DNA of 64,000 nt from Hyalangium minutum. Its GTDB lineage: Bacteria; Myxococcota; Myxococcia; Myxococcales; Myxococcaceae. This document shows positions 1 through 64,000 of the stretch, piece by piece. A program made the position numbers and the translations under genes. Location of the stretch: the NCBI RefSeq assembly GCF_000737315.1, contig NZ_JMCB01000018.1, positions 124,001-188,000 of the forward strand. The letters are read 5' to 3'. The notes under the pieces were generated by a model. That model was given only the letters and a program-made list of their open reading frames with translations, had not been told where the DNA came from and did no database searches. Numbering within the stretch: position 1 is the stretch's first letter; each line of letters begins with the position of its first letter.

Positions 1-393
1 GCTCGACAATGCCTGCCACCTTCATCTGCGAGTTGATGAAGATCATGTCCAGCGAGATGAGCGTGTTGCGCATCCAGAAGCTCTGCACCTCTTCGTCCGG
101 GAAGAGGAAGAGCATGCCCTTGCCAGCCGCCATCTCCGTGCGCCACATCAGCCCGCGGGTGCGCGCATCCGGAGTCGCAGCCACCTCCACCTCCACCCGG
201 TGCACTCCTCCGAAGGCGTCGTGCAGGCGCACGAACGCTCGCGGCAGCGTCGGCATCACATAGTCCTTCGCGGTCACGTCCGTTGGGGGAGGAGTCGGGG
301 CCGGCGGCGGCTTGCCCTGGGCCTCGGGCGCCTGGCAGGCCAGCACCAACAGCAGCGCGGCGCCCACCGCATGCACGGAAGCGCGGCGCAGGC

Positions 394-397
<4 letters not shown>
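1..397 (-). CDS. DUF192 family lipoprotein (3' end outside the window)
   Basis: Hand translation from GTG at 397: MSLRRASVHAVGAALLLVLAC (lipobox), a Pro-rich linker, then VEVEVAATPDARTRGLMWR...GMLFLFP...FWMRNTLISLDMIFI, typical of DUF192. The start overlaps the PilZ stop (GTGA). Confidence 0.85.
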
Positions 398-786
<389 letters not shown>

Positions 787-811
787 GCTGGCGCGGAGTA
801 TAGGGGAGCCT

Positions 812-3190
812 ATGCAGCAAGTCCTGTGGTCCCGCGCTTCTGCCCTATTGCGTCGCCCCGCCGTTCTCATTGTGGCGGGTGTGATGGCCCTGGGGGGCTC
901 TTGCCTTGTCTTCCTGCCGCTCTTCGGGCTGCCGGGCTTCGAGCTGGGACTGGCCCTCTCGATCGCCGTGGGCCTGCTGGGCGGTGGGGTGGGCATCGCC
1001 GCCGCGGCCCAGGAGCGCCGCGTCATCCGGGGCGAAGAGCCCCGCCTCCAGACGCTCCCCCGCCCCGAGCACCGGGGACAGGCGGTGGCCCTGGCCCTTG
1101 GCACCGCGCTGCTGGTGAACGGGGCCGTCCTCGTGCCCCCCTTCCTCAGTTCCACCCTCTTCGCGCTCTTTTCAACCCAGTGCGATCCGTTCGAGCTGGT
1201 GGGCTTCTACCCGCTGCTCACCGTGCCCTCTGCGGTGCTCTCCGCCGCCGCGGGCGTCCTCTGCGGCTTCTGGATCCGGCGGCCCGGCCGGGCCGTGCTC
1301 GCCTACATCGGGCTGGTGCTCCTGTCCGGGGTCCACACCGCGTGGCCCATCATCGCCGGGCCCCAGGTGTACGCCTTCAACCACTTTCTCGGACATCTCC
1401 CCGGCCCCCTCTATGACGAGGCGCTGGCGGTGACACCGAAGCTGCTCTGGTTCCGGCTGGAGACGGTGCTGCTGGCCGGGCTGCTCGCGCTGCTCACCGC
1501 CGTGAGCCTGGACGTGAAGGAAGGACGCCTCACCCGGCCGCGCCCCTCACTCGGAGGCTGGGTGCTGCTGGCGCTGCTGGTGGGGGCTTTGGCCCTCCTG
1601 GAGGGGAACGGGCCGGCGCTCGGGCTGCGGATGACGCACGAGTACCTGGCCGAGCAGCTCGGCGGGGTGCGCGACACGGAGCACTTCCGGCTGCACTACC
1701 CGCGGGGCATGAATCGCGAGGCGGTGGAGCGGATGGCGAGGGACCTCGAGTTCCGCCACCACCAGCTCTCCCAGTTCCTCGGCGGTGGACCTGCGGAGCG
1801 GATCCGCGTCTACCTCTATAAGACGGAGGAGGAGAAGCAGGCACTGGTGGGTGCGGGCCGGACGCAGTTCGCCAAGCCGTGGCTCGCCGAGCTGCACATC
1901 AACGACAAGCCCTTCCCCCACACCAGCCTGCACCACGAGCTGGCGCACGTGATGGCGGGCCCGGCGGGGAGCGGCCCATTCCAGGTCACCACGCGCCTGT
2001 TCGGGCTCTGGCCGCTGATGGGCGTCATCGAGGGCTTCGCGGTGGCGGCGGATGACCCCGTCCAGGGCGAACTCACGCTGCACCAGTGGGCCGCGGGCAT
2101 GCGCCGCCAGAAGCTGGCCCCGGACATGCGCAAGCTGATGGGCACCGAGGGCTTCTACCAGTCCGCGCCCTCCCGGGCGTACACAGTGGCGGGCTCGTTC
2201 CTGCGCTTCCTGGCGGACACCTACGGCCCGGAGAAAGTCCGCGCACTCTATGCTCACGCGGACTTCCAGAAGGCCTACGGGCGCCCGCTGGACGATCTCG
2301 TCACCGAGTGGGAGCGCTACGTGGATGCGCTGCCGCTGGACGAGGGCGCCATCAGCCGCGCCTTCCTGCGCTTCCGCACCGGTGCGCTCTTCACCCGCGC
2401 CTGTGCCCGCGAGGTGGCGCGGATCCAGAAGACCGCCCAGGAGGCGCTTGCGAGTGATCCGCAGGAGGCGCTCGAGCTCTACCGGCGCGCCACGGAGCTG
2501 CAGCCCGAGGAGCCCACCTACCCCATGGGCCAGGCCCTGGCGCTGGACCAGTTGGATCGCACCACCGAGGCGGCCCAGGTGCTGGCCACCCTGGCAGCCC
2601 AGCCGAAGGTGAAGGAGCAGCCCGCGCTGGAGGCCGAGGTCGTCATGGATCAGGCGGACATGGCCCTGCGTCTGGAGCGGCTGAGTGAGGCGAAGGGGTT
2701 CCTGGAGCGAGTGCTCTCGCTGGCGCCCAGCCCTGAGCTGACGCGCTCGGCGCAGATCAAGCTCGCCTCGCTGGACTCGCCCTCACGCCTGAGCACGGTG
2801 GAGCGCTTCTTCCGCTCGCGACAGGAGGAACTGCGCCTGCTGTACCTGTCCCAGGCGCTGGAGACGGCCCGGACGGACCCCTACCTCAACTACCTGCTGG
2901 GCCGCCGGCTGCAACAGGTGGGAGATCCCACGCTGGCGGTGGAATACATCTCCCGGGCGCTGGGCAACACCCCCGAGCCGCTGCCCGAGGCCATCCGCCG
3001 GGAGGCGCTGAAGATGATGGTGGAGTCCTCCTACCTGTCGGGGGACTGCGGCGCGGTGCGGCACGAAGTGGGCGCACTGCCCGATTTTGGACCTGCCTTC
3101 CGCAAGGCGGCCGAGGAGTGGCAGGCGCGGTGTGATTTCGAGGATGCAGCGCTTCACGGACCCCTGGTGCCCCGGAAGGCTTTCCGCTAG
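812..3190 (+). CDS. Multi-pass membrane protein with a gluzincin (peptidase MA-like) domain and C-terminal TPR-like repeats
   Basis: ATG 812 after GGGGAG; several N-terminal hydrophobic helices; LHHELAH followed by IEGFA (HExxH...E); helical TPR-like C-terminus. Confidence 0.75.
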   Translation: MQQVLWSRASALLRRPAVLIVAGVMALGGSCLVFLPLFGLPGFELGLALSIAVGLLGGGVGIAAAAQERRVIRGEEPRLQTLPRPEHRGQAVALALGTALLVNGAVLVPPFLSSTLFALFSTQCDPFELVGFYPLLTVPSAVLSAAAGVLCGFWIRRPGRAVLAYIGLVLLSGVHTAWPIIAGPQVYAFNHFLGHLPGPLYDEALAVTPKLLWFRLETVLLAGLLALLTAVSLDVKEGRLTRPRPSLGGWVLLALLVGALALLEGNGPALGLRMTHEYLAEQLGGVRDTEHFRLHYPRGMNREAVERMARDLEFRHHQLSQFLGGGPAERIRVYLYKTEEEKQALVGAGRTQFAKPWLAELHINDKPFPHTSLHHELAHVMAGPAGSGPFQVTTRLFGLWPLMGVIEGFAVAADDPVQGELTLHQWAAGMRRQKLAPDMRKLMGTEGFYQSAPSRAYTVAGSFLRFLADTYGPEKVRALYAHADFQKAYGRPLDDLVTEWERYVDALPLDEGAISRAFLRFRTGALFTRACAREVARIQKTAQEALASDPQEALELYRRATELQPEEPTYPMGQALALDQLDRTTEAAQVLATLAAQPKVKEQPALEAEVVMDQADMALRLERLSEAKGFLERVLSLAPSPELTRSAQIKLASLDSPSRLSTVERFFRSRQEELRLLYLSQALETARTDPYLNYLLGRRLQQVGDPTLAVEYISRALGNTPEPLPEAIRREALKMMVESSYLSGDCGAVRHEVGALPDFGPAFRKAAEEWQARCDFEDAALHGPLVPRKAFR

Positions 3191-3220
3191 AGGCAGGCGC
3201 CACACACTTCAGGAGGGCGT

Positions 3221-3745
3221 ATGCGGTTCGAATCGCGGCAGCGGATTTCGGGGACGGTGGACGAGGTAGAGCGCGCGATGCTTGACCCGCGGTACCCCGA
3301 CTTCCTGCTGAAGCACCACGGGGTGCTGCTCGAGGTCCAGCAGATGGAGTTCAAGGACGAGGGCGACAAGGTCCGCCGCAAGGTGCGCTACCGCCCCAAG
3401 CCGGTCATCGCGACCATTGGTCCCAAGCGCGTACCGCCCGAGTGGTTCGCGTTCGTGGAGACGTCCATCTACGACAAGAAGAAGAAGGAGCTGGCCTTCA
3501 ACAACGTGCCCACGTCAAACACCATCTCCAAGATGCTGGTGAACACGGGCACGCTGAAGCTGCGGGACGTGGGCGGCGCCACCGAGCGCTCCATGGATGG
3601 TGAAATCTCCCTCAAGCTGCCGCTGCTGATGAAGCCGCTGGCGCTGATCGGCGAGAAGGTGATCCAGTCCGAGGGCCTGAAGATCCTCGACGGCGAGGCG
3701 CCGGTGCTCACCCGCTTCATCGCCGAGGTGCTGCGCAAGGGCTGA
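3221..3745 (+). CDS. DUF2505/SRPBCC (START-fold)-like protein
   Basis: 174 aa, SD GGAGGG; helix-grip-like pattern with a C-terminal helix (PLALIGEKVI). Confidence 0.6.
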   Translation: MRFESRQRISGTVDEVERAMLDPRYPDFLLKHHGVLLEVQQMEFKDEGDKVRRKVRYRPKPVIATIGPKRVPPEWFAFVETSIYDKKKKELAFNNVPTSNTISKMLVNTGTLKLRDVGGATERSMDGEISLKLPLLMKPLALIGEKVIQSEGLKILDGEAPVLTRFIAEVLRKG

Positions 3746-3784
3746 GGCTGAGAGGGCCGCAGGGCACGCATTGGCGGCGATTTG

Positions 3785-4348
3785 CTAGACCTCCGTGAAC
3801 CGCGTGCCCGTGGCGCCCATTCGATCCAAGGCTTCCTTGATCTCCCCGGAGACGATCAAGACGACCTCCCATCCCTCGGGGCGAAACACTTGGGCATTGC
3901 CCACCTTGGACGTGTCGATGCGCAGGTCATCCACGGCCCAGTACTGCCCCACTTTCTCCGGGACCCCATCCTCCGGGGTCCAGAACTGGACCTTGGAGGC
4001 CTTCTCATCAATGCAGCGGATGAGGCGCGTGGCCACCATGACGAGGTACTGATCGGGTTGGCCAGGGATATCCGCAGGGATGAGCTGAATGTCGTCGGCG
4101 GCCAGTTCCTTGAAGACATGAGCCACCTTGATGTGGACAACGGGGATGCTCAGGCCCGCCCAGGAATAGTCCAGTGGCTTCCCCGCGATCTCGATGGGGA
4201 TTTTCAGGCGTCCCTCGATATGCACGGGTGCGCCCTTGGTGAAATCCCAGTCGAGCACCTTGCGGCCTCGGGAGTCGGTGGGTGTATCCAGGTGCCAACG
4301 GCGGGGAACGTAGCGATCGTCGGCAAGTTTGAAGAAGCGTTGAGGCAT
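3785..4348 (-). CDS. Imm11 (DUF1629-like) immunity protein
   Basis: MPQRFFKLADD...LIRCIDE...LRID..KVGNAQVFRPEGWEVVLIVSGEIKEAL..MGATGTRF, the typical myxobacterial Imm11 pattern; starts 20 nt after the toxin stop. Confidence 0.8.
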   Translation of the reverse strand: MPQRFFKLADDRYVPRRWHLDTPTDSRGRKVLDWDFTKGAPVHIEGRLKIPIEIAGKPLDYSWAGLSIPVVHIKVAHVFKELAADDIQLIPADIPGQPDQYLVMVATRLIRCIDEKASKVQFWTPEDGVPEKVGQYWAVDDLRIDTSKVGNAQVFRPEGWEVVLIVSGEIKEALDRMGATGTRFTEV

Positions 4349-4368
4349 TGGATTGGGAAGTTCTAGCG

Positions 4369-5724
4369 TTATTGCCCCAAGGTAACGAGCCGGTTCAGCT
4401 CCGTTCCCGGCGTGGCGATTTCGTTGGCCAACCTCCTGAGAGCGTCTGTCAACTGCGGTCGGCATTGCGAGATGCTGCTGCAGTTTCCTAACGCTCTGAC
4501 CAAACGCTCGTAGATGACCTCATGATAGCGCTGCGGATGGGGCCCCCTGTGCCCCTCGATGGGCACGATGTTTTCAGCATCCTTCAGGCGCATCCCGGCC
4601 CTGGCGAAGAGCTTCTCGAACAAAGGAGTCCACGGGCCTCCTCGCAGAGCGGACTTCTTGTTGGCAACGGTAGCAATGTGGTGCTTCTGCGTGCGGCCAC
4701 CACTCCCATTGGAGGCCATCGCCACCGCCCCCGGGCCCAGCGCCACGATGAAGCCATCGGCCGTCACCGCCACCGACTCCACTGCCCCCACCTCGGACAA
4801 CAAAAGGCCTCCTTGCGCCTCCGCCTGCATGGACACCTGCGCCGAACCGGGCAGCGTGCTCACCTGCTGTGCGAAGTCCTTCGCCGTGTGCGTCAGCAGC
4901 GCCATGGCCACCAGCGCGAACGCCTGGGCCGCCTCGCGTGAGAACAACTTGCCGAACCGCTCACCCGCCTCGCGCAACTCCTCGAACGTGGTGGCCTCCT
5001 GCACCTCCTTCATCAACTGAAACCAGCCCTCCACCAGCCGGTAGAGCGTCTTGGCGCCCACCCAATAAATGAGCGCCACAGTGGCCCAGGCAGCAATGAA
5101 CTTGGTCACCGGATCCGGCATGGCCAGCAGCACCAGCAAAGTGATGACGGTACACATGGCGGCCTGAAGCACGGCCCGCATGCTGACCATGTGCCCCAGC
5201 GCCATCTCGAACTCCTCCAGCACGGGGCTTTTGCTCAGGGCCATGGCCCACATGTAGCGGCCGCGCAGGTCCATGTACTTGCCAGCCACCAGCGCCCCGC
5301 CCAGGCAATCTCCGTTGAACCGGTGCTCACTGCGGCACCAATCCGTGTACCAGGTGACCCAGCGCTGCTCCTGGTCCGTCAGCCCTCCCTCCAGGGCCAT
5401 GCCCCCCTCCAGGGGGATCAATTTCCGCTCCCGCAGCAGGTACAGGTAGTCGCCGTAAAGGGCTTCGAGTTGGAACAACCGCTCCACCGCCTCTCGTGGG
5501 GAGCCGCTCAGGCGCACCTGCCGTGCCATGTGCTGGAGCGCCTGGGTCACTTCCTCTGGCGGAAGCTCCACGGGTGCCACCGTGGCGGAGCGGGAAATAA
5601 AGAGGAGGGTCTCCCCCCGCGATCCGCTCTCCACCCGGATCGCAGGCACCGTGGTGCCGCACCCGGCCACCATGAGAGCCACCAACACCGCTTCGAACCT
5701 CCACAGCCACTGCCACAGTCGCAT
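4369..5724 (-). CDS. SitA5-like polymorphic lipoprotein toxin with a C-terminal AHH (HNH-fold) nuclease domain
   Basis: SD GGAGG; lipobox VAGC; central WC...GDCL, MPDPVTK and ATTFEELREAGERFGK segments resembling SitA5; C-terminal KHHIAT...GHRGPHP..YH His cluster. Confidence 0.75.
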   Translation of the reverse strand: MRLWQWLWRFEAVLVALMVAGCGTTVPAIRVESGSRGETLLFISRSATVAPVELPPEEVTQALQHMARQVRLSGSPREAVERLFQLEALYGDYLYLLRERKLIPLEGGMALEGGLTDQEQRWVTWYTDWCRSEHRFNGDCLGGALVAGKYMDLRGRYMWAMALSKSPVLEEFEMALGHMVSMRAVLQAAMCTVITLLVLLAMPDPVTKFIAAWATVALIYWVGAKTLYRLVEGWFQLMKEVQEATTFEELREAGERFGKLFSREAAQAFALVAMALLTHTAKDFAQQVSTLPGSAQVSMQAEAQGGLLLSEVGAVESVAVTADGFIVALGPGAVAMASNGSGGRTQKHHIATVANKKSALRGGPWTPLFEKLFARAGMRLKDAENIVPIEGHRGPHPQRYHEVIYERLVRALGNCSSISQCRPQLTDALRRLANEIATPGTELNRLVTLGQ

Positions 5725-5770
5725 GAGGTGTCCTCCGTCGTCTGACTATCCATTCGGAGCAGGGAATGAG

Positions 5771-5800
5771 TTGACACCCGCGCGGTTGCACCCCTAGAGG
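5771..5800 (+). promoter_or_regulatory. Putative sigma70-type promoter for the 5811 gene
   Basis: TTGACA (5771-5776), 18 nt, TAGAGG (5795-5800). Perfect -35, weak -10. Confidence 0.4.
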
Positions 5801-5810
5801 CGACCGAACC

Positions 5811-6275
5811 ATGACCTTCCGAGCCCTTCTCGTCCTTCCCCTGCTCCTGGCTGCGGCCTGCGCCACCCGGCGCATCCCGGGCACCGAGCTTCCCGACACC
5901 GAAGACACGCGCGCCATCCTTGCCATCATGGAGCGCTACCGCACCGCCATAGAGGCCCGGGACGCCAAGGCCATCCAGGCGCTCGTCTCCCAGGACTTCA
6001 AGGAGGACGCGGGCACCGAGACGCCTGACGACGATCTCACCTACGCCAACCTCCCCGAGCGCCTGGCGAACGCCTTCCCGAAACTCGACAGCCCGAAGGT
6101 GGAGATGAACGTGCGCCGCGTAGACATCCAGGACGAGGTGGCCACCGCCATCTACTACTGGAACGCCAGCTGGCGCCTGCCCTCGCTCACCACCCGCGCC
6201 CAGAGCGACTCCGAGCTGGAGCAGATGGTGTTCAAGAAGATCAACGGCGAGTGGAAGATCGTCTCCGGCATCTGA
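5811..6275 (+). CDS. NTF2/SnoaL-like (DUF4440-type) lipoprotein
   Basis: Lipobox LAAAC; helix RYRTAIEARDAKAI followed by strands ending in FKKINGEWKIVS. Confidence 0.75.
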   Translation: MTFRALLVLPLLLAAACATRRIPGTELPDTEDTRAILAIMERYRTAIEARDAKAIQALVSQDFKEDAGTETPDDDLTYANLPERLANAFPKLDSPKVEMNVRRVDIQDEVATAIYYWNASWRLPSLTTRAQSDSELEQMVFKKINGEWKIVSGI

Positions 6276-6309
6276 GCCGCAGCACTGAGCCGCCCCAAGC
6301 CCCTCGCGC

Positions 6310-7284
6310 TCACAGCCCCAGCAGCGCGAGGAAGCCCTTGGGTCCCATGGCGTCCAGCGCCCGAGCGCGCGCCAGGTAGGTGCGGAAGTCCTTCCGGGTG
6401 AGCTGCTCGGGAGGCAGCGGCGACAGGTGGAAGTCGCGGATGCGGCTCGCCGTGTAGCGCACCGCCCCGAAGAGCGCGTGGCCGAACAGGTTCTGCCGCT
6501 CCACCGGCGCCAGCGGCCGCGAGTCCAGGTACCCACGAATGAACGCCTGGCACAGCCCCGGCAGGTACGCCCCGTTGTCGAAGCACCAGGCGTTCAGGGT
6601 GATGACCACGTCCAGGCCATAGGCGTCCTTGCACGCCATCTCGAAGTCGAAGAAGGCCCCCACCCGGTCCGCCAGCCACTTCACGTTGTCCGTGAACAGG
6701 TCCGCGTGGATGACGCCACGCGGCTCCAGCCCATGGGAGCGCTCGCGCTCGGCCCGATCCAGATGCTCCTCCAGCTCGTCCGCGGCGGAGGACACCTCTT
6801 CGTCCTTGTGGTTGCGCAGCCCGGCCAGCCAGCTCCGCACCTGCTCGGCGCTGTACGGGTTGTCCCGGCTGCCGCCGAAGGACTGGGTGATGCGGTGCAT
6901 CTTCCCCAGCTCCTGCCCCAGCCGCTCCGTGTGCTCCGCGGTGATGTGGGGGCGCTTGAGCTCCTCGCCCGCCAGCCACTTGAAGACGCTCACCCGCCCG
7001 CCCTCCAGCTCCAGGAAGGGCTGCCCCTGCTTCGTCAGCAGCAGCGTGGGCGAGGGAAAGTGGGACTCGGTGAGGTGCGTGAGCAGCGCTGCCTCGAAGC
7101 GCAGATCCTCCGCCGAGCGCACCGTGGTGTGCCGAACGAAGAGCTTGCCCTCGGGCGTGAGGATCCGGTGGTTGGTGTTGATGGAGCCCTCGGGGATGGC
7201 CACCACCTCCTGCACCGCTCCCAGCCCGTACGCCTCGGCCACCCGAGTGAACGCCTCGGGCTTCAGCACCGTGTACACCGCCAT
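6310..7284 (-). CDS. thrB: Homoserine kinase type II (APH/choline kinase fold)
   Basis: MAVYTVL, GSINTN, GVIHADLFTDNV, FDFEMAC and RFxxSR-like (RYTASRIRDF) motifs; SD GGAGG before ATG 7284. Confidence 0.9.
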   Translation of the reverse strand: MAVYTVLKPEAFTRVAEAYGLGAVQEVVAIPEGSINTNHRILTPEGKLFVRHTTVRSAEDLRFEAALLTHLTESHFPSPTLLLTKQGQPFLELEGGRVSVFKWLAGEELKRPHITAEHTERLGQELGKMHRITQSFGGSRDNPYSAEQVRSWLAGLRNHKDEEVSSAADELEEHLDRAERERSHGLEPRGVIHADLFTDNVKWLADRVGAFFDFEMACKDAYGLDVVITLNAWCFDNGAYLPGLCQAFIRGYLDSRPLAPVERQNLFGHALFGAVRYTASRIRDFHLSPLPPEQLTRKDFRTYLARARALDAMGPKGFLALLGL

Positions 7285-7335
7285 GCGCAACCTCCCGGAG
7301 TGGACAGCCACTCAACCCTTCGCAGCCCCCCTCCG

Positions 7336-7364
7336 TTGACACCCAGCGACGCCGGGCATATCTA
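7336..7364 (+). promoter_or_regulatory. Putative sigma70-type promoter for the TPR gene
   Basis: TTGACA (7336-7341), 17 nt, TATCTA (7359-7364). Shares the 10-mer GTTGACACCC with the 5770 site. Confidence 0.4.
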
Positions 7365-7431
7365 GGCGCAGCTCTCTGATCAACATAAACGTCCGAAACC
7401 ATTCAATTTTCCGGGCCGGAGGCAGTCGCGC

Positions 7432-9036
7432 ATGGGCATGGGAGACGGCGGTCACGTCGGGCCGAGGGACTGGAAGCGAAAGGAGAGCCTGGCGAGCGCC
7501 CTGATCCAGGTGGCGCTCGTGGCCGTCCTGCTGGGGGCGGCGGTGGCCTTCGTGGTGCACCGAGGCCGCGTCCGCCAGGAGACAGACACCCGGCTGAAGG
7601 CGGCCCAAGGGCTGGCCCAGCGCGGCAACCCGGCGGATCTGGAGAAGGCGCTCAAGGAGCTGGAGACCCTCTTCGCCCTGGACGACAAGATGTATGGCGC
7701 GCACGCCTTGGCCGCGGAGCTGCAAACGGAGCTGTGGCTGGATCACCACCAGCCGGGCGCCGAGGCTCACGCCCGCGAGCACCTGGCCCGCGCCGAGGCC
7801 CTGGAGAACAAGGACGTGGAGCGCTACGGCGCCAAGGTGGTGCGAGCCCGGCTCCTGCTGGCCGAGGGCAAGGCCGCCGAGGCCGAGCAGGCGCTGACGG
7901 CGCTGCGCGAGCGCGGGGCCAGCAACCCGAAGCTGTGGCTCACCCTGGCGAGGGCGTACCAGGCCCGGGGGAACCTGCAGGCGGCGCGGCAGGCCTTCTC
8001 GCGCGCCACCGAGGCCGGCTGGAGGGATCCGCGCTACGCGGCGGCCTACGGCGAGGCGCTGCTCGAGGAGGCGCTGTACGCCCAGGCTGGCGAAGCGGTG
8101 GGCCGAGCGCTGTCGGCCAACGCGGAGCACCTCCCGTCGAAGCTGACGGCGGCGTTGGCCCTCCTTTATATGCGGGAGCGGCCGGCGGACGCGGAGCGGA
8201 TGCTGCAAGAGGTGCAGGAGCATGAAGCGGAGCTGTCTCCAGCGCTGAAGGTGCGCGCGCTGGCGGCTCGAGCGGAGCTGGCGCTGGCCCGGGACAACCC
8301 AGAGGACGCGCTGAAGCAGGCGGACGCAGCGCTCGCGCTGCTGCCGGAGGATGCCCCGGCCCTCTTCGAGCGAGCCCGATCGCTGGCGGCGAAGAAGGAT
8401 GCGGGCGCGCGGGCGGCCTTCGAGGCGGCGGTGGCGAAGCACCGGACTGCGCCCCTGTTCTACCTGGAGGGCGCGAAGTCGCTCCAGCAGGCGGGGGACG
8501 GAGCGGGGGCACTGGCGCTGATGGACGCGTACGAGACGGTGTTCCGCGACGTGCAAGTCCCCGCGGGCGAGGGCAAGACCGTGAGCGCGCTGGAGCGGGA
8601 CGACCGCTACTGGCTGGCGCGCGGCGGCATGCTGGAGGCGGCGGGCCGACAGGACGAGGCGCAGGCGGCCTATGAGCGGGCGATCGCCGTGAAGGGCGCC
8701 GCGTTGGCGCGAGCGCAGTACGCCAAGGGCGCGCTGCTGCTGGCGCGCAAGGACTACACGGGGGCGCGCGAGGTGCTCGCGGCGGTGACGCCGGAGACGG
8801 GCGCGGGCCCGCTGCCGGACGCCTACGCGGCCATGGGCGAGGCCCTCTTCGGCCAGGGGGACTACGCCACGGGCCTGCAGCACCACTACGTGGCGCTCAG
8901 CCGGGATCGGGCTCGGAAGGTGCCTCTGGAGCAGCTCCAGGCGCGCGCGGCGGACATCGGCAAGAGGCTGACGGCCGCCGGGCAATCCTCCATGGCGAAG
9001 ACCTGGAAGACAGAAACGGACTCGCTGCTCAGGTAA
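7432..9036 (+). CDS. Membrane-anchored tetratricopeptide repeat protein
   Basis: One N-terminal hydrophobic helix (ALIQVALVAVLLGAAVAFVV), then Ala/Leu-rich TPR-like helices. Start codon uncertain (7432 or 7438). Confidence 0.7.
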   Translation: MGMGDGGHVGPRDWKRKESLASALIQVALVAVLLGAAVAFVVHRGRVRQETDTRLKAAQGLAQRGNPADLEKALKELETLFALDDKMYGAHALAAELQTELWLDHHQPGAEAHAREHLARAEALENKDVERYGAKVVRARLLLAEGKAAEAEQALTALRERGASNPKLWLTLARAYQARGNLQAARQAFSRATEAGWRDPRYAAAYGEALLEEALYAQAGEAVGRALSANAEHLPSKLTAALALLYMRERPADAERMLQEVQEHEAELSPALKVRALAARAELALARDNPEDALKQADAALALLPEDAPALFERARSLAAKKDAGARAAFEAAVAKHRTAPLFYLEGAKSLQQAGDGAGALALMDAYETVFRDVQVPAGEGKTVSALERDDRYWLARGGMLEAAGRQDEAQAAYERAIAVKGAALARAQYAKGALLLARKDYTGAREVLAAVTPETGAGPLPDAYAAMGEALFGQGDYATGLQHHYVALSRDRARKVPLEQLQARAADIGKRLTAAGQSSMAKTWKTETDSLLR

Positions 9037-9070
9037 AAAAGAAGGGCCCGCGGTCTCCCACGGGCCCTTC
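9035..9070 (-). terminator. Intrinsic terminator
   Basis: GAAGGGCCCG (9041-9050) / CGGGCCCTTC (9061-9070), a perfect 10-bp stem; A6 at 9035-9040 gives a U-tract on the minus strand, downstream of the 9103 gene. Confidence 0.85.
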
Positions 9071-9102
9071 CCTGAAACTTCAATCTCCGAGGCGTTCGCC
9101 GA

Positions 9103-10290
9103 TCAGGTGCCGACGCCGCCGCCGCAGATGACGAAGGGCTTCAGCGGGGCCAGGTGGCCCTCGGCGTTGCCCGTCAGCGACTTGGCGTAGATGCCGCCAT
9201 CGAAGCTGCCGTTGCTGAAGTTGAAGTCCGCATTGGGCGCCAGCACGGTGCCGAAGAACCCGTAGTTGTACGCGGTGATCGTGGTGGCATCCGGGAAGTG
9301 GAAGAGGACGTTCCGGGCGTCCACGCCGCTGTACGCGTTGGCGAAGTTGGCGATCGTCGGGCTGTCACCGAGGACGTTGATGACCGCGGTGGAGCCGCCG
9401 GGCACGTTGAGCGAGAAGTACCGGGTGGCGCTCAGCTGCGTGGCGTCCACCCAGAACACGTTCACCCGCGCATCGGAGCCCTGCAGGAAGAGGCCGCCCC
9501 AGGACTGGAACTGCGTCTGTCCGTTGCGCTGCAGCGAGGAGAGCTCCCACGAGAGCGTCGCCAGCTCGTCCGCGCGCTCCTGGAAGTTGATCGAGCTGTA
9601 GCGCGACAGGGCGCCCCGGTAGAACGTCACCGTGCCGTTGGCCGTGGTGCTGCCGTCGTAGTGCGCGTTGCCGAACACGCCACCGTTGCTGATGTTCAGG
9701 TTGCCGCCGGCCACCAGCGCGTTCTCCAGGTTGTCGTCGGGGATCTCCGCGGCCACGGTGAAGTGGTCCATGGAGATGTCGCCGCCCGCCGCCACCTTCC
9801 CGCGCACGTCATGGCCACCGGTGTAGTTGCCGGTCACGAAGAGGTTGAAGTCGTTGAGCTCCACGTCCCGGCAGTTCCCCATGTACGGGGTGATGACGAT
9901 GGTGTGCGTCTTGGCCGACTCGTAGTTGCTGGCGCGATCCTTGGCGGAATACGTCAGCGTGGTCGTCCCCAAGGTGGTGATGACCGGGACGTAAACGGAA
10001 CCGCCGTTGCCGGTGCCGCTGCCCGTCTGCGCGCCGCTCAGGGACCAGGAGATGCTCTCCACCCCGGCCGAGTCATCCGTGGCGGTGATGAGGATCGACA
10101 CGTTGCCGTGAAACTCGCCGTTCGCGTCCGGCGTCTGCTCGATGAAAAGGCTGCTCTCCGGCGGCGTCGTGTCATACGCAGCCAACGCTTGGGCATGACC
10201 CTCCTGGACTTCGGACCCGGTCAGCTCCGGCGCGCCGCATGCGGTGAAGGCGAGAAACACAAAACCATAGATGGTGGACTGACTCTTCAC
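9103..10290 (-). CDS. Choice-of-anchor A family (ice-binding-like adhesive domain) lipoprotein with an N-terminal Ig-like domain
   Basis: GTG start after GGAGG; lipobox AFTAC; DTTPP...Y.AKDRA.N Ig-like unit; FNLFVTG...GKVAAGG...NVLFHFPDA...GTVLAPNA...G.IYAKS typical of choice-of-anchor A. Confidence 0.8.
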   Translation of the reverse strand: MKSQSTIYGFVFLAFTACGAPELTGSEVQEGHAQALAAYDTTPPESSLFIEQTPDANGEFHGNVSILITATDDSAGVESISWSLSGAQTGSGTGNGGSVYVPVITTLGTTTLTYSAKDRASNYESAKTHTIVITPYMGNCRDVELNDFNLFVTGNYTGGHDVRGKVAAGGDISMDHFTVAAEIPDDNLENALVAGGNLNISNGGVFGNAHYDGSTTANGTVTFYRGALSRYSSINFQERADELATLSWELSSLQRNGQTQFQSWGGLFLQGSDARVNVFWVDATQLSATRYFSLNVPGGSTAVINVLGDSPTIANFANAYSGVDARNVLFHFPDATTITAYNYGFFGTVLAPNADFNFSNGSFDGGIYAKSLTGNAEGHLAPLKPFVICGGGVGT

Positions 10291-10604
10291 GGACGTTCTC
10301 CTCCCTGACTCAACCTCCGCACCGCGGGGTGAGGCATAGGATCAGTGTTGTGAGTAATGCCCGTATTCCAAGAATACGGAACGTCCCCCTGTATTGATGC
10401 ATCCGTGAGCTTAAAGGACTAACCCGATCAGCTGCTATCTGAAGTGTTGTGTGATCTTTATGCCTACAACGGCAGACGCGACGTTAACGTTTTCCTGTAT
10501 TACTCGTCTTGTCAGTATTTACCGGTTCAGCTCGCTCGGGACGAACGAGGGGCTAAAACGCAAAACCAGACAAGCCTTGTAAAACGCGGATAAACGACGG
10601 CTCT

Positions 10605-10637
10605 TCAGGCACTTCACTTTTTTTGTGAAGTGCCTGA
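10605..10637. repeat. Perfect 13-bp inverted repeat with a T7 loop (terminator or operator)
   Basis: TCAGGCACTTCAC-TTTTTTT-GTGAAGTGCCTGA, about 60 nt downstream of the MFS stop. Confidence 0.7.
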
Positions 10638-10698
10638 CAGGAACGCTGAGCTTGGCCGTTTTCAGCCCGGTTGCGGGCCGGGAGTGGGCTTCGAGCGC

Positions 10699-12015
10699 TT
10701 ACTCGCCTGCATGCTGTCGGGCCATCGCCCGGCCGCGCTTCTCGTCGACGAAGAAGGCGATCACCAGGGAGATGAAAAAGAACAGCACGCACAGAAGGAT
10801 CGAGCCCTGGAGCCCCAGGTGGATCTGGAGGAAGCCCAGGCTCATGAGCCCGAAGATGGCGGACAGCTTGCCGAAGAGGCCCCAGAAGCCGAAGAACTCG
10901 CCGGCCTTGGACTCGGGGCTGAAGACGCCGACGATGGCGCGGGCCGCGGACTGGGTGGAGCCCAGGCACAGCCCGGCCAGGGCGCCGATGCTGAGGAACA
11001 CCCGCTCCGCCCTCCACTGGGTCCCCAGCGTGGCGTTGATCCAGTCCGTCAGGCCCGGAGCGCCCCACAGGAGCACCACGGCCACCATCCAGATGACCAG
11101 CGTGATGCTGTAGGTCCGCTTGTCACCAATCCGGTCCTGGATGTAGCCGAAGATCCAGGCCCCCACGGCAGCGGAGATGTTCGTGAGCACGAACATGGCC
11201 ACCTGGGAGGACGGGCTCCAGCGGATCACCTGATCGCCGTAGATGAAGGCGAAGCTGATGACGATGGAGAGCCCCGCGTAGGAGAAGAAGAAGGAAAAGA
11301 GGAAGACGATCAGGTCGCGAAAGACTGTCAGCTCGCGCAGCGTCTGCTTCATGCGGCGGAAGCCCGCGCCGAGGTAGCTCTCCCCCGGCGGCAGGGCCCT
11401 GGGGGTGCCGCGCTCCTTCAGCAGGAGGAAGGTAGGGATGCCGGCCAGCAGGAAGAAGCCACCGGTGAGCGGGCCGATCAGCCGCACGCCCTCGAGGTTG
11501 CTCGCGTCATGGGGCGTGGTGAGGAACATGACCAGGCCGGTGGACAGCAAGCCGCCCAGGTAGCCGACGCCCCAGGCCAGCCCGGAGATCTTCCCCAGTT
11601 CCTCCGGCGGCCCCAGGTCCGGCAGGAACGCCGAGGTGAAGTTCTCCCCCACCGAGAAGCCAAAGTTGGAGAGCACGATGAGGATGAAACAGAGCGCCAC
11701 CGCGCCGGGCGTGACGAAGTAGAGCGCGGCGGTGGCCGTCACGGTGAGCAGGTAGCTGGCGAACAGGAACTTCTTCTTCGCGGCGCTGAAGTCCATCAGC
11801 GAGCCCAGCACCGGCCCGCTCAGCGCCACCAGGAGCAGGCTGGTGGAGAGCGCCATGCTCCAGAGGAAGTTGCCCTCGCGCTCGTCTCCGACAATCAGCT
11901 TGGGGAAGAGCACGCTGAAGGCCACGGTGACGATGACGGTGGTGTAGGACGAGTTCGCGAAGTCGAACATCGCCCACCCGAAGATCTCTCGGAAGGGCGC
12001 GCGCTGGGTGCTCAT
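10699..12015 (-). CDS. MFS transporter (UMF1/Atg22-like family)
   Basis: REIFGWAMFDFANSSY, G.ISGL.WGVGYLGG and SPESKAGEFFGFWGL.GK motifs; about 12 hydrophobic segments. Confidence 0.85.
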   Translation of the reverse strand: MSTQRAPFREIFGWAMFDFANSSYTTVIVTVAFSVLFPKLIVGDEREGNFLWSMALSTSLLLVALSGPVLGSLMDFSAAKKKFLFASYLLTVTATAALYFVTPGAVALCFILIVLSNFGFSVGENFTSAFLPDLGPPEELGKISGLAWGVGYLGGLLSTGLVMFLTTPHDASNLEGVRLIGPLTGGFFLLAGIPTFLLLKERGTPRALPPGESYLGAGFRRMKQTLRELTVFRDLIVFLFSFFFSYAGLSIVISFAFIYGDQVIRWSPSSQVAMFVLTNISAAVGAWIFGYIQDRIGDKRTYSITLVIWMVAVVLLWGAPGLTDWINATLGTQWRAERVFLSIGALAGLCLGSTQSAARAIVGVFSPESKAGEFFGFWGLFGKLSAIFGLMSLGFLQIHLGLQGSILLCVLFFFISLVIAFFVDEKRGRAMARQHAGE

Positions 12016-12034
12016 CGACCGACGGCTCCTGTTT

Positions 12035-12526
12035 TCAGAACAAATCCCTGGGGTCCAACCGGCGATCGCGCGCCTCCACCACCCGCCACTCCCCGTCCTG
12101 CTCCTTCTCGAAGGAGCCTTCGACGCTCCAGGCGTCGACGACGCTCTCCTTCGCCAGCTGCTCCAGCTCCCGCGCCTCCGAGCGCGCGAAGATGAACCGG
12201 ACCGTGAAGTCTCCGCGCGTGGGGGAGACCTCCGTCACCTCGAGCCCGGTGTGGAAGATGCGGACCCACTGCCCGCGCAGCACCTGGGCCACCAGCACGC
12301 CCCTCACCTGCTCCTTGCTGAAGCCCCGGCCGGCCTTGAAGCGCTCAGAGACACCCTCCATGACCCCGGCCACGTCCTTCTCCTCGGCCGCGCGTGTCAT
12401 GGCGATGATCTTCCGGGTGATGGCTTCCTGGACCGGCAGCTCCGGGGTGGGCCACAGGAACAGCACCAGCCCGGCGGCCAGCAGCGCCAGGGCCACCCCG
12501 ATCACCCGCGAACTTGGAAGCGTCAC
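12035..12526 (-). CDS. Membrane-anchored NTF2-like hypothetical protein
   Basis: GTG start after GAGGG; N-terminal TM helix; helix RAAEEKDVAGVMEGVS and terminal FEKEQDGEWRV strand. Confidence 0.6.
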   Translation of the reverse strand: MTLPSSRVIGVALALLAAGLVLFLWPTPELPVQEAITRKIIAMTRAAEEKDVAGVMEGVSERFKAGRGFSKEQVRGVLVAQVLRGQWVRIFHTGLEVTEVSPTRGDFTVRFIFARSEARELEQLAKESVVDAWSVEGSFEKEQDGEWRVVEARDRRLDPRDLF

Positions 12527-12542
12527 TGGTGCCCTCGCCTGC

Positions 12543-13880
12543 TCACGCCGCCCCGGCGGAGTCGGCTTCGATCACCAGCTCGTCGGCGTCGATGATCTCG
12601 GCGGGCCGCAGGGCCTCGGCCGTCTGCCGCTGCCGGCGCTCCGAGAGCTGCTCCAGATACGTCTTCACTGACGGGTACTCCTTCACCAGCTCGCCGAACG
12701 CAGCGCGATCCATGAAGGCCGTGGCCGTCTTGCGCGTGGCCACCACCGTGGCCGTCGCCGGAGTGCCCATCAGCAGGGAGATCTCCCCGGCCACCTCGCC
12801 CTCGCGCAGGACGCCGAGGCTCACCACCCCACCCGCCGGATCCTCCTTCTGCACCACCAGCTCGCCGGCCAGCACCAGGAAGAGGCCGGGCGCCAGCTCG
12901 CCCTCCGTGAGCGCCCTGTCCCGAGGCTGCAGCGCCTTGAAGGTGAAGCGCCCCAACAGCGCGGCCCGCTCGGACTCCGGCAGCTGCTGGAACAGCGGCG
13001 AGGTGGCCATCATGTTGCGCGCCATGCGCTGCTGCGCGAACTCGGCCAGCACCTGCGGCACCGAGGGGAAGGTGCGCGCCACCGCGTTGAGGTGCTCGCG
13101 GCGGATCTCGAACACCTCCGTGTCCACCGTGGTGGTCACCGAGGCCGTCGGCGGCGTGCCGGTGATGAGCGACAGCTCGCCGAAGATGGAGCCGCCGCCC
13201 AGCCGGCCCAGCGCCTTGCGCTGCCCCTCCACCAAGCGCGTCACCTCGGCCTTGCCCGCGACGATGACGTACAGGGCGTCACCCGTGTCACCCTCCTGGC
13301 TGATCACCGTACCTGCGGGCACGCTCCTCCAGGCCATGCGCTGCACCAGATCCAGGAACACCTCGCGGTCCAGATCCGCGAACAGCGGCAGCGGAGGGCG
13401 GCTGCTCGGATCGGCCACGCCACCCGGGTCCGGCGCGGCCAGCACCTCGAGGGCCCGGCCAATGAGCTCCTCGCCCATCAGCTCCAGCAGATCCGCCTCC
13501 ACCTTGCCATCAAACATGGGGTCCGGAGGCAGCGGCGGGGGCACGGAGGCCTTGCCCGCGGCATTGCGCGCGGCGCGGGCGTGGATGCGTGCCAGCGTGT
13601 CCTTCAGGCGGCGCTCCTGGGGGGCCAGCTCCAGGCCCAGCTTGCAGGCCGCCATGGAGGACAGCAGGTAGTCGCGCCGGAGGAGGCCCTCGGCGGAGGC
13701 GTGGTACACGGTGACTGCGCGCTCGCGCTCGCCCAGCTCCGCCAGGCAGCGCGCCGCGAGCATGCGCGAGCGGTGATCCGCGGGTCTGCGACGGACAGAC
13801 TCGGCGAACACAGCGAGGGCGCGCTCGAACTGGCGCTCCTCGATCAGGTCCATCCCGAGTTCTCGCAACGACTCGCTCAT
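12543..13880 (-). CDS. TPR plus tandem cyclic-nucleotide-binding (CAP_ED) domain protein
   Basis: N-terminal TPR-like helices; two cNMP domains (EGDTGDALYVIVAG...FGELSL and EGELAPGLFLVLAG...AGEISL); no output domain. Confidence 0.8.
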   Translation of the reverse strand: MSESLRELGMDLIEERQFERALAVFAESVRRRPADHRSRMLAARCLAELGERERAVTVYHASAEGLLRRDYLLSSMAACKLGLELAPQERRLKDTLARIHARAARNAAGKASVPPPLPPDPMFDGKVEADLLELMGEELIGRALEVLAAPDPGGVADPSSRPPLPLFADLDREVFLDLVQRMAWRSVPAGTVISQEGDTGDALYVIVAGKAEVTRLVEGQRKALGRLGGGSIFGELSLITGTPPTASVTTTVDTEVFEIRREHLNAVARTFPSVPQVLAEFAQQRMARNMMATSPLFQQLPESERAALLGRFTFKALQPRDRALTEGELAPGLFLVLAGELVVQKEDPAGGVVSLGVLREGEVAGEISLLMGTPATATVVATRKTATAFMDRAAFGELVKEYPSVKTYLEQLSERRQRQTAEALRPAEIIDADELVIEADSAGAA

Positions 13881-13953
13881 GAAGGCTCTCCCCGAAGAAG
13901 GTCTTGAACGGAATGCGGCTGACGGGGCGGCACCTTACCGCACCGTCCCGCAC

Positions 13954-16068
13954 TCAAGGACTCAGTTCGTTCAACTGGCTTTGTGCCTTCTCGCGGAGCT
14001 CGGAGCCTTCCTCGGCCGTGTCGATGACAATCCTGAACTTTTCCGCTGCTGACCGAGGATCGCGATCCTTCTCCATGTAGGCGCGCTCGTACAGCTGGTT
14101 CACCTTGTCCTGCATGCCGGTGAGCGCCTCGGTCGCGCGCGAGTCTCCGGGGTTGAGCCGCAGCGCCTCGCGGAAGAGACGGCCCGCGCTGGCGAGATCA
14201 TTGCGCGCCAGGGCGGACTTGCCCGCGCGCACGGAGGCCTCGGCGAGCTGCTCGTGGATGGAGTCCAGCAGGGCGCCCCTGAAGCCGATCTCCCGGTAGA
14301 TCTCCTCGGACTTCTTGAGGGGACGGACGGCCGTCTCCATGGAGTTGGCCTGCACCTTGCGCTGCGCGTCCGTGTAGGAGCGGGCGAACTGGGGAATCAG
14401 CCGCTTGAGGTTCTTGGCGCGCTCGCGGATCTCGACGTCGCCCTTGTTGTCCTCGATGACGCGATCGCACTCGAGCACGGCGCGCTCGTAGTCACCGTTC
14501 TCGAACTTGCGCTCCACGCTGGAGAACGCATCCGCGATGAACTGGGCGCGCCGCTCCGCGGCCCGCTTGGCGGCCAGCGCCTTGTTGTTCTTCTCCAGCT
14601 TGGCCTGCTCGGCGGCATCCTTATTCAGGGCCTCCTGGAGCTCCGCCGCCTTGTCGCGGTAGAGCGGCTGAAGGTCCGTGGGGAGCTTCGGAATGAGGGC
14701 CCGCAGCCCGTCCAAGTCCCCAGCCGCGAGCAGTTCCTCGGCACGCTTGGCGAAGAAGGCAGCCTCGGCTTGGGAGAGTTCCTTCTCGAGCGCAGCGCGC
14801 TCCTCATCGCTCTTAGTGGTGGTGCCCGCAGGGGAGGCCTCCAGCGCCCTGCGGGCCTCGGCGTAGTTGCCCTCGGCCATCAGCGCGCGCACCGACTTGA
14901 AGGCCTCCATGACGGCCGCCTCAGTTTGGGCCGCCTTGGCCAGCCCCTCCTCGTCGATGCCGGGCTTGAGCCGCTCGGCGGCCTCGATGAGCTTGACGGC
15001 CTCCGCGTAATCGCCGTCGCGGATGGCGTTGCGCGCCGCGTTCATCTTGGCGATGGCCAGCTGCTCCTTGGGATCGACCGGAGGCGGCGCGGGCGGATCC
15101 TTCTTGGCGAAGATGATGATGAGCACCACCACCACCACCACCAGGAACACTCCGGCGCCGCCCGCGTAGAGGACCTTCTTGTCGGCGAGCTTGCCCTGCC
15201 CCCGGCGGGTGGGCACTGAATCCAGCGCGGGGCGGACGGCCGTACCCTCCTTCAGGCGCGGATCGTTCGGATCCACGTCCCCCTTGGCGGCCGCGGAGGC
15301 GTTGGCGGCCTCCGCCTTCTTCTTGGCCTCTTCCTCCGCCTTCTTCTTGGCCTCCTCCTCGGCCTTCTTCTTGGCCTCGGCATCCTTGGCGTCCTGCTCG
15401 GCACGGAACTGCTTGACGGCCTCGATCTCGTCCACGAACTTCAGAACCGTGCGGCCGATCTCGATCTCGTCGCCGTGCTTGAGCTGCTTCTCCTCGACGC
15501 GCTCGTCGTTGACCTTGGTGCCGCTGGCGCCGCCCAGGTCGCGCAGCATCGTGCCATTGTCACCGTGGATCAGCTCCAGGTGGCGGCGGGAGACGGCCTG
15601 ATCCGTCAGCTTCAGGTCCACGTCCTTGCCGCGCCCCACCACCATGCGCACGGACTTGAAGCGCTTCTTCCGGCCGGCATCCGGGCCTTCGATGACTTGC
15701 AGGGAGATGGGCGGACCCGCGCGAGTGGAGTCCGGGTTGTCGTCGTCCTCCTCGATGGGCCCGTCCTCGTCCAGCTCCTGAAATTCCTTGGAGACGGCGC
15801 GGGGATCGTCCGCGACGGGGGTGCCCTCGCCGGGCTCCTCCTCGCCCTCGGCCGGGTAGTGGTTGGAGGTGTAGTACTCCTCCTCCCGAGGGGGATCCAT
15901 GGACGGCTCATCCGGCTCGTCGGGCACGGGCGGCGCGGGGCGGCTCTTGCGGGCGCGGCTCGTGTAGTAGGGCGAGGGCTTGAGCTCGGTGTGATCGTTC
16001 TTCGCTCCCCCACCGGAGGGCTTCGAAGAATCCGCGTGGGAAGAGGAAGTCGGTCGGCGAGGGGGCAT
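13954..16068 (-). CDS. FHA-domain bitopic membrane protein with periplasmic TPR-like region
   Basis: Acidic disordered N-terminus; FHA motifs VGRG, VSRRH and RDLGGASGT.VN; KKKAEEEA repeats; TM helix (VFLVVVVVVLIIIFA); helical C-terminus. Confidence 0.8.
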   Translation of the reverse strand: MPPRRPTSSSHADSSKPSGGGAKNDHTELKPSPYYTSRARKSRPAPPVPDEPDEPSMDPPREEEYYTSNHYPAEGEEEPGEGTPVADDPRAVSKEFQELDEDGPIEEDDDNPDSTRAGPPISLQVIEGPDAGRKKRFKSVRMVVGRGKDVDLKLTDQAVSRRHLELIHGDNGTMLRDLGGASGTKVNDERVEEKQLKHGDEIEIGRTVLKFVDEIEAVKQFRAEQDAKDAEAKKKAEEEAKKKAEEEAKKKAEAANASAAAKGDVDPNDPRLKEGTAVRPALDSVPTRRGQGKLADKKVLYAGGAGVFLVVVVVVLIIIFAKKDPPAPPPVDPKEQLAIAKMNAARNAIRDGDYAEAVKLIEAAERLKPGIDEEGLAKAAQTEAAVMEAFKSVRALMAEGNYAEARRALEASPAGTTTKSDEERAALEKELSQAEAAFFAKRAEELLAAGDLDGLRALIPKLPTDLQPLYRDKAAELQEALNKDAAEQAKLEKNNKALAAKRAAERRAQFIADAFSSVERKFENGDYERAVLECDRVIEDNKGDVEIRERAKNLKRLIPQFARSYTDAQRKVQANSMETAVRPLKKSEEIYREIGFRGALLDSIHEQLAEASVRAGKSALARNDLASAGRLFREALRLNPGDSRATEALTGMQDKVNQLYERAYMEKDRDPRSAAEKFRIVIDTAEEGSELREKAQSQLNELSP
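15314..15378 (-). repeat. 24-bp coding tandem repeat (about 2.7 copies) encoding (E/A)AKKKAEE
   Basis: GCCTTCTTCTTGGCCTC units at 15314, 15338 and 15362. Confidence 0.85.
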
Positions 16069-16233
16069 GGGTGTAGGCCAGTCTGGGAGGCCGGAGCATC
16101 TTAGAGCGCCCGCCCGACCAGGGGAATGCGCATAGGGGGGCAAGTGGAACACTCCGGGTGCGTTGTCCGTTGCCGGTGGGATAGGCCCCCATTAGGGTCT
16201 TCCCCACTTTTCACAGTGTCTTGGAGAATACGA

Positions 16234-17715
16234 ATGCCCCGTGCGACGGCGAGAACGAAGCGCCCCACCCCGGCCCAGTTAGGCCCTCTGGCCACCCGGC
16301 CGACGGCGGCAGCCCCCCTGCTGCCCCAGGCGCTGATCGAGCGCCTGCTGGCGGTCGCCATGGAGCGAGGCGGTGAGTTCGCCGAAGTGTACGTGGAGCG
16401 GGCACTCACCACGGCGGTGGTGCTGGAGGAGTCCCGCATCAAGAGCGCGCAGACGGGGCTGATGCAGGGCGTGGGCGTGCGCGTCATCTCCGGGGCGAAG
16501 GTGGGCTACGCGTACTCGGATGACCTGGACGAGCCGGCGCTGATGCGGGCGGCGCGCACGGCGGCGCTGATTGCGCAGGGCAAGGGCTCGGAGCAGAGCT
16601 TCAAAGTGAGCCGGACGCCTTCGCCCAGCTACTACAAGGTGGCGATGCCGCTGGCGGACGTGGACGTGGCGCGCAAGGCGGAGCTGGTGCTGCGGGCGGA
16701 CAAGGCGGCGCGGGCGTTCGATCCGCGGGTGAAGCAGGTGAACGGCAGCTACGCGGACAACACGAAGCGGATCGCGGTGGCGAACACGCTGGGCCATTAC
16801 ACCGAGGACACGCAGGACCTGTGCCGCATTGGCATCCAGGTGGTGGCCGAGGGGAAGAACAAGGAGCGGCGCACGGGCATGTACGGCGGCGGCGGCCGCG
16901 TGTCGTTCAGCCACTTCGACGCCTTCACTCCGGAGCAGGTGGGGCGCGAGGCGGCGCGGCAGGCGGTGGCGACGCTGGGCGCGGCCGAGTGCCAGGCGGG
17001 GCCGCAGACGGTGGTGCTGGCGCCGGGCTGGAGCGGAATTCTGCTGCACGAGGCGGTGGGCCACGGTCTGGAGGCGGACTTCATCCGCAAGGGCACGTCG
17101 CTGTTCACGGGGAAGCTGGGCCAGAAGGTGGCCTCGGATCTGGTGACGGTGATCGACGATGGAACGGTGGCCAACAGCCGCGGCTCGATCAACGTGGATG
17201 ACGAGGGCAACGCGGGTGAGCGCAAGGTGCTGATCGAGAAGGGCGTGCTGAAGGGCTACATGTACGACAGCCTGAACGCGAAGCTGATGGGGCAGCGCAC
17301 CACGGGCAGCGGGCGGCGCGAGTCCTTCAAGAGCATGCCGCTGCCGCGCATGACGAACACGTACCTGGCGCCGGGCGACCACCTGCCCGAGGACATCGTG
17401 AAGGAAGTGAAGAAGGGGCTGTACTGCGCGACATTCGGCGGCGGGCAGGTGGACATCACCAACGGCAACTTCGTCTTCGAGGTGAGCGAGGCGTACCAGA
17501 TCGAGGACGGGAAGATTGGCCGGCCTGTGAAGAACGCGATCCTGATTGGCGTGGGCCCCGAGGCGCTGAAGAACGTGTCGCGCGTGGGGTGCGATCCGAT
17601 GCCGGACCCGGGTATGGGGACGTGCGGCAAGGATGGGCAGAGCGTGCCGGTGGGCGTGGGTCTGCCGACGCTGCGGATCGACAACATGACGGTGGGCGGG
17701 ACGAAGGTCTCCTGA
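16234..17715 (+). CDS. tldD: TldD metalloprotease subunit
   Basis: GILLHEAVGHGLEAD (HExxGH), GSINVDDEG, GSGRRES..PLPRMTNT and CGKDGQSVPVGVG motifs; SD GGAG. Confidence 0.92.
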   Translation: MPRATARTKRPTPAQLGPLATRPTAAAPLLPQALIERLLAVAMERGGEFAEVYVERALTTAVVLEESRIKSAQTGLMQGVGVRVISGAKVGYAYSDDLDEPALMRAARTAALIAQGKGSEQSFKVSRTPSPSYYKVAMPLADVDVARKAELVLRADKAARAFDPRVKQVNGSYADNTKRIAVANTLGHYTEDTQDLCRIGIQVVAEGKNKERRTGMYGGGGRVSFSHFDAFTPEQVGREAARQAVATLGAAECQAGPQTVVLAPGWSGILLHEAVGHGLEADFIRKGTSLFTGKLGQKVASDLVTVIDDGTVANSRGSINVDDEGNAGERKVLIEKGVLKGYMYDSLNAKLMGQRTTGSGRRESFKSMPLPRMTNTYLAPGDHLPEDIVKEVKKGLYCATFGGGQVDITNGNFVFEVSEAYQIEDGKIGRPVKNAILIGVGPEALKNVSRVGCDPMPDPGMGTCGKDGQSVPVGVGLPTLRIDNMTVGGTKVS

Positions 17716-17725
17716 GGAGCGAGCC

Positions 17726-19087
17726 GTGAACAACACCGTGAACAACTACGAGCAACTGGCGAAGCGCATTGTCCAGCGGGCGAAGAAGAAGGGCGCGAAG
17801 CAGGCCGAGGCGTTCCTCGAGGTGGGGCGGCAGAGCTCCTGCAGCGTGCGGGATGGGGAGATCGAGGATCTGACGGAGGCCTCGAGCAAGGGCGTGGGCC
17901 TGCGGGTCATCACGAAGGACAACCGCTTGGGGTTCGCATACACGTCGGACTTCGAGCCCGCGTCGCTGGACAGCTTCGTGGACCGGGCGTTGCAGCTGGC
18001 GCAGACAGCGGCGCCGAACAAGCTGAACGGGCTGCCCTCGGCGAAGGATCTGGGGAAGCTCGCGGAGACGGGCGAGCTGTTCGATCCGGCGGTAGCGGAG
18101 CTGGCCGGGGACTGGAAGATCAAGGCCGCGCTGGAGATGGAGAAGGCGGGCAAGGCGGTGGACGCGCGTATCGCCACCTTCTCGAGCGTGGGCGCTGGGG
18201 ACTACGTGTCCGAGGTGTACGTGGCCTCGACCGAGGGGCTGACGGCGGGGTACTCGGGGACGTACGTGTACCTGTACGCGTCGCCGGTGGCGTCGGAGAA
18301 CGGCCAGCTCCAGACGAGCTCGTGGATTGATTACAAGCGGTTCCTGGGGGATCTGGAGACGCCGGAGTCGGTGGGGCGCGAGGCGGCGCGGCGGGCGGTA
18401 CGAATGCTGGGGGCTCGGCGGGTGAAGAGCCAGCAGGTGCCGGTGATCTTCGATCCGCTGATGTCGGCGTCGTTCGTGGGGAACGTGGCGGCGGCGGCGG
18501 ATGGGAACGCCATCTACAAGAACTCGAGCATCTTCGTTGGGAAGCTGGGGAAGCGGCTGGCGCCGGACACGGTGACGGTGGTGGACGACGGCTTGTTGAA
18601 GCGGGGGCTGAGCACGGCGCCCTTCGATGGAGAGGGCGTGGCTACACGGCGCACACCGATCCTGGAGAAGGGGGTGCTGCGCAGCTACCTGTATGACTCG
18701 TTCACGGCGCGCAAGGCGAAGGCGAAGACGACAGGGAATGCGTCGCGCGGGTACAACTCGCTGCCGCACATCGGGACGAACAATCTGTACCTGGAGCCTG
18801 GGACGCGGCCACCGGAGGAGCTGATCCGCGAGGTAAAGAACGGCTTCTACGTCACGGCGATGCTGGGGCGCGGGGCGGATCCGGTGACGGGCGAGTACTC
18901 GCGCGGTGCCAACGGGCTGTGGATCGAAAACGGGGAACTGGCGTACCCGGTGCAGGAGGTGACGGTGGCGGGCAACCTGCTGCAGATGCTGCAAGACGTG
19001 GAAGCGATCGGTAGCGATCTCCAGTTCCGCGGCTCGGTGGGAGCCCCTACCCTGCGGTTCAAGCAGCTCACGGTCTCCGGCGACTGA
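17726..19087 (+). CDS. pmbA: TldE/PmbA non-catalytic subunit
   Basis: Follows tldD; PFDGEGV, GADPVTGEYSRGA.G.WIENGE..YPV.EVTVAGNL; no HExxH motif. Confidence 0.88.
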   Translation: MNNTVNNYEQLAKRIVQRAKKKGAKQAEAFLEVGRQSSCSVRDGEIEDLTEASSKGVGLRVITKDNRLGFAYTSDFEPASLDSFVDRALQLAQTAAPNKLNGLPSAKDLGKLAETGELFDPAVAELAGDWKIKAALEMEKAGKAVDARIATFSSVGAGDYVSEVYVASTEGLTAGYSGTYVYLYASPVASENGQLQTSSWIDYKRFLGDLETPESVGREAARRAVRMLGARRVKSQQVPVIFDPLMSASFVGNVAAAADGNAIYKNSSIFVGKLGKRLAPDTVTVVDDGLLKRGLSTAPFDGEGVATRRTPILEKGVLRSYLYDSFTARKAKAKTTGNASRGYNSLPHIGTNNLYLEPGTRPPEELIREVKNGFYVTAMLGRGADPVTGEYSRGANGLWIENGELAYPVQEVTVAGNLLQMLQDVEAIGSDLQFRGSVGAPTLRFKQLTVSGD

Positions 19088-19141
19088 CCCGGAGCTTCAC
19101 GCTTTCCAGTTCGCAGTCCACGCAGTGACGAGGGGGAGGAC

Positions 19142-20134
19142 ATGGCAGCGAAGAAGGCAGGCACCAAGGCCCGTAGCACCACTCCGCGCAAGCCGCGCCG
19201 CAAGAAGGCAGAGCCGCGCTCGCGAGGACTCACTGCCGCCGAGGTCGCCAGTGAGGCTGCCTCGCAACCCACCGAGCTCATCCAGGCCATCCAGCAGGAC
19301 GGTGGCCAGGTGCTCTCGGTGTACCGCGATCCGCTCGGCGCCCACTCCGTGGTGTTCGCCGTGCTCCCCATCGACAAGGTCGAGCCCACTCCCTACCAGC
19401 GCGACCTGTCCGAGCCTCACGTCAAGCGGCTCGCCAATGCCATGGAGCGATTGGATCGCTTCCTCGATCCCGTCATCGCCGTTCGCAAGGACGACAAGTA
19501 CTGGACCCCCAACGGCAACCACCGCCTCAACGCCTCCAGGCTCCTGGGCGCCAAGTCCATCGTCGCGCTCGTGCTGCCCGAGGAGGACGTCGCCTACCAG
19601 ATCCTCGCGCTCAACACCGAGAAGGCCCACAACCTCAAGGAGCGCTCGCTCGAGGTCATCCGCATGCACCGCGGCCTCACCGGCTCGCGCGCTGGACGCG
19701 AGGCCGACTTCGCCAACCTCTTCGAGGAGCCCTCCTTCATCACCCTCGGCGCTGCCTACGAGAAGCGGCCTCGGTTCGCAGCAGGCGCCTACCACCCCTT
19801 CGTCAAGCGCGCCGAGCGCTTCCTGGACCTCCCCATGGCCGAGGCCCTCAAGGTCCGCGAGGCTCGCGCCGACAAGCTCCTGGAACTGGATGACGCCGTC
19901 GCTCGTGTCGTCACCTCGCTCAAGGACAAGGGCTTCCAGAGCCCCTACCTGAAGAACTTCGTCGTGGCCCGCATCAACTTCCTGCGCTTCAAGAAGGACG
20001 ACAGCCCCGTCGAGTTCGACCCCACCGTGTCGAAGATGATCGCCAGCGCCCAGAAGTTCAACGTGGACAAGGTCAACAAGGACGACATCACCCGCATGGG
20101 CGGCGCGGGCGGCGCAGAGCCGGACGAGGAGTAG
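19142..20134 (+). CDS. Orphan ParB/Srx N-terminal domain protein
   Basis: PIDKVEP.PYQR, DPVIAV, TPNGNHRL.A (GxxR-like) and ALNTEK motifs; basic N-tail, acidic C-tail. Confidence 0.75.
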   Translation: MAAKKAGTKARSTTPRKPRRKKAEPRSRGLTAAEVASEAASQPTELIQAIQQDGGQVLSVYRDPLGAHSVVFAVLPIDKVEPTPYQRDLSEPHVKRLANAMERLDRFLDPVIAVRKDDKYWTPNGNHRLNASRLLGAKSIVALVLPEEDVAYQILALNTEKAHNLKERSLEVIRMHRGLTGSRAGREADFANLFEEPSFITLGAAYEKRPRFAAGAYHPFVKRAERFLDLPMAEALKVREARADKLLELDDAVARVVTSLKDKGFQSPYLKNFVVARINFLRFKKDDSPVEFDPTVSKMIASAQKFNVDKVNKDDITRMGGAGGAEPDEE

Positions 20135-20180
20135 GCGGCCAGGCTTGCTCAGGCACGCGGCTGTCCCACAGGAGCGCTGA

Positions 20181-20219
20181 TTGGAAGCCCGCTTGGCCCT
20201 GCCCTAAGCTCGCGCCATG
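20181..20219 (+). promoter_or_regulatory. Putative sigma70 promoter producing a leaderless patatin mRNA
   Basis: TTGGAA (20181-86), 18 nt, TAAGCT (20205-10), 6 nt, ATG 20217; no SD. Confidence 0.5.
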
Positions 20220-21221
20220 GCCATCAAGAACCTCGTCTTCCAAGGCGGCGGTGTCAAAGGCATCGCCTACGTTGGCGCCCTCCAGGTGCTCCAGGCCCGC
20301 AACCTGCTGCGCTCGGTCGAGAACGTGGCAGGAACCTCCGCAGGCGCCATCACCGCCGCGCTCGTGGCCGTGGGCAGCACCGCCGAGGAGATGCATGCCA
20401 TCCTGGGTAGCACGGACTTCGCATCGTTCATGGATGGCCGGGGCAAATTCATCGGCGGCGCGGTCCGCCTTTACGAAGGCTATGGCATCCACAAGGGCGA
20501 GGAGTTCCAGCAGTGGTGCCGCCAGCAAATCAGTGACATCACCAAGAGGGTGACCGGCACCGCCATGCCGGACCTCACCTTCTCGCAACTGTCCGCGCTC
20601 GCGGCCCAGCAGCCCGAGCACTTCTGCAACCTCTATGTGGTGGCCACGAACCTCAACCGCCAGGTGCCGGAGGTGTTCTCGGCGCAGACCTACCCGGACG
20701 TGCCGCTGTGGCAGGCCGTCCGCATGTCCATGAGCATCCCGCTCTTCTTCGAGGCCTTCCCGTTCAACGGGGACCTCTACGTGGACGGCGGCGTCTCCTG
20801 GAACTATCCCATCGATCTCTTCGACGGGCTCATCCGCCAACCCGTCATCGGCAAGCCGCCTGTGTCCATCGACGTGGGCGTGTGCGCAGAGACACTCGGC
20901 TTCAGCCTCGGCACCCCAGAGCAGATCCAGCGCCTGGAGAAGGATGGGCTGCCGCTCCCCGTCTCCGTCTCCGATCTGAAGACCTACACGAAGGCGCTGT
21001 TCAACTTCATGCTCGGCGCCAGCAACCTGCTCCACCTGGATCCGGACTCCATCCAGCGCACCGTCTTCATCGACAACGCGAACGTCTCCACCACGGACTT
21101 CACCTTGTCCGATGAGCTGAAGCAGAAGCTGGTCGACAACGGTGTCCTCGCCACCACCGCGTGGTTCAAGAACGCCGAGCAGAAGGCGGCAGCAGCCGCT
21201 CAACGCGCGGTGGCCAGCTGA
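20217..21221 (+). CDS. Patatin-like phospholipase (ExoU/VipD-like subfamily)
   Basis: NLVFQGGGVKG oxyanion loop, GTSAG nucleophile and YVDGG catalytic Asp. Confidence 0.9.
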   Translation: MAIKNLVFQGGGVKGIAYVGALQVLQARNLLRSVENVAGTSAGAITAALVAVGSTAEEMHAILGSTDFASFMDGRGKFIGGAVRLYEGYGIHKGEEFQQWCRQQISDITKRVTGTAMPDLTFSQLSALAAQQPEHFCNLYVVATNLNRQVPEVFSAQTYPDVPLWQAVRMSMSIPLFFEAFPFNGDLYVDGGVSWNYPIDLFDGLIRQPVIGKPPVSIDVGVCAETLGFSLGTPEQIQRLEKDGLPLPVSVSDLKTYTKALFNFMLGASNLLHLDPDSIQRTVFIDNANVSTTDFTLSDELKQKLVDNGVLATTAWFKNAEQKAAAAAQRAVAS

Positions 21222-21253
21222 GCGCACCTCTCGGGCACAGCGGAGATCTAGAC

Positions 21254-22975
21254 GTGGCAGCGGGCGTGGCAGGTGCGAGGAACGCACGGGCAGGAGAGCA
21301 CTGGCGAACCCGAGCGCTCGTGGTCCTGCTGGGGAGCTGTCTCGTGGCCTCCTGCCGCACCCCGCCCCCTCCTCCTGAAGCGCCGCCTCCTGCTCCCGCT
21401 CTCTCACCCGCCGCCACGCCGCCAGTACCCGCTCCTGCTCCGGCGCCTGTCACCACGCGCCCCTCCCCCACCCTGCCGGCCCGGTCCCCGCCCCGCGTCT
21501 TCACCCCCGAGAGCGATACCACTCAGCTCGCCAGCTACCACCTCTCCTTGAAAGGCGAGGAGCTCGACGCTCCGCCCTCGCGGATGTCCCAGGTCTTCCC
21601 CGAGCGCTACACGGAGGCCGCCGGCGTCTTCACCTTCCGCGGTGGGCCCTCGCGCACCGGCGGCGCCTGGGGCACCTGTCCCATGCGCGAGCACAAGCTC
21701 GAGCGCATCTGGACCTTCAACACCTCTCGCGGCTTGCCACCCTGGTTCGGCGGCGCCGGCTGGACGGGCCAGCCCGTCATCGTCCAGTGGCCGGACGTCA
21801 TCCGCCATTCGATGGGGCGCCTGGGCCGCCGACGTTTGGAGAAGGGCTTCGTCGAGGTCATCCAAGGCTCACTCGACGGCTCCGTGTACTTCCTGGATCT
21901 GCGCACCGGCAAGCCCACGCGCCCGCCCATCGACACCGGCAACCCCATCAAGGGCAGCGTCTCGCTCGATCCGCGTGGCTATCCCCTGCTCTTCGTCGGA
22001 CAGGGCATCCCTCGGAAGAAGAAGGCCATCGGCCTGCACGTCTACGATCTCATCACGCACAAAGAGGTCTTCTTCCTCCCCGGCAAGGACAAGGCGTCGC
22101 CGCGCAGCTGGGGTGCCTTCGACAGCTCGGGCCTGCTCAATCGCACCACGGACAGCTACCTCCTGGGCGGCGAGAACGGGCTGCTCTACTCCCTGAAGCT
22201 CAACACGAGCTTCGACGCCATCAAGCTCAAGCTCAAGGTCCGCCCCGAGGTGCTCCGCTACCGCTACACCCCCGAGGGCACCCCGCATTACGGCATCGAG
22301 AACTCCATCTCCGTGATGGGCAACCTGGCCTTCTTCGCCGACAACGGAGGCACTGTGCAGGGCATGGACCTGCGCACCTTCAAGCCTATGTGGACCTTCG
22401 ATGCGGGCGACGACACCGACGCCAGCATCCCCGTGGAGCTCGAGAACGGCCGCCCGGTCCTCTACACCGGCACCGAGGTGGACAAGACAGGCCCCAAAGG
22501 CAAGGCGTGGCTGCGCAAGCTGGATGGGCTCACCGGCAAGGTCCTCTGGGAGCGCTCCTATCCCTGCGAGGGCTCGCGCAGTGGGCCGAAGAAGATCGAC
22601 GCGGGCACCTTCGCCACCCCCATGGTCGGCACGGGCGACGTGGGCGACCGCGTCGTCTTCACGCTCTCCCGCTGCCCAGGCTTCAACGATGGCCTCATGG
22701 TCGCGCTCAGCAAGGCCACCGGCGAGGAGGTCTGGCGCAAGCCCCTGGACAACTACGCCTGGTCCTCGCCCACCTCCTGCAAGGACGACGAAGGCCACTC
22801 CTTCATCCTCCAAGGCGACATCATGGGCACGGTGCACCTGCTCGATGCTCGCACCGGGGAGGAGCTGGACTCGCTCAAGCTCGAAGGCCTGATCGAGGCC
22901 TCCCCTGCCATCTTCGGCGATCTGGCGGTGCTGGCCACCCGCGGCAACTGGATCCACGGCCTGCGTTTGCGCTGA
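21254..22975 (+). CDS. PQQ-like beta-propeller lipoprotein
   Basis: Likely GTG start at 21254 after GGAG; lipobox LVASC; Pro-rich linker; repeated W-containing blades (LWERSY, EVWRKPL, SSP, EASP). Start uncertain. Confidence 0.7.
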   Translation: MAAGVAGARNARAGEHWRTRALVVLLGSCLVASCRTPPPPPEAPPPAPALSPAATPPVPAPAPAPVTTRPSPTLPARSPPRVFTPESDTTQLASYHLSLKGEELDAPPSRMSQVFPERYTEAAGVFTFRGGPSRTGGAWGTCPMREHKLERIWTFNTSRGLPPWFGGAGWTGQPVIVQWPDVIRHSMGRLGRRRLEKGFVEVIQGSLDGSVYFLDLRTGKPTRPPIDTGNPIKGSVSLDPRGYPLLFVGQGIPRKKKAIGLHVYDLITHKEVFFLPGKDKASPRSWGAFDSSGLLNRTTDSYLLGGENGLLYSLKLNTSFDAIKLKLKVRPEVLRYRYTPEGTPHYGIENSISVMGNLAFFADNGGTVQGMDLRTFKPMWTFDAGDDTDASIPVELENGRPVLYTGTEVDKTGPKGKAWLRKLDGLTGKVLWERSYPCEGSRSGPKKIDAGTFATPMVGTGDVGDRVVFTLSRCPGFNDGLMVALSKATGEEVWRKPLDNYAWSSPTSCKDDEGHSFILQGDIMGTVHLLDARTGEELDSLKLEGLIEASPAIFGDLAVLATRGNWIHGLRLR

Positions 22976-23078
22976 GCCCGACACCCCGCAGATCCCCTGT
23001 CAGAGAGGAGACAGCGCACATTGCGAGAAGGAAGGGGAATCCCCAGGTTCCAGCCCCTTTCTCTCTCCATGGGACCTT

Positions 23079-25208
23079 ATGGCACCGCGCAAAGCGCCTC
23101 CGAAGACCGCTTCCAACGGCAAGACCGAGAGCCTCGAGACCTTCCGGGAGCGTCCCGAGAACCAAACCTTCACCACGGATCAAGGCATCCCCATCTCGCA
23201 CACGGATGACTCGCTGAAGGCGGGCGTCCGGGGGCCCACGCTGCTGGAGGACTTCCACTTCCGCGAGAAGATGACCCGCTTCGACCACGAGCGCATCCCG
23301 GAGCGCGTGGTGCACGCGCGCGGCTCCGCCGCCCACGGCTACTTCCAGGTCTACAAGCCCCTGGAGAAGTACACGCAGGCGAAGTTCCTCAACGATCCCT
23401 CCTTGAAGACGCCGGTGTTCGTCCGGTTCTCCACGGTTGCGGGCTCGCGCGGCTCGGCGGACACCGTGCGCGACGTGCGCGGCTTCGCCACCAAGTTCTA
23501 CACCCCCGAGGGCAACTTCGACCTGGTGGGCAACAACATCCCCGTCTTCTTCATCCAGGACGGCATCAAGTTCCCGGATGTCGTCCACGCGGTGAAGCCC
23601 GAGCCGCACCACGAGATGCCGCAGGCTGCCTCGGCGCATGACTCGTTCTGGGACTTCGTCTCGCTGGTGCCGGAGACAGCCCACATGATCATGTGGACCA
23701 TGTCGGATCGCGCCCTGCCTCGCAGCTACCGGATGATGGAGGGGTTCGGCGTTCACACCTTCCGGCTGATCAACGCGCAGGGCAAGTCGCACCTGGTGAA
23801 GTTCCACTGGAAGCCCCTGCTGGGCACCCACGCACTGGTGTGGGACGAGGCGCAGAAGATCTCCGGCAAGGATCCGGACTTCCACCGGCGCGATCTCTGG
23901 GAAGCCATCGAGTCCGGCAACTTCCCCGAGTACGAGCTGGGCCTGCAGATCGTCTCCGAGGAAGACGCGCAGAAGTACGGCTTCGACCTGCTGGATGCGA
24001 CGAAGCTGCTGCCCGAGGAGCAAGTGCCTGTGCAGCGGGTGGGCAAGATGGTGCTCAACCGCAACCCGGACAACTTCTTCGCGGAGACCGAGCAGGTGGC
24101 CTACTGCGTGAGCAACGTGGTGCCGGGGATCGACTTCACCAATGATCCGCTGATGCAGGCGCGGCTCTTCTCGTACCTGGACACGCAGCTGACGCGGTTG
24201 GGCGGCCCCAACTTCGCGGAGATTCCCATCAACCGGCCGGTGGCGCCGGTGCACAACCACCAGCAGGACGGGTTCCACCGCGACACCATCAACACGGGCC
24301 GTGCCAACTACCACCCCAACTCGCTGGGCGGCGGGTGCCCCTTCATGGCCAACCCGCAACAGGCCTTCCGGCACCACCCGGAGCGCATGGAGGGCAACAA
24401 GGTCCGCCAACGCAGCGAGAGCTTCAGCGATCACTTCAGCCAGGCCACGCTCTTCTTCAAGAGCCTCAGCCGGCCGGAGCAGCAGCACCTCATCGCCGCG
24501 CTGCAGTTCGAGCTTGGCAAGGTGGAGCGCCCGGAGGTCCGTGAGCGCGTGGTGAACCAGATCCTCGCGAACATCGACACGGAGCTCGCCACCCGCGTGG
24601 CCCTGGCCGTGGGCGTGCCGGCCCCCAAGGCCGTCAAGCCGCCCAAGGGCGACAAGAAGCGCAACGCGATCACCACCGCGCCCTCTTTGAGCATGCTGAA
24701 CACGCCGAAGGACTCCATCCAGACGCGGAAGATCGCCGTCATGGTGGCCGACGGGTTCTCCGCTCTGGAGGTGAACGCGGTGAAGAAGGCGCTGGTGGCG
24801 GGCGGCGCCATCGTGGAGCTGGTGGCCCCCAAGCTGGGCCCCGTCAAGAGCCAGGAGGGCGAAGAGGCGATGCCGGAGAAGACGTTCCTCACGGCGTCCT
24901 CAGTGCTGTACGACGCCATCTACGCCCCCGGCGGCGAGAAGAGCGTGGCCACGATCAAGCAGCTCGCGGACGCGATGGAGTTCATCCGTGACGCCTACCG
25001 GCACTGCAAAGCCGTGGGCCTCTCGGGCGAGGGCACGCAGCTCTTGGAGGCCGCCGGCCTGCACCAGGCCCCCGCGGCCCAGCCCCTGGACGCGGATCCG
25101 GGCATCGTCCAGAGCGCCAAGGGCGACATGAAGAAGTTCACCAAGAACTTCATCACCGCCATCGCCGCGCACCGCAACTGGGATCGCGAGGCGCCGCCGC
25201 CGGCCTAG
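23079..25208 (+). CDS. katE: Large-subunit monofunctional catalase HPII with a C-terminal DJ-1/GATase-like domain
   Basis: [16 protein letters not shown] active site, [21 protein letters not shown] and [10 protein letters not shown] heme-ligand motif; C-terminal [10 protein letters not shown] domain. Confidence 0.95.
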
Positions 25209-25232
25209 CCACTCCGTGGTCCGTCGGGGCGG

Positions 25233-25691
25233 CTACGTCCGCCGCTCCTTCACCTCCTCTTCCTCGGAAGAGGAGGCATCGATCTCCTGCAGCCCCGTCT
25301 GCAGCTTCTCCAGGAGGTGGCGGAGCGTCTTCACCTCCTGCGCCGTCAGGTGCTTGCGCACCTCGGACTCCAGGCGCTCCAGCTCGGAGAGGTAGGCCGC
25401 CACCTCCTTGCGGCCTGCCTCCGTCACCTCCAAGCGCACGCAACGGCGATCCTCTCCCGGCGCGCGCTTCATCAGCCCATCCTCCACGAGCCGATCCACC
25501 AGCCGGCTCACCGCCGGCGGATCCACCAACAGCCGCTCGGCCAACGCCGCCTGGCCCCGGACCTCCCCCCGCTCGATGGCTTTCAGCGCCAGCATCTGCA
25601 TGAAGGGACGCTCCGTCCGCTTGCTCAGGCGGCGTGTAAGCAGCCTGTGCACGGCGCGTTTGATTGAGGCCACTTGCTCCGCGAGGGTCAT
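25233..25691 (-). CDS. MarR family transcriptional regulator
   Basis: LAERLLVDPPAVSRLVDRLVEDGLMKR...EDRR...VTEAG winged-HTH; divergent from the efflux operon. Confidence 0.9.
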   Translation of the reverse strand: MTLAEQVASIKRAVHRLLTRRLSKRTERPFMQMLALKAIERGEVRGQAALAERLLVDPPAVSRLVDRLVEDGLMKRAPGEDRRCVRLEVTEAGRKEVAAYLSELERLESEVRKHLTAQEVKTLRHLLEKLQTGLQEIDASSSEEEEVKERRT

Positions 25692-25698
25692 TGCCGTT

Positions 25699-25729
25699 AT
25701 TAATGATTGCGCTTTGCAACATTTGTCAA
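25699..25729 (-). promoter_or_regulatory. marR promoter overlapping a palindromic candidate operator
   Basis: Minus-strand TTGACA (25729-25724), 19 nt, ATTAAT (25704-25699), 7 nt, ATG; TTGC-N5-GCAA palindrome at 25707-25719 in the spacer. Confidence 0.5.
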
Positions 25730-25813
25730 CTACACCATTGTGCACATCGGCCGCTCTGAGGCGAGCGCCGAGCCTCCCTGGCCGTTAAGCCTCTTTCGCC
25801 CGTGCACCCTGGT

Positions 25814-27199
25814 ATGCCCTCACGCCCTGTACTCCTCCTCGGCTTCCTCGCCACCACCGCGCTGGCGGAGCCTCAGACGGCGGTTCCTCCGCCCACCCAG
25901 TTCCAGCCCAAAGTAGAGGACCCGATGCTGGCCCCGGTTCCCCCGGCCTCCCAGCAAGTGGAGCGTTGGGAGGAGGCCCTGGGGCTGCTGAAGGAGCGCA
26001 ACACGGATCTGGGGAGCGCGGAGGCAAACGTTGACCGCGCCCAGGGCCGCTGGCGCCAGGCCTTGTCCTTGCTGCTGCCCAACGCGCGCTTCTCCGCGGG
26101 CGTTGCCATCGACGCCCTGCACCCGGACACGCCGGTGCTGTCATCGGGCGCGCCGATCAGCGCTGGGACAGGAACCGGACGCCAACCCACCACGCCACTC
26201 GGATCGGGAACCGTGTCTCTGTCCCAGTCCGTGGTGGACCTCAGCGCGTGGCGGGGACTGTCCTCGGCCGAGGCCTCCCAGCGAAGCGCCGAGGCGAGCC
26301 TGCAGGACGTGCAGCGCAGGCTCACCCTGGGACTCTCCCGCTCCCTGGTGGCCGTGGTCGCCGCCGAGCGCGCCGCCGAGCTGAACCGGCTGGGCCTGCG
26401 CCAGGCGCTGGAGCGAGCCGCCCTTGTCCAGCGCACGCTGGAGCTGGGCGCCGCCACCCAATTGGACCTGACGCGTACGCGGCAGGACGTGGAGGTGGCG
26501 CGCCAGTCCCTCATCGCCGGAGACGAACAGCTGCGCCGAGCCCGTGAGGCGCTCGGGCTGTCGCTGGGCATCACCGAGGGCGTGGGAGTGAGCCCGAACT
26601 TCCAGTTGCAGGGGCTGGTGGCTCAGACGCAGGCGGGCTGCGCGCCGCTGAAGAGCGTGGACGAGCGGCCGGATCTGGTGGCCGCCCATGCTCAGCTCGA
26701 GTCCTCGCGCGACAGCCGCCGCCAAGCCTCCGCGGGCTACCTGCCCACGCTGGGCCTCACCAGCAACCTCCTTGCCTACACCACCGAGCCTGGCCCGGGC
26801 CGCGTGTCCACCTGGAACATCGCCGCGGTGCTGGCCGTCCCCATCTGGGAGGGCGGGCTGCGCGGCGGCCTCGTGCGGGAGCGCGCGGGCGTGGAGCGGC
26901 AGGCGGAAGCCACCCTGGAGCGCACCCGGCGGGATGCGCAGCAGGAGGTGGCTCGGTCGCGGCGAGGTGTGGAGGTGGCCGAGGCGCTGGTGAAGGCGAC
27001 GGCCGAGGCTCGCTCGCTGGCCGAGCAGACCGACCAGCTGACCCGCCGTTCTTTTGAAATTGGCCGCAGCACCAGCTTGGAGTTGGTTCAAAGCGCGGCG
27101 GCCCTGCGTCAGGCGGAATTGGCCCTGGCGCTGCGTGAGTTCGAGCTTGTCCAGGCACGCCTGGATGCATTCTTGACGGAGGCCCGGTGCGACTGGTGA
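25814..27199 (+). CDS. TolC family outer membrane efflux protein
   Basis: Signal peptide; ERPDLVAA, SAGYLPTL and GRSTSLELVQS coiled-coil pattern. Confidence 0.9.
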   Translation: MPSRPVLLLGFLATTALAEPQTAVPPPTQFQPKVEDPMLAPVPPASQQVERWEEALGLLKERNTDLGSAEANVDRAQGRWRQALSLLLPNARFSAGVAIDALHPDTPVLSSGAPISAGTGTGRQPTTPLGSGTVSLSQSVVDLSAWRGLSSAEASQRSAEASLQDVQRRLTLGLSRSLVAVVAAERAAELNRLGLRQALERAALVQRTLELGAATQLDLTRTRQDVEVARQSLIAGDEQLRRAREALGLSLGITEGVGVSPNFQLQGLVAQTQAGCAPLKSVDERPDLVAAHAQLESSRDSRRQASAGYLPTLGLTSNLLAYTTEPGPGRVSTWNIAAVLAVPIWEGGLRGGLVRERAGVERQAEATLERTRRDAQQEVARSRRGVEVAEALVKATAEARSLAEQTDQLTRRSFEIGRSTSLELVQSAAALRQAELALALREFELVQARLDAFLTEARCDW

Positions 27200-28353
27200 A
27201 GCGGGTGCGCCCCTTGAAGGCGCTGATGACAGGATTTTGGGGACTGACGCTGATGGCAGGAGTGGTGGGCTGCAGCGGTCAGCCAGCGGCGAAGCCTCCT
27301 CCTCCGCCACGTGAGGTGGAGGCGCTGACGCTGGCGCCCAGCCAGACACGGGACACCGGGGAGTATCTGGGCTCGCTGATCTCGCGGCAGAGCGTCAACG
27401 TGGTGCCGCAAGTGGCCGGCTACGTACGCCGCATCCACGTGACGCCGGGCCAGAAGGTGGAGGCGGGTACGACGCTGCTCGAGGTGGATGCGCGCCAGGA
27501 GACCGCCGCGCTCGAGAACGCCGAGGCCCAGCGCACCTCCGCCCAGGCGGGGCTCGAGCTGGCCAAGCAGACGCGCGAGCGCACGGAGGCCCTCTATAAG
27601 GAGGGGCTCGTGAGCGCCCAGGAACTGGAGCGCGCCCGCTCGCAGTCCGAGACAGCCGAGGCCGCCGCGCGCGCCGCTTCCGCCCAGGTGTCCCAGCGTC
27701 AGGTGCAGCTCCAGTACTACGCGGTGCGCGCCCCCTTCGCTGGCACGGTGGGCGATGTGCTGGTGCGCATGGGCGACTACGTCGGCGCCACCACGCCGCT
27801 GACGAGCGTGGCCCAGGCGGACGCGCTCGAGGTCAGCGTGTCGGTGCCCTCGGAGCGAGCCCGCTCGCTGCAGCCGAACACGCTCATCGAGCTGCTGGAT
27901 GCCACTGGCAAGGTGGTGCTCACGAGCAACATCTTCTTCATCGCTCCGCAGGCGGATCCGCGCACGCAGCTGGTGGAGATCAAGGCGGCCTTCCGCAACA
28001 CCGCGGGCCTGCGCCCCAACGAGCTGGTGCGCGCGCGCATGGTGTACTCCACACGCAACGCCCTGCAGGTGCCGGCGCTCGCGGTGGTGCGCCAGAGCGG
28101 CCAGCCCTTCGCCTTCGTGGTGCAGGACAAGGAGGGCAAGACCGTGGTGGAGCGGCGTCCCATCAAGCTGGGGCCCCTGGGAGAGCAGAGCTATGTGGTG
28201 GAGAGCGGCCTGCGGGAGGGCGATCGCATCGCGGTCTCCTCGCTGCAGCTGCTGCGCGACGGCGCACCGGTGAAGGTGAAGCCGCCGCCTCCCGCCGTGG
28301 TGGGGGCGGACGCCCCCGGCGCCACGGGAGGATCCACGGGAGGCTCCCGCTAG
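27196..28353 (+). CDS. RND efflux periplasmic adaptor (MFP), lipoprotein
   Basis: GTG overlaps the TolC stop (GTGA); lipobox VVGC; VVPQVAGYVRRI.V.PGQ.V and VRAPFAG.VG motifs. Confidence 0.9.
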   Translation: MKRVRPLKALMTGFWGLTLMAGVVGCSGQPAAKPPPPPREVEALTLAPSQTRDTGEYLGSLISRQSVNVVPQVAGYVRRIHVTPGQKVEAGTTLLEVDARQETAALENAEAQRTSAQAGLELAKQTRERTEALYKEGLVSAQELERARSQSETAEAAARAASAQVSQRQVQLQYYAVRAPFAGTVGDVLVRMGDYVGATTPLTSVAQADALEVSVSVPSERARSLQPNTLIELLDATGKVVLTSNIFFIAPQADPRTQLVEIKAAFRNTAGLRPNELVRARMVYSTRNALQVPALAVVRQSGQPFAFVVQDKEGKTVVERRPIKLGPLGEQSYVVESGLREGDRIAVSSLQLLRDGAPVKVKPPPPAVVGADAPGATGGSTGGSR

Positions 28354-28369
28354 CGCGGGCGGAGGCATC

Positions 28370-31516
<3,147 letters not shown>

Positions 31517-31527
31517 GGTTTGCATTC

Positions 31528-31556
31528 ATGCGGGGGCTGGTAGCATCCCCCGCATG
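31528..31556 (+). promoter_or_regulatory. Extended -10 promoter (leaderless) inside a 9-bp inverted repeat
   Basis: TG-G-TAGCAT (31538-31546), 7 nt, ATG 31554; flanking arms ATGCGGGGG (31528-36) and CCCCCGCAT (31547-55). Confidence 0.5.
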
Positions 31557-33275
31557 AACCGACGCATTCCGGCCCTGCTTGCCGCGCTGCCCGTCACCGT
31601 GACGCTGGCCGCTCCCCCTGCCCTCGCATGCACCAGCATGCTCGTCTCCAAGGGGGCCACGGCGGACGGCGCCACCTTCATGACGTACAGCGCGGACTCG
31701 CACGAGCTCTACGGCGAGCTGTACTACACCCCCGCACGGCGCCATGAGCCCGGCGCACAGCGCGACATCATCGAGTGGGACACGGGGAAGTTCCTCGGGA
31801 AGATTCCCGAGGCCCCCGTCACCTACTCGGTGGTGGGCAACATGAACGAGCACCAGCTCTCCATCGGCGAGTCCACGTTCGGCGGCCGCAAGGAGCTGGA
31901 GACTCCGAATGGCGTCATCGACTACGGCTCGCTCATCTACATCGCTCTGGAGCGGTCCAAGACGGCACGCGAGGCCATCCAGGTCATGACGCGCTTGGTG
32001 GCCGAGCACGGCTACGCCTCCACCGGTGAGTCCTTCTCCATCGCCGACCCGAAGGAGACCTGGCTGATGGAGATGATCGGCAAGGGCGAGGGGCAGAAGG
32101 GTGCGGTGTGGGTGGCTCGCAAGCTGCCCGAGGGCTATCTCACCGCGCACGCCAACCAGGCGCGCATCCGCCAGTTTCCGCTGACCGATCCGTCCACGAC
32201 GATCTACTCGCCGGACGTCATCTCCTTCGCCCGGGCGAAGGGCTGGTACTCCGGAGCGGACAAGGACTTCAGCTTCGCGGACACGTATGCCCCGTTCGAC
32301 TTCGAAGCACAGCGGTTCTCCGAGTCGCGCGTGTGGAGCATCTTCCGGCGTGCGGCGCCCTCGCAGAAGCTGGGCGTGGAGTACGTGGATGGCTCGGCGC
32401 CCGACAAGCGCCTGCCGCTGTGGGTGAAGCCAGACAAGAAGCTGTCCGTGCAGGACACCATGGCGCTGATGCGGGATCACTTCGACGGCACGCCGCTGGA
32501 CATGGCGAAGGACGTAGGGGCTGGGCCGTATGGAGCGCCCTATCGCTGGCGGCCGTTGACGTGGGAGGTGGACGGGAAGAAGTACGTCAACGAGCGCGCC
32601 ATCTCCACGCAGCAAACCGGATTCTCCTTCGTGGCGCAGCTGCGCGACTGGATGCCGGCGCCCGTGGGCGGCGTGCTCTGGTTCGGCGTGGATGACACCG
32701 CGATGACGGTGTACACGCCGATGTACGCGGGCATCCGGCAGGCTCCGAAGAATCTGGCGCAGGGCGTGGCCAGCCGGGGCAAATTCTCGTGGGACTCGTC
32801 CTTCTGGGTGTTCAACTGGGTGTCGAACCAGGCTTACGCGCGTTGGAGCGACATGTCCGTGGACGTGCAGAAGGAGCAGGGCGAGCTGGAGCGCCAGTTC
32901 CTCGCGGACCAAGCGGGCATCGAGAAGAAGGTGCTGGAGCAGTACAAGCGCAACCCCGAGGAGGCACGTCAGTTCCTCACGGAGTACTCCGGGAAGCTGG
33001 GCGAGCAGGTCCACACACGCTGGCGTCGGCTGGGTGAGAATCTGCTGGTGAAGTACATCGACGGCAACGTCCGGGATGACCAGGGCAAGGTGAACCACCC
33101 GCCGTATCCACAGTCGTGGTACCGGCGCATCGCTCAGGAGACGGGGCAGCACCTGCAGCTGCCTGCCGAGCCTGCGCAGAAGCCCGCTGCTGCGCCTGCG
33201 GTGACACCTGCTGCTGCTCCTGCCGCGCCCGCGCAGAAGCCGGAGCCGAAGCCGACGGTGGCTCCCGCGCCCTAG
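31554..33275 (+). CDS. Secreted C69 family dipeptidase (Ntn hydrolase)
   Basis: Signal peptide ending ALA-CTS (N-terminal Cys nucleophile); GNMNEHQL.IGESTFGGR, HANQARI and NERAISTQQTG motifs; Pro/Ala-rich tail. Confidence 0.88.
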   Translation: MNRRIPALLAALPVTVTLAAPPALACTSMLVSKGATADGATFMTYSADSHELYGELYYTPARRHEPGAQRDIIEWDTGKFLGKIPEAPVTYSVVGNMNEHQLSIGESTFGGRKELETPNGVIDYGSLIYIALERSKTAREAIQVMTRLVAEHGYASTGESFSIADPKETWLMEMIGKGEGQKGAVWVARKLPEGYLTAHANQARIRQFPLTDPSTTIYSPDVISFARAKGWYSGADKDFSFADTYAPFDFEAQRFSESRVWSIFRRAAPSQKLGVEYVDGSAPDKRLPLWVKPDKKLSVQDTMALMRDHFDGTPLDMAKDVGAGPYGAPYRWRPLTWEVDGKKYVNERAISTQQTGFSFVAQLRDWMPAPVGGVLWFGVDDTAMTVYTPMYAGIRQAPKNLAQGVASRGKFSWDSSFWVFNWVSNQAYARWSDMSVDVQKEQGELERQFLADQAGIEKKVLEQYKRNPEEARQFLTEYSGKLGEQVHTRWRRLGENLLVKYIDGNVRDDQGKVNHPPYPQSWYRRIAQETGQHLQLPAEPAQKPAAAPAVTPAAAPAAPAQKPEPKPTVAPAP

Positions 33276-33811
33276 CGGTCAGCGAGCTCCAGGAGCTTGG
33301 TGACGGTGCTCCAGTTGCGGGCCGTAGGGGTGACTCCCAGGCGCGGCCCGCCGAGCACGGTCGCCAGCTTCGAGTTCCCAATGCCGTTGGGAAACCGGGC
33401 GTAGATCTCACGCCCGACGACTCGGAACTCCTCCGGGAGGTAGGCCTTCGGATCGATCTCCTGGAGCCGCTTCTTCTCGGGGACATCAGAGAGGAACGTC
33501 ACGAGGAACTTGGAAGGTGCGTCCTCGGCACCGGAGAGAGGATTTGCCTGGATGACGGCAGCGAGCTCATCCCGGGTGCGGATGATGACGGCGACGTCGA
33601 AGCCGAACTCCTTCGCGATGGCGGTCTCGAGCTGCTTGGCGACCTTCGCCGGGTTCTTCTCCTTGGTGGTGAAGACGGCGTTGCCGCTCTGGAGCAGTGT
33701 GGCGACATCGGTGTAGCCGAGCCCCTCCATCAGATTGCGGAGCTGGGCCATCGGGACCTTCTTGTTGCCCCCCACGTTGATACCGCGCAGCAAGGCGACG
33801 TACCGGGTCAT
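33272..33811 (-). CDS. DUF1697 family protein
   Basis: YVALLRGINVGG.KKVPMA.L, LQSGNAVF and TARNWSTV.KL motifs. Confidence 0.9.
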   Translation of the reverse strand: MTRYVALLRGINVGGNKKVPMAQLRNLMEGLGYTDVATLLQSGNAVFTTKEKNPAKVAKQLETAIAKEFGFDVAVIIRTRDELAAVIQANPLSGAEDAPSKFLVTFLSDVPEKKRLQEIDPKAYLPEEFRVVGREIYARFPNGIGNSKLATVLGGPRLGVTPTARNWSTVTKLLELADR

Positions 33812-33848
33812 GCCCGCGCTCTAACACACCCAGGCGGCAGAGCGTGGA

Positions 33849-34931
33849 TTACGGGTTCTGCTTCACCGGCAGCACGATGCGGAAGGTCGTTCCAGCCCCG
33901 GGCTGGCTGCGCACGTCGATGCGGCCCCGGTGCCGCGCCACGATGCTGTACGAGAGTGCCAGCCCCAACCCTGTCCCCTTCCCCACCGGCTTCGTCGTGA
34001 AGAAAGGATCGAAGATGCGCGTCAGGATCTCCGGCGCGATCCCCTCGCCGGTGTCCTCAATTTCCACGAACACCTGCTCGGTCCCGCTGGTCCCCGTCCG
34101 CACCGTGATCGTCCCCCGCTTCCCCTTGATCGCCTGCGCCGCGTTCACCAGCATGTTCAGGAACACCTGGTTCAGCTGTGACGGCAGGCACTCCACCTCC
34201 GGCAGCGCCCCGTACTCCCGCACCACCTCCGCCACGTACTTCACCTCGTTGTTCACAATCGTCAGCGTGCTATCGAGCCCCTTGTGCAGGTCGGCCCACT
34301 GCCACTGTGCATCGCTCACATGCGAGAACTCCGTCAGATCCCGGATGATCTGCCGCACCCGCCGCAGCCCCTCCGTCGACTCGCTCACCACCTCCAGCGC
34401 GTCCTCCCGTAGCACCCCCAGCTCCGCCTCCTCCTTCCGCGCCTCCAGCCGGTTCCGCGCCTCCTCCCCCAGCCCCACCTCCTCCGCCTCGTACGCCCCA
34501 ATCAGCTTCAGCAACCCCGCCACGTAGTGACGCAGCGTCCCCAGGTTGCTGCTCACGAACCCAATCGGGTTGTTGATCTCGTGCACCAGCCCCGCCGTCA
34601 GCTGCCCGATTGACGCCATCTTCTCCGACTGCAGCAACTGGCTGTGCGTGTCCTCCAGCTTCCGGATCAGCGCCGCCTGCTCCGCCTTCTCCGCCAGCAG
34701 CGCCTCCTCGATGCGCTCCCGCCCCGCCAGCTCCTCGCGCAGCTGATCGTTCCGCGACGTCAGCTCCCGCGACGTCAGCTCCAATGAGCGCTCGATCAGC
34801 TGCCGATCCTCGTCCGCCGCCAGGTAGGCCTCGCTCACCGCCTTCAGGAAGGACTCCATCCCTGCGGGCCACTTCTCAGGCTCGCCGAAGAACCGCTGCA
34901 GCTGTCGCTCGAGCAGCTTGTGGTAGCTCAC
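33849..34931 (-). CDS. Cytoplasmic NtrB-like histidine kinase with no recognisable sensor domain
   Basis: QSEKMASIGQL..GLVHEINNP H-box, NQVFLNMLVNA, DTG.G, FDPFFTTKPVGKGTGLGL; GTG start overlaps the FIST stop. Confidence 0.9.
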   Translation of the reverse strand: MSYHKLLERQLQRFFGEPEKWPAGMESFLKAVSEAYLAADEDRQLIERSLELTSRELTSRNDQLREELAGRERIEEALLAEKAEQAALIRKLEDTHSQLLQSEKMASIGQLTAGLVHEINNPIGFVSSNLGTLRHYVAGLLKLIGAYEAEEVGLGEEARNRLEARKEEAELGVLREDALEVVSESTEGLRRVRQIIRDLTEFSHVSDAQWQWADLHKGLDSTLTIVNNEVKYVAEVVREYGALPEVECLPSQLNQVFLNMLVNAAQAIKGKRGTITVRTGTSGTEQVFVEIEDTGEGIAPEILTRIFDPFFTTKPVGKGTGLGLALSYSIVARHRGRIDVRSQPGAGTTFRIVLPVKQNP

Positions 34932-36064
34932 GATTCCGAGAACGCCGTGATGGTCATGGTCTGGTTGTGCAGCTCACACCGCGTCACCGCTCCGCTCGGG
35001 CAGATCTCCCCATACGAGTAGAAGCCTGTCAGCACGGGGCCCGTCCCGAGCACCTCTCGCACGCACTCCACCTCCTCCTCCACGCGCTGCTGGAGCACCA
35101 GCTTGCGCCCCACACAGCTGATCAGCACCGCCAGCTCCGGCCGGAAGCTCCCCAACCGCTCCAGCCCCGCCCTCGCCGCCCCCGCCGCTCCATCAATGAG
35201 CCGGTCGAAGTTCGCCTTCATCAGCCGTGCGTAGGCCCCTTCCGGCATGTCGCCCGCGAAGGTCATGCTCTGCTCCCGCTCGTCGATGCTCAGGACCGTC
35301 CGGACCAGCACCCGGCCCTCGTCCCCTCGCAGTGCCAGGGGAAACCGCAGCGCCGAGGCCGGAAGCCCCGCCGCGTGCGGCCCCAGGTATTCCTTATAGA
35401 GCGCCAGCGCCGAGCGCCCATCCAGCTCGTAGAGCACGTTCCTCCGCGAGCGAGTGATTCGCCGCTCCGGGCCAAAGGCATCCCAGCCCCCCACCGAGCC
35501 GTAGCCCACGTGCAGCTGCTCGCCACAGAAGCCCACCGCAGCAATCAGCCCCGCCGCGGGCACGCCATTGGCGCACACCACCGTGTGCTGGAAGTGCGGC
35601 CCATCCCCCGCAAGCCCCCCCGTCAGCCCCACCGAGTCCGGCAGGTTCGCCCGCAGCCCTCGCACCAGCTCCGTGCCGTTGACCTTCAGCCCGTCCGACA
35701 GCACGAGCACCTGCGTGAGCCCCGGCCGCTGCAGCGCCTTCGCCAGCGCCGCTCCCGCCGCGTAGCTCTCTTCCATTGAGCCCACCGGCACCTGCGCCAG
35801 GTGCACCTGTGTCCGCAGGAACCGCACCGCCGTCACCACCAACGAGTCGTCACAGACCGCCGTGCCGCAGATCTCCCCCGCAGTCGAACAGCCCACCAGG
35901 AGCGCCTCTGGGTACCACTCGCGGATCTGCCGCATGGCCGAGGGTGCTCCCAGCCGCGCCGTGGCCCCAAACAGCAGCACCAGCTGCGCCTCGGAACCCG
36001 CGCCCCCCGGCGCCGTCTCGCGCCAGCCCTCTGCGGCGGTCCACGTCTTTTGCTCGACCTTCAT
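34928..36064 (-). CDS. FIST (FIST_N plus FIST_C) sensory protein, NosP-like
   Basis: VGCSTAGEI, VLSDGL.VNG.ELV.G, TGGLAGD, GWDAFG, NVLYELDG, LISCVGRK.VL and GFYSYGEI...LHNQTMT motifs; SD GGAGG. Confidence 0.9.
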   Translation of the reverse strand: MKVEQKTWTAAEGWRETAPGGAGSEAQLVLLFGATARLGAPSAMRQIREWYPEALLVGCSTAGEICGTAVCDDSLVVTAVRFLRTQVHLAQVPVGSMEESYAAGAALAKALQRPGLTQVLVLSDGLKVNGTELVRGLRANLPDSVGLTGGLAGDGPHFQHTVVCANGVPAAGLIAAVGFCGEQLHVGYGSVGGWDAFGPERRITRSRRNVLYELDGRSALALYKEYLGPHAAGLPASALRFPLALRGDEGRVLVRTVLSIDEREQSMTFAGDMPEGAYARLMKANFDRLIDGAAGAARAGLERLGSFRPELAVLISCVGRKLVLQQRVEEEVECVREVLGTGPVLTGFYSYGEICPSGAVTRCELHNQTMTITAFSES

Positions 36065-36177
36065 CCGCGCCTCCGCCCACAGCAGCATCTCCCTGTCAAT
36101 GATGCTTGAGCCGCACGCCTCCTGCGAAGACTTCAGACGCCTCGCACCCCGCGTGTACCCATCCTGACCGCCAATCC

Positions 36178-36194
36178 CCGGAATGCCGATTGCA
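36178..36194 (+). promoter_or_regulatory. Weak candidate sigma54 promoter for the NtrC-type gene
   Basis: CCGGAATGCCGATTGCA: GG(36180-81)-N10-GC(36192-93). Good -12 (TTGCA), poor -24. Confidence 0.3.
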
Positions 36195-36221
36195 AGACCG
36201 TGGTATTGAGGCCTCGTACCC

Positions 36222-37640
<1,419 letters not shown>

Positions 37641-37643
<3 letters not shown>

Positions 37644-37687
37644 CAGCCCGTCACACCCTCCCCCGCCGGGTTTTGACAAAATGTCCC
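37641..37687. promoter_or_regulatory. Two candidate enhancer (UAS) boxes
   Basis: TGACA-GCCC-GTCAC (37641-54) and TGACA-AAAT-GTCCC (37674-87); semi-palindromic, 33 bp apart, about 100-150 bp upstream of the -24 box. Confidence 0.5.
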
Positions 37688-37788
37688 AGCCCCCGAAACC
37701 CGTCGCTCGCCTGCTCCCGGTGTGGGTCCTACCTGGAATAATTCCGCGGACTTGGCCGTAGGCCACGGGTTGTCCGCCGCCCTGTGGG

Positions 37789-37804
37789 TGGCACTTCGCT
37801 TGCT
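37789..37804 (+). promoter_or_regulatory. Sigma54 (-24/-12) promoter of the gsp operon
   Basis: TGGCAC-TTCGC-TTGCT matches TGGCAC-N5-TTGC exactly; ends 29 nt before the gspC ATG. Confidence 0.85.
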
Positions 37805-37833
37805 CAACACCCAGCAGCTCCCTTGGACGTGTG

Positions 37834-38757
37834 ATGGAACTCCTCTTCCGCAAATACTTCTGGACCGTGAACCTCGTGTTCATCCTGCTCGTTGCCTGGC
37901 TGGTAGCGCGCACGGCGAACCTGTTCGTGGAGTCCGCGATCGCGCCCGCCCCCAACGCGGAGCCCGCGGTGCGCACCCCGCAGCGCCTCCAGGAGACCCA
38001 GCAGCTGGCCTCGCTGGACATCGACCGCCTGTCCAAGCTCACCGGCATCAAGATCCCCGAGCCTGAGCCCGTCGTGCAGGAGCCCACCTCGGCCCCGGTC
38101 GTCGACGAGAACGCCGAGCCCGTGAAGAGTGGCCTGCGCGTGAAGCTGCTCGGCACCCTGGTGTCCGTCGACAAGAACTGGTCCTTCGCCTCCGTGCAGG
38201 ACATGACCACCCAGCGCTCGCAGACGTACATGGTGGGGGATCCCATCCAGTCCGCCACGGTGACGGACATCCAGCGCGAGCGGGTGATCATCCTCAACAA
38301 CGGCCGCCGGGAGTTCATCGACGGCCAGCCGGGAGACGGCAGCATGCCGACCCCCACGTTCACGCCTCCTCCCGTGGCCTCGGCCGCGCCGGCCGCGCCC
38401 AACAGCGGCCTGGGCAACGGCATCCGCGCCGTCAGCGAGAACGAGTACGAGGTGCCGCGTGGGGAGATCGACAAGACGCTGGCCAACCTCAACGAGGTGG
38501 CCATGCAGGCGCGCATCGTGCCCGCCTTCAAGGACGGACAGGCCCAGGGCTTCAAGCTCTTCTCCATCCGCCCGGACTCCATCTACTCGAAGATCGGCGT
38601 GCAGAACGGAGACGTCATCCGCCGCATCAACGGGTTCGACCTGAACAGCCCGGAGAAGGCCCTCGAGGTCTACTCCAAGCTCAAGGAAGCTCCTCGCATC
38701 GAGATCGAGATCGAGCGTAACGGCGCGCCGATCCGCAAGACGTACAACGTCCGCTAA
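37834..38757 (+). CDS. gspC: Type II secretion protein GspC (TM, HR domain, PDZ)
   Basis: N-terminal TM; KLLGTLV HR domain; PDZ GFKLFSIRPDSIYSKIGVQNGDVI; first gene of the gsp cluster. Confidence 0.9.
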   Translation: MELLFRKYFWTVNLVFILLVAWLVARTANLFVESAIAPAPNAEPAVRTPQRLQETQQLASLDIDRLSKLTGIKIPEPEPVVQEPTSAPVVDENAEPVKSGLRVKLLGTLVSVDKNWSFASVQDMTTQRSQTYMVGDPIQSATVTDIQRERVIILNNGRREFIDGQPGDGSMPTPTFTPPPVASAAPAAPNSGLGNGIRAVSENEYEVPRGEIDKTLANLNEVAMQARIVPAFKDGQAQGFKLFSIRPDSIYSKIGVQNGDVIRRINGFDLNSPEKALEVYSKLKEAPRIEIEIERNGAPIRKTYNVR

Positions 38758-38778
38758 CCCCGCAGTGCAAACCCTTCC

Positions 38779-41376
38779 ATGAAGACGCTCTCGCCCCGGT
38801 CGCTCCTGCTGTGCCTGGCGCTGGCAGCCTCGCCCGCCCTGGCTCAGCGCCCTGTCTCGCCCCCCGCCGCTCCTCGCGGGGAGCGGCAGATCAATCCGCA
38901 GCCCGCACCCGGCGTCACCGCCGGCGGTGAGGGAACTCCCAAGGCCGAGGGCGGCCGCACCACGCCCACCTGCGAAGAGGCCCGGCGCCGCGCGCGCTAC
39001 GGCATCTACTTCGACAAGGTGGACATCGAGAAGCTGGTGCAGACCGTCTCGGATGCCACCTGCAAGACGTTCATCCTCCCGGAGAACGTGCGTGGGAAGA
39101 TCTCCATCATCGGCCCGGAGAACGGCCGCGTGGAGGTGGACGCCGAGCAGTTCTACGCCGCCTTCCTGGCCGCGCTCGACGCCAACGGCCTGTCCGTGTA
39201 CCCCCACGGCCGGTTCCTGAAGATCGTCGACAAGCGCTCGGCGAAGCAGAACCCCATCCCGACGATCGTGGACGCGGACACTCCGTACACCACGAACGAG
39301 CAGATGGTGACCAAGCTCTTCAAGATCCGGTACGTGGAAGTGGAGCCGCTGCGCGGCGTGCTGCAGCAGCTGGTGTCCAAAGACGGCGACACCATCCCGT
39401 ACCCGCCGGACACGGTCATCGTGAACGACGTGGGCTCCAACATGCACCGCCTGGAGCGCATCATCGCCCAGCTGGACACGCGCGCCTCCAGTGACGAGCT
39501 GCGCATCATCCAGGTGCAGTTCGCCACCGCCAATGACGTGGCCAGCACCGTGCAGAAGCTCTTCGAGTCCAAGTCCCGCCCAGGCCAGCGCACCGGCGGC
39601 TTCATCCCCAACGTGTCGCCAGGCGCGCAGCCGGGCGAAGTCGCCGTCCCGGGCCAGTCAGGAGAAGCCTCCGGCGGGCCGGTGACGCTGTCGCAGATCA
39701 TCCCGGACGAGCGCACCAACAAGCTCATCGTCGTGGCCAGCCCCGCCGCCTTCGAGCGCATCCTTCAGATCGTCCGCGAGGTGGACGTGCCCACGGACGC
39801 GGGCGGCCGCATCAACGTCTACCCGCTGGAGAACGCGGACGCCGAGGAGCTGGCCAGCACGCTGCAGACGCTGGCGCAGGGCACCGCCAACCGCCCGCGC
39901 ACCCCGATACCGGGGCCGCCTCCCGGGGGCATCCGCGCCTCCCCCACGGCCGCCGAGCTGTTCTCCGGCGAGGTGAAGATCTCCGCGGACAAGTCCACCA
40001 ACGCGCTGGTGATCGTCGCCAGCCAAGCGGACTTCCGGAACATCATCCGCGTCATCGAGCAGCTGGACATCCCCCGGCGCCAGGTCTTCGTCGAGGCCGT
40101 CATCATGGAGGTCAACCTGGACCGGAACGCCGAGTTCGGCATCAACTTCCACAGCGGCTACAAGCTGAACACGGACCAGGGCTCCGTGCCGGGCCTGTTC
40201 GGCACCAAGTACACCAGCCAGGGCCTGCCGCCCTCGTTCTCGCTGGCGAACCTGGCCAGCTTCGGTGGCTTCCTCGCCGGCCTGCAGGGCCCCGTCATCC
40301 CGGAGCTGCAGAAGCTGGGCATCGACATCCCCGCCTTCGGCGTGGTGCTGCACGCGCTGCAGCAGAGCTCGGACGTGAACGTGCTCTCCACGCCGCACAT
40401 CCTCACCAGTGACAACGAGGAGGCGGAGATCACCGTGGGCCAGAACGTGCCCTTCCAGTCCGGCTTCTCGCCCACCGCGCTGGGCACGGGCCTGGGCACC
40501 ACCGGCACCACCGGCGGCATCAACCCCTCGCTGCTGGGTGGCCTGGGCGGCCTGGCCTCTCAGTTCGCCCCCATCACCCGCCAGAACGTGGAGCTGAAGC
40601 TCACCGTCAAGCCGCAGATCAACGAGAGTGACTTCATCCGCCTCGTCATCACCGAGCAGACGGAGGAGATCGCCTCCAGCGATCCGGTGCTGGGCCCCAC
40701 CACCTCCAAGCGCAGCGCGAAGACGACGGTGGTCGCCAAGGATCAGGAGACGGTCGTCATCGGCGGCATCATGCAGGACCGCTCCATCGAGTCCGTGGCC
40801 AAGGTGCCCATCCTCGGTGACGTGCCGCTGCTCGGGCACTTCTTCCGCGAGACCACGCGCAAGAAGACGAAGACCAACCTGCTGCTGTTCCTGACGCCCT
40901 ACATCATCAAGGACCAGAGCGACTTCCGCACCATCTTCGAGCGCAAGATGAAGGAGCGGCAGCAGTTCGTGGAGCAGTTCTACGGGCAGGTGCCGGGCTA
41001 CGACGTGGCCGTGGACTTCAGCCGCAAGCCGGGCCCGCTGTCGCGCATGAACCAGTCCGTCCTCCGCGAGCAGCAGAAGCTGGAGAACGGCGGCCCGGGC
41101 ACCCCCGGGGAGCGCATCATCAAGCCCGGCAGCCAGGGCCGTCAGAATGCCCCCGGCACGGGCACCCAGGCGCCTGCTGGGACGCAGGACAGCCAGGGGA
41201 CCGGGGTGGCGCCCGCCGTGGCGCCCGCCGCGAGTTCACCGGCCGTGGAGACGGGGCCCGAGGTCCGGGAAGCACCGGCGGCGCCCCAGGGTTCCGAAGA
41301 ATCAGTGCCTACGCCCGAGGCCCCTGAGCGGCTGCGCATCCAGCCGGACACGGGAGCGGGAGATCGAACCCCATGA
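38779..41376 (+). CDS. gspD: Type II secretion secretin GspD
   Basis: Signal peptide; N-domains; QVFVEAVIMEV, NVLSTP.ILT.DNEEAEI.VGQNVP and KVPILGDVPLLG.FFR...KTNLLLFLTP motifs. Confidence 0.95.
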   Translation: MKTLSPRSLLLCLALAASPALAQRPVSPPAAPRGERQINPQPAPGVTAGGEGTPKAEGGRTTPTCEEARRRARYGIYFDKVDIEKLVQTVSDATCKTFILPENVRGKISIIGPENGRVEVDAEQFYAAFLAALDANGLSVYPHGRFLKIVDKRSAKQNPIPTIVDADTPYTTNEQMVTKLFKIRYVEVEPLRGVLQQLVSKDGDTIPYPPDTVIVNDVGSNMHRLERIIAQLDTRASSDELRIIQVQFATANDVASTVQKLFESKSRPGQRTGGFIPNVSPGAQPGEVAVPGQSGEASGGPVTLSQIIPDERTNKLIVVASPAAFERILQIVREVDVPTDAGGRINVYPLENADAEELASTLQTLAQGTANRPRTPIPGPPPGGIRASPTAAELFSGEVKISADKSTNALVIVASQADFRNIIRVIEQLDIPRRQVFVEAVIMEVNLDRNAEFGINFHSGYKLNTDQGSVPGLFGTKYTSQGLPPSFSLANLASFGGFLAGLQGPVIPELQKLGIDIPAFGVVLHALQQSSDVNVLSTPHILTSDNEEAEITVGQNVPFQSGFSPTALGTGLGTTGTTGGINPSLLGGLGGLASQFAPITRQNVELKLTVKPQINESDFIRLVITEQTEEIASSDPVLGPTTSKRSAKTTVVAKDQETVVIGGIMQDRSIESVAKVPILGDVPLLGHFFRETTRKKTKTNLLLFLTPYIIKDQSDFRTIFERKMKERQQFVEQFYGQVPGYDVAVDFSRKPGPLSRMNQSVLREQQKLENGGPGTPGERIIKPGSQGRQNAPGTGTQAPAGTQDSQGTGVAPAVAPAASSPAVETGPEVREAPAAPQGSEESVPTPEAPERLRIQPDTGAGDRTP

Positions 41377-43187
41377 CTGACCTGACCGACGCCACTCGCA
41401 CCGCCGAACAGCCCGCCGAGGCCCCCCCGCGCAACGAGGCCACTCACATCGTCGCGAACGGCCCTGCCTTCCTGGCGGGCCGTGCCATCGGTGAAATCCT
41501 CCGCGCCACGACTGGGCTGTCCGAGGAGAAGCTCCGTGAGGGGCTCACCGCCCAGGCGGAGAAGGGCGGCCGGTTGGGTGAGGTGCTCGTCGGGATCAAG
41601 GCCGTCACGGAAGAGGACGTGGCCAAGGCGCTCGGGCTGCAGCTGGATCTGCCGTACCTGCAGCGCATCTTCGTAGATGAGGTGGACCCGGAGCTCGTCA
41701 AGAAGGTCCCCATCAACTTCGCCAAGCAGGCGAAGATCATCCCGCTGTCGCTCCAGAAGGACGACACCATTGCCATCGCCGTGGCCGACCCGCTGGACAC
41801 CGCGGCCATGGACCACGCGCGCATGCTCCTGGGCGCCAGCCTGGACACGCGGATTGCCCTGGCCTCCACCATCGTGGACGCCATCAACAGCGTGTACGAC
41901 CGCTCCATCAACGAGGCCGAGCAGCTCGTGGACGAGATGGAGGCCACGGACCTGGACTCCCTGGCCCACGAGCTCGAGGAGCCCAAGGACCTGCTGGACA
42001 CGGATGACGAGGCCCCGGTCATCCGGCTTGTGAACTCCGTGCTCTTCCGCGCCGCCAAGGAGCGCGCGAGCGATATCCACATCGAGCCCATGGAGCGCGA
42101 GCTGCTGGTGCGCTTCCGCGTGGACGGCGTGCTCCAAGAGGTCATCAAGCCGCCCAAGCGCTACCAGAACTCGATCGTCAGCCGCGTCAAGGTCATGGGG
42201 CAGCTGAACATCGCCGAGAAGCGCCTGCCCCAGGACGGCCGCATCCGCATCAAGCTGGCCGGCCGCGACATCGACATCCGTCTGTCCACCATCCCCACCT
42301 CGTATGGCGAGCGCATCGTCATGCGTCTGCTCGACAAGTCCGCCACGCTGTTGGACCTGTCCGAGATCGGCATGGCGCAGCACACGCTGCACGGGATGGA
42401 GGGCGTCATCAAGCGCTCGCACGGCATCATCCTCGTCACGGGCCCCACGGGCTCCGGTAAGACGACGACGCTGTACGGCGCCCTCTCCAAGATCAACACG
42501 TCGGACCTCAACATCCTCACCGTCGAGGACCCGGTCGAGTATCAGCTCAAGGGCATTGGCCAGATGGCCATCAACCCGAAGATCGGGCTGACGTTCGCCC
42601 AGGGGCTGCGCTCCTTCCTCCGCCAGGACCCGGACGTCATCATGGTGGGCGAGATCCGCGACAAGGAGACGGCGGAGATCGCCATCCAGGCGTCGCTGAC
42701 GGGCCACCTGGTGTTCTCCACGGTGCACACGAACGACGCCGCGGGCGCCGTCACCCGTCTGGTGGACATGGGCGTGGAGCCGTTCCTCGTGGCCTCGTCG
42801 CTCACGGCCATTCTGGCGCAGCGCCTCGTGCGCCGCGTGTGCCCGGACTGCCGCGTGCAGTACTCGCCCACGGATGACGAGCTCAAGGAGCTCACCCACT
42901 CGCGAGCAACTTTCAAGCAGCGCTACGGCGTGGAGAAGATCTACAAGGCCACGGGCTGCCCCAACTGCAACCGCACCGGATACCGCGGCCGTACGGGTAT
43001 CTACGAGTTCCTCCTGGTGGATGACGAGGTCCGCCAGCTGGTGCTCAAGAACGTGGACGCCGCCACCATCAAGAAGGCCGCCATGAGCAAGGGCATGCTG
43101 ACGCTGCTCGAGGACGGCGCGCGCAAGGTGTCCTTGGGAGAGACGACCATTGCCGAGGTCCTCAGCATTACGCAGGAGGACATCTAA
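41373..43187 (+). CDS. gspE: Type II secretion ATPase GspE
   Basis: ASDIHIEP, RLPQDGR, GPTGSGKTTT, TVEDPVEY, LRQDPDVIMVGEIRD, GHLVFSTVHTND and a tetracysteine motif. Confidence 0.95.
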   Translation: MTDLTDATRTAEQPAEAPPRNEATHIVANGPAFLAGRAIGEILRATTGLSEEKLREGLTAQAEKGGRLGEVLVGIKAVTEEDVAKALGLQLDLPYLQRIFVDEVDPELVKKVPINFAKQAKIIPLSLQKDDTIAIAVADPLDTAAMDHARMLLGASLDTRIALASTIVDAINSVYDRSINEAEQLVDEMEATDLDSLAHELEEPKDLLDTDDEAPVIRLVNSVLFRAAKERASDIHIEPMERELLVRFRVDGVLQEVIKPPKRYQNSIVSRVKVMGQLNIAEKRLPQDGRIRIKLAGRDIDIRLSTIPTSYGERIVMRLLDKSATLLDLSEIGMAQHTLHGMEGVIKRSHGIILVTGPTGSGKTTTLYGALSKINTSDLNILTVEDPVEYQLKGIGQMAINPKIGLTFAQGLRSFLRQDPDVIMVGEIRDKETAEIAIQASLTGHLVFSTVHTNDAAGAVTRLVDMGVEPFLVASSLTAILAQRLVRRVCPDCRVQYSPTDDELKELTHSRATFKQRYGVEKIYKATGCPNCNRTGYRGRTGIYEFLLVDDEVRQLVLKNVDAATIKKAAMSKGMLTLLEDGARKVSLGETTIAEVLSITQEDI

Positions 43188-43225
43188 CCACGGCCCCTCC
43201 TCCGGGGGGCTGGGGGTGAGCCATC

Positions 43226-44482
43226 ATGCCTGTCTTCGAGTACAGAGGTCTCAACACTGCGGGTAAGACCATCAAGGGTCTGCTCGAGGCGGAGTCCCCC
43301 AAGTCGCTGCGTGCCCAGCTCCGCAAGGACGGCATCTTCCTCACGGACGTGCTGGGCCAGGCCGAGGGCAGCCGCGGCGCCGTCCGCAAGGGCGCGGGCG
43401 CGGACCTGGCTGCCCGCGAAGTCGACTTCCGCAAGCTGGGCGGCGGCCGCGTCACCACCGAGGACATCGCCATCACCACCCGGCAGCTCGCCACGCTGCT
43501 GGGGGCGGGCGTCACCCTCATCGAGTCCCTCACCGCGCTGGTGGACCAGGTGGAGAAGGAGCGCCTCAAGCGCATCCTGTCGGACGTGAAGCAGCGTGTG
43601 AACGAGGGCTCCTCGCTGGCGGACGCGCTGGGGCAGCACCAGAAGGTCTTCGGCTCGCTCTACGTGAACATGGTGCGAGCGGGCGAGGCCTCGGGCGCGC
43701 TGGACACGGTGCTCCTGCGGCTGGCGGACTTCACCGAGAGCCAGGCCAAGCTGCGGCAGAAGATCGTCGGCACCATGCTCTACCCGGCCATCATGCTGCT
43801 GGTGGGCGGCGGCATCCTCGTGCTGCTCATGGTGGTGGTGGTCCCCAAGGTGACGAAGATCTTCGACACCATGAAGGCCACCCTGCCGCTGCCGACGCGG
43901 GTGCTCATCGCCACGAGCAACTTCCTGCAGGACTACTGGTTCATCATCTTCCCGCTCTTGGCCCTGGGCAGCTTCCTGGCGTCGCGCTACTTCGCCAGCC
44001 CCGCGGGCAAGCCCAAGTGGGACCGGTTCGTGCTCAAGGCCCCCATCTTCGGCAGCCTGGTGCGGCTGCTGGCCATCTCCCGCTTCGCGCGCACGCTGGC
44101 CACGCTGCTCAAGAGCGGTGTGCCCCTGCTGGCCGCCATGGACATCGTCAAGGCCATCATCAGCAACTCGGTGCTGTCCGACGTGGTGGAGAAGGCCCGG
44201 GACGCCATCCGCGAGGGAGAGAGCATCGCCAACCCGCTCAAGCGCTCGGGTGAGTTCCCGCCGCTCGTCTACCACATGGTCTCCATTGGTGAGCGCTCGG
44301 GCCAACTGGAAGACATGCTGCTGTCCGTGGCGGACAGCTACGAAACACAGGTGAACGTGCGCATTGGCGCGCTCACCTCCCTGCTCGAGCCACTGCTCAT
44401 CGTGTTCATGGGCGCGGTGATTGCATTCGTTGCCTTCTCGATCCTGATGCCGATTCTGCAGGTGAACTCGGCCATCCGGTAA
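43226..44482 (+). CDS. gspF: Type II secretion inner-membrane platform protein GspF
   Basis: TRQLATLLGAG, NMVRAGEASGALD.VL.RLA, MLYP and GERSGQLEDML motifs. Confidence 0.95.
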   Translation: MPVFEYRGLNTAGKTIKGLLEAESPKSLRAQLRKDGIFLTDVLGQAEGSRGAVRKGAGADLAAREVDFRKLGGGRVTTEDIAITTRQLATLLGAGVTLIESLTALVDQVEKERLKRILSDVKQRVNEGSSLADALGQHQKVFGSLYVNMVRAGEASGALDTVLLRLADFTESQAKLRQKIVGTMLYPAIMLLVGGGILVLLMVVVVPKVTKIFDTMKATLPLPTRVLIATSNFLQDYWFIIFPLLALGSFLASRYFASPAGKPKWDRFVLKAPIFGSLVRLLAISRFARTLATLLKSGVPLLAAMDIVKAIISNSVLSDVVEKARDAIREGESIANPLKRSGEFPPLVYHMVSIGERSGQLEDMLLSVADSYETQVNVRIGALTSLLEPLLIVFMGAVIAFVAFSILMPILQVNSAIR

Positions 44483-44497
44483 CGGAGAGAGACGGCG

Positions 44498-44650
44498 ATG
44501 AACGACACGCTCAACCGGTGGATTCAACGTGTCACCCTGGCGGCCATGGTCGCCCTGGCGGCGGCCCTGCTGGCTGTGGGGGTGGCCCTCTACGCTCCGG
44601 CTACCGAGGCGCATGAGTCCCCGTCGAAGAGCGCCTTGCAGCAGCCCTGA
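44498..44650 (+). CDS. Small (50 aa) single-TM protein between gspF and gspG, below the ORF-track cutoff
   Basis: Hand translation: MNDTLNRWIQRVTLAAMVALAAALLAVGVALYAPATEAHESPSKSALQQP*; SD GGAGAG; fills the gap in operon orientation. Confidence 0.7.
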   Translation: MNDTLNRWIQRVTLAAMVALAAALLAVGVALYAPATEAHESPSKSALQQP

Positions 44651-44710
44651 CAAAAACGACCCGGCACGGCCGCCCGGCCTGCCAGAAAGTCATTCCGAGG
44701 AAGGACGCTT

Positions 44711-45133
44711 ATGACGACGCAACAGACGAAGAAGCAGCAGCGCCGCCGAAACCGAGGCATGACCCTCATCGAGATCATGGTGGTGATCACCATCCTGGGC
44801 CTGATCGCCGCCGCCGTGGGCGTGGCCGTCATCCCGAAGCTCGAAGAGGCCAAGCGCGACACCGCGCGCCTGGACATCAACTCCATCCACAACGCGCTGA
44901 AGCTCTACTACACCAAGGCGGGCAAGTACCCGGACACCGCCACGGGCCTCAAGGCGCTGGTGGACACCCAGAACCTGGACAAGTTGCCGGTGGATCCCTG
45001 GGGCAACGAGTACGTCTACATGAACGAGGGCGGCAAGCCCGTCATCGTCTCCTACGGCGCGGACGGCACCGTGGGCGGTGAGGGCAGCGACCAGGACATC
45101 TCGTCCAAGGATCTGGCCGCGGCGAAGAAGTAG
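44711..45133 (+). CDS. gspG: Major pseudopilin GspG
   Basis: Class III signal RNRG|MTLIEIMVV; LPVDPWGNEY and SYGADG..GGEG.D.DI Ca-loop. Confidence 0.92.
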   Translation: MTTQQTKKQQRRRNRGMTLIEIMVVITILGLIAAAVGVAVIPKLEEAKRDTARLDINSIHNALKLYYTKAGKYPDTATGLKALVDTQNLDKLPVDPWGNEYVYMNEGGKPVIVSYGADGTVGGEGSDQDISSKDLAAAKK

Positions 45134-45156
45134 CGCGCGGCGCGAGGAGCTCTCCC

Positions 45157-45585
45157 ATGGCGACCCCTGTCACCCTCCAGACCGAGCCGATGACGCCCCG
45201 CCCGGCCCGAGTGGGGCGGTACGTGGTCGCCGCGGCGTGCGTGCTGGCCACGGCGCTGGCCTTCGGCATCGCCTACGTGACGACGGACTGGAGCCTGCCT
45301 CCGAAGCAGCGCCTGGCGCTGGAGCAGATCCGGCGCCTGGAGGGCGTCTTCAAGATGTACCACCGCAGCATGGGGCGCTTCCCGCTCGAGGAAGAGGGCT
45401 TCGAGCCGCTCATCCAGGCGAAAGTGCTCACGGAGGTCCCCGTTGATCCGTGGGGCCACCCGTACGTGTACCGGTTCAACAACGAGCACACGGGCGTCCT
45501 CTCCTTCGGCGCGGACGGCGTGCCTGGAGGCGAGGGAGAGAACGCGGATATCACCAGCGGTGGACTGTGGAGGCCTCGGCAATGA
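45157..45585 (+). CDS. Second GspG-like protein lacking the prepilin cleavage motif
   Basis: T2SS G-type body (GRFP..EEG, VPVDPWGHPY, SFGADG..GGEGENADI); the TM helix has no G|(F/M)xxxE motif. Confidence 0.8.
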   Translation: MATPVTLQTEPMTPRPARVGRYVVAAACVLATALAFGIAYVTTDWSLPPKQRLALEQIRRLEGVFKMYHRSMGRFPLEEEGFEPLIQAKVLTEVPVDPWGHPYVYRFNNEHTGVLSFGADGVPGGEGENADITSGGLWRPRQ

Positions 45586-46307
45586 CACACCTGTCTCTGG
45601 CACGGAAGCGCCGGGCCCAGCGGGGCCTCACGCTCATCGAGATCATCATCGCGCTGCTCATCGCCGCGGTGCTCTTCGGAGCGGTGGTGTCGGGCGTTGG
45701 CGCGCTCACCGGCACCAAAGCCAAGGCGTCAGCCAGCGAGCTTGCGGGCATCATCCGCTCGCTCTACGACACGGCCGCGCTCACGGGGAAGACGTGCCGG
45801 CTGGTGTTCGAGCTGCCCCAGGCCAAGAGCGAGGATCCGGTGCGCTACCACGCCGAGTGCGCCGAGAGTGGCATCACCACCTCGCGCGATCGCGAGGCTT
45901 CGCTCCGGGACGAGAACAAGGCGAGGGATGACGAGAAGCGCCAGGGCCCCAGCAAGGACCCGCGGCGCAACTTCACCTCGCGCGACAGCGGCGGGGCGCC
46001 CAGCATGCAGGATCTGATCGAGCAGGAGCAGGGCCGCGTGGAGCAGTCGGCGCGCTACTCCAGCTACACCGCCGAAGAACTGGCGCCGCGGGAGCTGGCG
46101 GGCGCCGTGTCGCTCTCAGTGTGGACGCGCCACCAGCGGACCGCGGTGGACCAGGGCGTGGCCTATCTCTACTTCTTCCCCCAGGGCTACACGGAGAAGG
46201 CCCATGTGTACGTGCGGCAGGGCGATAACGTGTGGACGCTCGTCGTCTCGCCCCTGACGGGCAAGGTGACCATCGTCTCGGAGGAACTGGAGGTGCCTCG
46301 GTCATGA
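45582..46307 (+). CDS. gspH: Minor pseudopilin (GspH/FimT-like)
   Basis: AQRG|LTLIEIII; YLYFFPQG; position in the cluster. Confidence 0.75.
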   Translation: MTHLSLARKRRAQRGLTLIEIIIALLIAAVLFGAVVSGVGALTGTKAKASASELAGIIRSLYDTAALTGKTCRLVFELPQAKSEDPVRYHAECAESGITTSRDREASLRDENKARDDEKRQGPSKDPRRNFTSRDSGGAPSMQDLIEQEQGRVEQSARYSSYTAEELAPRELAGAVSLSVWTRHQRTAVDQGVAYLYFFPQGYTEKAHVYVRQGDNVWTLVVSPLTGKVTIVSEELEVPRS

Positions 46308-47191
46308 AGAACCGCAACCGTCGAGGCTTCACCCTGCTGGAGACCGTGGTCGCGCTCGCCATCCTCGTGATGGCGCTGATGGCGATCTTCGACCTGAACT
46401 CCGGCGCGATGTCCAACCACGTCTACACCAAGCACCTCACGGTGGCCGCGTTCCTGGCCCGCTCGAAGATGACGGACCTGGAGCAGAAGCTCTACGACGA
46501 CGGCTTCAACGCCGACGACGATGAGGAGTCCGGCGACTTCTCCGAAGAGGGCTGGCCCATGTTCAAGTGGCGCGCGAAGATCATCGCGCCCAAGACGGAT
46601 GGGGTGACTCCGGACCAGCTCATCGGCGCCATCTTCAACCTCCCCATCGGCGGAGACGGGGACATGGGCGGCATCGCCTCGCTCTTCGGCGGCGGCGCGG
46701 GAGGTGACAGCAAGAGCGGTGGCGGTCCCGTTCCGGCAGCGGGTGGCATGGCTGGCATGGCCGCAGGCATGGCGCAGCCCATGTTCACCCAGATGATCGA
46801 GCAGCTGAAGAGCTCCGTGCGCGAGGTCCACCTCACGGTGACATGGAGGGAGGGCAAGCAGGTGGAGAGCATGGACGTGGTGACGCACGTCGTGTCGCTC
46901 GGGCCGGGCTCGGATCGCAACGGTGGCGCCGCAGCCGCCGCGGCCGCCGCCCGGGGCCAGCAGCCTCCGGAGACGTCCAACCAGTGGGTGAACCCCGCCA
47001 CCGGCCAGCTCGTCCCCAACCCGATCCCCGGCCCCAACGGGCAGATGCTGGACCCCGTCACCCGCCAGCCCCTCGTCAACCGGCAGCAGCAGCTGGATCA
47101 GCTCAACTCGGGTCAGATCCCCGGCGGTGGACTCAACGTGCCCAGGACGGGTGGCGGCATCTTCAACCCTCGCGGAAAGAGCTCCCAATGA
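46304..47191 (+). CDS. gspI: Minor pseudopilin (GspI-like) with long Gly/Pro-rich inserts
   Basis: RRG|FTLLETVVALAIL; ATGA overlaps at both ends. Confidence 0.75.
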   Translation: MKNRNRRGFTLLETVVALAILVMALMAIFDLNSGAMSNHVYTKHLTVAAFLARSKMTDLEQKLYDDGFNADDDEESGDFSEEGWPMFKWRAKIIAPKTDGVTPDQLIGAIFNLPIGGDGDMGGIASLFGGGAGGDSKSGGGPVPAAGGMAGMAAGMAQPMFTQMIEQLKSSVREVHLTVTWREGKQVESMDVVTHVVSLGPGSDRNGGAAAAAAAARGQQPPETSNQWVNPATGQLVPNPIPGPNGQMLDPVTRQPLVNRQQQLDQLNSGQIPGGGLNVPRTGGGIFNPRGKSSQ

Positions 47192-47859
47192 GACGCACGA
47201 TCCGGGGTTTCACGCTGATGGAGGTCATGGTCGCCGTGGCGATCACCGCCCTTATGGGCACGATGGTGGCCATGGCCTTCCAGACGGGCTTCCGCGCCAA
47301 GGAGCTGGTGGAAGGCGAGGCCGACCACTACCGCATGGTCCGCGCGGCGCTCAACCGCATGGCCCGTGAGATTGGCTCCGCGTACGTGAGCGACCGGTAC
47401 GATCCCAAGCGTTACCGGGACTCCAACGACCGGCCCACCAACTTCGTCGGCGAGCGGGACCGGCTGCTGTTCACCACGTTCGCGCACCAGCGCCTGTACA
47501 CGGACTCCAAGGAGTCTGATCAGTCCGTGGTGGAGTACTTCGTGGAGAGCTCCACGGAGAAGGGCGCGCGGAGCCGGCAGGATCTGAAGCGGCGGGAGAA
47601 CCCGAACATCGGCGAGCGCATGGACCGGGGCGGCACCACGGACGCGCTCTTCGAGGGCGTGAAGAAGATCGAGTTCGCTTACTGGGACTCCGAGCGCAAG
47701 GAGTGGGAGGACGAGTGGGACACGCGCCGCAATGAGAAGAAGTCCTTCCTTCCCACCCGCGTGCGCATCACGATCTTCGCCCTGGACGAGAACGGTAAGG
47801 AGGCGCGTTACACCACCCAGGCCCGAATCATGCTGAACACGGAGCTGCCGAGGTTCTAA
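47188..47859 (+). CDS. gspJ: Minor pseudopilin GspJ
   Basis: IRG|FTLMEVMVAV; WEDEWD and LPTRVRI motifs typical of GspJ. Confidence 0.8.
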   Translation: MRRTIRGFTLMEVMVAVAITALMGTMVAMAFQTGFRAKELVEGEADHYRMVRAALNRMAREIGSAYVSDRYDPKRYRDSNDRPTNFVGERDRLLFTTFAHQRLYTDSKESDQSVVEYFVESSTEKGARSRQDLKRRENPNIGERMDRGGTTDALFEGVKKIEFAYWDSERKEWEDEWDTRRNEKKSFLPTRVRITIFALDENGKEARYTTQARIMLNTELPRF

Positions 47860-49224
47860 ATGCCCAGGTTCTTCTCACAGACGCCCAGGCGCCGCTCCGC
47901 CCGCCCGCCCGCTTCGCCCGCGAAGCGCGATCGCCGCGCGCGAGGTGTGGCGCTCATCATCGCCGTCATCTCCATCACCCTGCTCACCGTGGTGGCGACC
48001 GAGTTCGCCTACAACACGCGTGTGGATCTGCAGCTGGCCGCCAACCAGCGGGACGAGGTGCGCGCCTATTACATGGCCCGCTCCGGCCTGTCCCTGGGGC
48101 GCCTGTTGCTGCGCTTCCAGAAGCAGGTGGACCAGACGCCCATCCCCAACCTGGGCGGCATCCTCAGCGCCCTCACGGGTGGCGGTGCCGGGGCCGCGGG
48201 AGGCCAGCAGCAGGCCGCGCAGACGCTCAACATCCAGCTCTGGAAGCTGGCGCGCGTGGACTGCCACATGCTCAAGGGCCTGGTGCGCAGCGATGTGGGC
48301 GAGGGCAAGGACGGCAAGGCCGCGGAGCCCCAGGACGAGAACTTCACCATGGAGGACGAGGACGCGGAGCAGGCGCTGGGGGCTCAGCCCCTGAAGCGCT
48401 CCTTCGGCGGCTTCGAGGGCTGCTTCCTCGCGAACATCAGCGACGAGGAGGAGAAGCTCAACATCCACCGGCTGGCGGGCCTCGCCACGGATGCGCTGCC
48501 CACCGCGGCGCGCCTGCTGGACTTGCTCGGCGACAAGCGCTTCGAGTTCCTCTTCAACCGCGACGATGCCAACCGCGTCCGCGTCACCCCGCAGGACGTC
48601 GTCATCGCCCTCAAGGACTGGGTGGACGAGGACGAGGTGCAGTCCGCCATCAACGTGGCCGATCCCGTCAACCCCTTCGCCGCGGGCTTCTCGCCCGAGG
48701 ACAGCAACTACGACCGCTTCGACCCGCGCTACGAGGCCAAGAACGCCCGCTTCGACAGCGTGGACGAGCTGTACCGCGTCCACGGCGTCACCGACATGTT
48801 CATGGCCGCCTTCCGCGACCGGCTCACCGTGTACCCGGACGTGAACTCGCGCCCCAACGTGAACACGGATGACCCGATGATGATGTACATGGCCATCCTC
48901 TCCGTGGCGGACCCCTCGCACCCGGATCCGCGGCTGAAGGATCCCGTGTTCATCAACGAGGTCATCACCCGCATCCGCTCGGCGCGCATGTTCAGCTTCT
49001 TCGGCATGTCCGTGCAGGACTTCGTCAGCGTGGTGGAGTCCGCCGGCATCCCTATCAACCCGGCCATCAAGGCCAGCGCGACCAACAACCGGCTCGTGGG
49101 TGACAAGAGCCAGACCTTCACCATCAAGTCCGTGGGAGAGGCGGGCAGCGTGCAGAAGACCATCACCGCCGTGGTCAAGCTGGACGACTCGCTCGGCAAG
49201 CTCCTGTATTGGAGAGAGGAATAA
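47860..49224 (+). CDS. gspK: Minor pseudopilin GspK
   Basis: RG|VALIIAV (no Glu+5, as in GspK); DEEEKLNI, KDWVDED, KNARFDSVDEL..VHG and NVNT motifs. Confidence 0.9.
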   Translation: MPRFFSQTPRRRSARPPASPAKRDRRARGVALIIAVISITLLTVVATEFAYNTRVDLQLAANQRDEVRAYYMARSGLSLGRLLLRFQKQVDQTPIPNLGGILSALTGGGAGAAGGQQQAAQTLNIQLWKLARVDCHMLKGLVRSDVGEGKDGKAAEPQDENFTMEDEDAEQALGAQPLKRSFGGFEGCFLANISDEEEKLNIHRLAGLATDALPTAARLLDLLGDKRFEFLFNRDDANRVRVTPQDVVIALKDWVDEDEVQSAINVADPVNPFAAGFSPEDSNYDRFDPRYEAKNARFDSVDELYRVHGVTDMFMAAFRDRLTVYPDVNSRPNVNTDDPMMMYMAILSVADPSHPDPRLKDPVFINEVITRIRSARMFSFFGMSVQDFVSVVESAGIPINPAIKASATNNRLVGDKSQTFTIKSVGEAGSVQKTITAVVKLDDSLGKLLYWREE

Positions 49225-49226
49225 AG

Positions 49227-50819
49227 ATGGCCCGCATTCTTGGCCTCGATTTGGGCAGCTACTCCGTCAAGGGCGTCCTGTTCGAGTCGAACATCCGCGG
49301 CTACACCACCAAGGCCTATACCGAGGTGCGCCGCGCCGAGGGCGACCGCACCGAGACGCTCCGCGCCGCCGTGAAGGAGCTGCTTGCCCAGCAGCCCATG
49401 CAGGCCGATCAGGTCATCGTCGCCCTGCCCGGGCCTACGCTGTTGACCCACGCCTTCACCCTGCCCTTCAGCGACCCGAAGCGGCTGGAGGCCGCCCTCC
49501 CCTTCGAGGTGGAGAGCCAGCTGCCGTTCGACCTGAGCGAGGTCCTCTTCGACTACCAGGTGGTGGGCCAGAAGGCGAAGGCCAACAGCGACGTGCTCGT
49601 GGGCGTGGTCCGCAAGGAGGAGCTGAGCTGGCTCCTGGGCCTGCTCACCGAGCTGAAGGTGGACCCGCGCGTCATCACCCACCCCGGCATCACCTACCAG
49701 AACCTCTTCATCCAGACGCCCGCCATGTTCGACGGGCTCGGTGAGGCCGAGGCGATCGCCGTGGTGGACATCGGCCACGAGCGCACCACGGTGGCCATCG
49801 GCAAGCCGGGCGTGGGCGTGGAGTTCGCTCGCACCTTCGCGGGCGGCGGCAGGGATTTGAGCCGTGCGCTCGCCGCCGAGTTCCAGACGCCCCTGGCCGA
49901 GGCCCACCAGTGGAAGGAGACCTACGGCGCCATGGCGAGCGCCGCCACGGCCCAGGGCCCCGATGCCGAGCGCGCCGCCTCCGCCTTCGTGCGCGGCCTG
50001 CAGCCGGTGCTCCGCGAGCTGCGCCCCACCTTCAAGGCCTTCACCGCCCGCACCAAGCGCAACGTGGGCGCCGTGGTGCTGTGCGGCGGCACCGCCCGCC
50101 TCAAGGGGCTCGCCGAGCAACTGGAGAAGGATCTCCACCTCCAGGTGCGCGTGCTCGCGCTGCCCAACGAGGCAGCCTCCTCCATCCCCGCGGAGGTCCA
50201 GCCCTCGGCCGTCCAGGCCTATTCGTTGGCGCTGCGCGGGCAGGCCTCGGGTGCCAAGGCCCCGCGCTTCAACCTGCGCCGTGGCGAGTTCGGCTTCAAG
50301 GGCGACTTCGACTACGTGAAGGACAAGATCGGCCTGCTGGGCTCGTTCGCCGCCACCCTGCTGCTGCTGTTCATCGCCAGCGGCGTGGTGCGCAACACCG
50401 TGCTCGCGCGCAACGAGGCCAAGGTGGACGCGGTGCTCTGCAAGACCACCGAGCGCATCCTCGGCAAGTGCGAGACCAACTATGACCGCGCGCTCAACCT
50501 GCTGCGCGGCGTGGAGAGCCCGGCCGCCGCCCTCCCGAAGGTGACGGCGGTGAACCTCCTGGCGGAGGTGACGCAGAGGATCCCCCCGGAGGTGCCCGTG
50601 AAGATCGAGCGCATCCAGATCGATCTGGAGCGCGTCATCCTCCAGGGCGAGACGAACAGCTCCAAGGAGATCGACACCCTCACCACCGCCCTGAAGACGC
50701 ACCGGTGCTTCCGCGAGGTGAACCCGGGCAAGGTGGAGAAGACGCGGGACGGTCAGAAGGTGACCTTCCGTCTGGACATCCAGGTGCAGTGCCCCAACCA
50801 GCCGGGGGCGGAGAGCTAG
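49227..50819 (+). CDS. gspL: GspL (PilM-like actin-fold domain plus TM and periplasmic domain)
   Basis: ILGLDLGSYSVK, VVDIGHERT and VLCGGTARL actin-like motifs, then a TM and a PilN-like C-terminus. Confidence 0.85.
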   Translation: MARILGLDLGSYSVKGVLFESNIRGYTTKAYTEVRRAEGDRTETLRAAVKELLAQQPMQADQVIVALPGPTLLTHAFTLPFSDPKRLEAALPFEVESQLPFDLSEVLFDYQVVGQKAKANSDVLVGVVRKEELSWLLGLLTELKVDPRVITHPGITYQNLFIQTPAMFDGLGEAEAIAVVDIGHERTTVAIGKPGVGVEFARTFAGGGRDLSRALAAEFQTPLAEAHQWKETYGAMASAATAQGPDAERAASAFVRGLQPVLRELRPTFKAFTARTKRNVGAVVLCGGTARLKGLAEQLEKDLHLQVRVLALPNEAASSIPAEVQPSAVQAYSLALRGQASGAKAPRFNLRRGEFGFKGDFDYVKDKIGLLGSFAATLLLLFIASGVVRNTVLARNEAKVDAVLCKTTERILGKCETNYDRALNLLRGVESPAAALPKVTAVNLLAEVTQRIPPEVPVKIERIQIDLERVILQGETNSSKEIDTLTTALKTHRCFREVNPGKVEKTRDGQKVTFRLDIQVQCPNQPGAES

Positions 50820-50822
50820 GCC

Positions 50823-51395
50823 ATGAAGCAACTCCTCAATGATCTGCGGCTGCGCTTCGAGCAGCTCAGCGCCCGCGAGCGGCGCCTCGTGGTGGTGGCC
50901 GGCTCCGCCGTGCTGCTCTTCATCCTCTTCATCACGGTGCTGTCCTTCGCCAACAGCGCCAACGGCTACCGGCGCCGCACCCAAGACAAGCTCGCCAAGC
51001 TCCAGGAAGTGCAGCAACTGGCGGCCAGCTACGCCCAGGCCACTGCCGCTCGCAACGCCGTGGAGCAGCAGCTGACCAGCAGCGACGTCCGCCTGCTCAC
51101 GTACATCTCCGACAAGGCCAGCGCCGCGGGCCTGGACGCCCCCAACATGACGCCCAAGGGCGAGGTGGGCATCGGCGATGGGAACATCCTCGAGAGCAGC
51201 ATCGAGCTGACCTTCACCGACGTGGACCTGCGCAAGCTGACCGACTTCCTGCGCACCGTGGAGGGCGGCCCCGGCATCATCAAGGTCAAGTACCTGCGCC
51301 TGGAGCCCCGCCCGGCCACTGACACCCTGACGGCGTGGGCCACCGTCGCCACCTACCGGCTGAAGCAAGGCACGCAGCCGTCGACTCCGCAGTGA
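50823..51395 (+). CDS. gspM: GspM
   Basis: LSARERRLVVVAG start, TM, coiled coil and ferredoxin-like C-terminus. Confidence 0.85.
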   Translation: MKQLLNDLRLRFEQLSARERRLVVVAGSAVLLFILFITVLSFANSANGYRRRTQDKLAKLQEVQQLAASYAQATAARNAVEQQLTSSDVRLLTYISDKASAAGLDAPNMTPKGEVGIGDGNILESSIELTFTDVDLRKLTDFLRTVEGGPGIIKVKYLRLEPRPATDTLTAWATVATYRLKQGTQPSTPQ

Positions 51396-51399
51396 CATC

Positions 51400-52413
51400 A
51401 TGGCTACCGAGACCAAGACCGCCCGCTGGAAGATCATCGTCGGCTACAGCGCCTTCTCGCTGTTCGCCCTCGTCCTCTGCCTGTTCCTCACCTTCCCGTA
51501 TGGCGCGCTGCGCGCGCGCATCGCCACCGAGGCGCTGAAGGCCGGCTATGTGGTCCGCATCGACACACTGCGCCCCGGCCTCGTTGGGCTCACCGCCAAG
51601 GGAGTGAAGGTGAGCCAGCCGCCCGCGCCCCTCAGCGCCGAGACCGTTGCCGCCCTCACCAGCGGCGATCCGTCGACCGCGCGCATGCTCGGGCCGGCGG
51701 AGCTGGGCGAGGCGCTGACCATCGACTCCGTGTCCCTGCGCCCCACCCTGTTCCCGCTGGGCGTCGCCTTCGACTCCAACGCCCTGGGCGGCACCATCAC
51801 CGGCAACATCGGTGGCCGCAAGACGCTGGAGGTGCGCGTCAAGCTGGCCAAGCTCGATCCCGGCGCAGGCAACCTCAAGAACTTCACCGGGCTGGATCTG
51901 GAGGGCAGCCTGAATGGCTCGCTGAACCTGAGCCTGCCCGCGCCCGAGGGCACCGGTGGCCGCCCCGGCGAGCCGGATCTGTCCCAGGCCGATGGCGAGC
52001 TGGTGCTCGATGGCCAGAACCTGCTGCTCAAGGGCAGCGTCGAGGGCTCGGGCGTGGCCAGCCAGGGCAGCCCCGTGTCCCTGCTCTTCCCGGGCGGCCT
52101 GCCTCGCATCCCCGTGGGCGAGCTCTCCGCCAACATCCGCTTCGAGAAGGGCCTGGGCACCGTGGACAAGCTCCGGCTCGGCGGCGATCAGCTGGAGATC
52201 CTCGGCACCGGCACCCTCAAGCTCAACAAGCGCCTGCAGTACGCAGAGCCCGCCATGGACATCAAGATCCGCGTCGAGCCGGAGCTCGTGAAGGAGCTGG
52301 GCACCGCCGGCCTGGGCCTGTCCATCCTGCCTCCGGACAAGGAGGACCCGAAGTTCCGCGCGGGGCGCCTCAGCGGCTCGATGGGTAAGCTCTCTTTCCT
52401 CGGCAAGCGTTGA
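51400..52413 (+). CDS. gspN: GspN
   Basis: FLTFPY after an N-terminal TM; beta-rich body; last gene of the cluster. Confidence 0.8.
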   Translation: MATETKTARWKIIVGYSAFSLFALVLCLFLTFPYGALRARIATEALKAGYVVRIDTLRPGLVGLTAKGVKVSQPPAPLSAETVAALTSGDPSTARMLGPAELGEALTIDSVSLRPTLFPLGVAFDSNALGGTITGNIGGRKTLEVRVKLAKLDPGAGNLKNFTGLDLEGSLNGSLNLSLPAPEGTGGRPGEPDLSQADGELVLDGQNLLLKGSVEGSGVASQGSPVSLLFPGGLPRIPVGELSANIRFEKGLGTVDKLRLGGDQLEILGTGTLKLNKRLQYAEPAMDIKIRVEPELVKELGTAGLGLSILPPDKEDPKFRAGRLSGSMGKLSFLGKR

Positions 52414-52425
52414 TACGTTGGGGGC

Positions 52426-52428
<3 letters not shown>
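52411..52428 (+). promoter_or_regulatory. Extended -10 promoter overlapping the gspN stop; leaderless start of the hybrid kinase
   Basis: TG-A-TACGTT (52411-52419; TGA is the gspN stop), 6 nt, ATG 52426; no properly spaced SD. Confidence 0.45.
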
Positions 52429-56211
<3,783 letters not shown>

Positions 56212-56222
56212 ATCTGAACCGT

Positions 56223-58277
56223 TCATCGCTTGCCCTCCCCCATGCGCCGGGTACGGATCAGCGCCAGCACCATGCATAGAAAGGAACCTCCAGCCCAGCC
56301 GCTCGATTGGGCGCCACAGCCACAGCCCGAGGAGCTATCAGGCCCCTCCGCGTCCGGATTCTCCACCGCGACCTTGAACTGGCAGCGCTTGGTGTTCCCC
56401 GCCTGATCCGTGGCCGTCACTGTGACAGGGGTGACGTCGCCGATGGGAAGCGCGCTGCCGTTGGGAGGATCGAAGGCAATGCTCACGGGGGAGAGCGTGT
56501 CGCTCGCCACCACCTCTGGATACTGGACCACGACGCTCCCGGTCCCCGAGGCCTCGATGAAAGTGTACGAAGGGCAGCGAAGGACCGGAGGCGTGGTGTC
56601 CTGAACGGTCACCGGGAAGGTGCAGCTGGCGGTGTTGCCGGCCTCATCCCGGGCGGTGACGGCCACTTCGGTGCGCCCGAGCGGGAAAGTGCTTCCGGAC
56701 GCCTGGCTGTACTCGAGCACGGGCGCCTCCGTGAAGTCATCCGTCGCGATGGCGGCGAAGGACACGGGCATCCCCTGGAGGCTCGTGGCCTCGACGGAGA
56801 TGGCCGCCGGGCAGGTCACCAGGGGCGGAGCCCGGTCGCAGAGATCCAGGGCCCAGAGTTCCTCTCCCGCCTCGGGATCATGCGCGACGAAGAAGAGCTT
56901 TGAACCGGCGCGGGTCAAGTCACGCGGAAAGGAGCCCCCCGGGCCCGGGACGAGATCCATCACCTGGACCGTGCCTTCCACGGTCCCATCGCTCTTCCAC
57001 AGCTCGGTGCCGCTGCTGGCATCAGAGCCCGCGAAGTAGAGGACTTTCCCCACGCTCTTCATGGGGGGCGGGTGGCCTGAGCTGTCGATCCCCTCCCTCT
57101 TGAGCCAGCGGGTTCCCTCCTCCGTGCCATCGGTGCGCCACAGCCCGATCTGGCCCTGGTCGTCATAGGCCAGGAAGAAGAGCTGGTCACCGGCTGCCGT
57201 GAGCCCCTGTGGACTACTCCCCTCTGAGCCCTGCACCTGGCCCATCACCCGCACCGTACCGCTCTCCGACCCATCGCTCACCCATAGCTTCCGGCCAAAG
57301 AACGGCTCGGTCGCGGCGAAGAAGAGCTTGTTGCCTCCGACAACAGTCAGGGAGGTGGGGTTCGAGTCGGCGAGCTCGGGCCAGATGTTGGCGACGATGT
57401 CGGTGCCCAAGAGGGTGCCGTCGCTCCACCACACCTCACGGCCCCACTCATCGTCATCCGCGGAGAAGTAGGCACGCCCGTTCATGACGACCATGCTCTG
57501 AGGGCTCGAGTCGTAGAGCTTGAAGATGTTCTTCACCATCGCCGTGCCCTGAGCGGTGCCATCGCTGATCCACAGCTCCTGGCCCAGCGCTCCGTCATTC
57601 GCTGAGAAGAGGAGCTTGTCGCCCAGGGCGGTGAGCTCGGAGGCCACGGCCCCGAAGGAGCCTGGGCGGATGTCCTTCACCAAGCCGGTGCTCCCGTCCG
57701 TCCGGTGGTGCATCCACAGCTCGCTGCCGTGAGTGCCGTCGTCCGCTGTGAAGAAGAGCCGCTCACCCACCACGGTGAGCTCGGCGGGAGAGGAGTCCGC
57801 TGCACCCGGGGCCACGTCCGCGACCCGCTTTGTCCTCTCTGGGGTGCCGTCGCTCCACCAGAGTTCCCGACCGGAGACACCCTCCGATGCGGAGAAGAAG
57901 AGGCCATCCTGAGCCGGCGTCAGTTCCGTTGGCGAGGAGGGGGACGCCCCTGGGGAGATGTCCTTCACGCGCTGCGTGCCCGCAGCGGTGCCATCACTTC
58001 GCCAGAGTTCCTCGCCCAACGCCCCGTCGGTCGCGCCGAAGAAGAGCCACCCTCTGGCTGCGGCCAGCTGCGGAACCCTGTCGTCCACTCTGGATGGGAA
58101 GGCGCTGGCGGGGCCTGGATGGATGTCCCGCACGCGCGCGGGCGGCGTGCACTGGCTGTCGAGCGTGAAGCGCGAGTGGAGGCTGAGCGAAGCCTCGCCG
58201 GGTTCCGAGAGGGGTCCACAGCCCGTCAGCCACCAGAAGCACCCGAGGAGAACAGCGACGACGCGCCAAACGATCAT
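56223..58277 (-). CDS. ELWxxDGT-repeat beta-propeller surface protein with HYR domains and a MYXO-CTERM-like tail
   Basis: Lipobox LTGC; about 8 (E)LWxSDGT repeats; two HYR-like units (DRAPP..TCP, DTTPP.L.CP); C-terminal SSGCGC, hydrophobic stretch and RTRR. Confidence 0.85.
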   Translation of the reverse strand: MIVWRVVAVLLGCFWWLTGCGPLSEPGEASLSLHSRFTLDSQCTPPARVRDIHPGPASAFPSRVDDRVPQLAAARGWLFFGATDGALGEELWRSDGTAAGTQRVKDISPGASPSSPTELTPAQDGLFFSASEGVSGRELWWSDGTPERTKRVADVAPGAADSSPAELTVVGERLFFTADDGTHGSELWMHHRTDGSTGLVKDIRPGSFGAVASELTALGDKLLFSANDGALGQELWISDGTAQGTAMVKNIFKLYDSSPQSMVVMNGRAYFSADDDEWGREVWWSDGTLLGTDIVANIWPELADSNPTSLTVVGGNKLFFAATEPFFGRKLWVSDGSESGTVRVMGQVQGSEGSSPQGLTAAGDQLFFLAYDDQGQIGLWRTDGTEEGTRWLKREGIDSSGHPPPMKSVGKVLYFAGSDASSGTELWKSDGTVEGTVQVMDLVPGPGGSFPRDLTRAGSKLFFVAHDPEAGEELWALDLCDRAPPLVTCPAAISVEATSLQGMPVSFAAIATDDFTEAPVLEYSQASGSTFPLGRTEVAVTARDEAGNTASCTFPVTVQDTTPPVLRCPSYTFIEASGTGSVVVQYPEVVASDTLSPVSIAFDPPNGSALPIGDVTPVTVTATDQAGNTKRCQFKVAVENPDAEGPDSSSGCGCGAQSSGWAGGSFLCMVLALIRTRRMGEGKR

Positions 58278-58560
58278 GAAGTCCCCCAAGGCCCGTGTTG
58301 CCAACCATCGTATCCGCAGTTGTCGGCCGCGGACGCCCCGTCCACGCCGGTGGACAGTCTCAGGCCTCCACCGCCCGTAAGTGCCTGTTTTCTGGATGGC
58401 TGGAGCTTGGCCCACCGCGTGCTGTACCAGCGCATAGACCGCAGTCCATCCCATCCAACCTCGTGAGGCACACGAAAATATGCCTACCCATCAAGTCTCT
58501 TTTGTTGCCAACGCACCGACCCCACGTGTAAAGCCGCCCCCGTCCTCAGGAAAGGTGGCC

Positions 58561-60207
58561 ATGCCAGAGTTGGTGTTCTTTCGCCGGGGCGAGGAAGTGC
58601 TCAGGTTCGCGATCGACCGGCAGCGCGTCGTGCTCGGCCGCGGCGAGCGCAGTGACGTCGTCATCCCGGATCCCGACGTCAGCCGCCAGCACGTGGCGCT
58701 CATCTACAATGGGAAGACCTGCCAATTCGAGGATCTGTCCGGCAACGGCACCTTGGTCGCTGGCAAGTCCATGAAGCAGGGCGAGCTGCAGGATGGCGCC
58801 GACATCGCCCTGGGCAGGTGGCGCGCGATGTACCGCGAGCGCGGCACCGGAGAGACTGCAGGCCCCACCGGCGTGGGCCTGAGCACCGACATCTCGCCCG
58901 TGAACACCGAGGCTCGAGACAGCCAGCCGGCCCAGCTGCGCGTCAAACAGGGGGACACCGAGTTTCTCCACGACCTCACCGACAACACCTCCTTCACCCT
59001 CGGCAAGGATCCGTCCAACACCATCGTCGTCCAGGATCGCTTCATCTCCAGCCGACACCTCAAGCTGACGCGCAACCAGGGCTTCTTCCATGTGGTGGAC
59101 CTGAACTCCACCAACGGCTCCTTCCTGGGCAACGTCCGCATCTTCGACGTGGAGGTGCCCCTGAACACCGTGCTCCGGGTAGGCGAAACGGAGCTCATCC
59201 TCGAGCCGGCGTCCAAGAACAAGCAGGGCGCTTCCTCCCACGGCATCATCGGCAACGATCCGGCCGTGCGCAGCCTCGTGGAGCTCATCGAGCGGGTCGC
59301 ACCCTCCACCATCTCGGTCACCATCCTGGGCGAGTCCGGTACCGGCAAGGAGCTGGTCGCCAAGGCCCTGCACACCTGCTCCGAGCGCGCTGACAAGGCC
59401 TTCATCCCCGTCAACTGCGCCGCCATCTCCAAGGAGCTCATCGAGAGCGAGCTGTTCGGCCACGAGAAGGGCGCCTTCACCGGTGCCCAGGGCACACGCC
59501 GGGGTGCCTTTGAGGAGGCTCACGGCGGCACCCTCTTCCTGGACGAGATCGGCGAGCTGCCGATGAACCTGCAGGCCAAGCTGCTGCGCGCCCTGGAGAG
59601 CGGAGAGATCAAGCGCGTGGGCGCCAGCCGCCCCACCCATGTGGACGTGCGCGTGGTGGCGGCCACCAACCGAGACCTGCTGTCCCTCGCACGCGAGGGC
59701 CGGTTCCGCGAGGACCTCTACTACCGGCTTTGCGTCATGCCCGTGCTGCTGCCGCCCCTGCGCAACCGCGCGGGAGACCTGGCGGCACTGGCGGACCACT
59801 TCGTGCGCATGTACTCGCCCCGAGGGCAAACGGTGAAGCTCACCCCTGGCGGCCTCGAGAAGCTCCAGAAGCACCCCTGGCCCGGCAACATCCGCGAGCT
59901 GCGCAACGTCGTCCACCGCGCCCTGCTCCTGCGCAAGGGGCCACAGATCGACATTGGCGACATCTCCTTCGACCAGGAGCTCAGCCGCATCACCGCGGGC
60001 GCCGCTGGGCTCGTCCTCACCATGCCCGAGGGCCTCACCCTGGAGCAGATGCTGCAACTGGCCGAGCGCCAGATCATCGAGCTCACCCTGCGCCGCTACG
60101 GCCACAACCGCGAGCGCGTGGCCAAAGAGCTGGGCCTGGCACGCTCCACCCTCTTCAAGCGTCTCAAAGAGTGGGGCATCGGCAAGGCCGAGGAGGATCT
60201 GGAGTAA
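58561..60207 (+). CDS. Sigma54 enhancer-binding protein with two FHA domains
   Basis: FHA1 (LGRG..SD, VSRQH, DLSGNGT) and FHA2 (LGKD, ISSRH, DLNSTNGS); GESGTGKE, GAFTGA, LFLDEI, WPGNIREL; Fis HTH; SD AGGAAAGG. Confidence 0.92.
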   Translation: MPELVFFRRGEEVLRFAIDRQRVVLGRGERSDVVIPDPDVSRQHVALIYNGKTCQFEDLSGNGTLVAGKSMKQGELQDGADIALGRWRAMYRERGTGETAGPTGVGLSTDISPVNTEARDSQPAQLRVKQGDTEFLHDLTDNTSFTLGKDPSNTIVVQDRFISSRHLKLTRNQGFFHVVDLNSTNGSFLGNVRIFDVEVPLNTVLRVGETELILEPASKNKQGASSHGIIGNDPAVRSLVELIERVAPSTISVTILGESGTGKELVAKALHTCSERADKAFIPVNCAAISKELIESELFGHEKGAFTGAQGTRRGAFEEAHGGTLFLDEIGELPMNLQAKLLRALESGEIKRVGASRPTHVDVRVVAATNRDLLSLAREGRFREDLYYRLCVMPVLLPPLRNRAGDLAALADHFVRMYSPRGQTVKLTPGGLEKLQKHPWPGNIRELRNVVHRALLLRKGPQIDIGDISFDQELSRITAGAAGLVLTMPEGLTLEQMLQLAERQIIELTLRRYGHNRERVAKELGLARSTLFKRLKEWGIGKAEEDLE

Positions 60208-60310
60208 GCCCTTCACCGACATTGCGCGCCGCGGCAAGGGACAGATCTTTCCGCAGCCTCGCCCGTTACATGCCCTAAGCCCCTTATGCGGGGGCCACAG
60301 GAGGCATGTC

Positions 60311-60820
60311 ATGAGTGCCAGTGTCGCCGTGCTCCCCCCCATCTCGCAGCTCTACCGCCAACATCGCACACGGGCCCTGGCCATTGCGCGGCGGATAGTG
60401 GGAGACGTGGATGACGCGGAGGATGTGGTTCAGGACGTGTTCACGCGGCTGGCTCGCAAGCCCGAGGGCTTCACCGGGCGGGCGGCGTGGACCACCTGGC
60501 TGCACCGCGTCATGGTCAACAGCAGCATCAACTGGCTGCGGGCGCGCAAGCGCCGCGAGAAGCTGAGCTACGAGCTCCAGGAGCCCACTTCTCCGGAGGC
60601 CCAGGCGGTGGGCGAGGAGATGCAGCGGCACTTCGGGGATGCGCTGAAGCAGGTGAGTGACTTGCAGCGCCAGGTGCTGTGGCTGCGCGAGGTGCGCGGC
60701 TTCAGCTATCCGGAGATCGCCCACGTGCTGCACATCCCCGAGGGCACGGTGAAGAGCTCGCTGCACCGCGGGCGCGTGCGGGCGCTCGAGGTGCTCGAGG
60801 AGCGTGGGCAGCGCCCGTGA
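60311..60820 (+). CDS. ECF RNA polymerase sigma factor
   Basis: DAEDVVQDVF, WLHRVMVN and GFSYPEIA..L.IPEGTVKS.LHRGR (regions 2 and 4); SD AGGAGG. Confidence 0.92.
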   Translation: MSASVAVLPPISQLYRQHRTRALAIARRIVGDVDDAEDVVQDVFTRLARKPEGFTGRAAWTTWLHRVMVNSSINWLRARKRREKLSYELQEPTSPEAQAVGEEMQRHFGDALKQVSDLQRQVLWLREVRGFSYPEIAHVLHIPEGTVKSSLHRGRVRALEVLEERGQRP

Positions 60821-60853
60821 GCTGAGGGCGCTGCCGCCGGCCCCGCCTCTGGC

Positions 60854-62863
60854 CTACGGAGGCGGGATCGTCACAGGGACGCTGGAGGTGTTGTTGTCCA
60901 GCGTCGCCTCCTGGAAGGCGCGCGCCGGGTTGAGCGTCACCTGGAGGCGGTAGTCGCCCGGGGCCAGGTCCGTGATGTCCAGCCACTGGCAGTCCAGCGT
61001 GTTGCCGTAGAGATCGGACCAGCCGCGCTGGATGCCCTGGTTGGAGCAGTCGAACTCCTTGGAGCAAGACACGCTGGGCCCCGCCACCACGCGCTGCGTG
61101 TCCTCCATGCAGTAGGCCTGCTTGCGGCCGGTGAGCACCACGTGGCCCTGCAGATCCAGCAGGGCGTACGAGGCAAAGCCGCTGAAGTGGTAGTGGCCAT
61201 GGCAGGGCGAGAAGGTGAACAGGTCCGGCCGATCCGCAGGCGGCGGCACCGTGGCGGTGGCGAAGCCCTGGTTCACCGCCTCCACGCTGAAGCGCAGCAC
61301 ACGGCGCTCGCCAATGCCCGTCACGCACTCCTCCACCTTCGCGCACGAGTTCTCCGTGACGTAGACCGAGTCAAAGAGGATCTCGTTCTTGAGCCGCTGC
61401 TCGTCGACGATCAGATCCGGCAGCGACTCGGTGACAGGGTGGCAGACACAGTCCGAGCCGCAGAACTCCGTGGCCCCGCAGCCCGGCGAGCACTGGGGCC
61501 GCAGGTGGTTGCAGTCCTGGAAGGTCTGGCACAGTCCCGAGGACGGCACGCAGAGCTTTGCCTCCGGGCAGAAGCCGCACTGGCCGCCGCAGCCGTCGTC
61601 GCCGCACTCCTTTCCATCACACTGCGGCGTGCACGGGCTCTGCAGGCAGCGCCCGCTGATGCAGACCTGGCCCGCGTCACACGCTCCACAGTTGCCGCCA
61701 CAGCCGTCGCTGCCGCCGCAGTACACGCCGTCGCACTTGGGGACGCAGCCGTCCGGGGTGAAGCGCGTCTTCAGCGTGAACGCACCGGACTGCGCGGCAT
61801 CGAAGCCGTCGACGATGAGGTAGTAGGTGCCCGGATCCAGCGCCACGGTGATGCGCGAGCCGTAGTCCCCCGGGGGCGACGAGTCATCGCTGCACGCCAC
61901 CGTCTTGTTGGGCGTGTTGTCGAGGCAGTCCGCCGCGCCGTCCGCCGTGCGCTTCTTGCGCAAGTGGAGCACCGTGTCGTAGCCGGAGACGCGCGCCTCC
62001 AAGCCCATCCGCTGGGTGAGGGTGAAGGTGTAGACGGACTCCACTGCGGTGCTGGTGCTGTTGCACGAGGGCACCGCCTGATGGATGCCCGCGGAAGTAT
62101 CGCCCTGGAGGGTGTGGTCCCCAGCCAGCGGCGTCCCGTCCGCCACCAGGGGCAGCGGCGAGCGGCAGGTGCCCGGCTGCGCGTCGGACTTGCACTGGAA
62201 GATCGCCTGCGCGCACCCCTGGCCCGCGCCACAGGTGCCGCATTCGCCGCCACACCCGTCATCTCCGCACTGCTTGCCCGCGCAGTCAGGGGTGCAGGAA
62301 GGACCGGCCCGGCACGTCGCGCACGTCCCAGAGGGCGTGTGCACGCAGATGCGCCCCACCTCGTCGCAGTCGTCTATCGTGCACTCTGTGCCATCGTCGC
62401 AGGCCGAGCGCGAGCTGACGCACTGGCCGTTGGAGAAGCGCTCCTCGCCGTTGCAGAAAATGCCATCCGAGCACGTCACCTCCACCGAGGTCCGGACGGT
62501 GTTCGCGAAGGCCTTGTCCTTGTGGTGGGGGGTCCACGTGAGCTCGTGGAGGCCCGGCAAGGCGGGCGTGGCGACGGTGCCCGTGAACGTGGCCGCCTCT
62601 CCAGGCTTCACGTTCTTCTCGAGTTGGAGCGTACCGCCGCTCCAGCCCTCCTGCTCCTGAGGAGAGAGGACGAGCGTCACGTCTCCCTTCTTCCAGGTCG
62701 CGGTGCCCGAGTTCTTCACGGCCACCGAGAGCGCCCCGTTGCCCGCAGGCAGCACATGCTGCGGGGCAGCGGGCTCCAGCTCGGTGAACTCGTAGGTGTC
62801 ATCGTCGCAGCCGCTCAGCAGAACGGCGACGGTTCCCAGCACGCACAGCAGGATCTTGCGCAA
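60854..62863 (-). CDS. Lysyl oxidase family lipoprotein with Ig-like, Cys-rich and PPC-like domains
   Basis: TTG start after GAGGGGG; lipobox LSGC; C-terminal LOX domain with CHGHYH, GRKQAYCMEDT and GWSDLYGNTLDCQWLDITD. Confidence 0.9.
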   Translation of the reverse strand: MRKILLCVLGTVAVLLSGCDDDTYEFTELEPAAPQHVLPAGNGALSVAVKNSGTATWKKGDVTLVLSPQEQEGWSGGTLQLEKNVKPGEAATFTGTVATPALPGLHELTWTPHHKDKAFANTVRTSVEVTCSDGIFCNGEERFSNGQCVSSRSACDDGTECTIDDCDEVGRICVHTPSGTCATCRAGPSCTPDCAGKQCGDDGCGGECGTCGAGQGCAQAIFQCKSDAQPGTCRSPLPLVADGTPLAGDHTLQGDTSAGIHQAVPSCNSTSTAVESVYTFTLTQRMGLEARVSGYDTVLHLRKKRTADGAADCLDNTPNKTVACSDDSSPPGDYGSRITVALDPGTYYLIVDGFDAAQSGAFTLKTRFTPDGCVPKCDGVYCGGSDGCGGNCGACDAGQVCISGRCLQSPCTPQCDGKECGDDGCGGQCGFCPEAKLCVPSSGLCQTFQDCNHLRPQCSPGCGATEFCGSDCVCHPVTESLPDLIVDEQRLKNEILFDSVYVTENSCAKVEECVTGIGERRVLRFSVEAVNQGFATATVPPPADRPDLFTFSPCHGHYHFSGFASYALLDLQGHVVLTGRKQAYCMEDTQRVVAGPSVSCSKEFDCSNQGIQRGWSDLYGNTLDCQWLDITDLAPGDYRLQVTLNPARAFQEATLDNNTSSVPVTIPPP
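61560..62300 (-). repeat. Three Cys-rich repeats CxPxCxG(K/V)xCG(x)xDGCGGxCGxC
   Basis: CTPDCAGKQCGDDGCGGECGTC, CVPKCDGVYCGGSDGCGGNCGAC and CTPQCDGKECGDDGCGGQCGFC; boundaries approximate. Confidence 0.8.
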
Positions 62864-62958
62864 GGTGTCCCCCTCAGTGGTTTTCGACAGGTTCGCCTGG
62901 AGTCCGGGCCTTTGTCACGCTCCCTGGCCGTTCCCCCCTCCGAGCGCCGGGCAGGGAC

Positions 62959-62976
62959 TGCTACGCTGCGAACATG
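62959..62976 (+). promoter_or_regulatory. Extended -10 promoter; leaderless start of moxR
   Basis: TG-C-TACGCT (62959-62967), 6 nt, ATG 62974; no SD. Confidence 0.5.
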
Positions 62977-63957
62977 CGTACGGCATCCGCCCCGATCTCC
63001 CCTCCTCCGAGCGCCGAGCAGGCCGAGAAGGCTCGCACCCTCATCACCCGGTTGCTGGGGAGCCTGGAGAAGGCCATCCGGGGCAAGCGCGAGGCGCTGG
63101 AGTTGGTGCTGTGCTGCGTCGCGGCAGGCGGACACGTGCTGCTGGAGGACGTGCCGGGCACGGGGAAGACGACGCTGGCGAAGGCGCTGGCCGTGAGCAT
63201 GGGCGGGCAGTTCAAGCGGGTTCAGTTCACGCCGGATCTGCTGCCCACGGACATCGTCGGCACCTCGCTGTTCAACCCCCAGGACGGCACGTTCCGGTTC
63301 AAGCCGGGCCCCATCTTCGCCAACGTGCTCATCGCCGATGAGATCAACCGCGCCTCGCCGCGCACCCAGTCGGCGCTGCTGGAGGGGCTCTCCGAGCAGC
63401 AGGTGACGGTGGATGGCGAGACGCGCACCCTGCCCTCGCCGTTCCTGTGCATCGCCACGCAAAACCCGGTGGAGTTCCACGGCACCTATCCACTGCCGGA
63501 GGCCTCGCTGGATCGCTTCGCCGCGCAGCTCTCGCTCGGCTACCCGCCCGAGGCCGAGGAGCGAGCCCTGCTCACCGAGCAACGCGGACCGAAGCCCGCC
63601 ACACCGCTGGAGCCGGTCTGCACCTTGGAGGAGGTGGTGGCGCTGCAGCGAGCCGTGGAGGAAGTGCGAATGGAGGCCTCGGTCGCGGATTACCTGCTGC
63701 GCGTGGTGCACGCCACGCGAGGCCATGCCAGCGTGCGGCTGGGAGTCTCTACACGCGGAGCGCTCCTGTACGCCCGGATGGCCCGGGCCCGGGCGCTCGC
63801 GAGTGGCCGGGACTTCGTGCTGCCGGAGGATCTCAAGGCGATGGCGGTGCCGGTGCTCACCCACCGGCTGGTGTTGGATACCCGAGCCCGCTACGCCGGC
63901 ACGGACAAGCAGGGCCTCACGCGCGAGCTCGTCTCCTCCGTCCCGCTGCCCCGCTAG
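62974..63957 (+). CDS. MoxR family AAA+ ATPase
   Basis: GHVLLEDVPGTGKT, RVQFTPDLLPTDIVG, ADEINRASPRTQSALLE and ATQNPVE..GTYPLPEA.LDRF motifs. Confidence 0.95.
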   Translation: MRTASAPISPPPSAEQAEKARTLITRLLGSLEKAIRGKREALELVLCCVAAGGHVLLEDVPGTGKTTLAKALAVSMGGQFKRVQFTPDLLPTDIVGTSLFNPQDGTFRFKPGPIFANVLIADEINRASPRTQSALLEGLSEQQVTVDGETRTLPSPFLCIATQNPVEFHGTYPLPEASLDRFAAQLSLGYPPEAEERALLTEQRGPKPATPLEPVCTLEEVVALQRAVEEVRMEASVADYLLRVVHATRGHASVRLGVSTRGALLYARMARARALASGRDFVLPEDLKAMAVPVLTHRLVLDTRARYAGTDKQGLTRELVSSVPLPR

Positions 63958-63965
63958 GCTCCGCC

Positions 63966-64000
63966 ATGGCTCGCCGCCGCCGCTGGTCCTTCATGATGCC
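63966..64000 (+). CDS. Start of the next CDS (MARRRRWSFMM...), possibly DUF58; truncated
   Basis: ATG 8 nt after the moxR stop. DUF58 is inferred only from the usual MoxR operon order. Confidence 0.4.
   Translation, partial: MARRRRWSFMM

Follow-up and report, generated by a model that had tools for sequence, protein, structure and literature searches.

The window, the whole 64-kb (64,000-nucleotide) stretch of Hyalangium minutum DNA that we analyzed, contains a type II secretion (T2SS) operon on the plus strand. Its first gene, gspC (37834..38757), matches the Pfam model T2SSC and the NCBIfam model GspC_delta, the latter with 314 bits against a cut-off of 150. It is followed by gspD (38779-41376; Pfam Secretin with Secretin_N and N0), gspE (41373-43187; Pfam T2SSE), and gspF (43226-44482; Pfam T2SSF), and then by the gspG to gspN block (44711..52413; NCBIfam GspG, GspI, GspK, GspL/PilM, and GspN). 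This block encodes pseudopilins, GspK, a PilM-like GspL, a GspM-sized ORF, and GspN, and its gene order is the same in other genomes, in which T2SSM is called.

Immediately before this operon, in the same orientation and separated from the gspC ATG at 37834 by a gap of 190 bp, lies a gene for an NtrC-type enhancer-binding response regulator of 473 aa (36222..37643), assigned from its Pfam domains, its motifs, and its position. The Pfam matches are Response_reg (8e-29), Sigma54_activat (3.5e-73), AAA_lid_14, and HTH_8 (1.3e-12), the last a Fis-type helix-turn-helix at C-terminal residues 410-449 that is invariant across orthologues. The receiver has the DD pair, a phospho-acceptor Asp in VTDLMMPGMDG, and the conserved T and K positions; in the AAA+ domain the Walker A motif GESGTGKE, the LFLDEVGEM motif, and the GAYTGA loop are all intact. 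The loop reads GAYTGA in the window activator and in 7 of the 49 orthologues at the compared loci, and GAFTGA in most others; the F-to-Y variant of GAFTGA has been reported to be functional. Judged by these motifs, the window activator carries every part of an NtrC-type enhancer-binding protein.

In M. xanthus, the protein whose gene immediately precedes gspC shares 87% identity with the activator; that strain locus (L165) has the order activator, gspC, gspD and the same boxes and promoter as those described below. According to published reports, nla4 is MXAN_2516 (PMC3892784, PMC7910581) and gspD is MXAN_2514 (PMC12475490). By position and by the 87% identity, we assign the window activator as the orthologue of M. 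xanthus Nla4, a protein that has been discussed for ppGpp, growth, and development (PMC3892784, PMC7910581, PMC11980068). A genome scan also returned five loci (L002-L005 and L051) with 77-88% identical activators and no gspC downstream, and these were left out of the footprinting set.

The sequence-only reading had placed an exact TGGCAC-N5-TTGCT match at 37789-37804, and its coordinates are right: direct reading of the plus strand gives TGGCACTTCGCTTGCT. On both strands of the 64 kb, TGGCAC-N5-TTGCW has this one exact match against 0.04 expected, and the site is still the sole match when one mismatch is allowed. The GG and GC doublets are exactly 10 bp apart, as the sigma-54 class demands, and the site lies on the same strand as gspC, with 45 bp from the start of the motif to the ATG. 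Because the -12 GC falls at 37802-37803, transcription is predicted to start near 37815, which would give a 19-nt leader before gspC. When positions 36000-45000 were scanned, no sigma-70-like promoter was found, nor any plus-strand terminator, including in the activator-gspC interval; the only terminator-like match in that range was set aside, being on the wrong strand and of chance-level score. We predict that 37789-37804 is a textbook sigma-54 promoter and the sole recognizable promoter of the gsp operon. The rpoN gene is located outside the 64-kb window.

For comparison across myxobacteria we used 81 non-redundant orthologous gspC upstream regions, drawn from genomes and metagenome contigs. 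The TGGCAC-N5-TTGCW motif is present with at most one mismatch in 73 of the 81 regions (56 exact, 17 with one mismatch; 4 more have two mismatches, and 4 have none of the motif), at a distance of 28-81 bp from the gspC start codon. The N5 spacer is free to vary, with 39 different sequences among the orthologous loci. This pattern, with the -24/-12 motif kept and the spacer varying, is the mark of selection that acts directly on the -24 and -12 elements.

Two further elements lie in the gap upstream of the promoter. The first, box 1, is within TGACAGCCCGTCAC (37641-37654), whose TGA is, as the earlier reading had recognized, the stop codon of the activator ORF; the second, box 2, is within TGACAAAATGTCCC (37674-37687) and begins 33 bp after the first. 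These had been read as TGACA-N4-GTC(A/C)C boxes. The sites and the 33-bp spacing stand, and the register was one base off, for both boxes are 13-bp imperfect inverted repeats of the type TGACA-N3-TGTCA: TGACA-GCC-CGTCA in box 1 (37641-37653) and TGACA-AAA-TGTCC in box 2 (37674-37686). The centre of box 2, which we regard as the proximal, main candidate enhancer palindrome, is about -135 from the predicted start, or -109 when counted from the T of TGGCAC; that of box 1, the distal and weaker candidate, is about -168. Being three helical turns apart, the two boxes face the same side of the helix. The TGACA-N4-GTCMC pattern has 2 matches in the window against 0.26 expected, a count reached by 5 of 100 shuffles and, taken alone, weakly significant. 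For the palindrome TGACAWWWTGTCA with at most one mismatch, box 2 is the sole match in the window, against 0.02 expected.

As we read the alignments, the decisive support for the boxes comes from comparison across genomes and not from statistics within the window. Of 78 non-redundant loci, 73 have a main palindrome-type site. The density of palindromes is 8.6 per kb in the zone from -200 to -25, versus 0.037 per kb elsewhere in the loci, an enrichment upstream of the promoter of approximately 230-fold. Their centres are mostly at -57/-58, -67/-69, -79 to -83, -89/-90, -99/-100, -108 to -111, and -120, so that the distance classes follow steps of about 10.5 bp, i.e., mostly whole helical turns, in a phasing statistic that counts related sequences as independent. 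Off-phase palindromes occur in a few deep lineages, at -114 to -116 or -126. A weaker second palindrome is found 31-33 or 40-41 bp further upstream (three or four turns), usually over the activator stop codon, as it is in the close relatives, including M. xanthus. In an alignment of nine close relatives (alignment A2), which has four conserved islands with free sequence between them, box 1 is kept as TGACAGSSCGTCA, the form also present in M. xanthus; loci of the -89 class have, 32 bp upstream of their main box, a degenerate counterpart of box 1, TGACGTTCCGCCC.

The earlier reading had made its case depend on conservation of the boxes, and we found boxes, promoter, and activator-gspC adjacency all to be conserved, in Hyalangium, Stigmatella, Archangium, Myxococcus (including M. 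xanthus), and Pyxidicoccus, and as far as metagenome lineages at the level of Anaeromyxobacteraceae, where GspC identity is only 43%. In sequence, the region has the arrangement expected of an enhancer: two dyad sites, some 80-200 bp upstream, on one face of the DNA. Autoregulation of the activator was considered and rejected, as no second palindrome or sigma-54 site was seen in the window near the activator's own start or near the FHA-type activator described below.

The palindromes could have a different role, as the operator of a repressor or other regulator, or as a hairpin that ends or blocks transcripts of the activator gene. Box 2 is self-complementary, and G+C-rich inverted repeats flank it in several species. 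Folding of 72 orthologous 69-nt segments, however, gave a mean z of -0.43 versus flank-shuffled controls and no common extended stem, for which reason we rejected box 2 as a conserved hairpin or terminator. There is also no T-run, and the activator-gspC gap has no Rfam match at E up to 1. The phasing of the sites to the -24 element and their pairing at three to four turns are enhancer-like and unlike a terminator, and overall we consider a non-enhancer role very improbable.

Between the boxes and the promoter, direct reading of the sequence confirms GGAATAATTCC at 37735-37745, an element that had been noted earlier. It forms part of a central element, GGAATAATTCC-N5-CTTGGCCGTAGG (37735..37763; centre about -75), whose columns in alignment A2 form an invariant island. 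Across the wider set, conservation is limited to about one lineage in three: a loose GGAAT..TTCC pattern was found in 24 of the 81 loci, centred at -48.5 where the box is at -109 as in box 2, and at -38 where the box is at -89. The central element may be where a DNA-bending protein or a further regulator binds. An IHF site was rejected, since by eye neither strand of 37730-37765 fits WATCAANNNNTTR; the recurring pattern, WWTCCR-N5-TTG, is one base longer than the IHF consensus and has core mismatches. The element may nevertheless have a role in DNA bending, though not as an IHF site.

With regard to which protein binds the palindromes, 65 loci are informative as to gene order. In 47 of them, with GspC identity falling as low as 43%, the response-regulator gene immediately precedes gspC in the same orientation. 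In 15 of the 65 there is no adjacent activator, yet the promoter is kept, as is the palindrome in most of them; adjacency is thus not obligatory. Co-variation between the recognition helix and the half-site was dropped as proof of the activator-site pairing: the helix that reads the DNA, ARTIYRKL, never varies, the third half-site base drifts between A and C, and no protein-DNA co-variation tying the activator to the palindrome was seen across orthologues. With the helix invariant, such a comparison is powerless.

Genetic reports from M. xanthus bear on the same question. The gspD gene was shown in 2025 to be essential (PMC12475490), whereas nla4 insertion mutants are viable and grow slowly in rich medium (PMC7910581). 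This pair of observations counts against sole dependence of the operon on Nla4, and it implies either expression that is partly independent of Nla4 or a substitute activator. A candidate substitute is encoded downstream in the window by a gene for a second enhancer-binding protein, an FHA-type sigma-54 activator (58561..60198, plus strand; assigned by tblastn homology), which is 66-68% identical (tblastn) to the one encoded directly after gspN in Stigmatella and M. stipitatus. In the six genomes in which linkage was surveyed (the window, Stigmatella, M. stipitatus, Cystobacter, Corallococcus, and a deep Myxococcales MAG; 80 metagenome loci are too short to show gspC linkage), an FHA activator is linked to the gsp cluster in all six, 0.1-6 kb downstream of gspN. 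The gene, with domain order FHA-FHA-AAA+-HTH_8, follows gspN at no more than about 100 bp in Stigmatella, M. stipitatus, and Corallococcus; the distance is 3.3-3.5 kb in Cystobacter and the deep MAG, and 6.1 kb in the window.

The FHA activator might therefore bind the palindromes in place of the response regulator or together with it, redundantly or as a hetero-oligomer, and two redundant activators would reconcile the viable nla4 mutants with an essential gspD. Against this, box 1 runs over the stop codon of the response-regulator gene, which ties that gene physically to the enhancer, and the two are neighbours in far more lineages, those 47 of 65 loci. Neither a palindrome nor a strong sigma-54 promoter lies beside the FHA activator gene, which therefore gives no hint of a shared regulon. 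We regard binding by the FHA activator as rather unlikely.

The other way to explain viable nla4 mutants is that the sigma-54 promoter, although real, is a conditional booster, and that essential basal expression comes from read-through that starts at the promoter of the activator gene itself, or from unrecognized sigma-70-type or internal promoters; the module would then explain no growth phenotype. The interval between the activator gene and gspC, which has no plus-strand terminator, would allow such read-through. Myxobacterial sigma-70 promoters match the E. coli consensus poorly, so that the absence of a sigma-70-like site over 9 kb speaks against the booster explanation as weak evidence. 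An internal promoter is on record: Nla28 binds the "MXAN2511" T2SS promoter, a sigma-54-type promoter in the same gene cluster (PMC9765219), and the 16-mer pattern of this promoter is present at 44410-44425 in the window. Unlike the gspC promoter, it is internal, located before gspG, and a poor match to the consensus (GGGCGCG-N4-TTGCA); it answers to a different activator, with a half-site resembling CTCCGCAG as against the window palindrome. From its position before gspG it is unable to supply gspC to gspF. The near-perfect sigma-54 consensus before gspC and its very wide conservation point instead to a major role, and we think the booster explanation unlikely, if a less distant prospect than binding by the FHA activator.

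We also looked for a cognate kinase. The control module had been called complete, which it is not, as no conserved kinase was found among the loci compared. The divergent FIST and histidine-kinase genes (33849-36088) were rejected as the sensor because they are absent from all other loci, including that of a 97%-identical relative. The kinase at 33849-34931 (minus strand) scores 382 bits against the NCBIfam model NF038348 "T2SS_HK", below its cut-off of 450, with a match that spans model positions 266-574 only, and it adjoins the activator in no other locus. A hybrid kinase 13 bp after gspN (52426-56211) was likewise rejected as a conserved partner: in five other genomes gspN is followed by other genes, in three of these by one for an FHA activator. 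In M. xanthus, Nla4 is listed as an orphan (PMC11980068).

Taken as a whole, the conserved promoter, boxes, and adjacency, together with the complete set of activator domains, support the earlier proposal that the neighbouring activator drives gspC-N. An NtrC-kind activator very probably switches on the T2SS operon. More specifically, we think it likely that the gap is a classical enhancer-dependent promoter region from which the adjacent Nla4 orthologue drives the gsp operon. In this proposal, sigma-54 RNA polymerase would form a closed complex on TGGCAC-N5-TTGCT (37789-37804), presumably the main promoter of the operon. Dimers of the Nla4 orthologue encoded upstream, rather than another activator, would bind both TGACA-N3-TGTCA palindromes, with centres about 135 and 168 bp upstream, and phosphorylation of the receiver, the activating signal we infer to come from a kinase, would lead the dimers to build an active AAA+ ring. 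The DNA between would loop, possibly aided by a protein at the GGAATAATTCC element near -75, the GAYTGA loop would touch sigma-54, and ATP hydrolysis would open the promoter. The transcript would begin near 37815 and run through gspCDEF, probably on to gspN.

A module of this type is itself standard. NtrC at glnAp2 is a group I activator (REC, AAA+, and Fis-type HTH) that acts through DNA looping on a -24/-12 promoter from two dyad-symmetric sites that share one face of the DNA, 100-170 bp upstream. The window likewise has such a response regulator, paired dyad sites, and a -24/-12 promoter, with looping proposed; it differs in the half-sites and spacing of the dyad (TGACA-N3-TGTCA) and in its presumed target, a secretion machine and not nitrogen assimilation. 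PilS-PilR control the type IV pilin gene and VasH controls type VI secretion, and as we propose for the window, the sigma-54 activator there is encoded beside a related envelope machine whose structural genes it drives. In contrast to these systems, the whole T2SS operon would be driven from its first gene, gspC, and includes a gene, gspD, that is essential in M. xanthus. Within the same phylum, M. xanthus NmpR binds two inverted-repeat sites of the form GCGCA-N5-TGCGC (S1 distal, S2 proximal), as proved by EMSA and reporter mutagenesis (PMC11841059). These also lie upstream of a sigma-54 site; NmpR differs in recognition sequence and spacer length and in having a known multi-component kinase system. 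It offers a direct experimental template for the architecture in the window.

The sequence-only reading had presented the link and its site as undescribed. This holds for the Nla4-gsp link and the palindrome: the literature that we searched, which did not extend to the main Nla4 paper, gave no account of either, and no direct target or binding site of Nla4, although nla4 microarray data might include gsp genes. It does not hold for sigma-54 control of T2SS genes in general, since the Nla28 internal promoter described above had been published, and a 2025 survey reported sigma-54 promoters before T2SS genes in Myxococcia, by statistical enrichment and as predicted targets (PMC12316311).

MYXO-CTERM surface proteins, among them the kin-recognition receptor TraA, are reportedly placed by the T2SS. 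To our knowledge, sigma-54 is dispensable in almost all bacteria. Its loss is lethal in M. xanthus, a 1997 observation for which the reasons had not been elucidated as of 2009 (PMC12316311, PMC2725144). We tentatively raise the possibility, one that we hold to be less than even, that in Myxococcus and its relatives the T2SS operon is expressed essentially only from this sigma-54 promoter, which would make sigma-54 vital in M. xanthus, with Nla4 as the activator and the FHA activator as a possible backup. Dependence of the operon on sigma-54, combined with an essential gspD, would if true be enough by itself for the vitality of sigma-54, and the slow growth of nla4 mutants would also be accounted for. 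Should this idea be wrong, the region would still be a clean, well-conserved case of an ordinary enhancer-dependent promoter. If it is right, the orphan regulator Nla4 would gain its first direct target and a motif, TGACA-N3-TGTCA, usable for finding the remaining Nla4 regulon, and the promoter, the essential gspD, the vital sigma-54, and the slow growth of nla4 mutants would be joined in a single testable hypothesis.

Direct reading of the window sequence located every element that the sequence-only reading had named between the activator gene and gspC: the sigma-54 promoter TGGCACTTCGCTTGCT (37789-37804), a first box TGACAGCCCGTCAC (37641-37654) whose TGA doubles as the stop codon of the activator ORF before it, a second box read as TGACAAAATGTCCC (37674-37687), the first part of a central element, GGAATAATTCC (37735-37745), and the gspC ATG at 37834. 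The exact sigma-54 consensus is matched once on either strand of the 64-kb window, against 0.04 matches expected, and permitting one mismatch yielded the same single match and no other. The box pattern TGACA-N4-GTCMC is matched twice against 0.26 expected, which is weakly significant when taken alone. The 13-bp box 2 palindrome TGACAAAATGTCC (37674-37686) is unique in the window at up to one mismatch (0.02 expected).

The gene at 36222-37643 encodes a complete NtrC-type enhancer-binding response regulator, with receiver, AAA+ sigma-54 interaction, lid and Fis-type HTH domains; both Walker motifs (A and B) are in place, as are the receiver aspartate and a GAYTGA loop. The sigma-54 contact loop (36882-36899, residues 221-226) reads GAYTGA rather than GAFTGA, a minority form found in 7 of 49 orthologous loci and 47 of 148 database proteins; most carry GAFTGA. 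On its 3' side come gspC to gspF, and the gspG to gspN genes after them extend to 52413; the nearest named proteins belong to Hyalangium species (94-97% identity). The 228-bp gap separating gspF and gspG holds an ORF of 50 codons (44498-44650, +) that has a Shine-Dalgarno-like GGAGAG and a hydrophobic core; in a distant metagenome-assembled genome (MAG; L169), gene calling places an 86-aa gene at the equivalent position (1257-1517).

Phylogenetic footprinting of the activator-gspC gap, a check named beforehand, drew on orthologous loci from a genome scan using the activator, a metagenome scan using a GspC alignment, and exact-protein look-ups in named genomes. Promoter counts cover 81 non-redundant gspC upstream regions, with GspC identities from 90% to 43%, and take in Stigmatella aurantiaca, Archangium gephyra, Myxococcus vastator, an M. 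xanthus strain, Pyxidicoccus and Anaeromyxobacteraceae-level MAGs. We left out five collected loci (L002, activator at 1-1368; L003-L005; L051) whose activators are 77-88% identical to that of the window and have no gspC downstream; these are either paralogues or rearranged loci. TGGCAC-N5-TTGCT was exact in 56 of the 81 regions, carried one mismatch in 17 and two in 4, and had no match in 4. With one exception, the motif begins 28-81 bp 5' of the start codon. Across these regions 39 different N5 spacers occur, and fixed hexamers around so free a spacer show that selection acts on the -24 and -12 elements themselves.

The boxes proved to be real and conserved sites, but the register first proposed for them was one base off the recurring unit, a 13-bp palindrome TG(A/C)CA-N3-TG(T/G)CA with an A/T-rich spacer, which in some species is perfect (TGACAATTTGTCA). 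At up to one mismatch, at least one palindrome is present in 73 of 78 non-redundant loci, at a density of 8.6 per kb between positions -200 and -25 versus 0.037 per kb elsewhere in the same loci. Measured to the T of TGGCAC, the centres of the best sites fall into discrete classes at -57/-58, -79 to -83, -89/-90 (27 loci), -98 to -103, -108 to -111 (19 loci) and -120, with further palindromes at -67/-69; the steps are about 10.5 bp, and a few deep lineages have off-phase palindromes at -114 to -116 and -126. The Rayleigh statistic, highest for periods of 10.3-10.5 bp, counts related sequences as independent, and the phasing argument therefore rests on the list of classes and not on a p-value. 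A second, weaker palindrome lies 31-33 bp 5' of the main site (40-41 bp in deep lineages, and in some 32 bp 3' of it). The window (37641-37653) and its close relatives have TGACAGSSCGTCA as this second site, over the activator stop codon, and the -89 class has a degenerate form, TGACGTTCCGCCC. An alignment of nine relatives contains four islands of invariant columns, namely box 1, box 2, the central element and the promoter, with unconserved sequence between them.

The central element (37735-37763), GGAATAATTCC-N5-CTTGGCCGTAGG, shows little or no variation among the nine close relatives and M. xanthus, and a loose form occurs in 24 of the 81 loci. With box 2 at -109 the element is centred at -48.5, and with the box at -89 it is centred at -38; a shift of the box by two helical turns thus goes with a shift of the element by one. 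An IHF site was rejected because the consensus is not matched; the element is a candidate target of either a DNA-bending protein or another regulator.

The M. xanthus strain preserves the order activator, gspC, gspD, together with the same box 1, box 2 and central element, plus TGGCACCTGGCTTGCT. Its activator is 87% identical to that of the window and near-identical in the DNA-binding region, with a single conservative K-to-R change in the HTH region. By position and identity the window's activator is the orthologue of M. xanthus Nla4; nla4 is MXAN_2516 (PMC11980068, PMC2875238), and gspD is MXAN_2514, which is essential (PMC12475490). Mutants in nla4 grow slowly in rich medium (PMC7910581), and their viability argues that part of gsp expression is independent of Nla4.

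Which protein binds the palindromes is a separate question. The response-regulator gene lies directly 5' of gspC on the same strand in 47 of the 65 loci with sufficient flank and 0.9-2.2 kb 5' in 3; the other 15 lack it within the flank at hand, their upstream genes are diverse, and most of them retain promoter and palindrome. In L089 and L094 the activator is 1.9-2.2 kb 5' of gspC; L089 has an extra ORF of about 345 codons without a Pfam match in between, and L094 has a similar gap, and both keep palindrome and promoter beside gspC and not beside the activator gene. One lineage among the 15 loci (L101, L104, L107, L111, L143) has neither a palindrome nor an adjacent activator upstream of gspC, and its promoter is of the TGGCAG...TTGC type (TGGCAGCGGGCTTGCT, or ...TTGCC in L111); this control region may have been rewired. 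The upstream ORF of L101, the sole member of the group scanned, encodes a LytS-type histidine kinase. The recognition helix is invariant across activator orthologues, so co-variation with the half-site is unusable.

A genuine rival to the upstream response regulator, or a partner for it, is a second sigma-54 activator of FHA-FHA-AAA+-HTH architecture. Its gene lies 3' of gspN in all six genomes checked (window 58561-60198, +, 6.1 kb from gspN; L166 6114-7751; L167 6056-7690; L168 9324-10958; L169 12503-14131; L170 6105-7736), at a distance of about 100 bp or less for Stigmatella, M. stipitatus and Corallococcus and 3.3-3.5 kb for Cystobacter and a deep MAG, so that the gsp cluster is bracketed by two different enhancer-binding proteins. 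We found no palindrome or strong sigma-54 site beside the FHA-type gene. An ECF sigma factor gene lies directly 3' of it in two genomes and about 2 kb further in a third.

As to the signal, no conserved kinase for the response regulator was found among the loci and genomes compared, and Nla4 is counted among the orphan regulators of M. xanthus (PMC3892784). The FIST and histidine kinase pair divergent from the activator (33849-36088, -) was rejected as a partner, being unique to the window's genome and missing beside the activator in every other locus, a 97%-identical relative included; the kinase matches the C-terminal half of the NCBIfam model T2SS_HK (382 bits, cut-off 450). A hybrid histidine kinase of 1261 aa that contains two kinase modules (52426-56211, +) was likewise set aside, since different genes occupy that position in the five other genomes checked; it starts 13 bp after gspN, so that co-transcription with the gsp operon is possible in the window's genome.

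A 2025 matrix-based survey had found that the predicted sigma-54 targets of Myxococcia are enriched in T2SS COGs, GspC, D, E and F included (PMC12316311), and to that extent the proposal is not new; in our incomplete coverage of the literature, we found no published Nla4-gsp link, description of the palindrome or rpoN-gspD connection. In M. xanthus the Nla28 DNA-binding domain was reported to bind an internal promoter of sigma-54 type, GGGCGCG-N4-TTGCA, that precedes MXAN2511 (PMC9765219). The same 16-mer pattern, GGGCGCGGTGATTGCA, occurs at 44410-44425 (+) in the 3' end of gspF, where, within coding sequence, conservation may reflect the protein.

Conservation of promoter, palindromes and activator adjacency supports interpretation of the region as the sigma-54 control module of the gsp operon, most likely an ordinary enhancer-dependent promoter. 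Sigma-54 holoenzyme would occupy 37789-37804, and activator dimers would sit on boxes 2 and 1, about -135 and -168 from a predicted start near 37815; phosphorylation would lead to assembly of the active ring, a DNA loop would span the central element, and ATP hydrolysis would open the promoter. We are highly confident that the sigma-54 promoter before gspC is functional, and there is good reason to regard the palindromes as enhancers. Judging from sequence, the upstream response regulator is probably their binder or one of their binders, and the whole chain of promoter, enhancers and upstream activator seems on balance likely. Dependence on the gspC promoter might also account for the vital role of sigma-54 and for the slow growth of nla4 mutants, a possibility that we rate as less likely than not. 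We view the gspC control region as a new, unusually well-conserved example of a well-known kind of control module, whose interest lies in its target and in the experiment that it makes possible.

Follow-up and report, generated by a model that had tools for sequence, protein, structure and literature searches.

The gene and its relatives

Why does a soil myxobacterium carry a gene for a lysyl oxidase (LOX)-family lipoprotein, and what might its product do? The question arises from a window of 64,000 nucleotides of Hyalangium minutum DSM 14724 (JMCB01000018), the whole stretch of DNA analysed here, in which a complete gene runs from 60854 to 62863 on the minus strand. It encodes 669 amino acids from a TTG start, the stop codon being included in these coordinates, and the public assembly calls an identical product for this reading frame. 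GC3 in the frame is 0.91, and a Shine-Dalgarno-like GAGGGGG (62869-62875, minus strand), read from the sequence, lies 5 nt upstream of the start codon. A scan of positions 60700-63100 returned no sigma-70-type promoter and no intrinsic terminator, a result that is uninformative for a myxobacterium. Neither a second LOX domain nor an additional copy of the 8-Cys repeat described below occurs elsewhere in the window.

The locus does not represent a new kind of gene, and its identification as a LOX homologue is already known, orthologues having been both annotated and published. Full-length orthologues, with 100% coverage, are found across the Myxococcota under the NCBI name "lysyl oxidase family protein", including those of Hyalangium versicolor, H. 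rubrum and Polyangium spumosum. The homologue of Stigmatella aurantiaca DW4/3-1 (P0020; gi 488687725) was included in the 2015 LOX phylogeny of Grau-Bove et al. (2015), and an alignment from 2018 noted conservation of its K, Y and His residues and of six of ten Cys. Identity to the H. minutum protein is 69-75% for the S. aurantiaca, H. versicolor and H. rubrum orthologues and 57% for that of Polyangium. All share a lipobox followed by CDDD, the domain order and the Cys pattern, and differ only in sequence, the FW-like domain at the N-terminus having diverged most. The sequence-only reading of this DNA had described bacterial LOX homologues as known but largely uncharacterised, in agreement with published accounts (PMC4448552, PMC6452851). 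Indeed, we found no characterised bacterial LOX in the literature searched, and neither biochemical data nor an assay for any myxobacterial LOX; the latter we count against the interpretation developed below.

The catalytic domain

The LOX catalytic domain spans residues 482-661 (61420-60881, minus strand). The Pfam search that the earlier reading had proposed gave a PF01186 match of 112.9 bits (cut-off 20.4; E = 2.1e-32), covering 189 of the 204 profile positions, and a phmmer search of the PDB returned human LOXL2 (5ZE3) as its sole match (E = 2.2e-24). Judged by these sequence comparisons, assignment of the predicted product to the LOX family lies far beyond chance. An AlphaFold2 model of the full-length protein (pLDDT 86, pTM 0.80) points the same way: in this predicted structure the domain adopts the LOX catalytic fold, with a beta-sandwich core and the ES1 and ES2 segments, and Foldseek superimposes it on 5ZE3 chain A with an rmsd of 2.5 Å over 205 columns, at 31% identity (E = 4e-14).

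The active-site motifs, whose positions in the earlier reading proved exact to the base when read again, comprise CHGHYH (61187-61204, minus strand; residues 554-559), with Cys554 and the candidate Cu-binding residues His555, His557 and His559; Lys581 of GRKQAYC (61121-61123, minus strand), a predicted precursor of the lysine tyrosylquinone (LTQ) cofactor; and Tyr619 of DLYGN (61007-61009, minus strand), the predicted second LTQ precursor, which before cofactor formation would also be the metal's fourth ligand. In the phmmer alignment with 5ZE3, C554, H555, H557 and H559 correspond to C625, H626, H628 and H630 of human LOXL2 (numbering from PMC5899467), K581 to K653, C585 to C657, Y619 to Y689 and C625 to C695. 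Both the full His triad with its Lys/Tyr pair and the likeness to animal motifs, flanking cysteines included, hold up against a solved structure. A CQWLDITD strand lies at 60968-60991.

Conservation was assessed in a set of 44 homologues that are 49-79% identical to the H. minutum protein. His555, His557, His559, Lys581 and Tyr619 are invariant in all 44, and the same holds for the calcium-site residues considered next. Since these positions do not vary while overall identity falls to 49%, the pattern indicates purifying selection on a presumed catalytic function.

Predicted disulfides and the calcium site

The calcium site of human LOXL2 is formed by D549, L550, E722, D724, N727 and N728. Five of these have conserved counterparts, namely D483, L484, E652, N657 and N658, four of which (D483, E652, N657 and N658) are invariant among the 44 homologues; D724 is replaced by S/T654. 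The cysteines of the disulfide framework are retained in part. Three LOXL2 bridges, C573-C625, C579-C695 and C657-C673, have equivalents in C507/C554, C513/C625 and C585/C606, whose cysteines do not vary in the homologue set. The bridge C663-C685 is missing, with Q/R591 and W615 at its two positions; C732-C746 is absent as well, since the chain stops at residue 669, and so is the C-terminal ES3 segment of LOXL2. Absence of two of the five bridges and of ES3 counts against our preferred interpretation. For the bridges this is not disqualifying, as LOX enzymes are described in the literature as varying in their disulfide framework (PMC6452851).

The catalytic domain also has an extra invariant cysteine, Cys600, with no LOXL2 counterpart. 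Its partner probably lies in a Cys-rich pre-domain (residues 451-481; 61421-61513, minus strand) that contains C458, C462, C468, C472 and C474. We infer a disulfide between the two from cysteine co-occurrence in single-domain homologues, in which all 8 proteins carrying both C472 and C474 also have C600 and none of the 13 lacking C600 has both, and from cysteine parity (5 in the pre-domain plus 7 in the catalytic domain). A long-range bond in which C451 and module A (below) take part is also possible.

Non-catalytic modules

The remainder of the protein is a series of modules that Pfam detects poorly. At the N-terminal end, an Ig-like beta-sandwich of the NBR1 "FW" type is predicted at residues ~26-129 (62477-62788, minus strand). 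The N_BRCA1_IG profile scores 24.2 bits on the H. minutum protein, below its cut-off of 28 (E = 5e-5), but PF16158 is precomputed on many homologues, and Foldseek relates this part of the predicted structure to the FW domains of NBR1 and ILRUN (4OLE, 6VHI; prob 1.00, TMt 0.52-0.63). The domain is the least conserved of the protein (37% mean identity) and is missing from homologues of ~565 residues.

Next comes a Cys-rich module, A (residues 131-189; 62297-62473, minus strand), with nine invariant cysteines, a CDDGxxCTxDxC motif and a below-threshold match to Dicty_CTDC (E = 4.5e-4). Three copies of an 8-Cys repeat follow, at residues 190-224 (62192-62296; CTPDCAGKQCGDDGCGGECGTCGAGQGCAQAIFQC, all of its cysteines invariant), 373-406 (61646-61747) and 411-445 (61529-61633), all on the minus strand. 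Every pair shares 19 identical residues of 35-36. The repeats have no match in Pfam or NCBIfam even at E ≤ 10, and the literature on eukaryotic "cysteine-rich repeats" and horizontal gene transfer shows no sign of this module. Two further Cys-rich stretches, module A and the pre-domain at 451-481, do not figure in the sequence-only reading.

Between the first and second repeats lies a predicted beta-sandwich resembling the PPC and collagen-binding domains (CBD) (residues 234-372; 61748-62164, minus strand; pLDDT 87 when modelled as a separate domain). Here too the Pfam score for PPC falls below threshold (19.5 bits against a cut-off of 25.9), but PF04151 is precomputed on one homologue (P0073), and Foldseek retrieves 5SV5 (E = 4e-5, TMt 0.68) and the ColG CBD 1NQJ (TMt 0.70) at ~15% identity, together with PliG and the C-terminal domain of Clostridium perfringens enterotoxin. 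These structural relatives are binding modules. In the model the resemblance to PPC/CBD is good at the level of fold, which does not mean that the domain binds collagen. Its conservation nearly equals that of the catalytic domain, the homologues having a mean identity of 64% here and 70% there.

In outline, the Ig-like domain, the three Cys-rich repeats and the PPC-like domain agree with the description in the earlier reading. Its "stalk" finds no such support: the full-length pTM of 0.80 suggests a compact multi-domain body.

Predicted export and membrane anchoring

The lipoprotein signal likewise withstood scrutiny. Residues 1-19 (62807-62863, minus strand) match a signal peptide with the lipobox LLSG|C by pattern: MRK-ILLCVLGTVAVL-LSG|C19 combines a basic n-region, a hydrophobic h-region and a lipobox of the form [LVI][ASTVI][GAS]C. 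Most of the 44 homologues carry lipobox-like signals and a few have ordinary signal peptides. This pattern makes Cys19 the putative site of an N-terminal lipid anchor. The mature protein contains 50 cysteines, which implies folding outside the cytoplasm.

Where the protein would finally reside is less easily read. The mature N-terminus is C-D-D-D-T-Y-E-F, with Asp at +2, the residue that directs inner-membrane retention under E. coli rules. The sorting signals of Myxococcus xanthus are Lys at +2 for the inner membrane and Ala at +7 for the matrix (PMC3222651), and CDDDTYEF has neither. This ambiguity also counts against the interpretation given below.

Genomic neighbourhood

The order MoxR / LOX / ECF sigma / FHA-sigma54 activator is preserved solely at the loci of Hyalangium and the Archangiaceae, and the neighbours at Polyangium loci are entirely different. 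Operon-based inference of function was dropped for this reason. No partner gene is conserved between clades; the LOX gene alone is common to their loci and thus stands by itself. Copper regulation of the CorE type by the adjacent ECF sigma factor was considered and rejected, as this 178-residue protein has no cysteine and no C-terminal Cys-rich extension. A type II secretion (T2SS) cluster lies ~8.4-25 kb and a catalase ~36 kb from the LOX gene; both are matters of proximity only.

What the protein might do

Fold, metal ligands and cofactor precursors are all in place and do not vary across the family; the likeliest product is a Cu/LTQ amine oxidase of the cell envelope. How it would work can be sketched from LOX chemistry established for human LOXL2 (PMC5899467) and for HTU-LOX, an archaeal enzyme (PMC6452851). 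Once the protein had been exported by Sec, lipidated at Cys19 and folded oxidatively, Cu(II) coordinated by His555, His557 and His559 would drive oxidation of Tyr619, which would then cross-link with Lys581 to form LTQ. The cofactor would oxidise primary amines to aldehydes, with release of NH3 and H2O2; if the amines were lysine epsilon-amino groups in proteins and peptides of the envelope, of the matrix or of foreign origin, the aldehydes produced could condense into covalent cross-links. Taken as a whole, an exported, heavily disulfide-bonded and lipid-anchored LOX amine oxidase that cross-links protein or peptide lysines, the substrate being a guess, is the explanation that we favor and consider somewhat probable. 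Lysine epsilon-amino groups of proteins or peptides are our best guess for the substrate because the catalytic domain is fused to conserved binding-type modules and tethered to the membrane, rather than being a free soluble enzyme. Surface cross-linking and H2O2 generation, the two roles put forward in the earlier reading, are both reasonable hypotheses.

The most serious alternative keeps the chemistry and changes the substrate. The enzyme might act on small free amines, such as lysine, cadaverine, putrescine or other biogenic amines, and serve the cell either through H2O2, used as a weapon on contact with prey or competitors, or through NH3 and aldehydes, used to scavenge nitrogen. Myxobacteria are predatory, and an enzyme tethered to the membrane would release its H2O2 in concentrated form where cell and prey meet. 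HTU-LOX oxidises many small amines, and its authors propose a use of atypical amines (PMC6452851); this promiscuity, and the finding of no phenotype with the inhibitor BAPN, we count against our preferred interpretation. Nevertheless, large conserved binding-type modules are hard to reconcile with a small-molecule oxidase, the cofactor tyrosine of human LOXL2 is surface-exposed, as suits macromolecular substrates (PMC5899467), and at the loci compared the LOX gene has neither an amine transporter nor an aldehyde dehydrogenase as a conserved neighbour. We regard oxidation of small amines as possible, if on the unlikely side.

Returning to protein cross-linking, one may go a step further and envision the membrane-anchored enzyme joining lysine-containing proteins of the surface, matrix, spore or fruiting-body coat through allysine, substrate choice falling to the FW-like and PPC/CBD-like modules. 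So specific a proposal is tentative and, as it stands, rather doubtful.

Very unlikely, in our judgment, is a defensive enzyme of the envelope that attacks the primary amines of amine-rich antibiotics or cationic peptides, such as aminoglycosides and polymyxin-type lipopeptides, and thereby inactivates them. Oxidation of some peptide antibiotics is reported for HTU-LOX, and its authors have raised a possible role in resistance (PMC6452851); extension of this role to the present protein is, however, purely speculative, the gene has no resistance context (the RND efflux genes within the window are ~30 kb off), and its position is conserved among core-type genes in the Archangiaceae. Finally, a protein without catalysis, an adhesin or a structural component of the surface that has simply kept a LOX-like fold, would suit the many binding-type and Cys-rich modules and the lack of demonstrated activity, but is scarcely credible given that the five catalytic and cofactor residues and the calcium-site residues resist change in all 44 homologues.

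Whichever substrate applies, myxobacterial LOX enzymes are not the "simple" LOX domains that Pfam-based scoring made of them. Published surveys recorded the S. aurantiaca-type architecture as a LOX domain plus signal peptide only, because Pfam misses the other modules of a conserved assembly of ~670 residues: predicted lipid anchor, FW-like domain, Cys-rich modules, PPC-like domain, probably disulfide-tied pre-domain and LOX domain. Such assemblies are well suited to a first study, by genetics and biochemistry, of what LOX does in bacteria, and Stigmatella aurantiaca is genetically manipulable. Myxobacteria build multicellular structures, produce a protein-rich matrix and kill prey, and a surface LOX could plausibly serve either matrix and multicellular building or prey killing.

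Comparison with known systems

Among functional analogues, the TPQ copper amine oxidases and the LodA-type lysine epsilon-oxidases (CTQ) are quinone-cofactor amine oxidases that release H2O2, and LodA-type enzymes are antimicrobial H2O2 generators, a parallel to the small-amine alternative discussed above. Their folds and cofactors are unrelated to LOX, and neither group was matched by the H. minutum protein in Pfam, in phmmer against the PDB or in Foldseek.

The LOX of the archaeon Haloterrigena turkmenica, HTU-LOX, is closer, having a LOX domain with the same His triad and Lys/Tyr pair (PMC6452851). It provided the only published enzymology of a prokaryotic LOX found in the literature searched, and its Cu-dependent, BAPN-sensitive amine oxidase activity in vitro supports the catalytic competence of prokaryotic LOX domains (PMC6452851). 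In contrast to the H. minutum protein, its architecture is simple, with a short autoinhibitory N-terminal stretch and neither lipid anchor nor accessory domains. It also has fewer conserved cysteines than the myxobacterial enzymes; the 2018 survey counted two to three of ten in archaeal and betaproteobacterial LOX and six of ten in myxobacterial LOX. The Sorangium cellulosum protein (WP_012233967) resembles ours in joining LOX to a Cys-rich, presumably disulfide cross-linked region (PMC6452851). Compared by description, however, its Cys-rich domain is reported as C-terminal, with LOX at ~250-530, whereas the H. minutum modules are all N-terminal.

Human LOXL2 (5ZE3) and, by extension, animal LOX and LOXL1-4 have in common with the H. 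minutum protein the fold, the HxHxH Cu site and the Lys/Tyr LTQ pair; LOXL2 further shares the CQW(L/V)DITD strand, the calcium-site D/E/N/N and the cysteines of three of five disulfides. The H. minutum protein differs from LOXL2 in lacking C663-C685, C732-C746 and ES3 and in its extra Cys600, probably bonded to the five-Cys pre-domain. Its catalytic domain is preceded by FW-like, Cys-rich and PPC-like modules, that of the animal enzymes by SRCR domains or a BMP-1-cleaved propeptide, and the myxobacterial enzyme is predicted to be lipid-anchored whereas animal LOX is secreted. If cross-linking through allysine were to prove true, a lineage that became multicellular independently would have, in a bacterium, its own equivalent of the matrix cross-linking of animals.

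Gene Call and Export Signal

The lysyl oxidase (LOX) gene occupies 60854-62863 on the minus strand of a window of about 68% G+C, as an ORF of 669 codons with a GAGGGGG run 5 nt upstream of its TTG start; its third-position GC of 0.91 is typical for real genes of the H. minutum genome. The identical 669-aa product is called in the public assembly GCA_000737315.1 (contig JMCB01000018.1), from the accession series of Hyalangium minutum DSM 14724T (PMC5441343). The sequence-only reading had described the product as a lipoprotein, and the N-terminus indeed contains a textbook lipobox pattern, MRKILLCVLGTVAVLLSG followed by Cys19. This signal, together with the presence of 50 Cys in the mature chain, implies that the protein would be exported. 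The mature N-terminus, CDDDTYEF, has Asp at +2, a residue that keeps lipoproteins in the inner membrane in E. coli. It has neither the +2 Lys nor the +7 Ala that, in lipoprotein signals of M. xanthus, denote inner membrane and matrix, respectively (PMC3222651).

The Lysyl Oxidase Domain

The PF01186 search proposed in the sequence-only reading, when run, matched residues 482-661 far above the cut-off (112.9 versus 20.4 bits, E 2.1e-32), and the encoded C-terminal domain is, by its sequence, a member of the lysyl oxidase family. The motifs on which that reading had relied lie exactly where it placed them: CHGHYH at residues 554-559 (61187-61204), the Lys of GRKQAYC at residue 581 (61121-61123) and the Tyr of DLYGN at residue 619 (61007-61009).

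Human LOXL2 (5ZE3) was the only solved structure reached by sequence (E 2.2e-24). Once its chain numbers are converted by way of the construct and residues published in PMC5899467, H555, H557 and H559 correspond to Cu ligands H626, H628 and H630, and K581 and Y619 to K653 and Y689, the precursors of the lysine tyrosylquinone (LTQ) cofactor. Cysteines C507, C513, C554, C585, C606 and C625 match the disulfide-forming C573, C579, C625, C657, C673 and C695, and D483, L484, E652, N657 and N658 match the Ca2+ site residues D549, L550, E722, N727 and N728. All are invariant in 44 of 44 full-length homologues, aligned down to 49% identity to the query, except L484 (39 of 44). Two LOXL2 disulfides are without a counterpart: C663-C685, whose positions are occupied by Q/R591 and W615, and C732-C746, which is absent, along with the ES3 tail, because the H. 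minutum protein ends at residue 669. An AlphaFold2 model of the full-length protein built from the 44-homologue alignment is confident (mean pLDDT 86.3, pTM 0.80), and Foldseek (E 4e-14) superimposes its C-terminal domain on 5ZE3_A at 31% identity, with a deviation of 2.5 A across 205 columns. Strong purifying selection has kept the fold, the metal ligands and the precursors of the cofactor.

Accessory Modules and a Proposed Cys600 Bond

The three Cys-rich repeats of the sequence-only reading are real, its Ig-like and PPC-like domains are probable, and two further modules, at residues 131-189 and 451-481, can be added. The Ig-like sandwich (residues ~26-129) is probably of the NBR1 "FW" type: Pfam N_BRCA1_IG falls just under threshold here, PF16158 is precomputed on many homologues, and the predicted structure has Foldseek matches to 4OLE and 6VHI. 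It is followed by a 9-Cys module (131-189) with a Dictyostelium-repeat-like CDDGxxCTxDxC motif and by the first of three 8-Cys repeats (190-224, 373-406 and 411-445; window 62192-62296, 61646-61747 and 61529-61633). These repeats share the pattern C-x3-C-x4-C-x4/5-C-x3-C-x2-C-x5-C-x4/6-C, with 19 identical residues of 35-36 in every pair, and are matched by no Pfam or NCBIfam model. The repeat (C..C....CG.DGCGG.CG.C...) alone retrieved ~50 loci (L030-L080), from MAGs of Myxococcales and also of Saccharibacteria, Patescibacteria, Woesearchaeota and Oligoflexales, which suggests a widespread, unnamed extracellular module.

Between the first and second repeats lies a probable PPC-superfamily sandwich (234-372; pLDDT 87 when modelled by itself). 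In structure it comes closest to PPC domain 5SV5 of a collagenase, collagen-binding domain 1NQJ of ColG, PliG, and the domain with which Clostridium perfringens enterotoxin binds claudin, at TMt ~0.5-0.7 and ~15% identity; these apparent relatives are all binding modules, the likeness being at fold level and not implying collagen as ligand. Conservation varies sharply along the protein: among homologues the LOX domain averages 70% identity, the PPC-like domain 64% and the FW-like domain, which ~565-aa forms from Kofleriaceae and Polyangia lack entirely, 37%. The predicted model packs the conserved accessory modules confidently against each other; its high pTM would speak for a compact body rather than an extended one, in place of the "stalk" of the sequence-only reading.

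The LOX domain has seven Cys, an odd number, and is preceded by a Cys-rich "pre-domain" (451-481). In an alignment of 24 LOX homologues from a representative library, which are short and for the most part single-domain, Cys600 is present in all eight that have the pre-domain pair C472/C474, and both members of the pair occur in none of the 13 that lack Cys600; several have exactly 5 + 7 Cys. From this parity and co-occurrence we infer a disulfide that joins the 5-Cys pre-domain to Cys600, a residue of the loop separating the LTQ lysine from the LTQ tyrosine. In that case, the functional catalytic unit in this subfamily would start near residue 456.

Genomic Setting

The gene is monocistronic, convergent with an ECF sigma factor gene (stop codon ending at 60820) and divergent from a MoxR-type AAA ATPase gene (start 62974), beyond which the source contig carries a DUF58 gene. 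The MoxR/LOX/ECF sigma order, with an FHA-FHA-sigma54 activator, is kept in six Hyalangium/Archangiaceae loci (L001-L004, L011, L012), at identities of 69-79% for LOX, 90-94% for MoxR and 84-91% for ECF sigma. LOX thus diverges faster than these neighbours, mostly in its FW-like domain. None of these neighbours is present in Polyangium loci, and an all-against-all comparison of the flanking ORFs of 30 loci found no neighbour family common to different clades, so gene context offers no functional clue. A copper-sensing, CorE-type role of the adjacent sigma factor is ruled out, as that protein contains no Cys. The LOX-ECF sigma gap, only 33 nt in the window (60820-60854), spans 0.6-1.1 kb in three Hyalangium loci (L001 7995-9081, L003 7989-8623, L012 7998-8994), which may hold an extra small gene or insertion.

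Elsewhere in the window, a type II secretion cluster (37831-52413, plus strand, one orientation) encodes GspC, D, E, F, G, H-like, I-like, K, L (PilM/PilN-like), M and N; no GspJ was identified within it. It is accompanied by a sigma54 response regulator (36222-37643) and followed by a 1261-aa hybrid histidine kinase (52426-56211). Adjoining the cluster is a 743-aa protein (56223-58454, minus strand) in which eight ELWxxDGT repeats occur along with two HYR domains, and whose C-terminus, GCGCGAQSS...FLCMVLALIRTRR, resembles a MYXO-CTERM sorting tag; NCBIfam reported no such tag at E<=1e-3. Other genes encode a 451-aa protein whose C-terminal part is an AHH nuclease domain, from the HNH/EndoVII superfamily (4369-5724, minus strand; E 4e-20), a kind occurring at the tips of polymorphic toxins; a 395-aa protein with the "putative ice-binding-like adhesive" domain pAdhesive_15 (9103-10290, minus strand; E 1e-52); and, on the plus strand, a TldD/PmbA metallopeptidase pair (16126-19087) and a three-gene RND efflux system of outer-membrane factor, membrane-fusion protein and AcrB-type pump (25802-31516). 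The window also encodes a large-subunit catalase whose C-terminal domain is DJ-1/PfpI-like (23079-25208, plus strand; E 4e-181); no link is implied to the LOX, a candidate H2O2 producer ~36 kb away.

Discussion

Searched against 5.8 billion proteins, the full protein had 1745 matches at E<=1e-5, the best 120 of which share its full-length architecture or the same minus the FW-like domain. Among the named matches are Hyalangium, at 74-75% identity, Stigmatella aurantiaca, at 69%, and Polyangium, at 57-60%, alongside MAGs placed in Polyangiaceae, Polyangiales, Polyangia and Kofleriaceae. The LOX domain alone reached 4491 clusters at the 50% identity level (E<=1e-3; 498 at E<=1e-30), in many architectures. 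Many library proteins (P0122, P0123, P0126, P0129 and others) have two to four separate LOX-domain stretches per polypeptide, an arrangement of which we know of no discussion for bacterial LOX.

The LOX identification is correct, yet already in the literature and databases: orthologues are named "lysyl oxidase family protein" at NCBI, and that of S. aurantiaca, which starts with the same MRK...TGCDDD, is among the sequences compiled by Grau-Bove et al. 2015, who annotated it as LOX domain 479-655 plus signal peptide. A 2018 alignment including it found K, Y, the His motif and 6/10 Cys conserved in myxobacterial LOX (PMC6508830). Novelty is therefore low, the gene being an orthologue of a catalogued myxobacterial LOX. 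What is added here is the full domain map, the conservation of the accessory modules and their packing in the model, the proposed pre-domain-Cys600 disulfide and the finding that no partner gene is conserved.

As to substrate, a serious rival reading is that the enzyme acts on small amines or serves to produce H2O2: HTU-LOX of the archaeon Haloterrigena turkmenica, the sole prokaryotic LOX with enzymology in the literature searched, is a promiscuous enzyme for which no phenotype was found (PMC6452851). Macromolecular substrates, with peptidyl lysine as the target, seem likelier to us, since the catalytic unit is permanently joined to conserved modules of the binding type. By analogy with human LOXL2 and HTU-LOX, Cu-dependent self-processing of Tyr619 and Lys581 would yield LTQ, which would then convert primary amines oxidatively into aldehydes, setting free NH3 and H2O2. 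HTU-LOX is itself Cu-dependent and BAPN-sensitive (PMC6452851).
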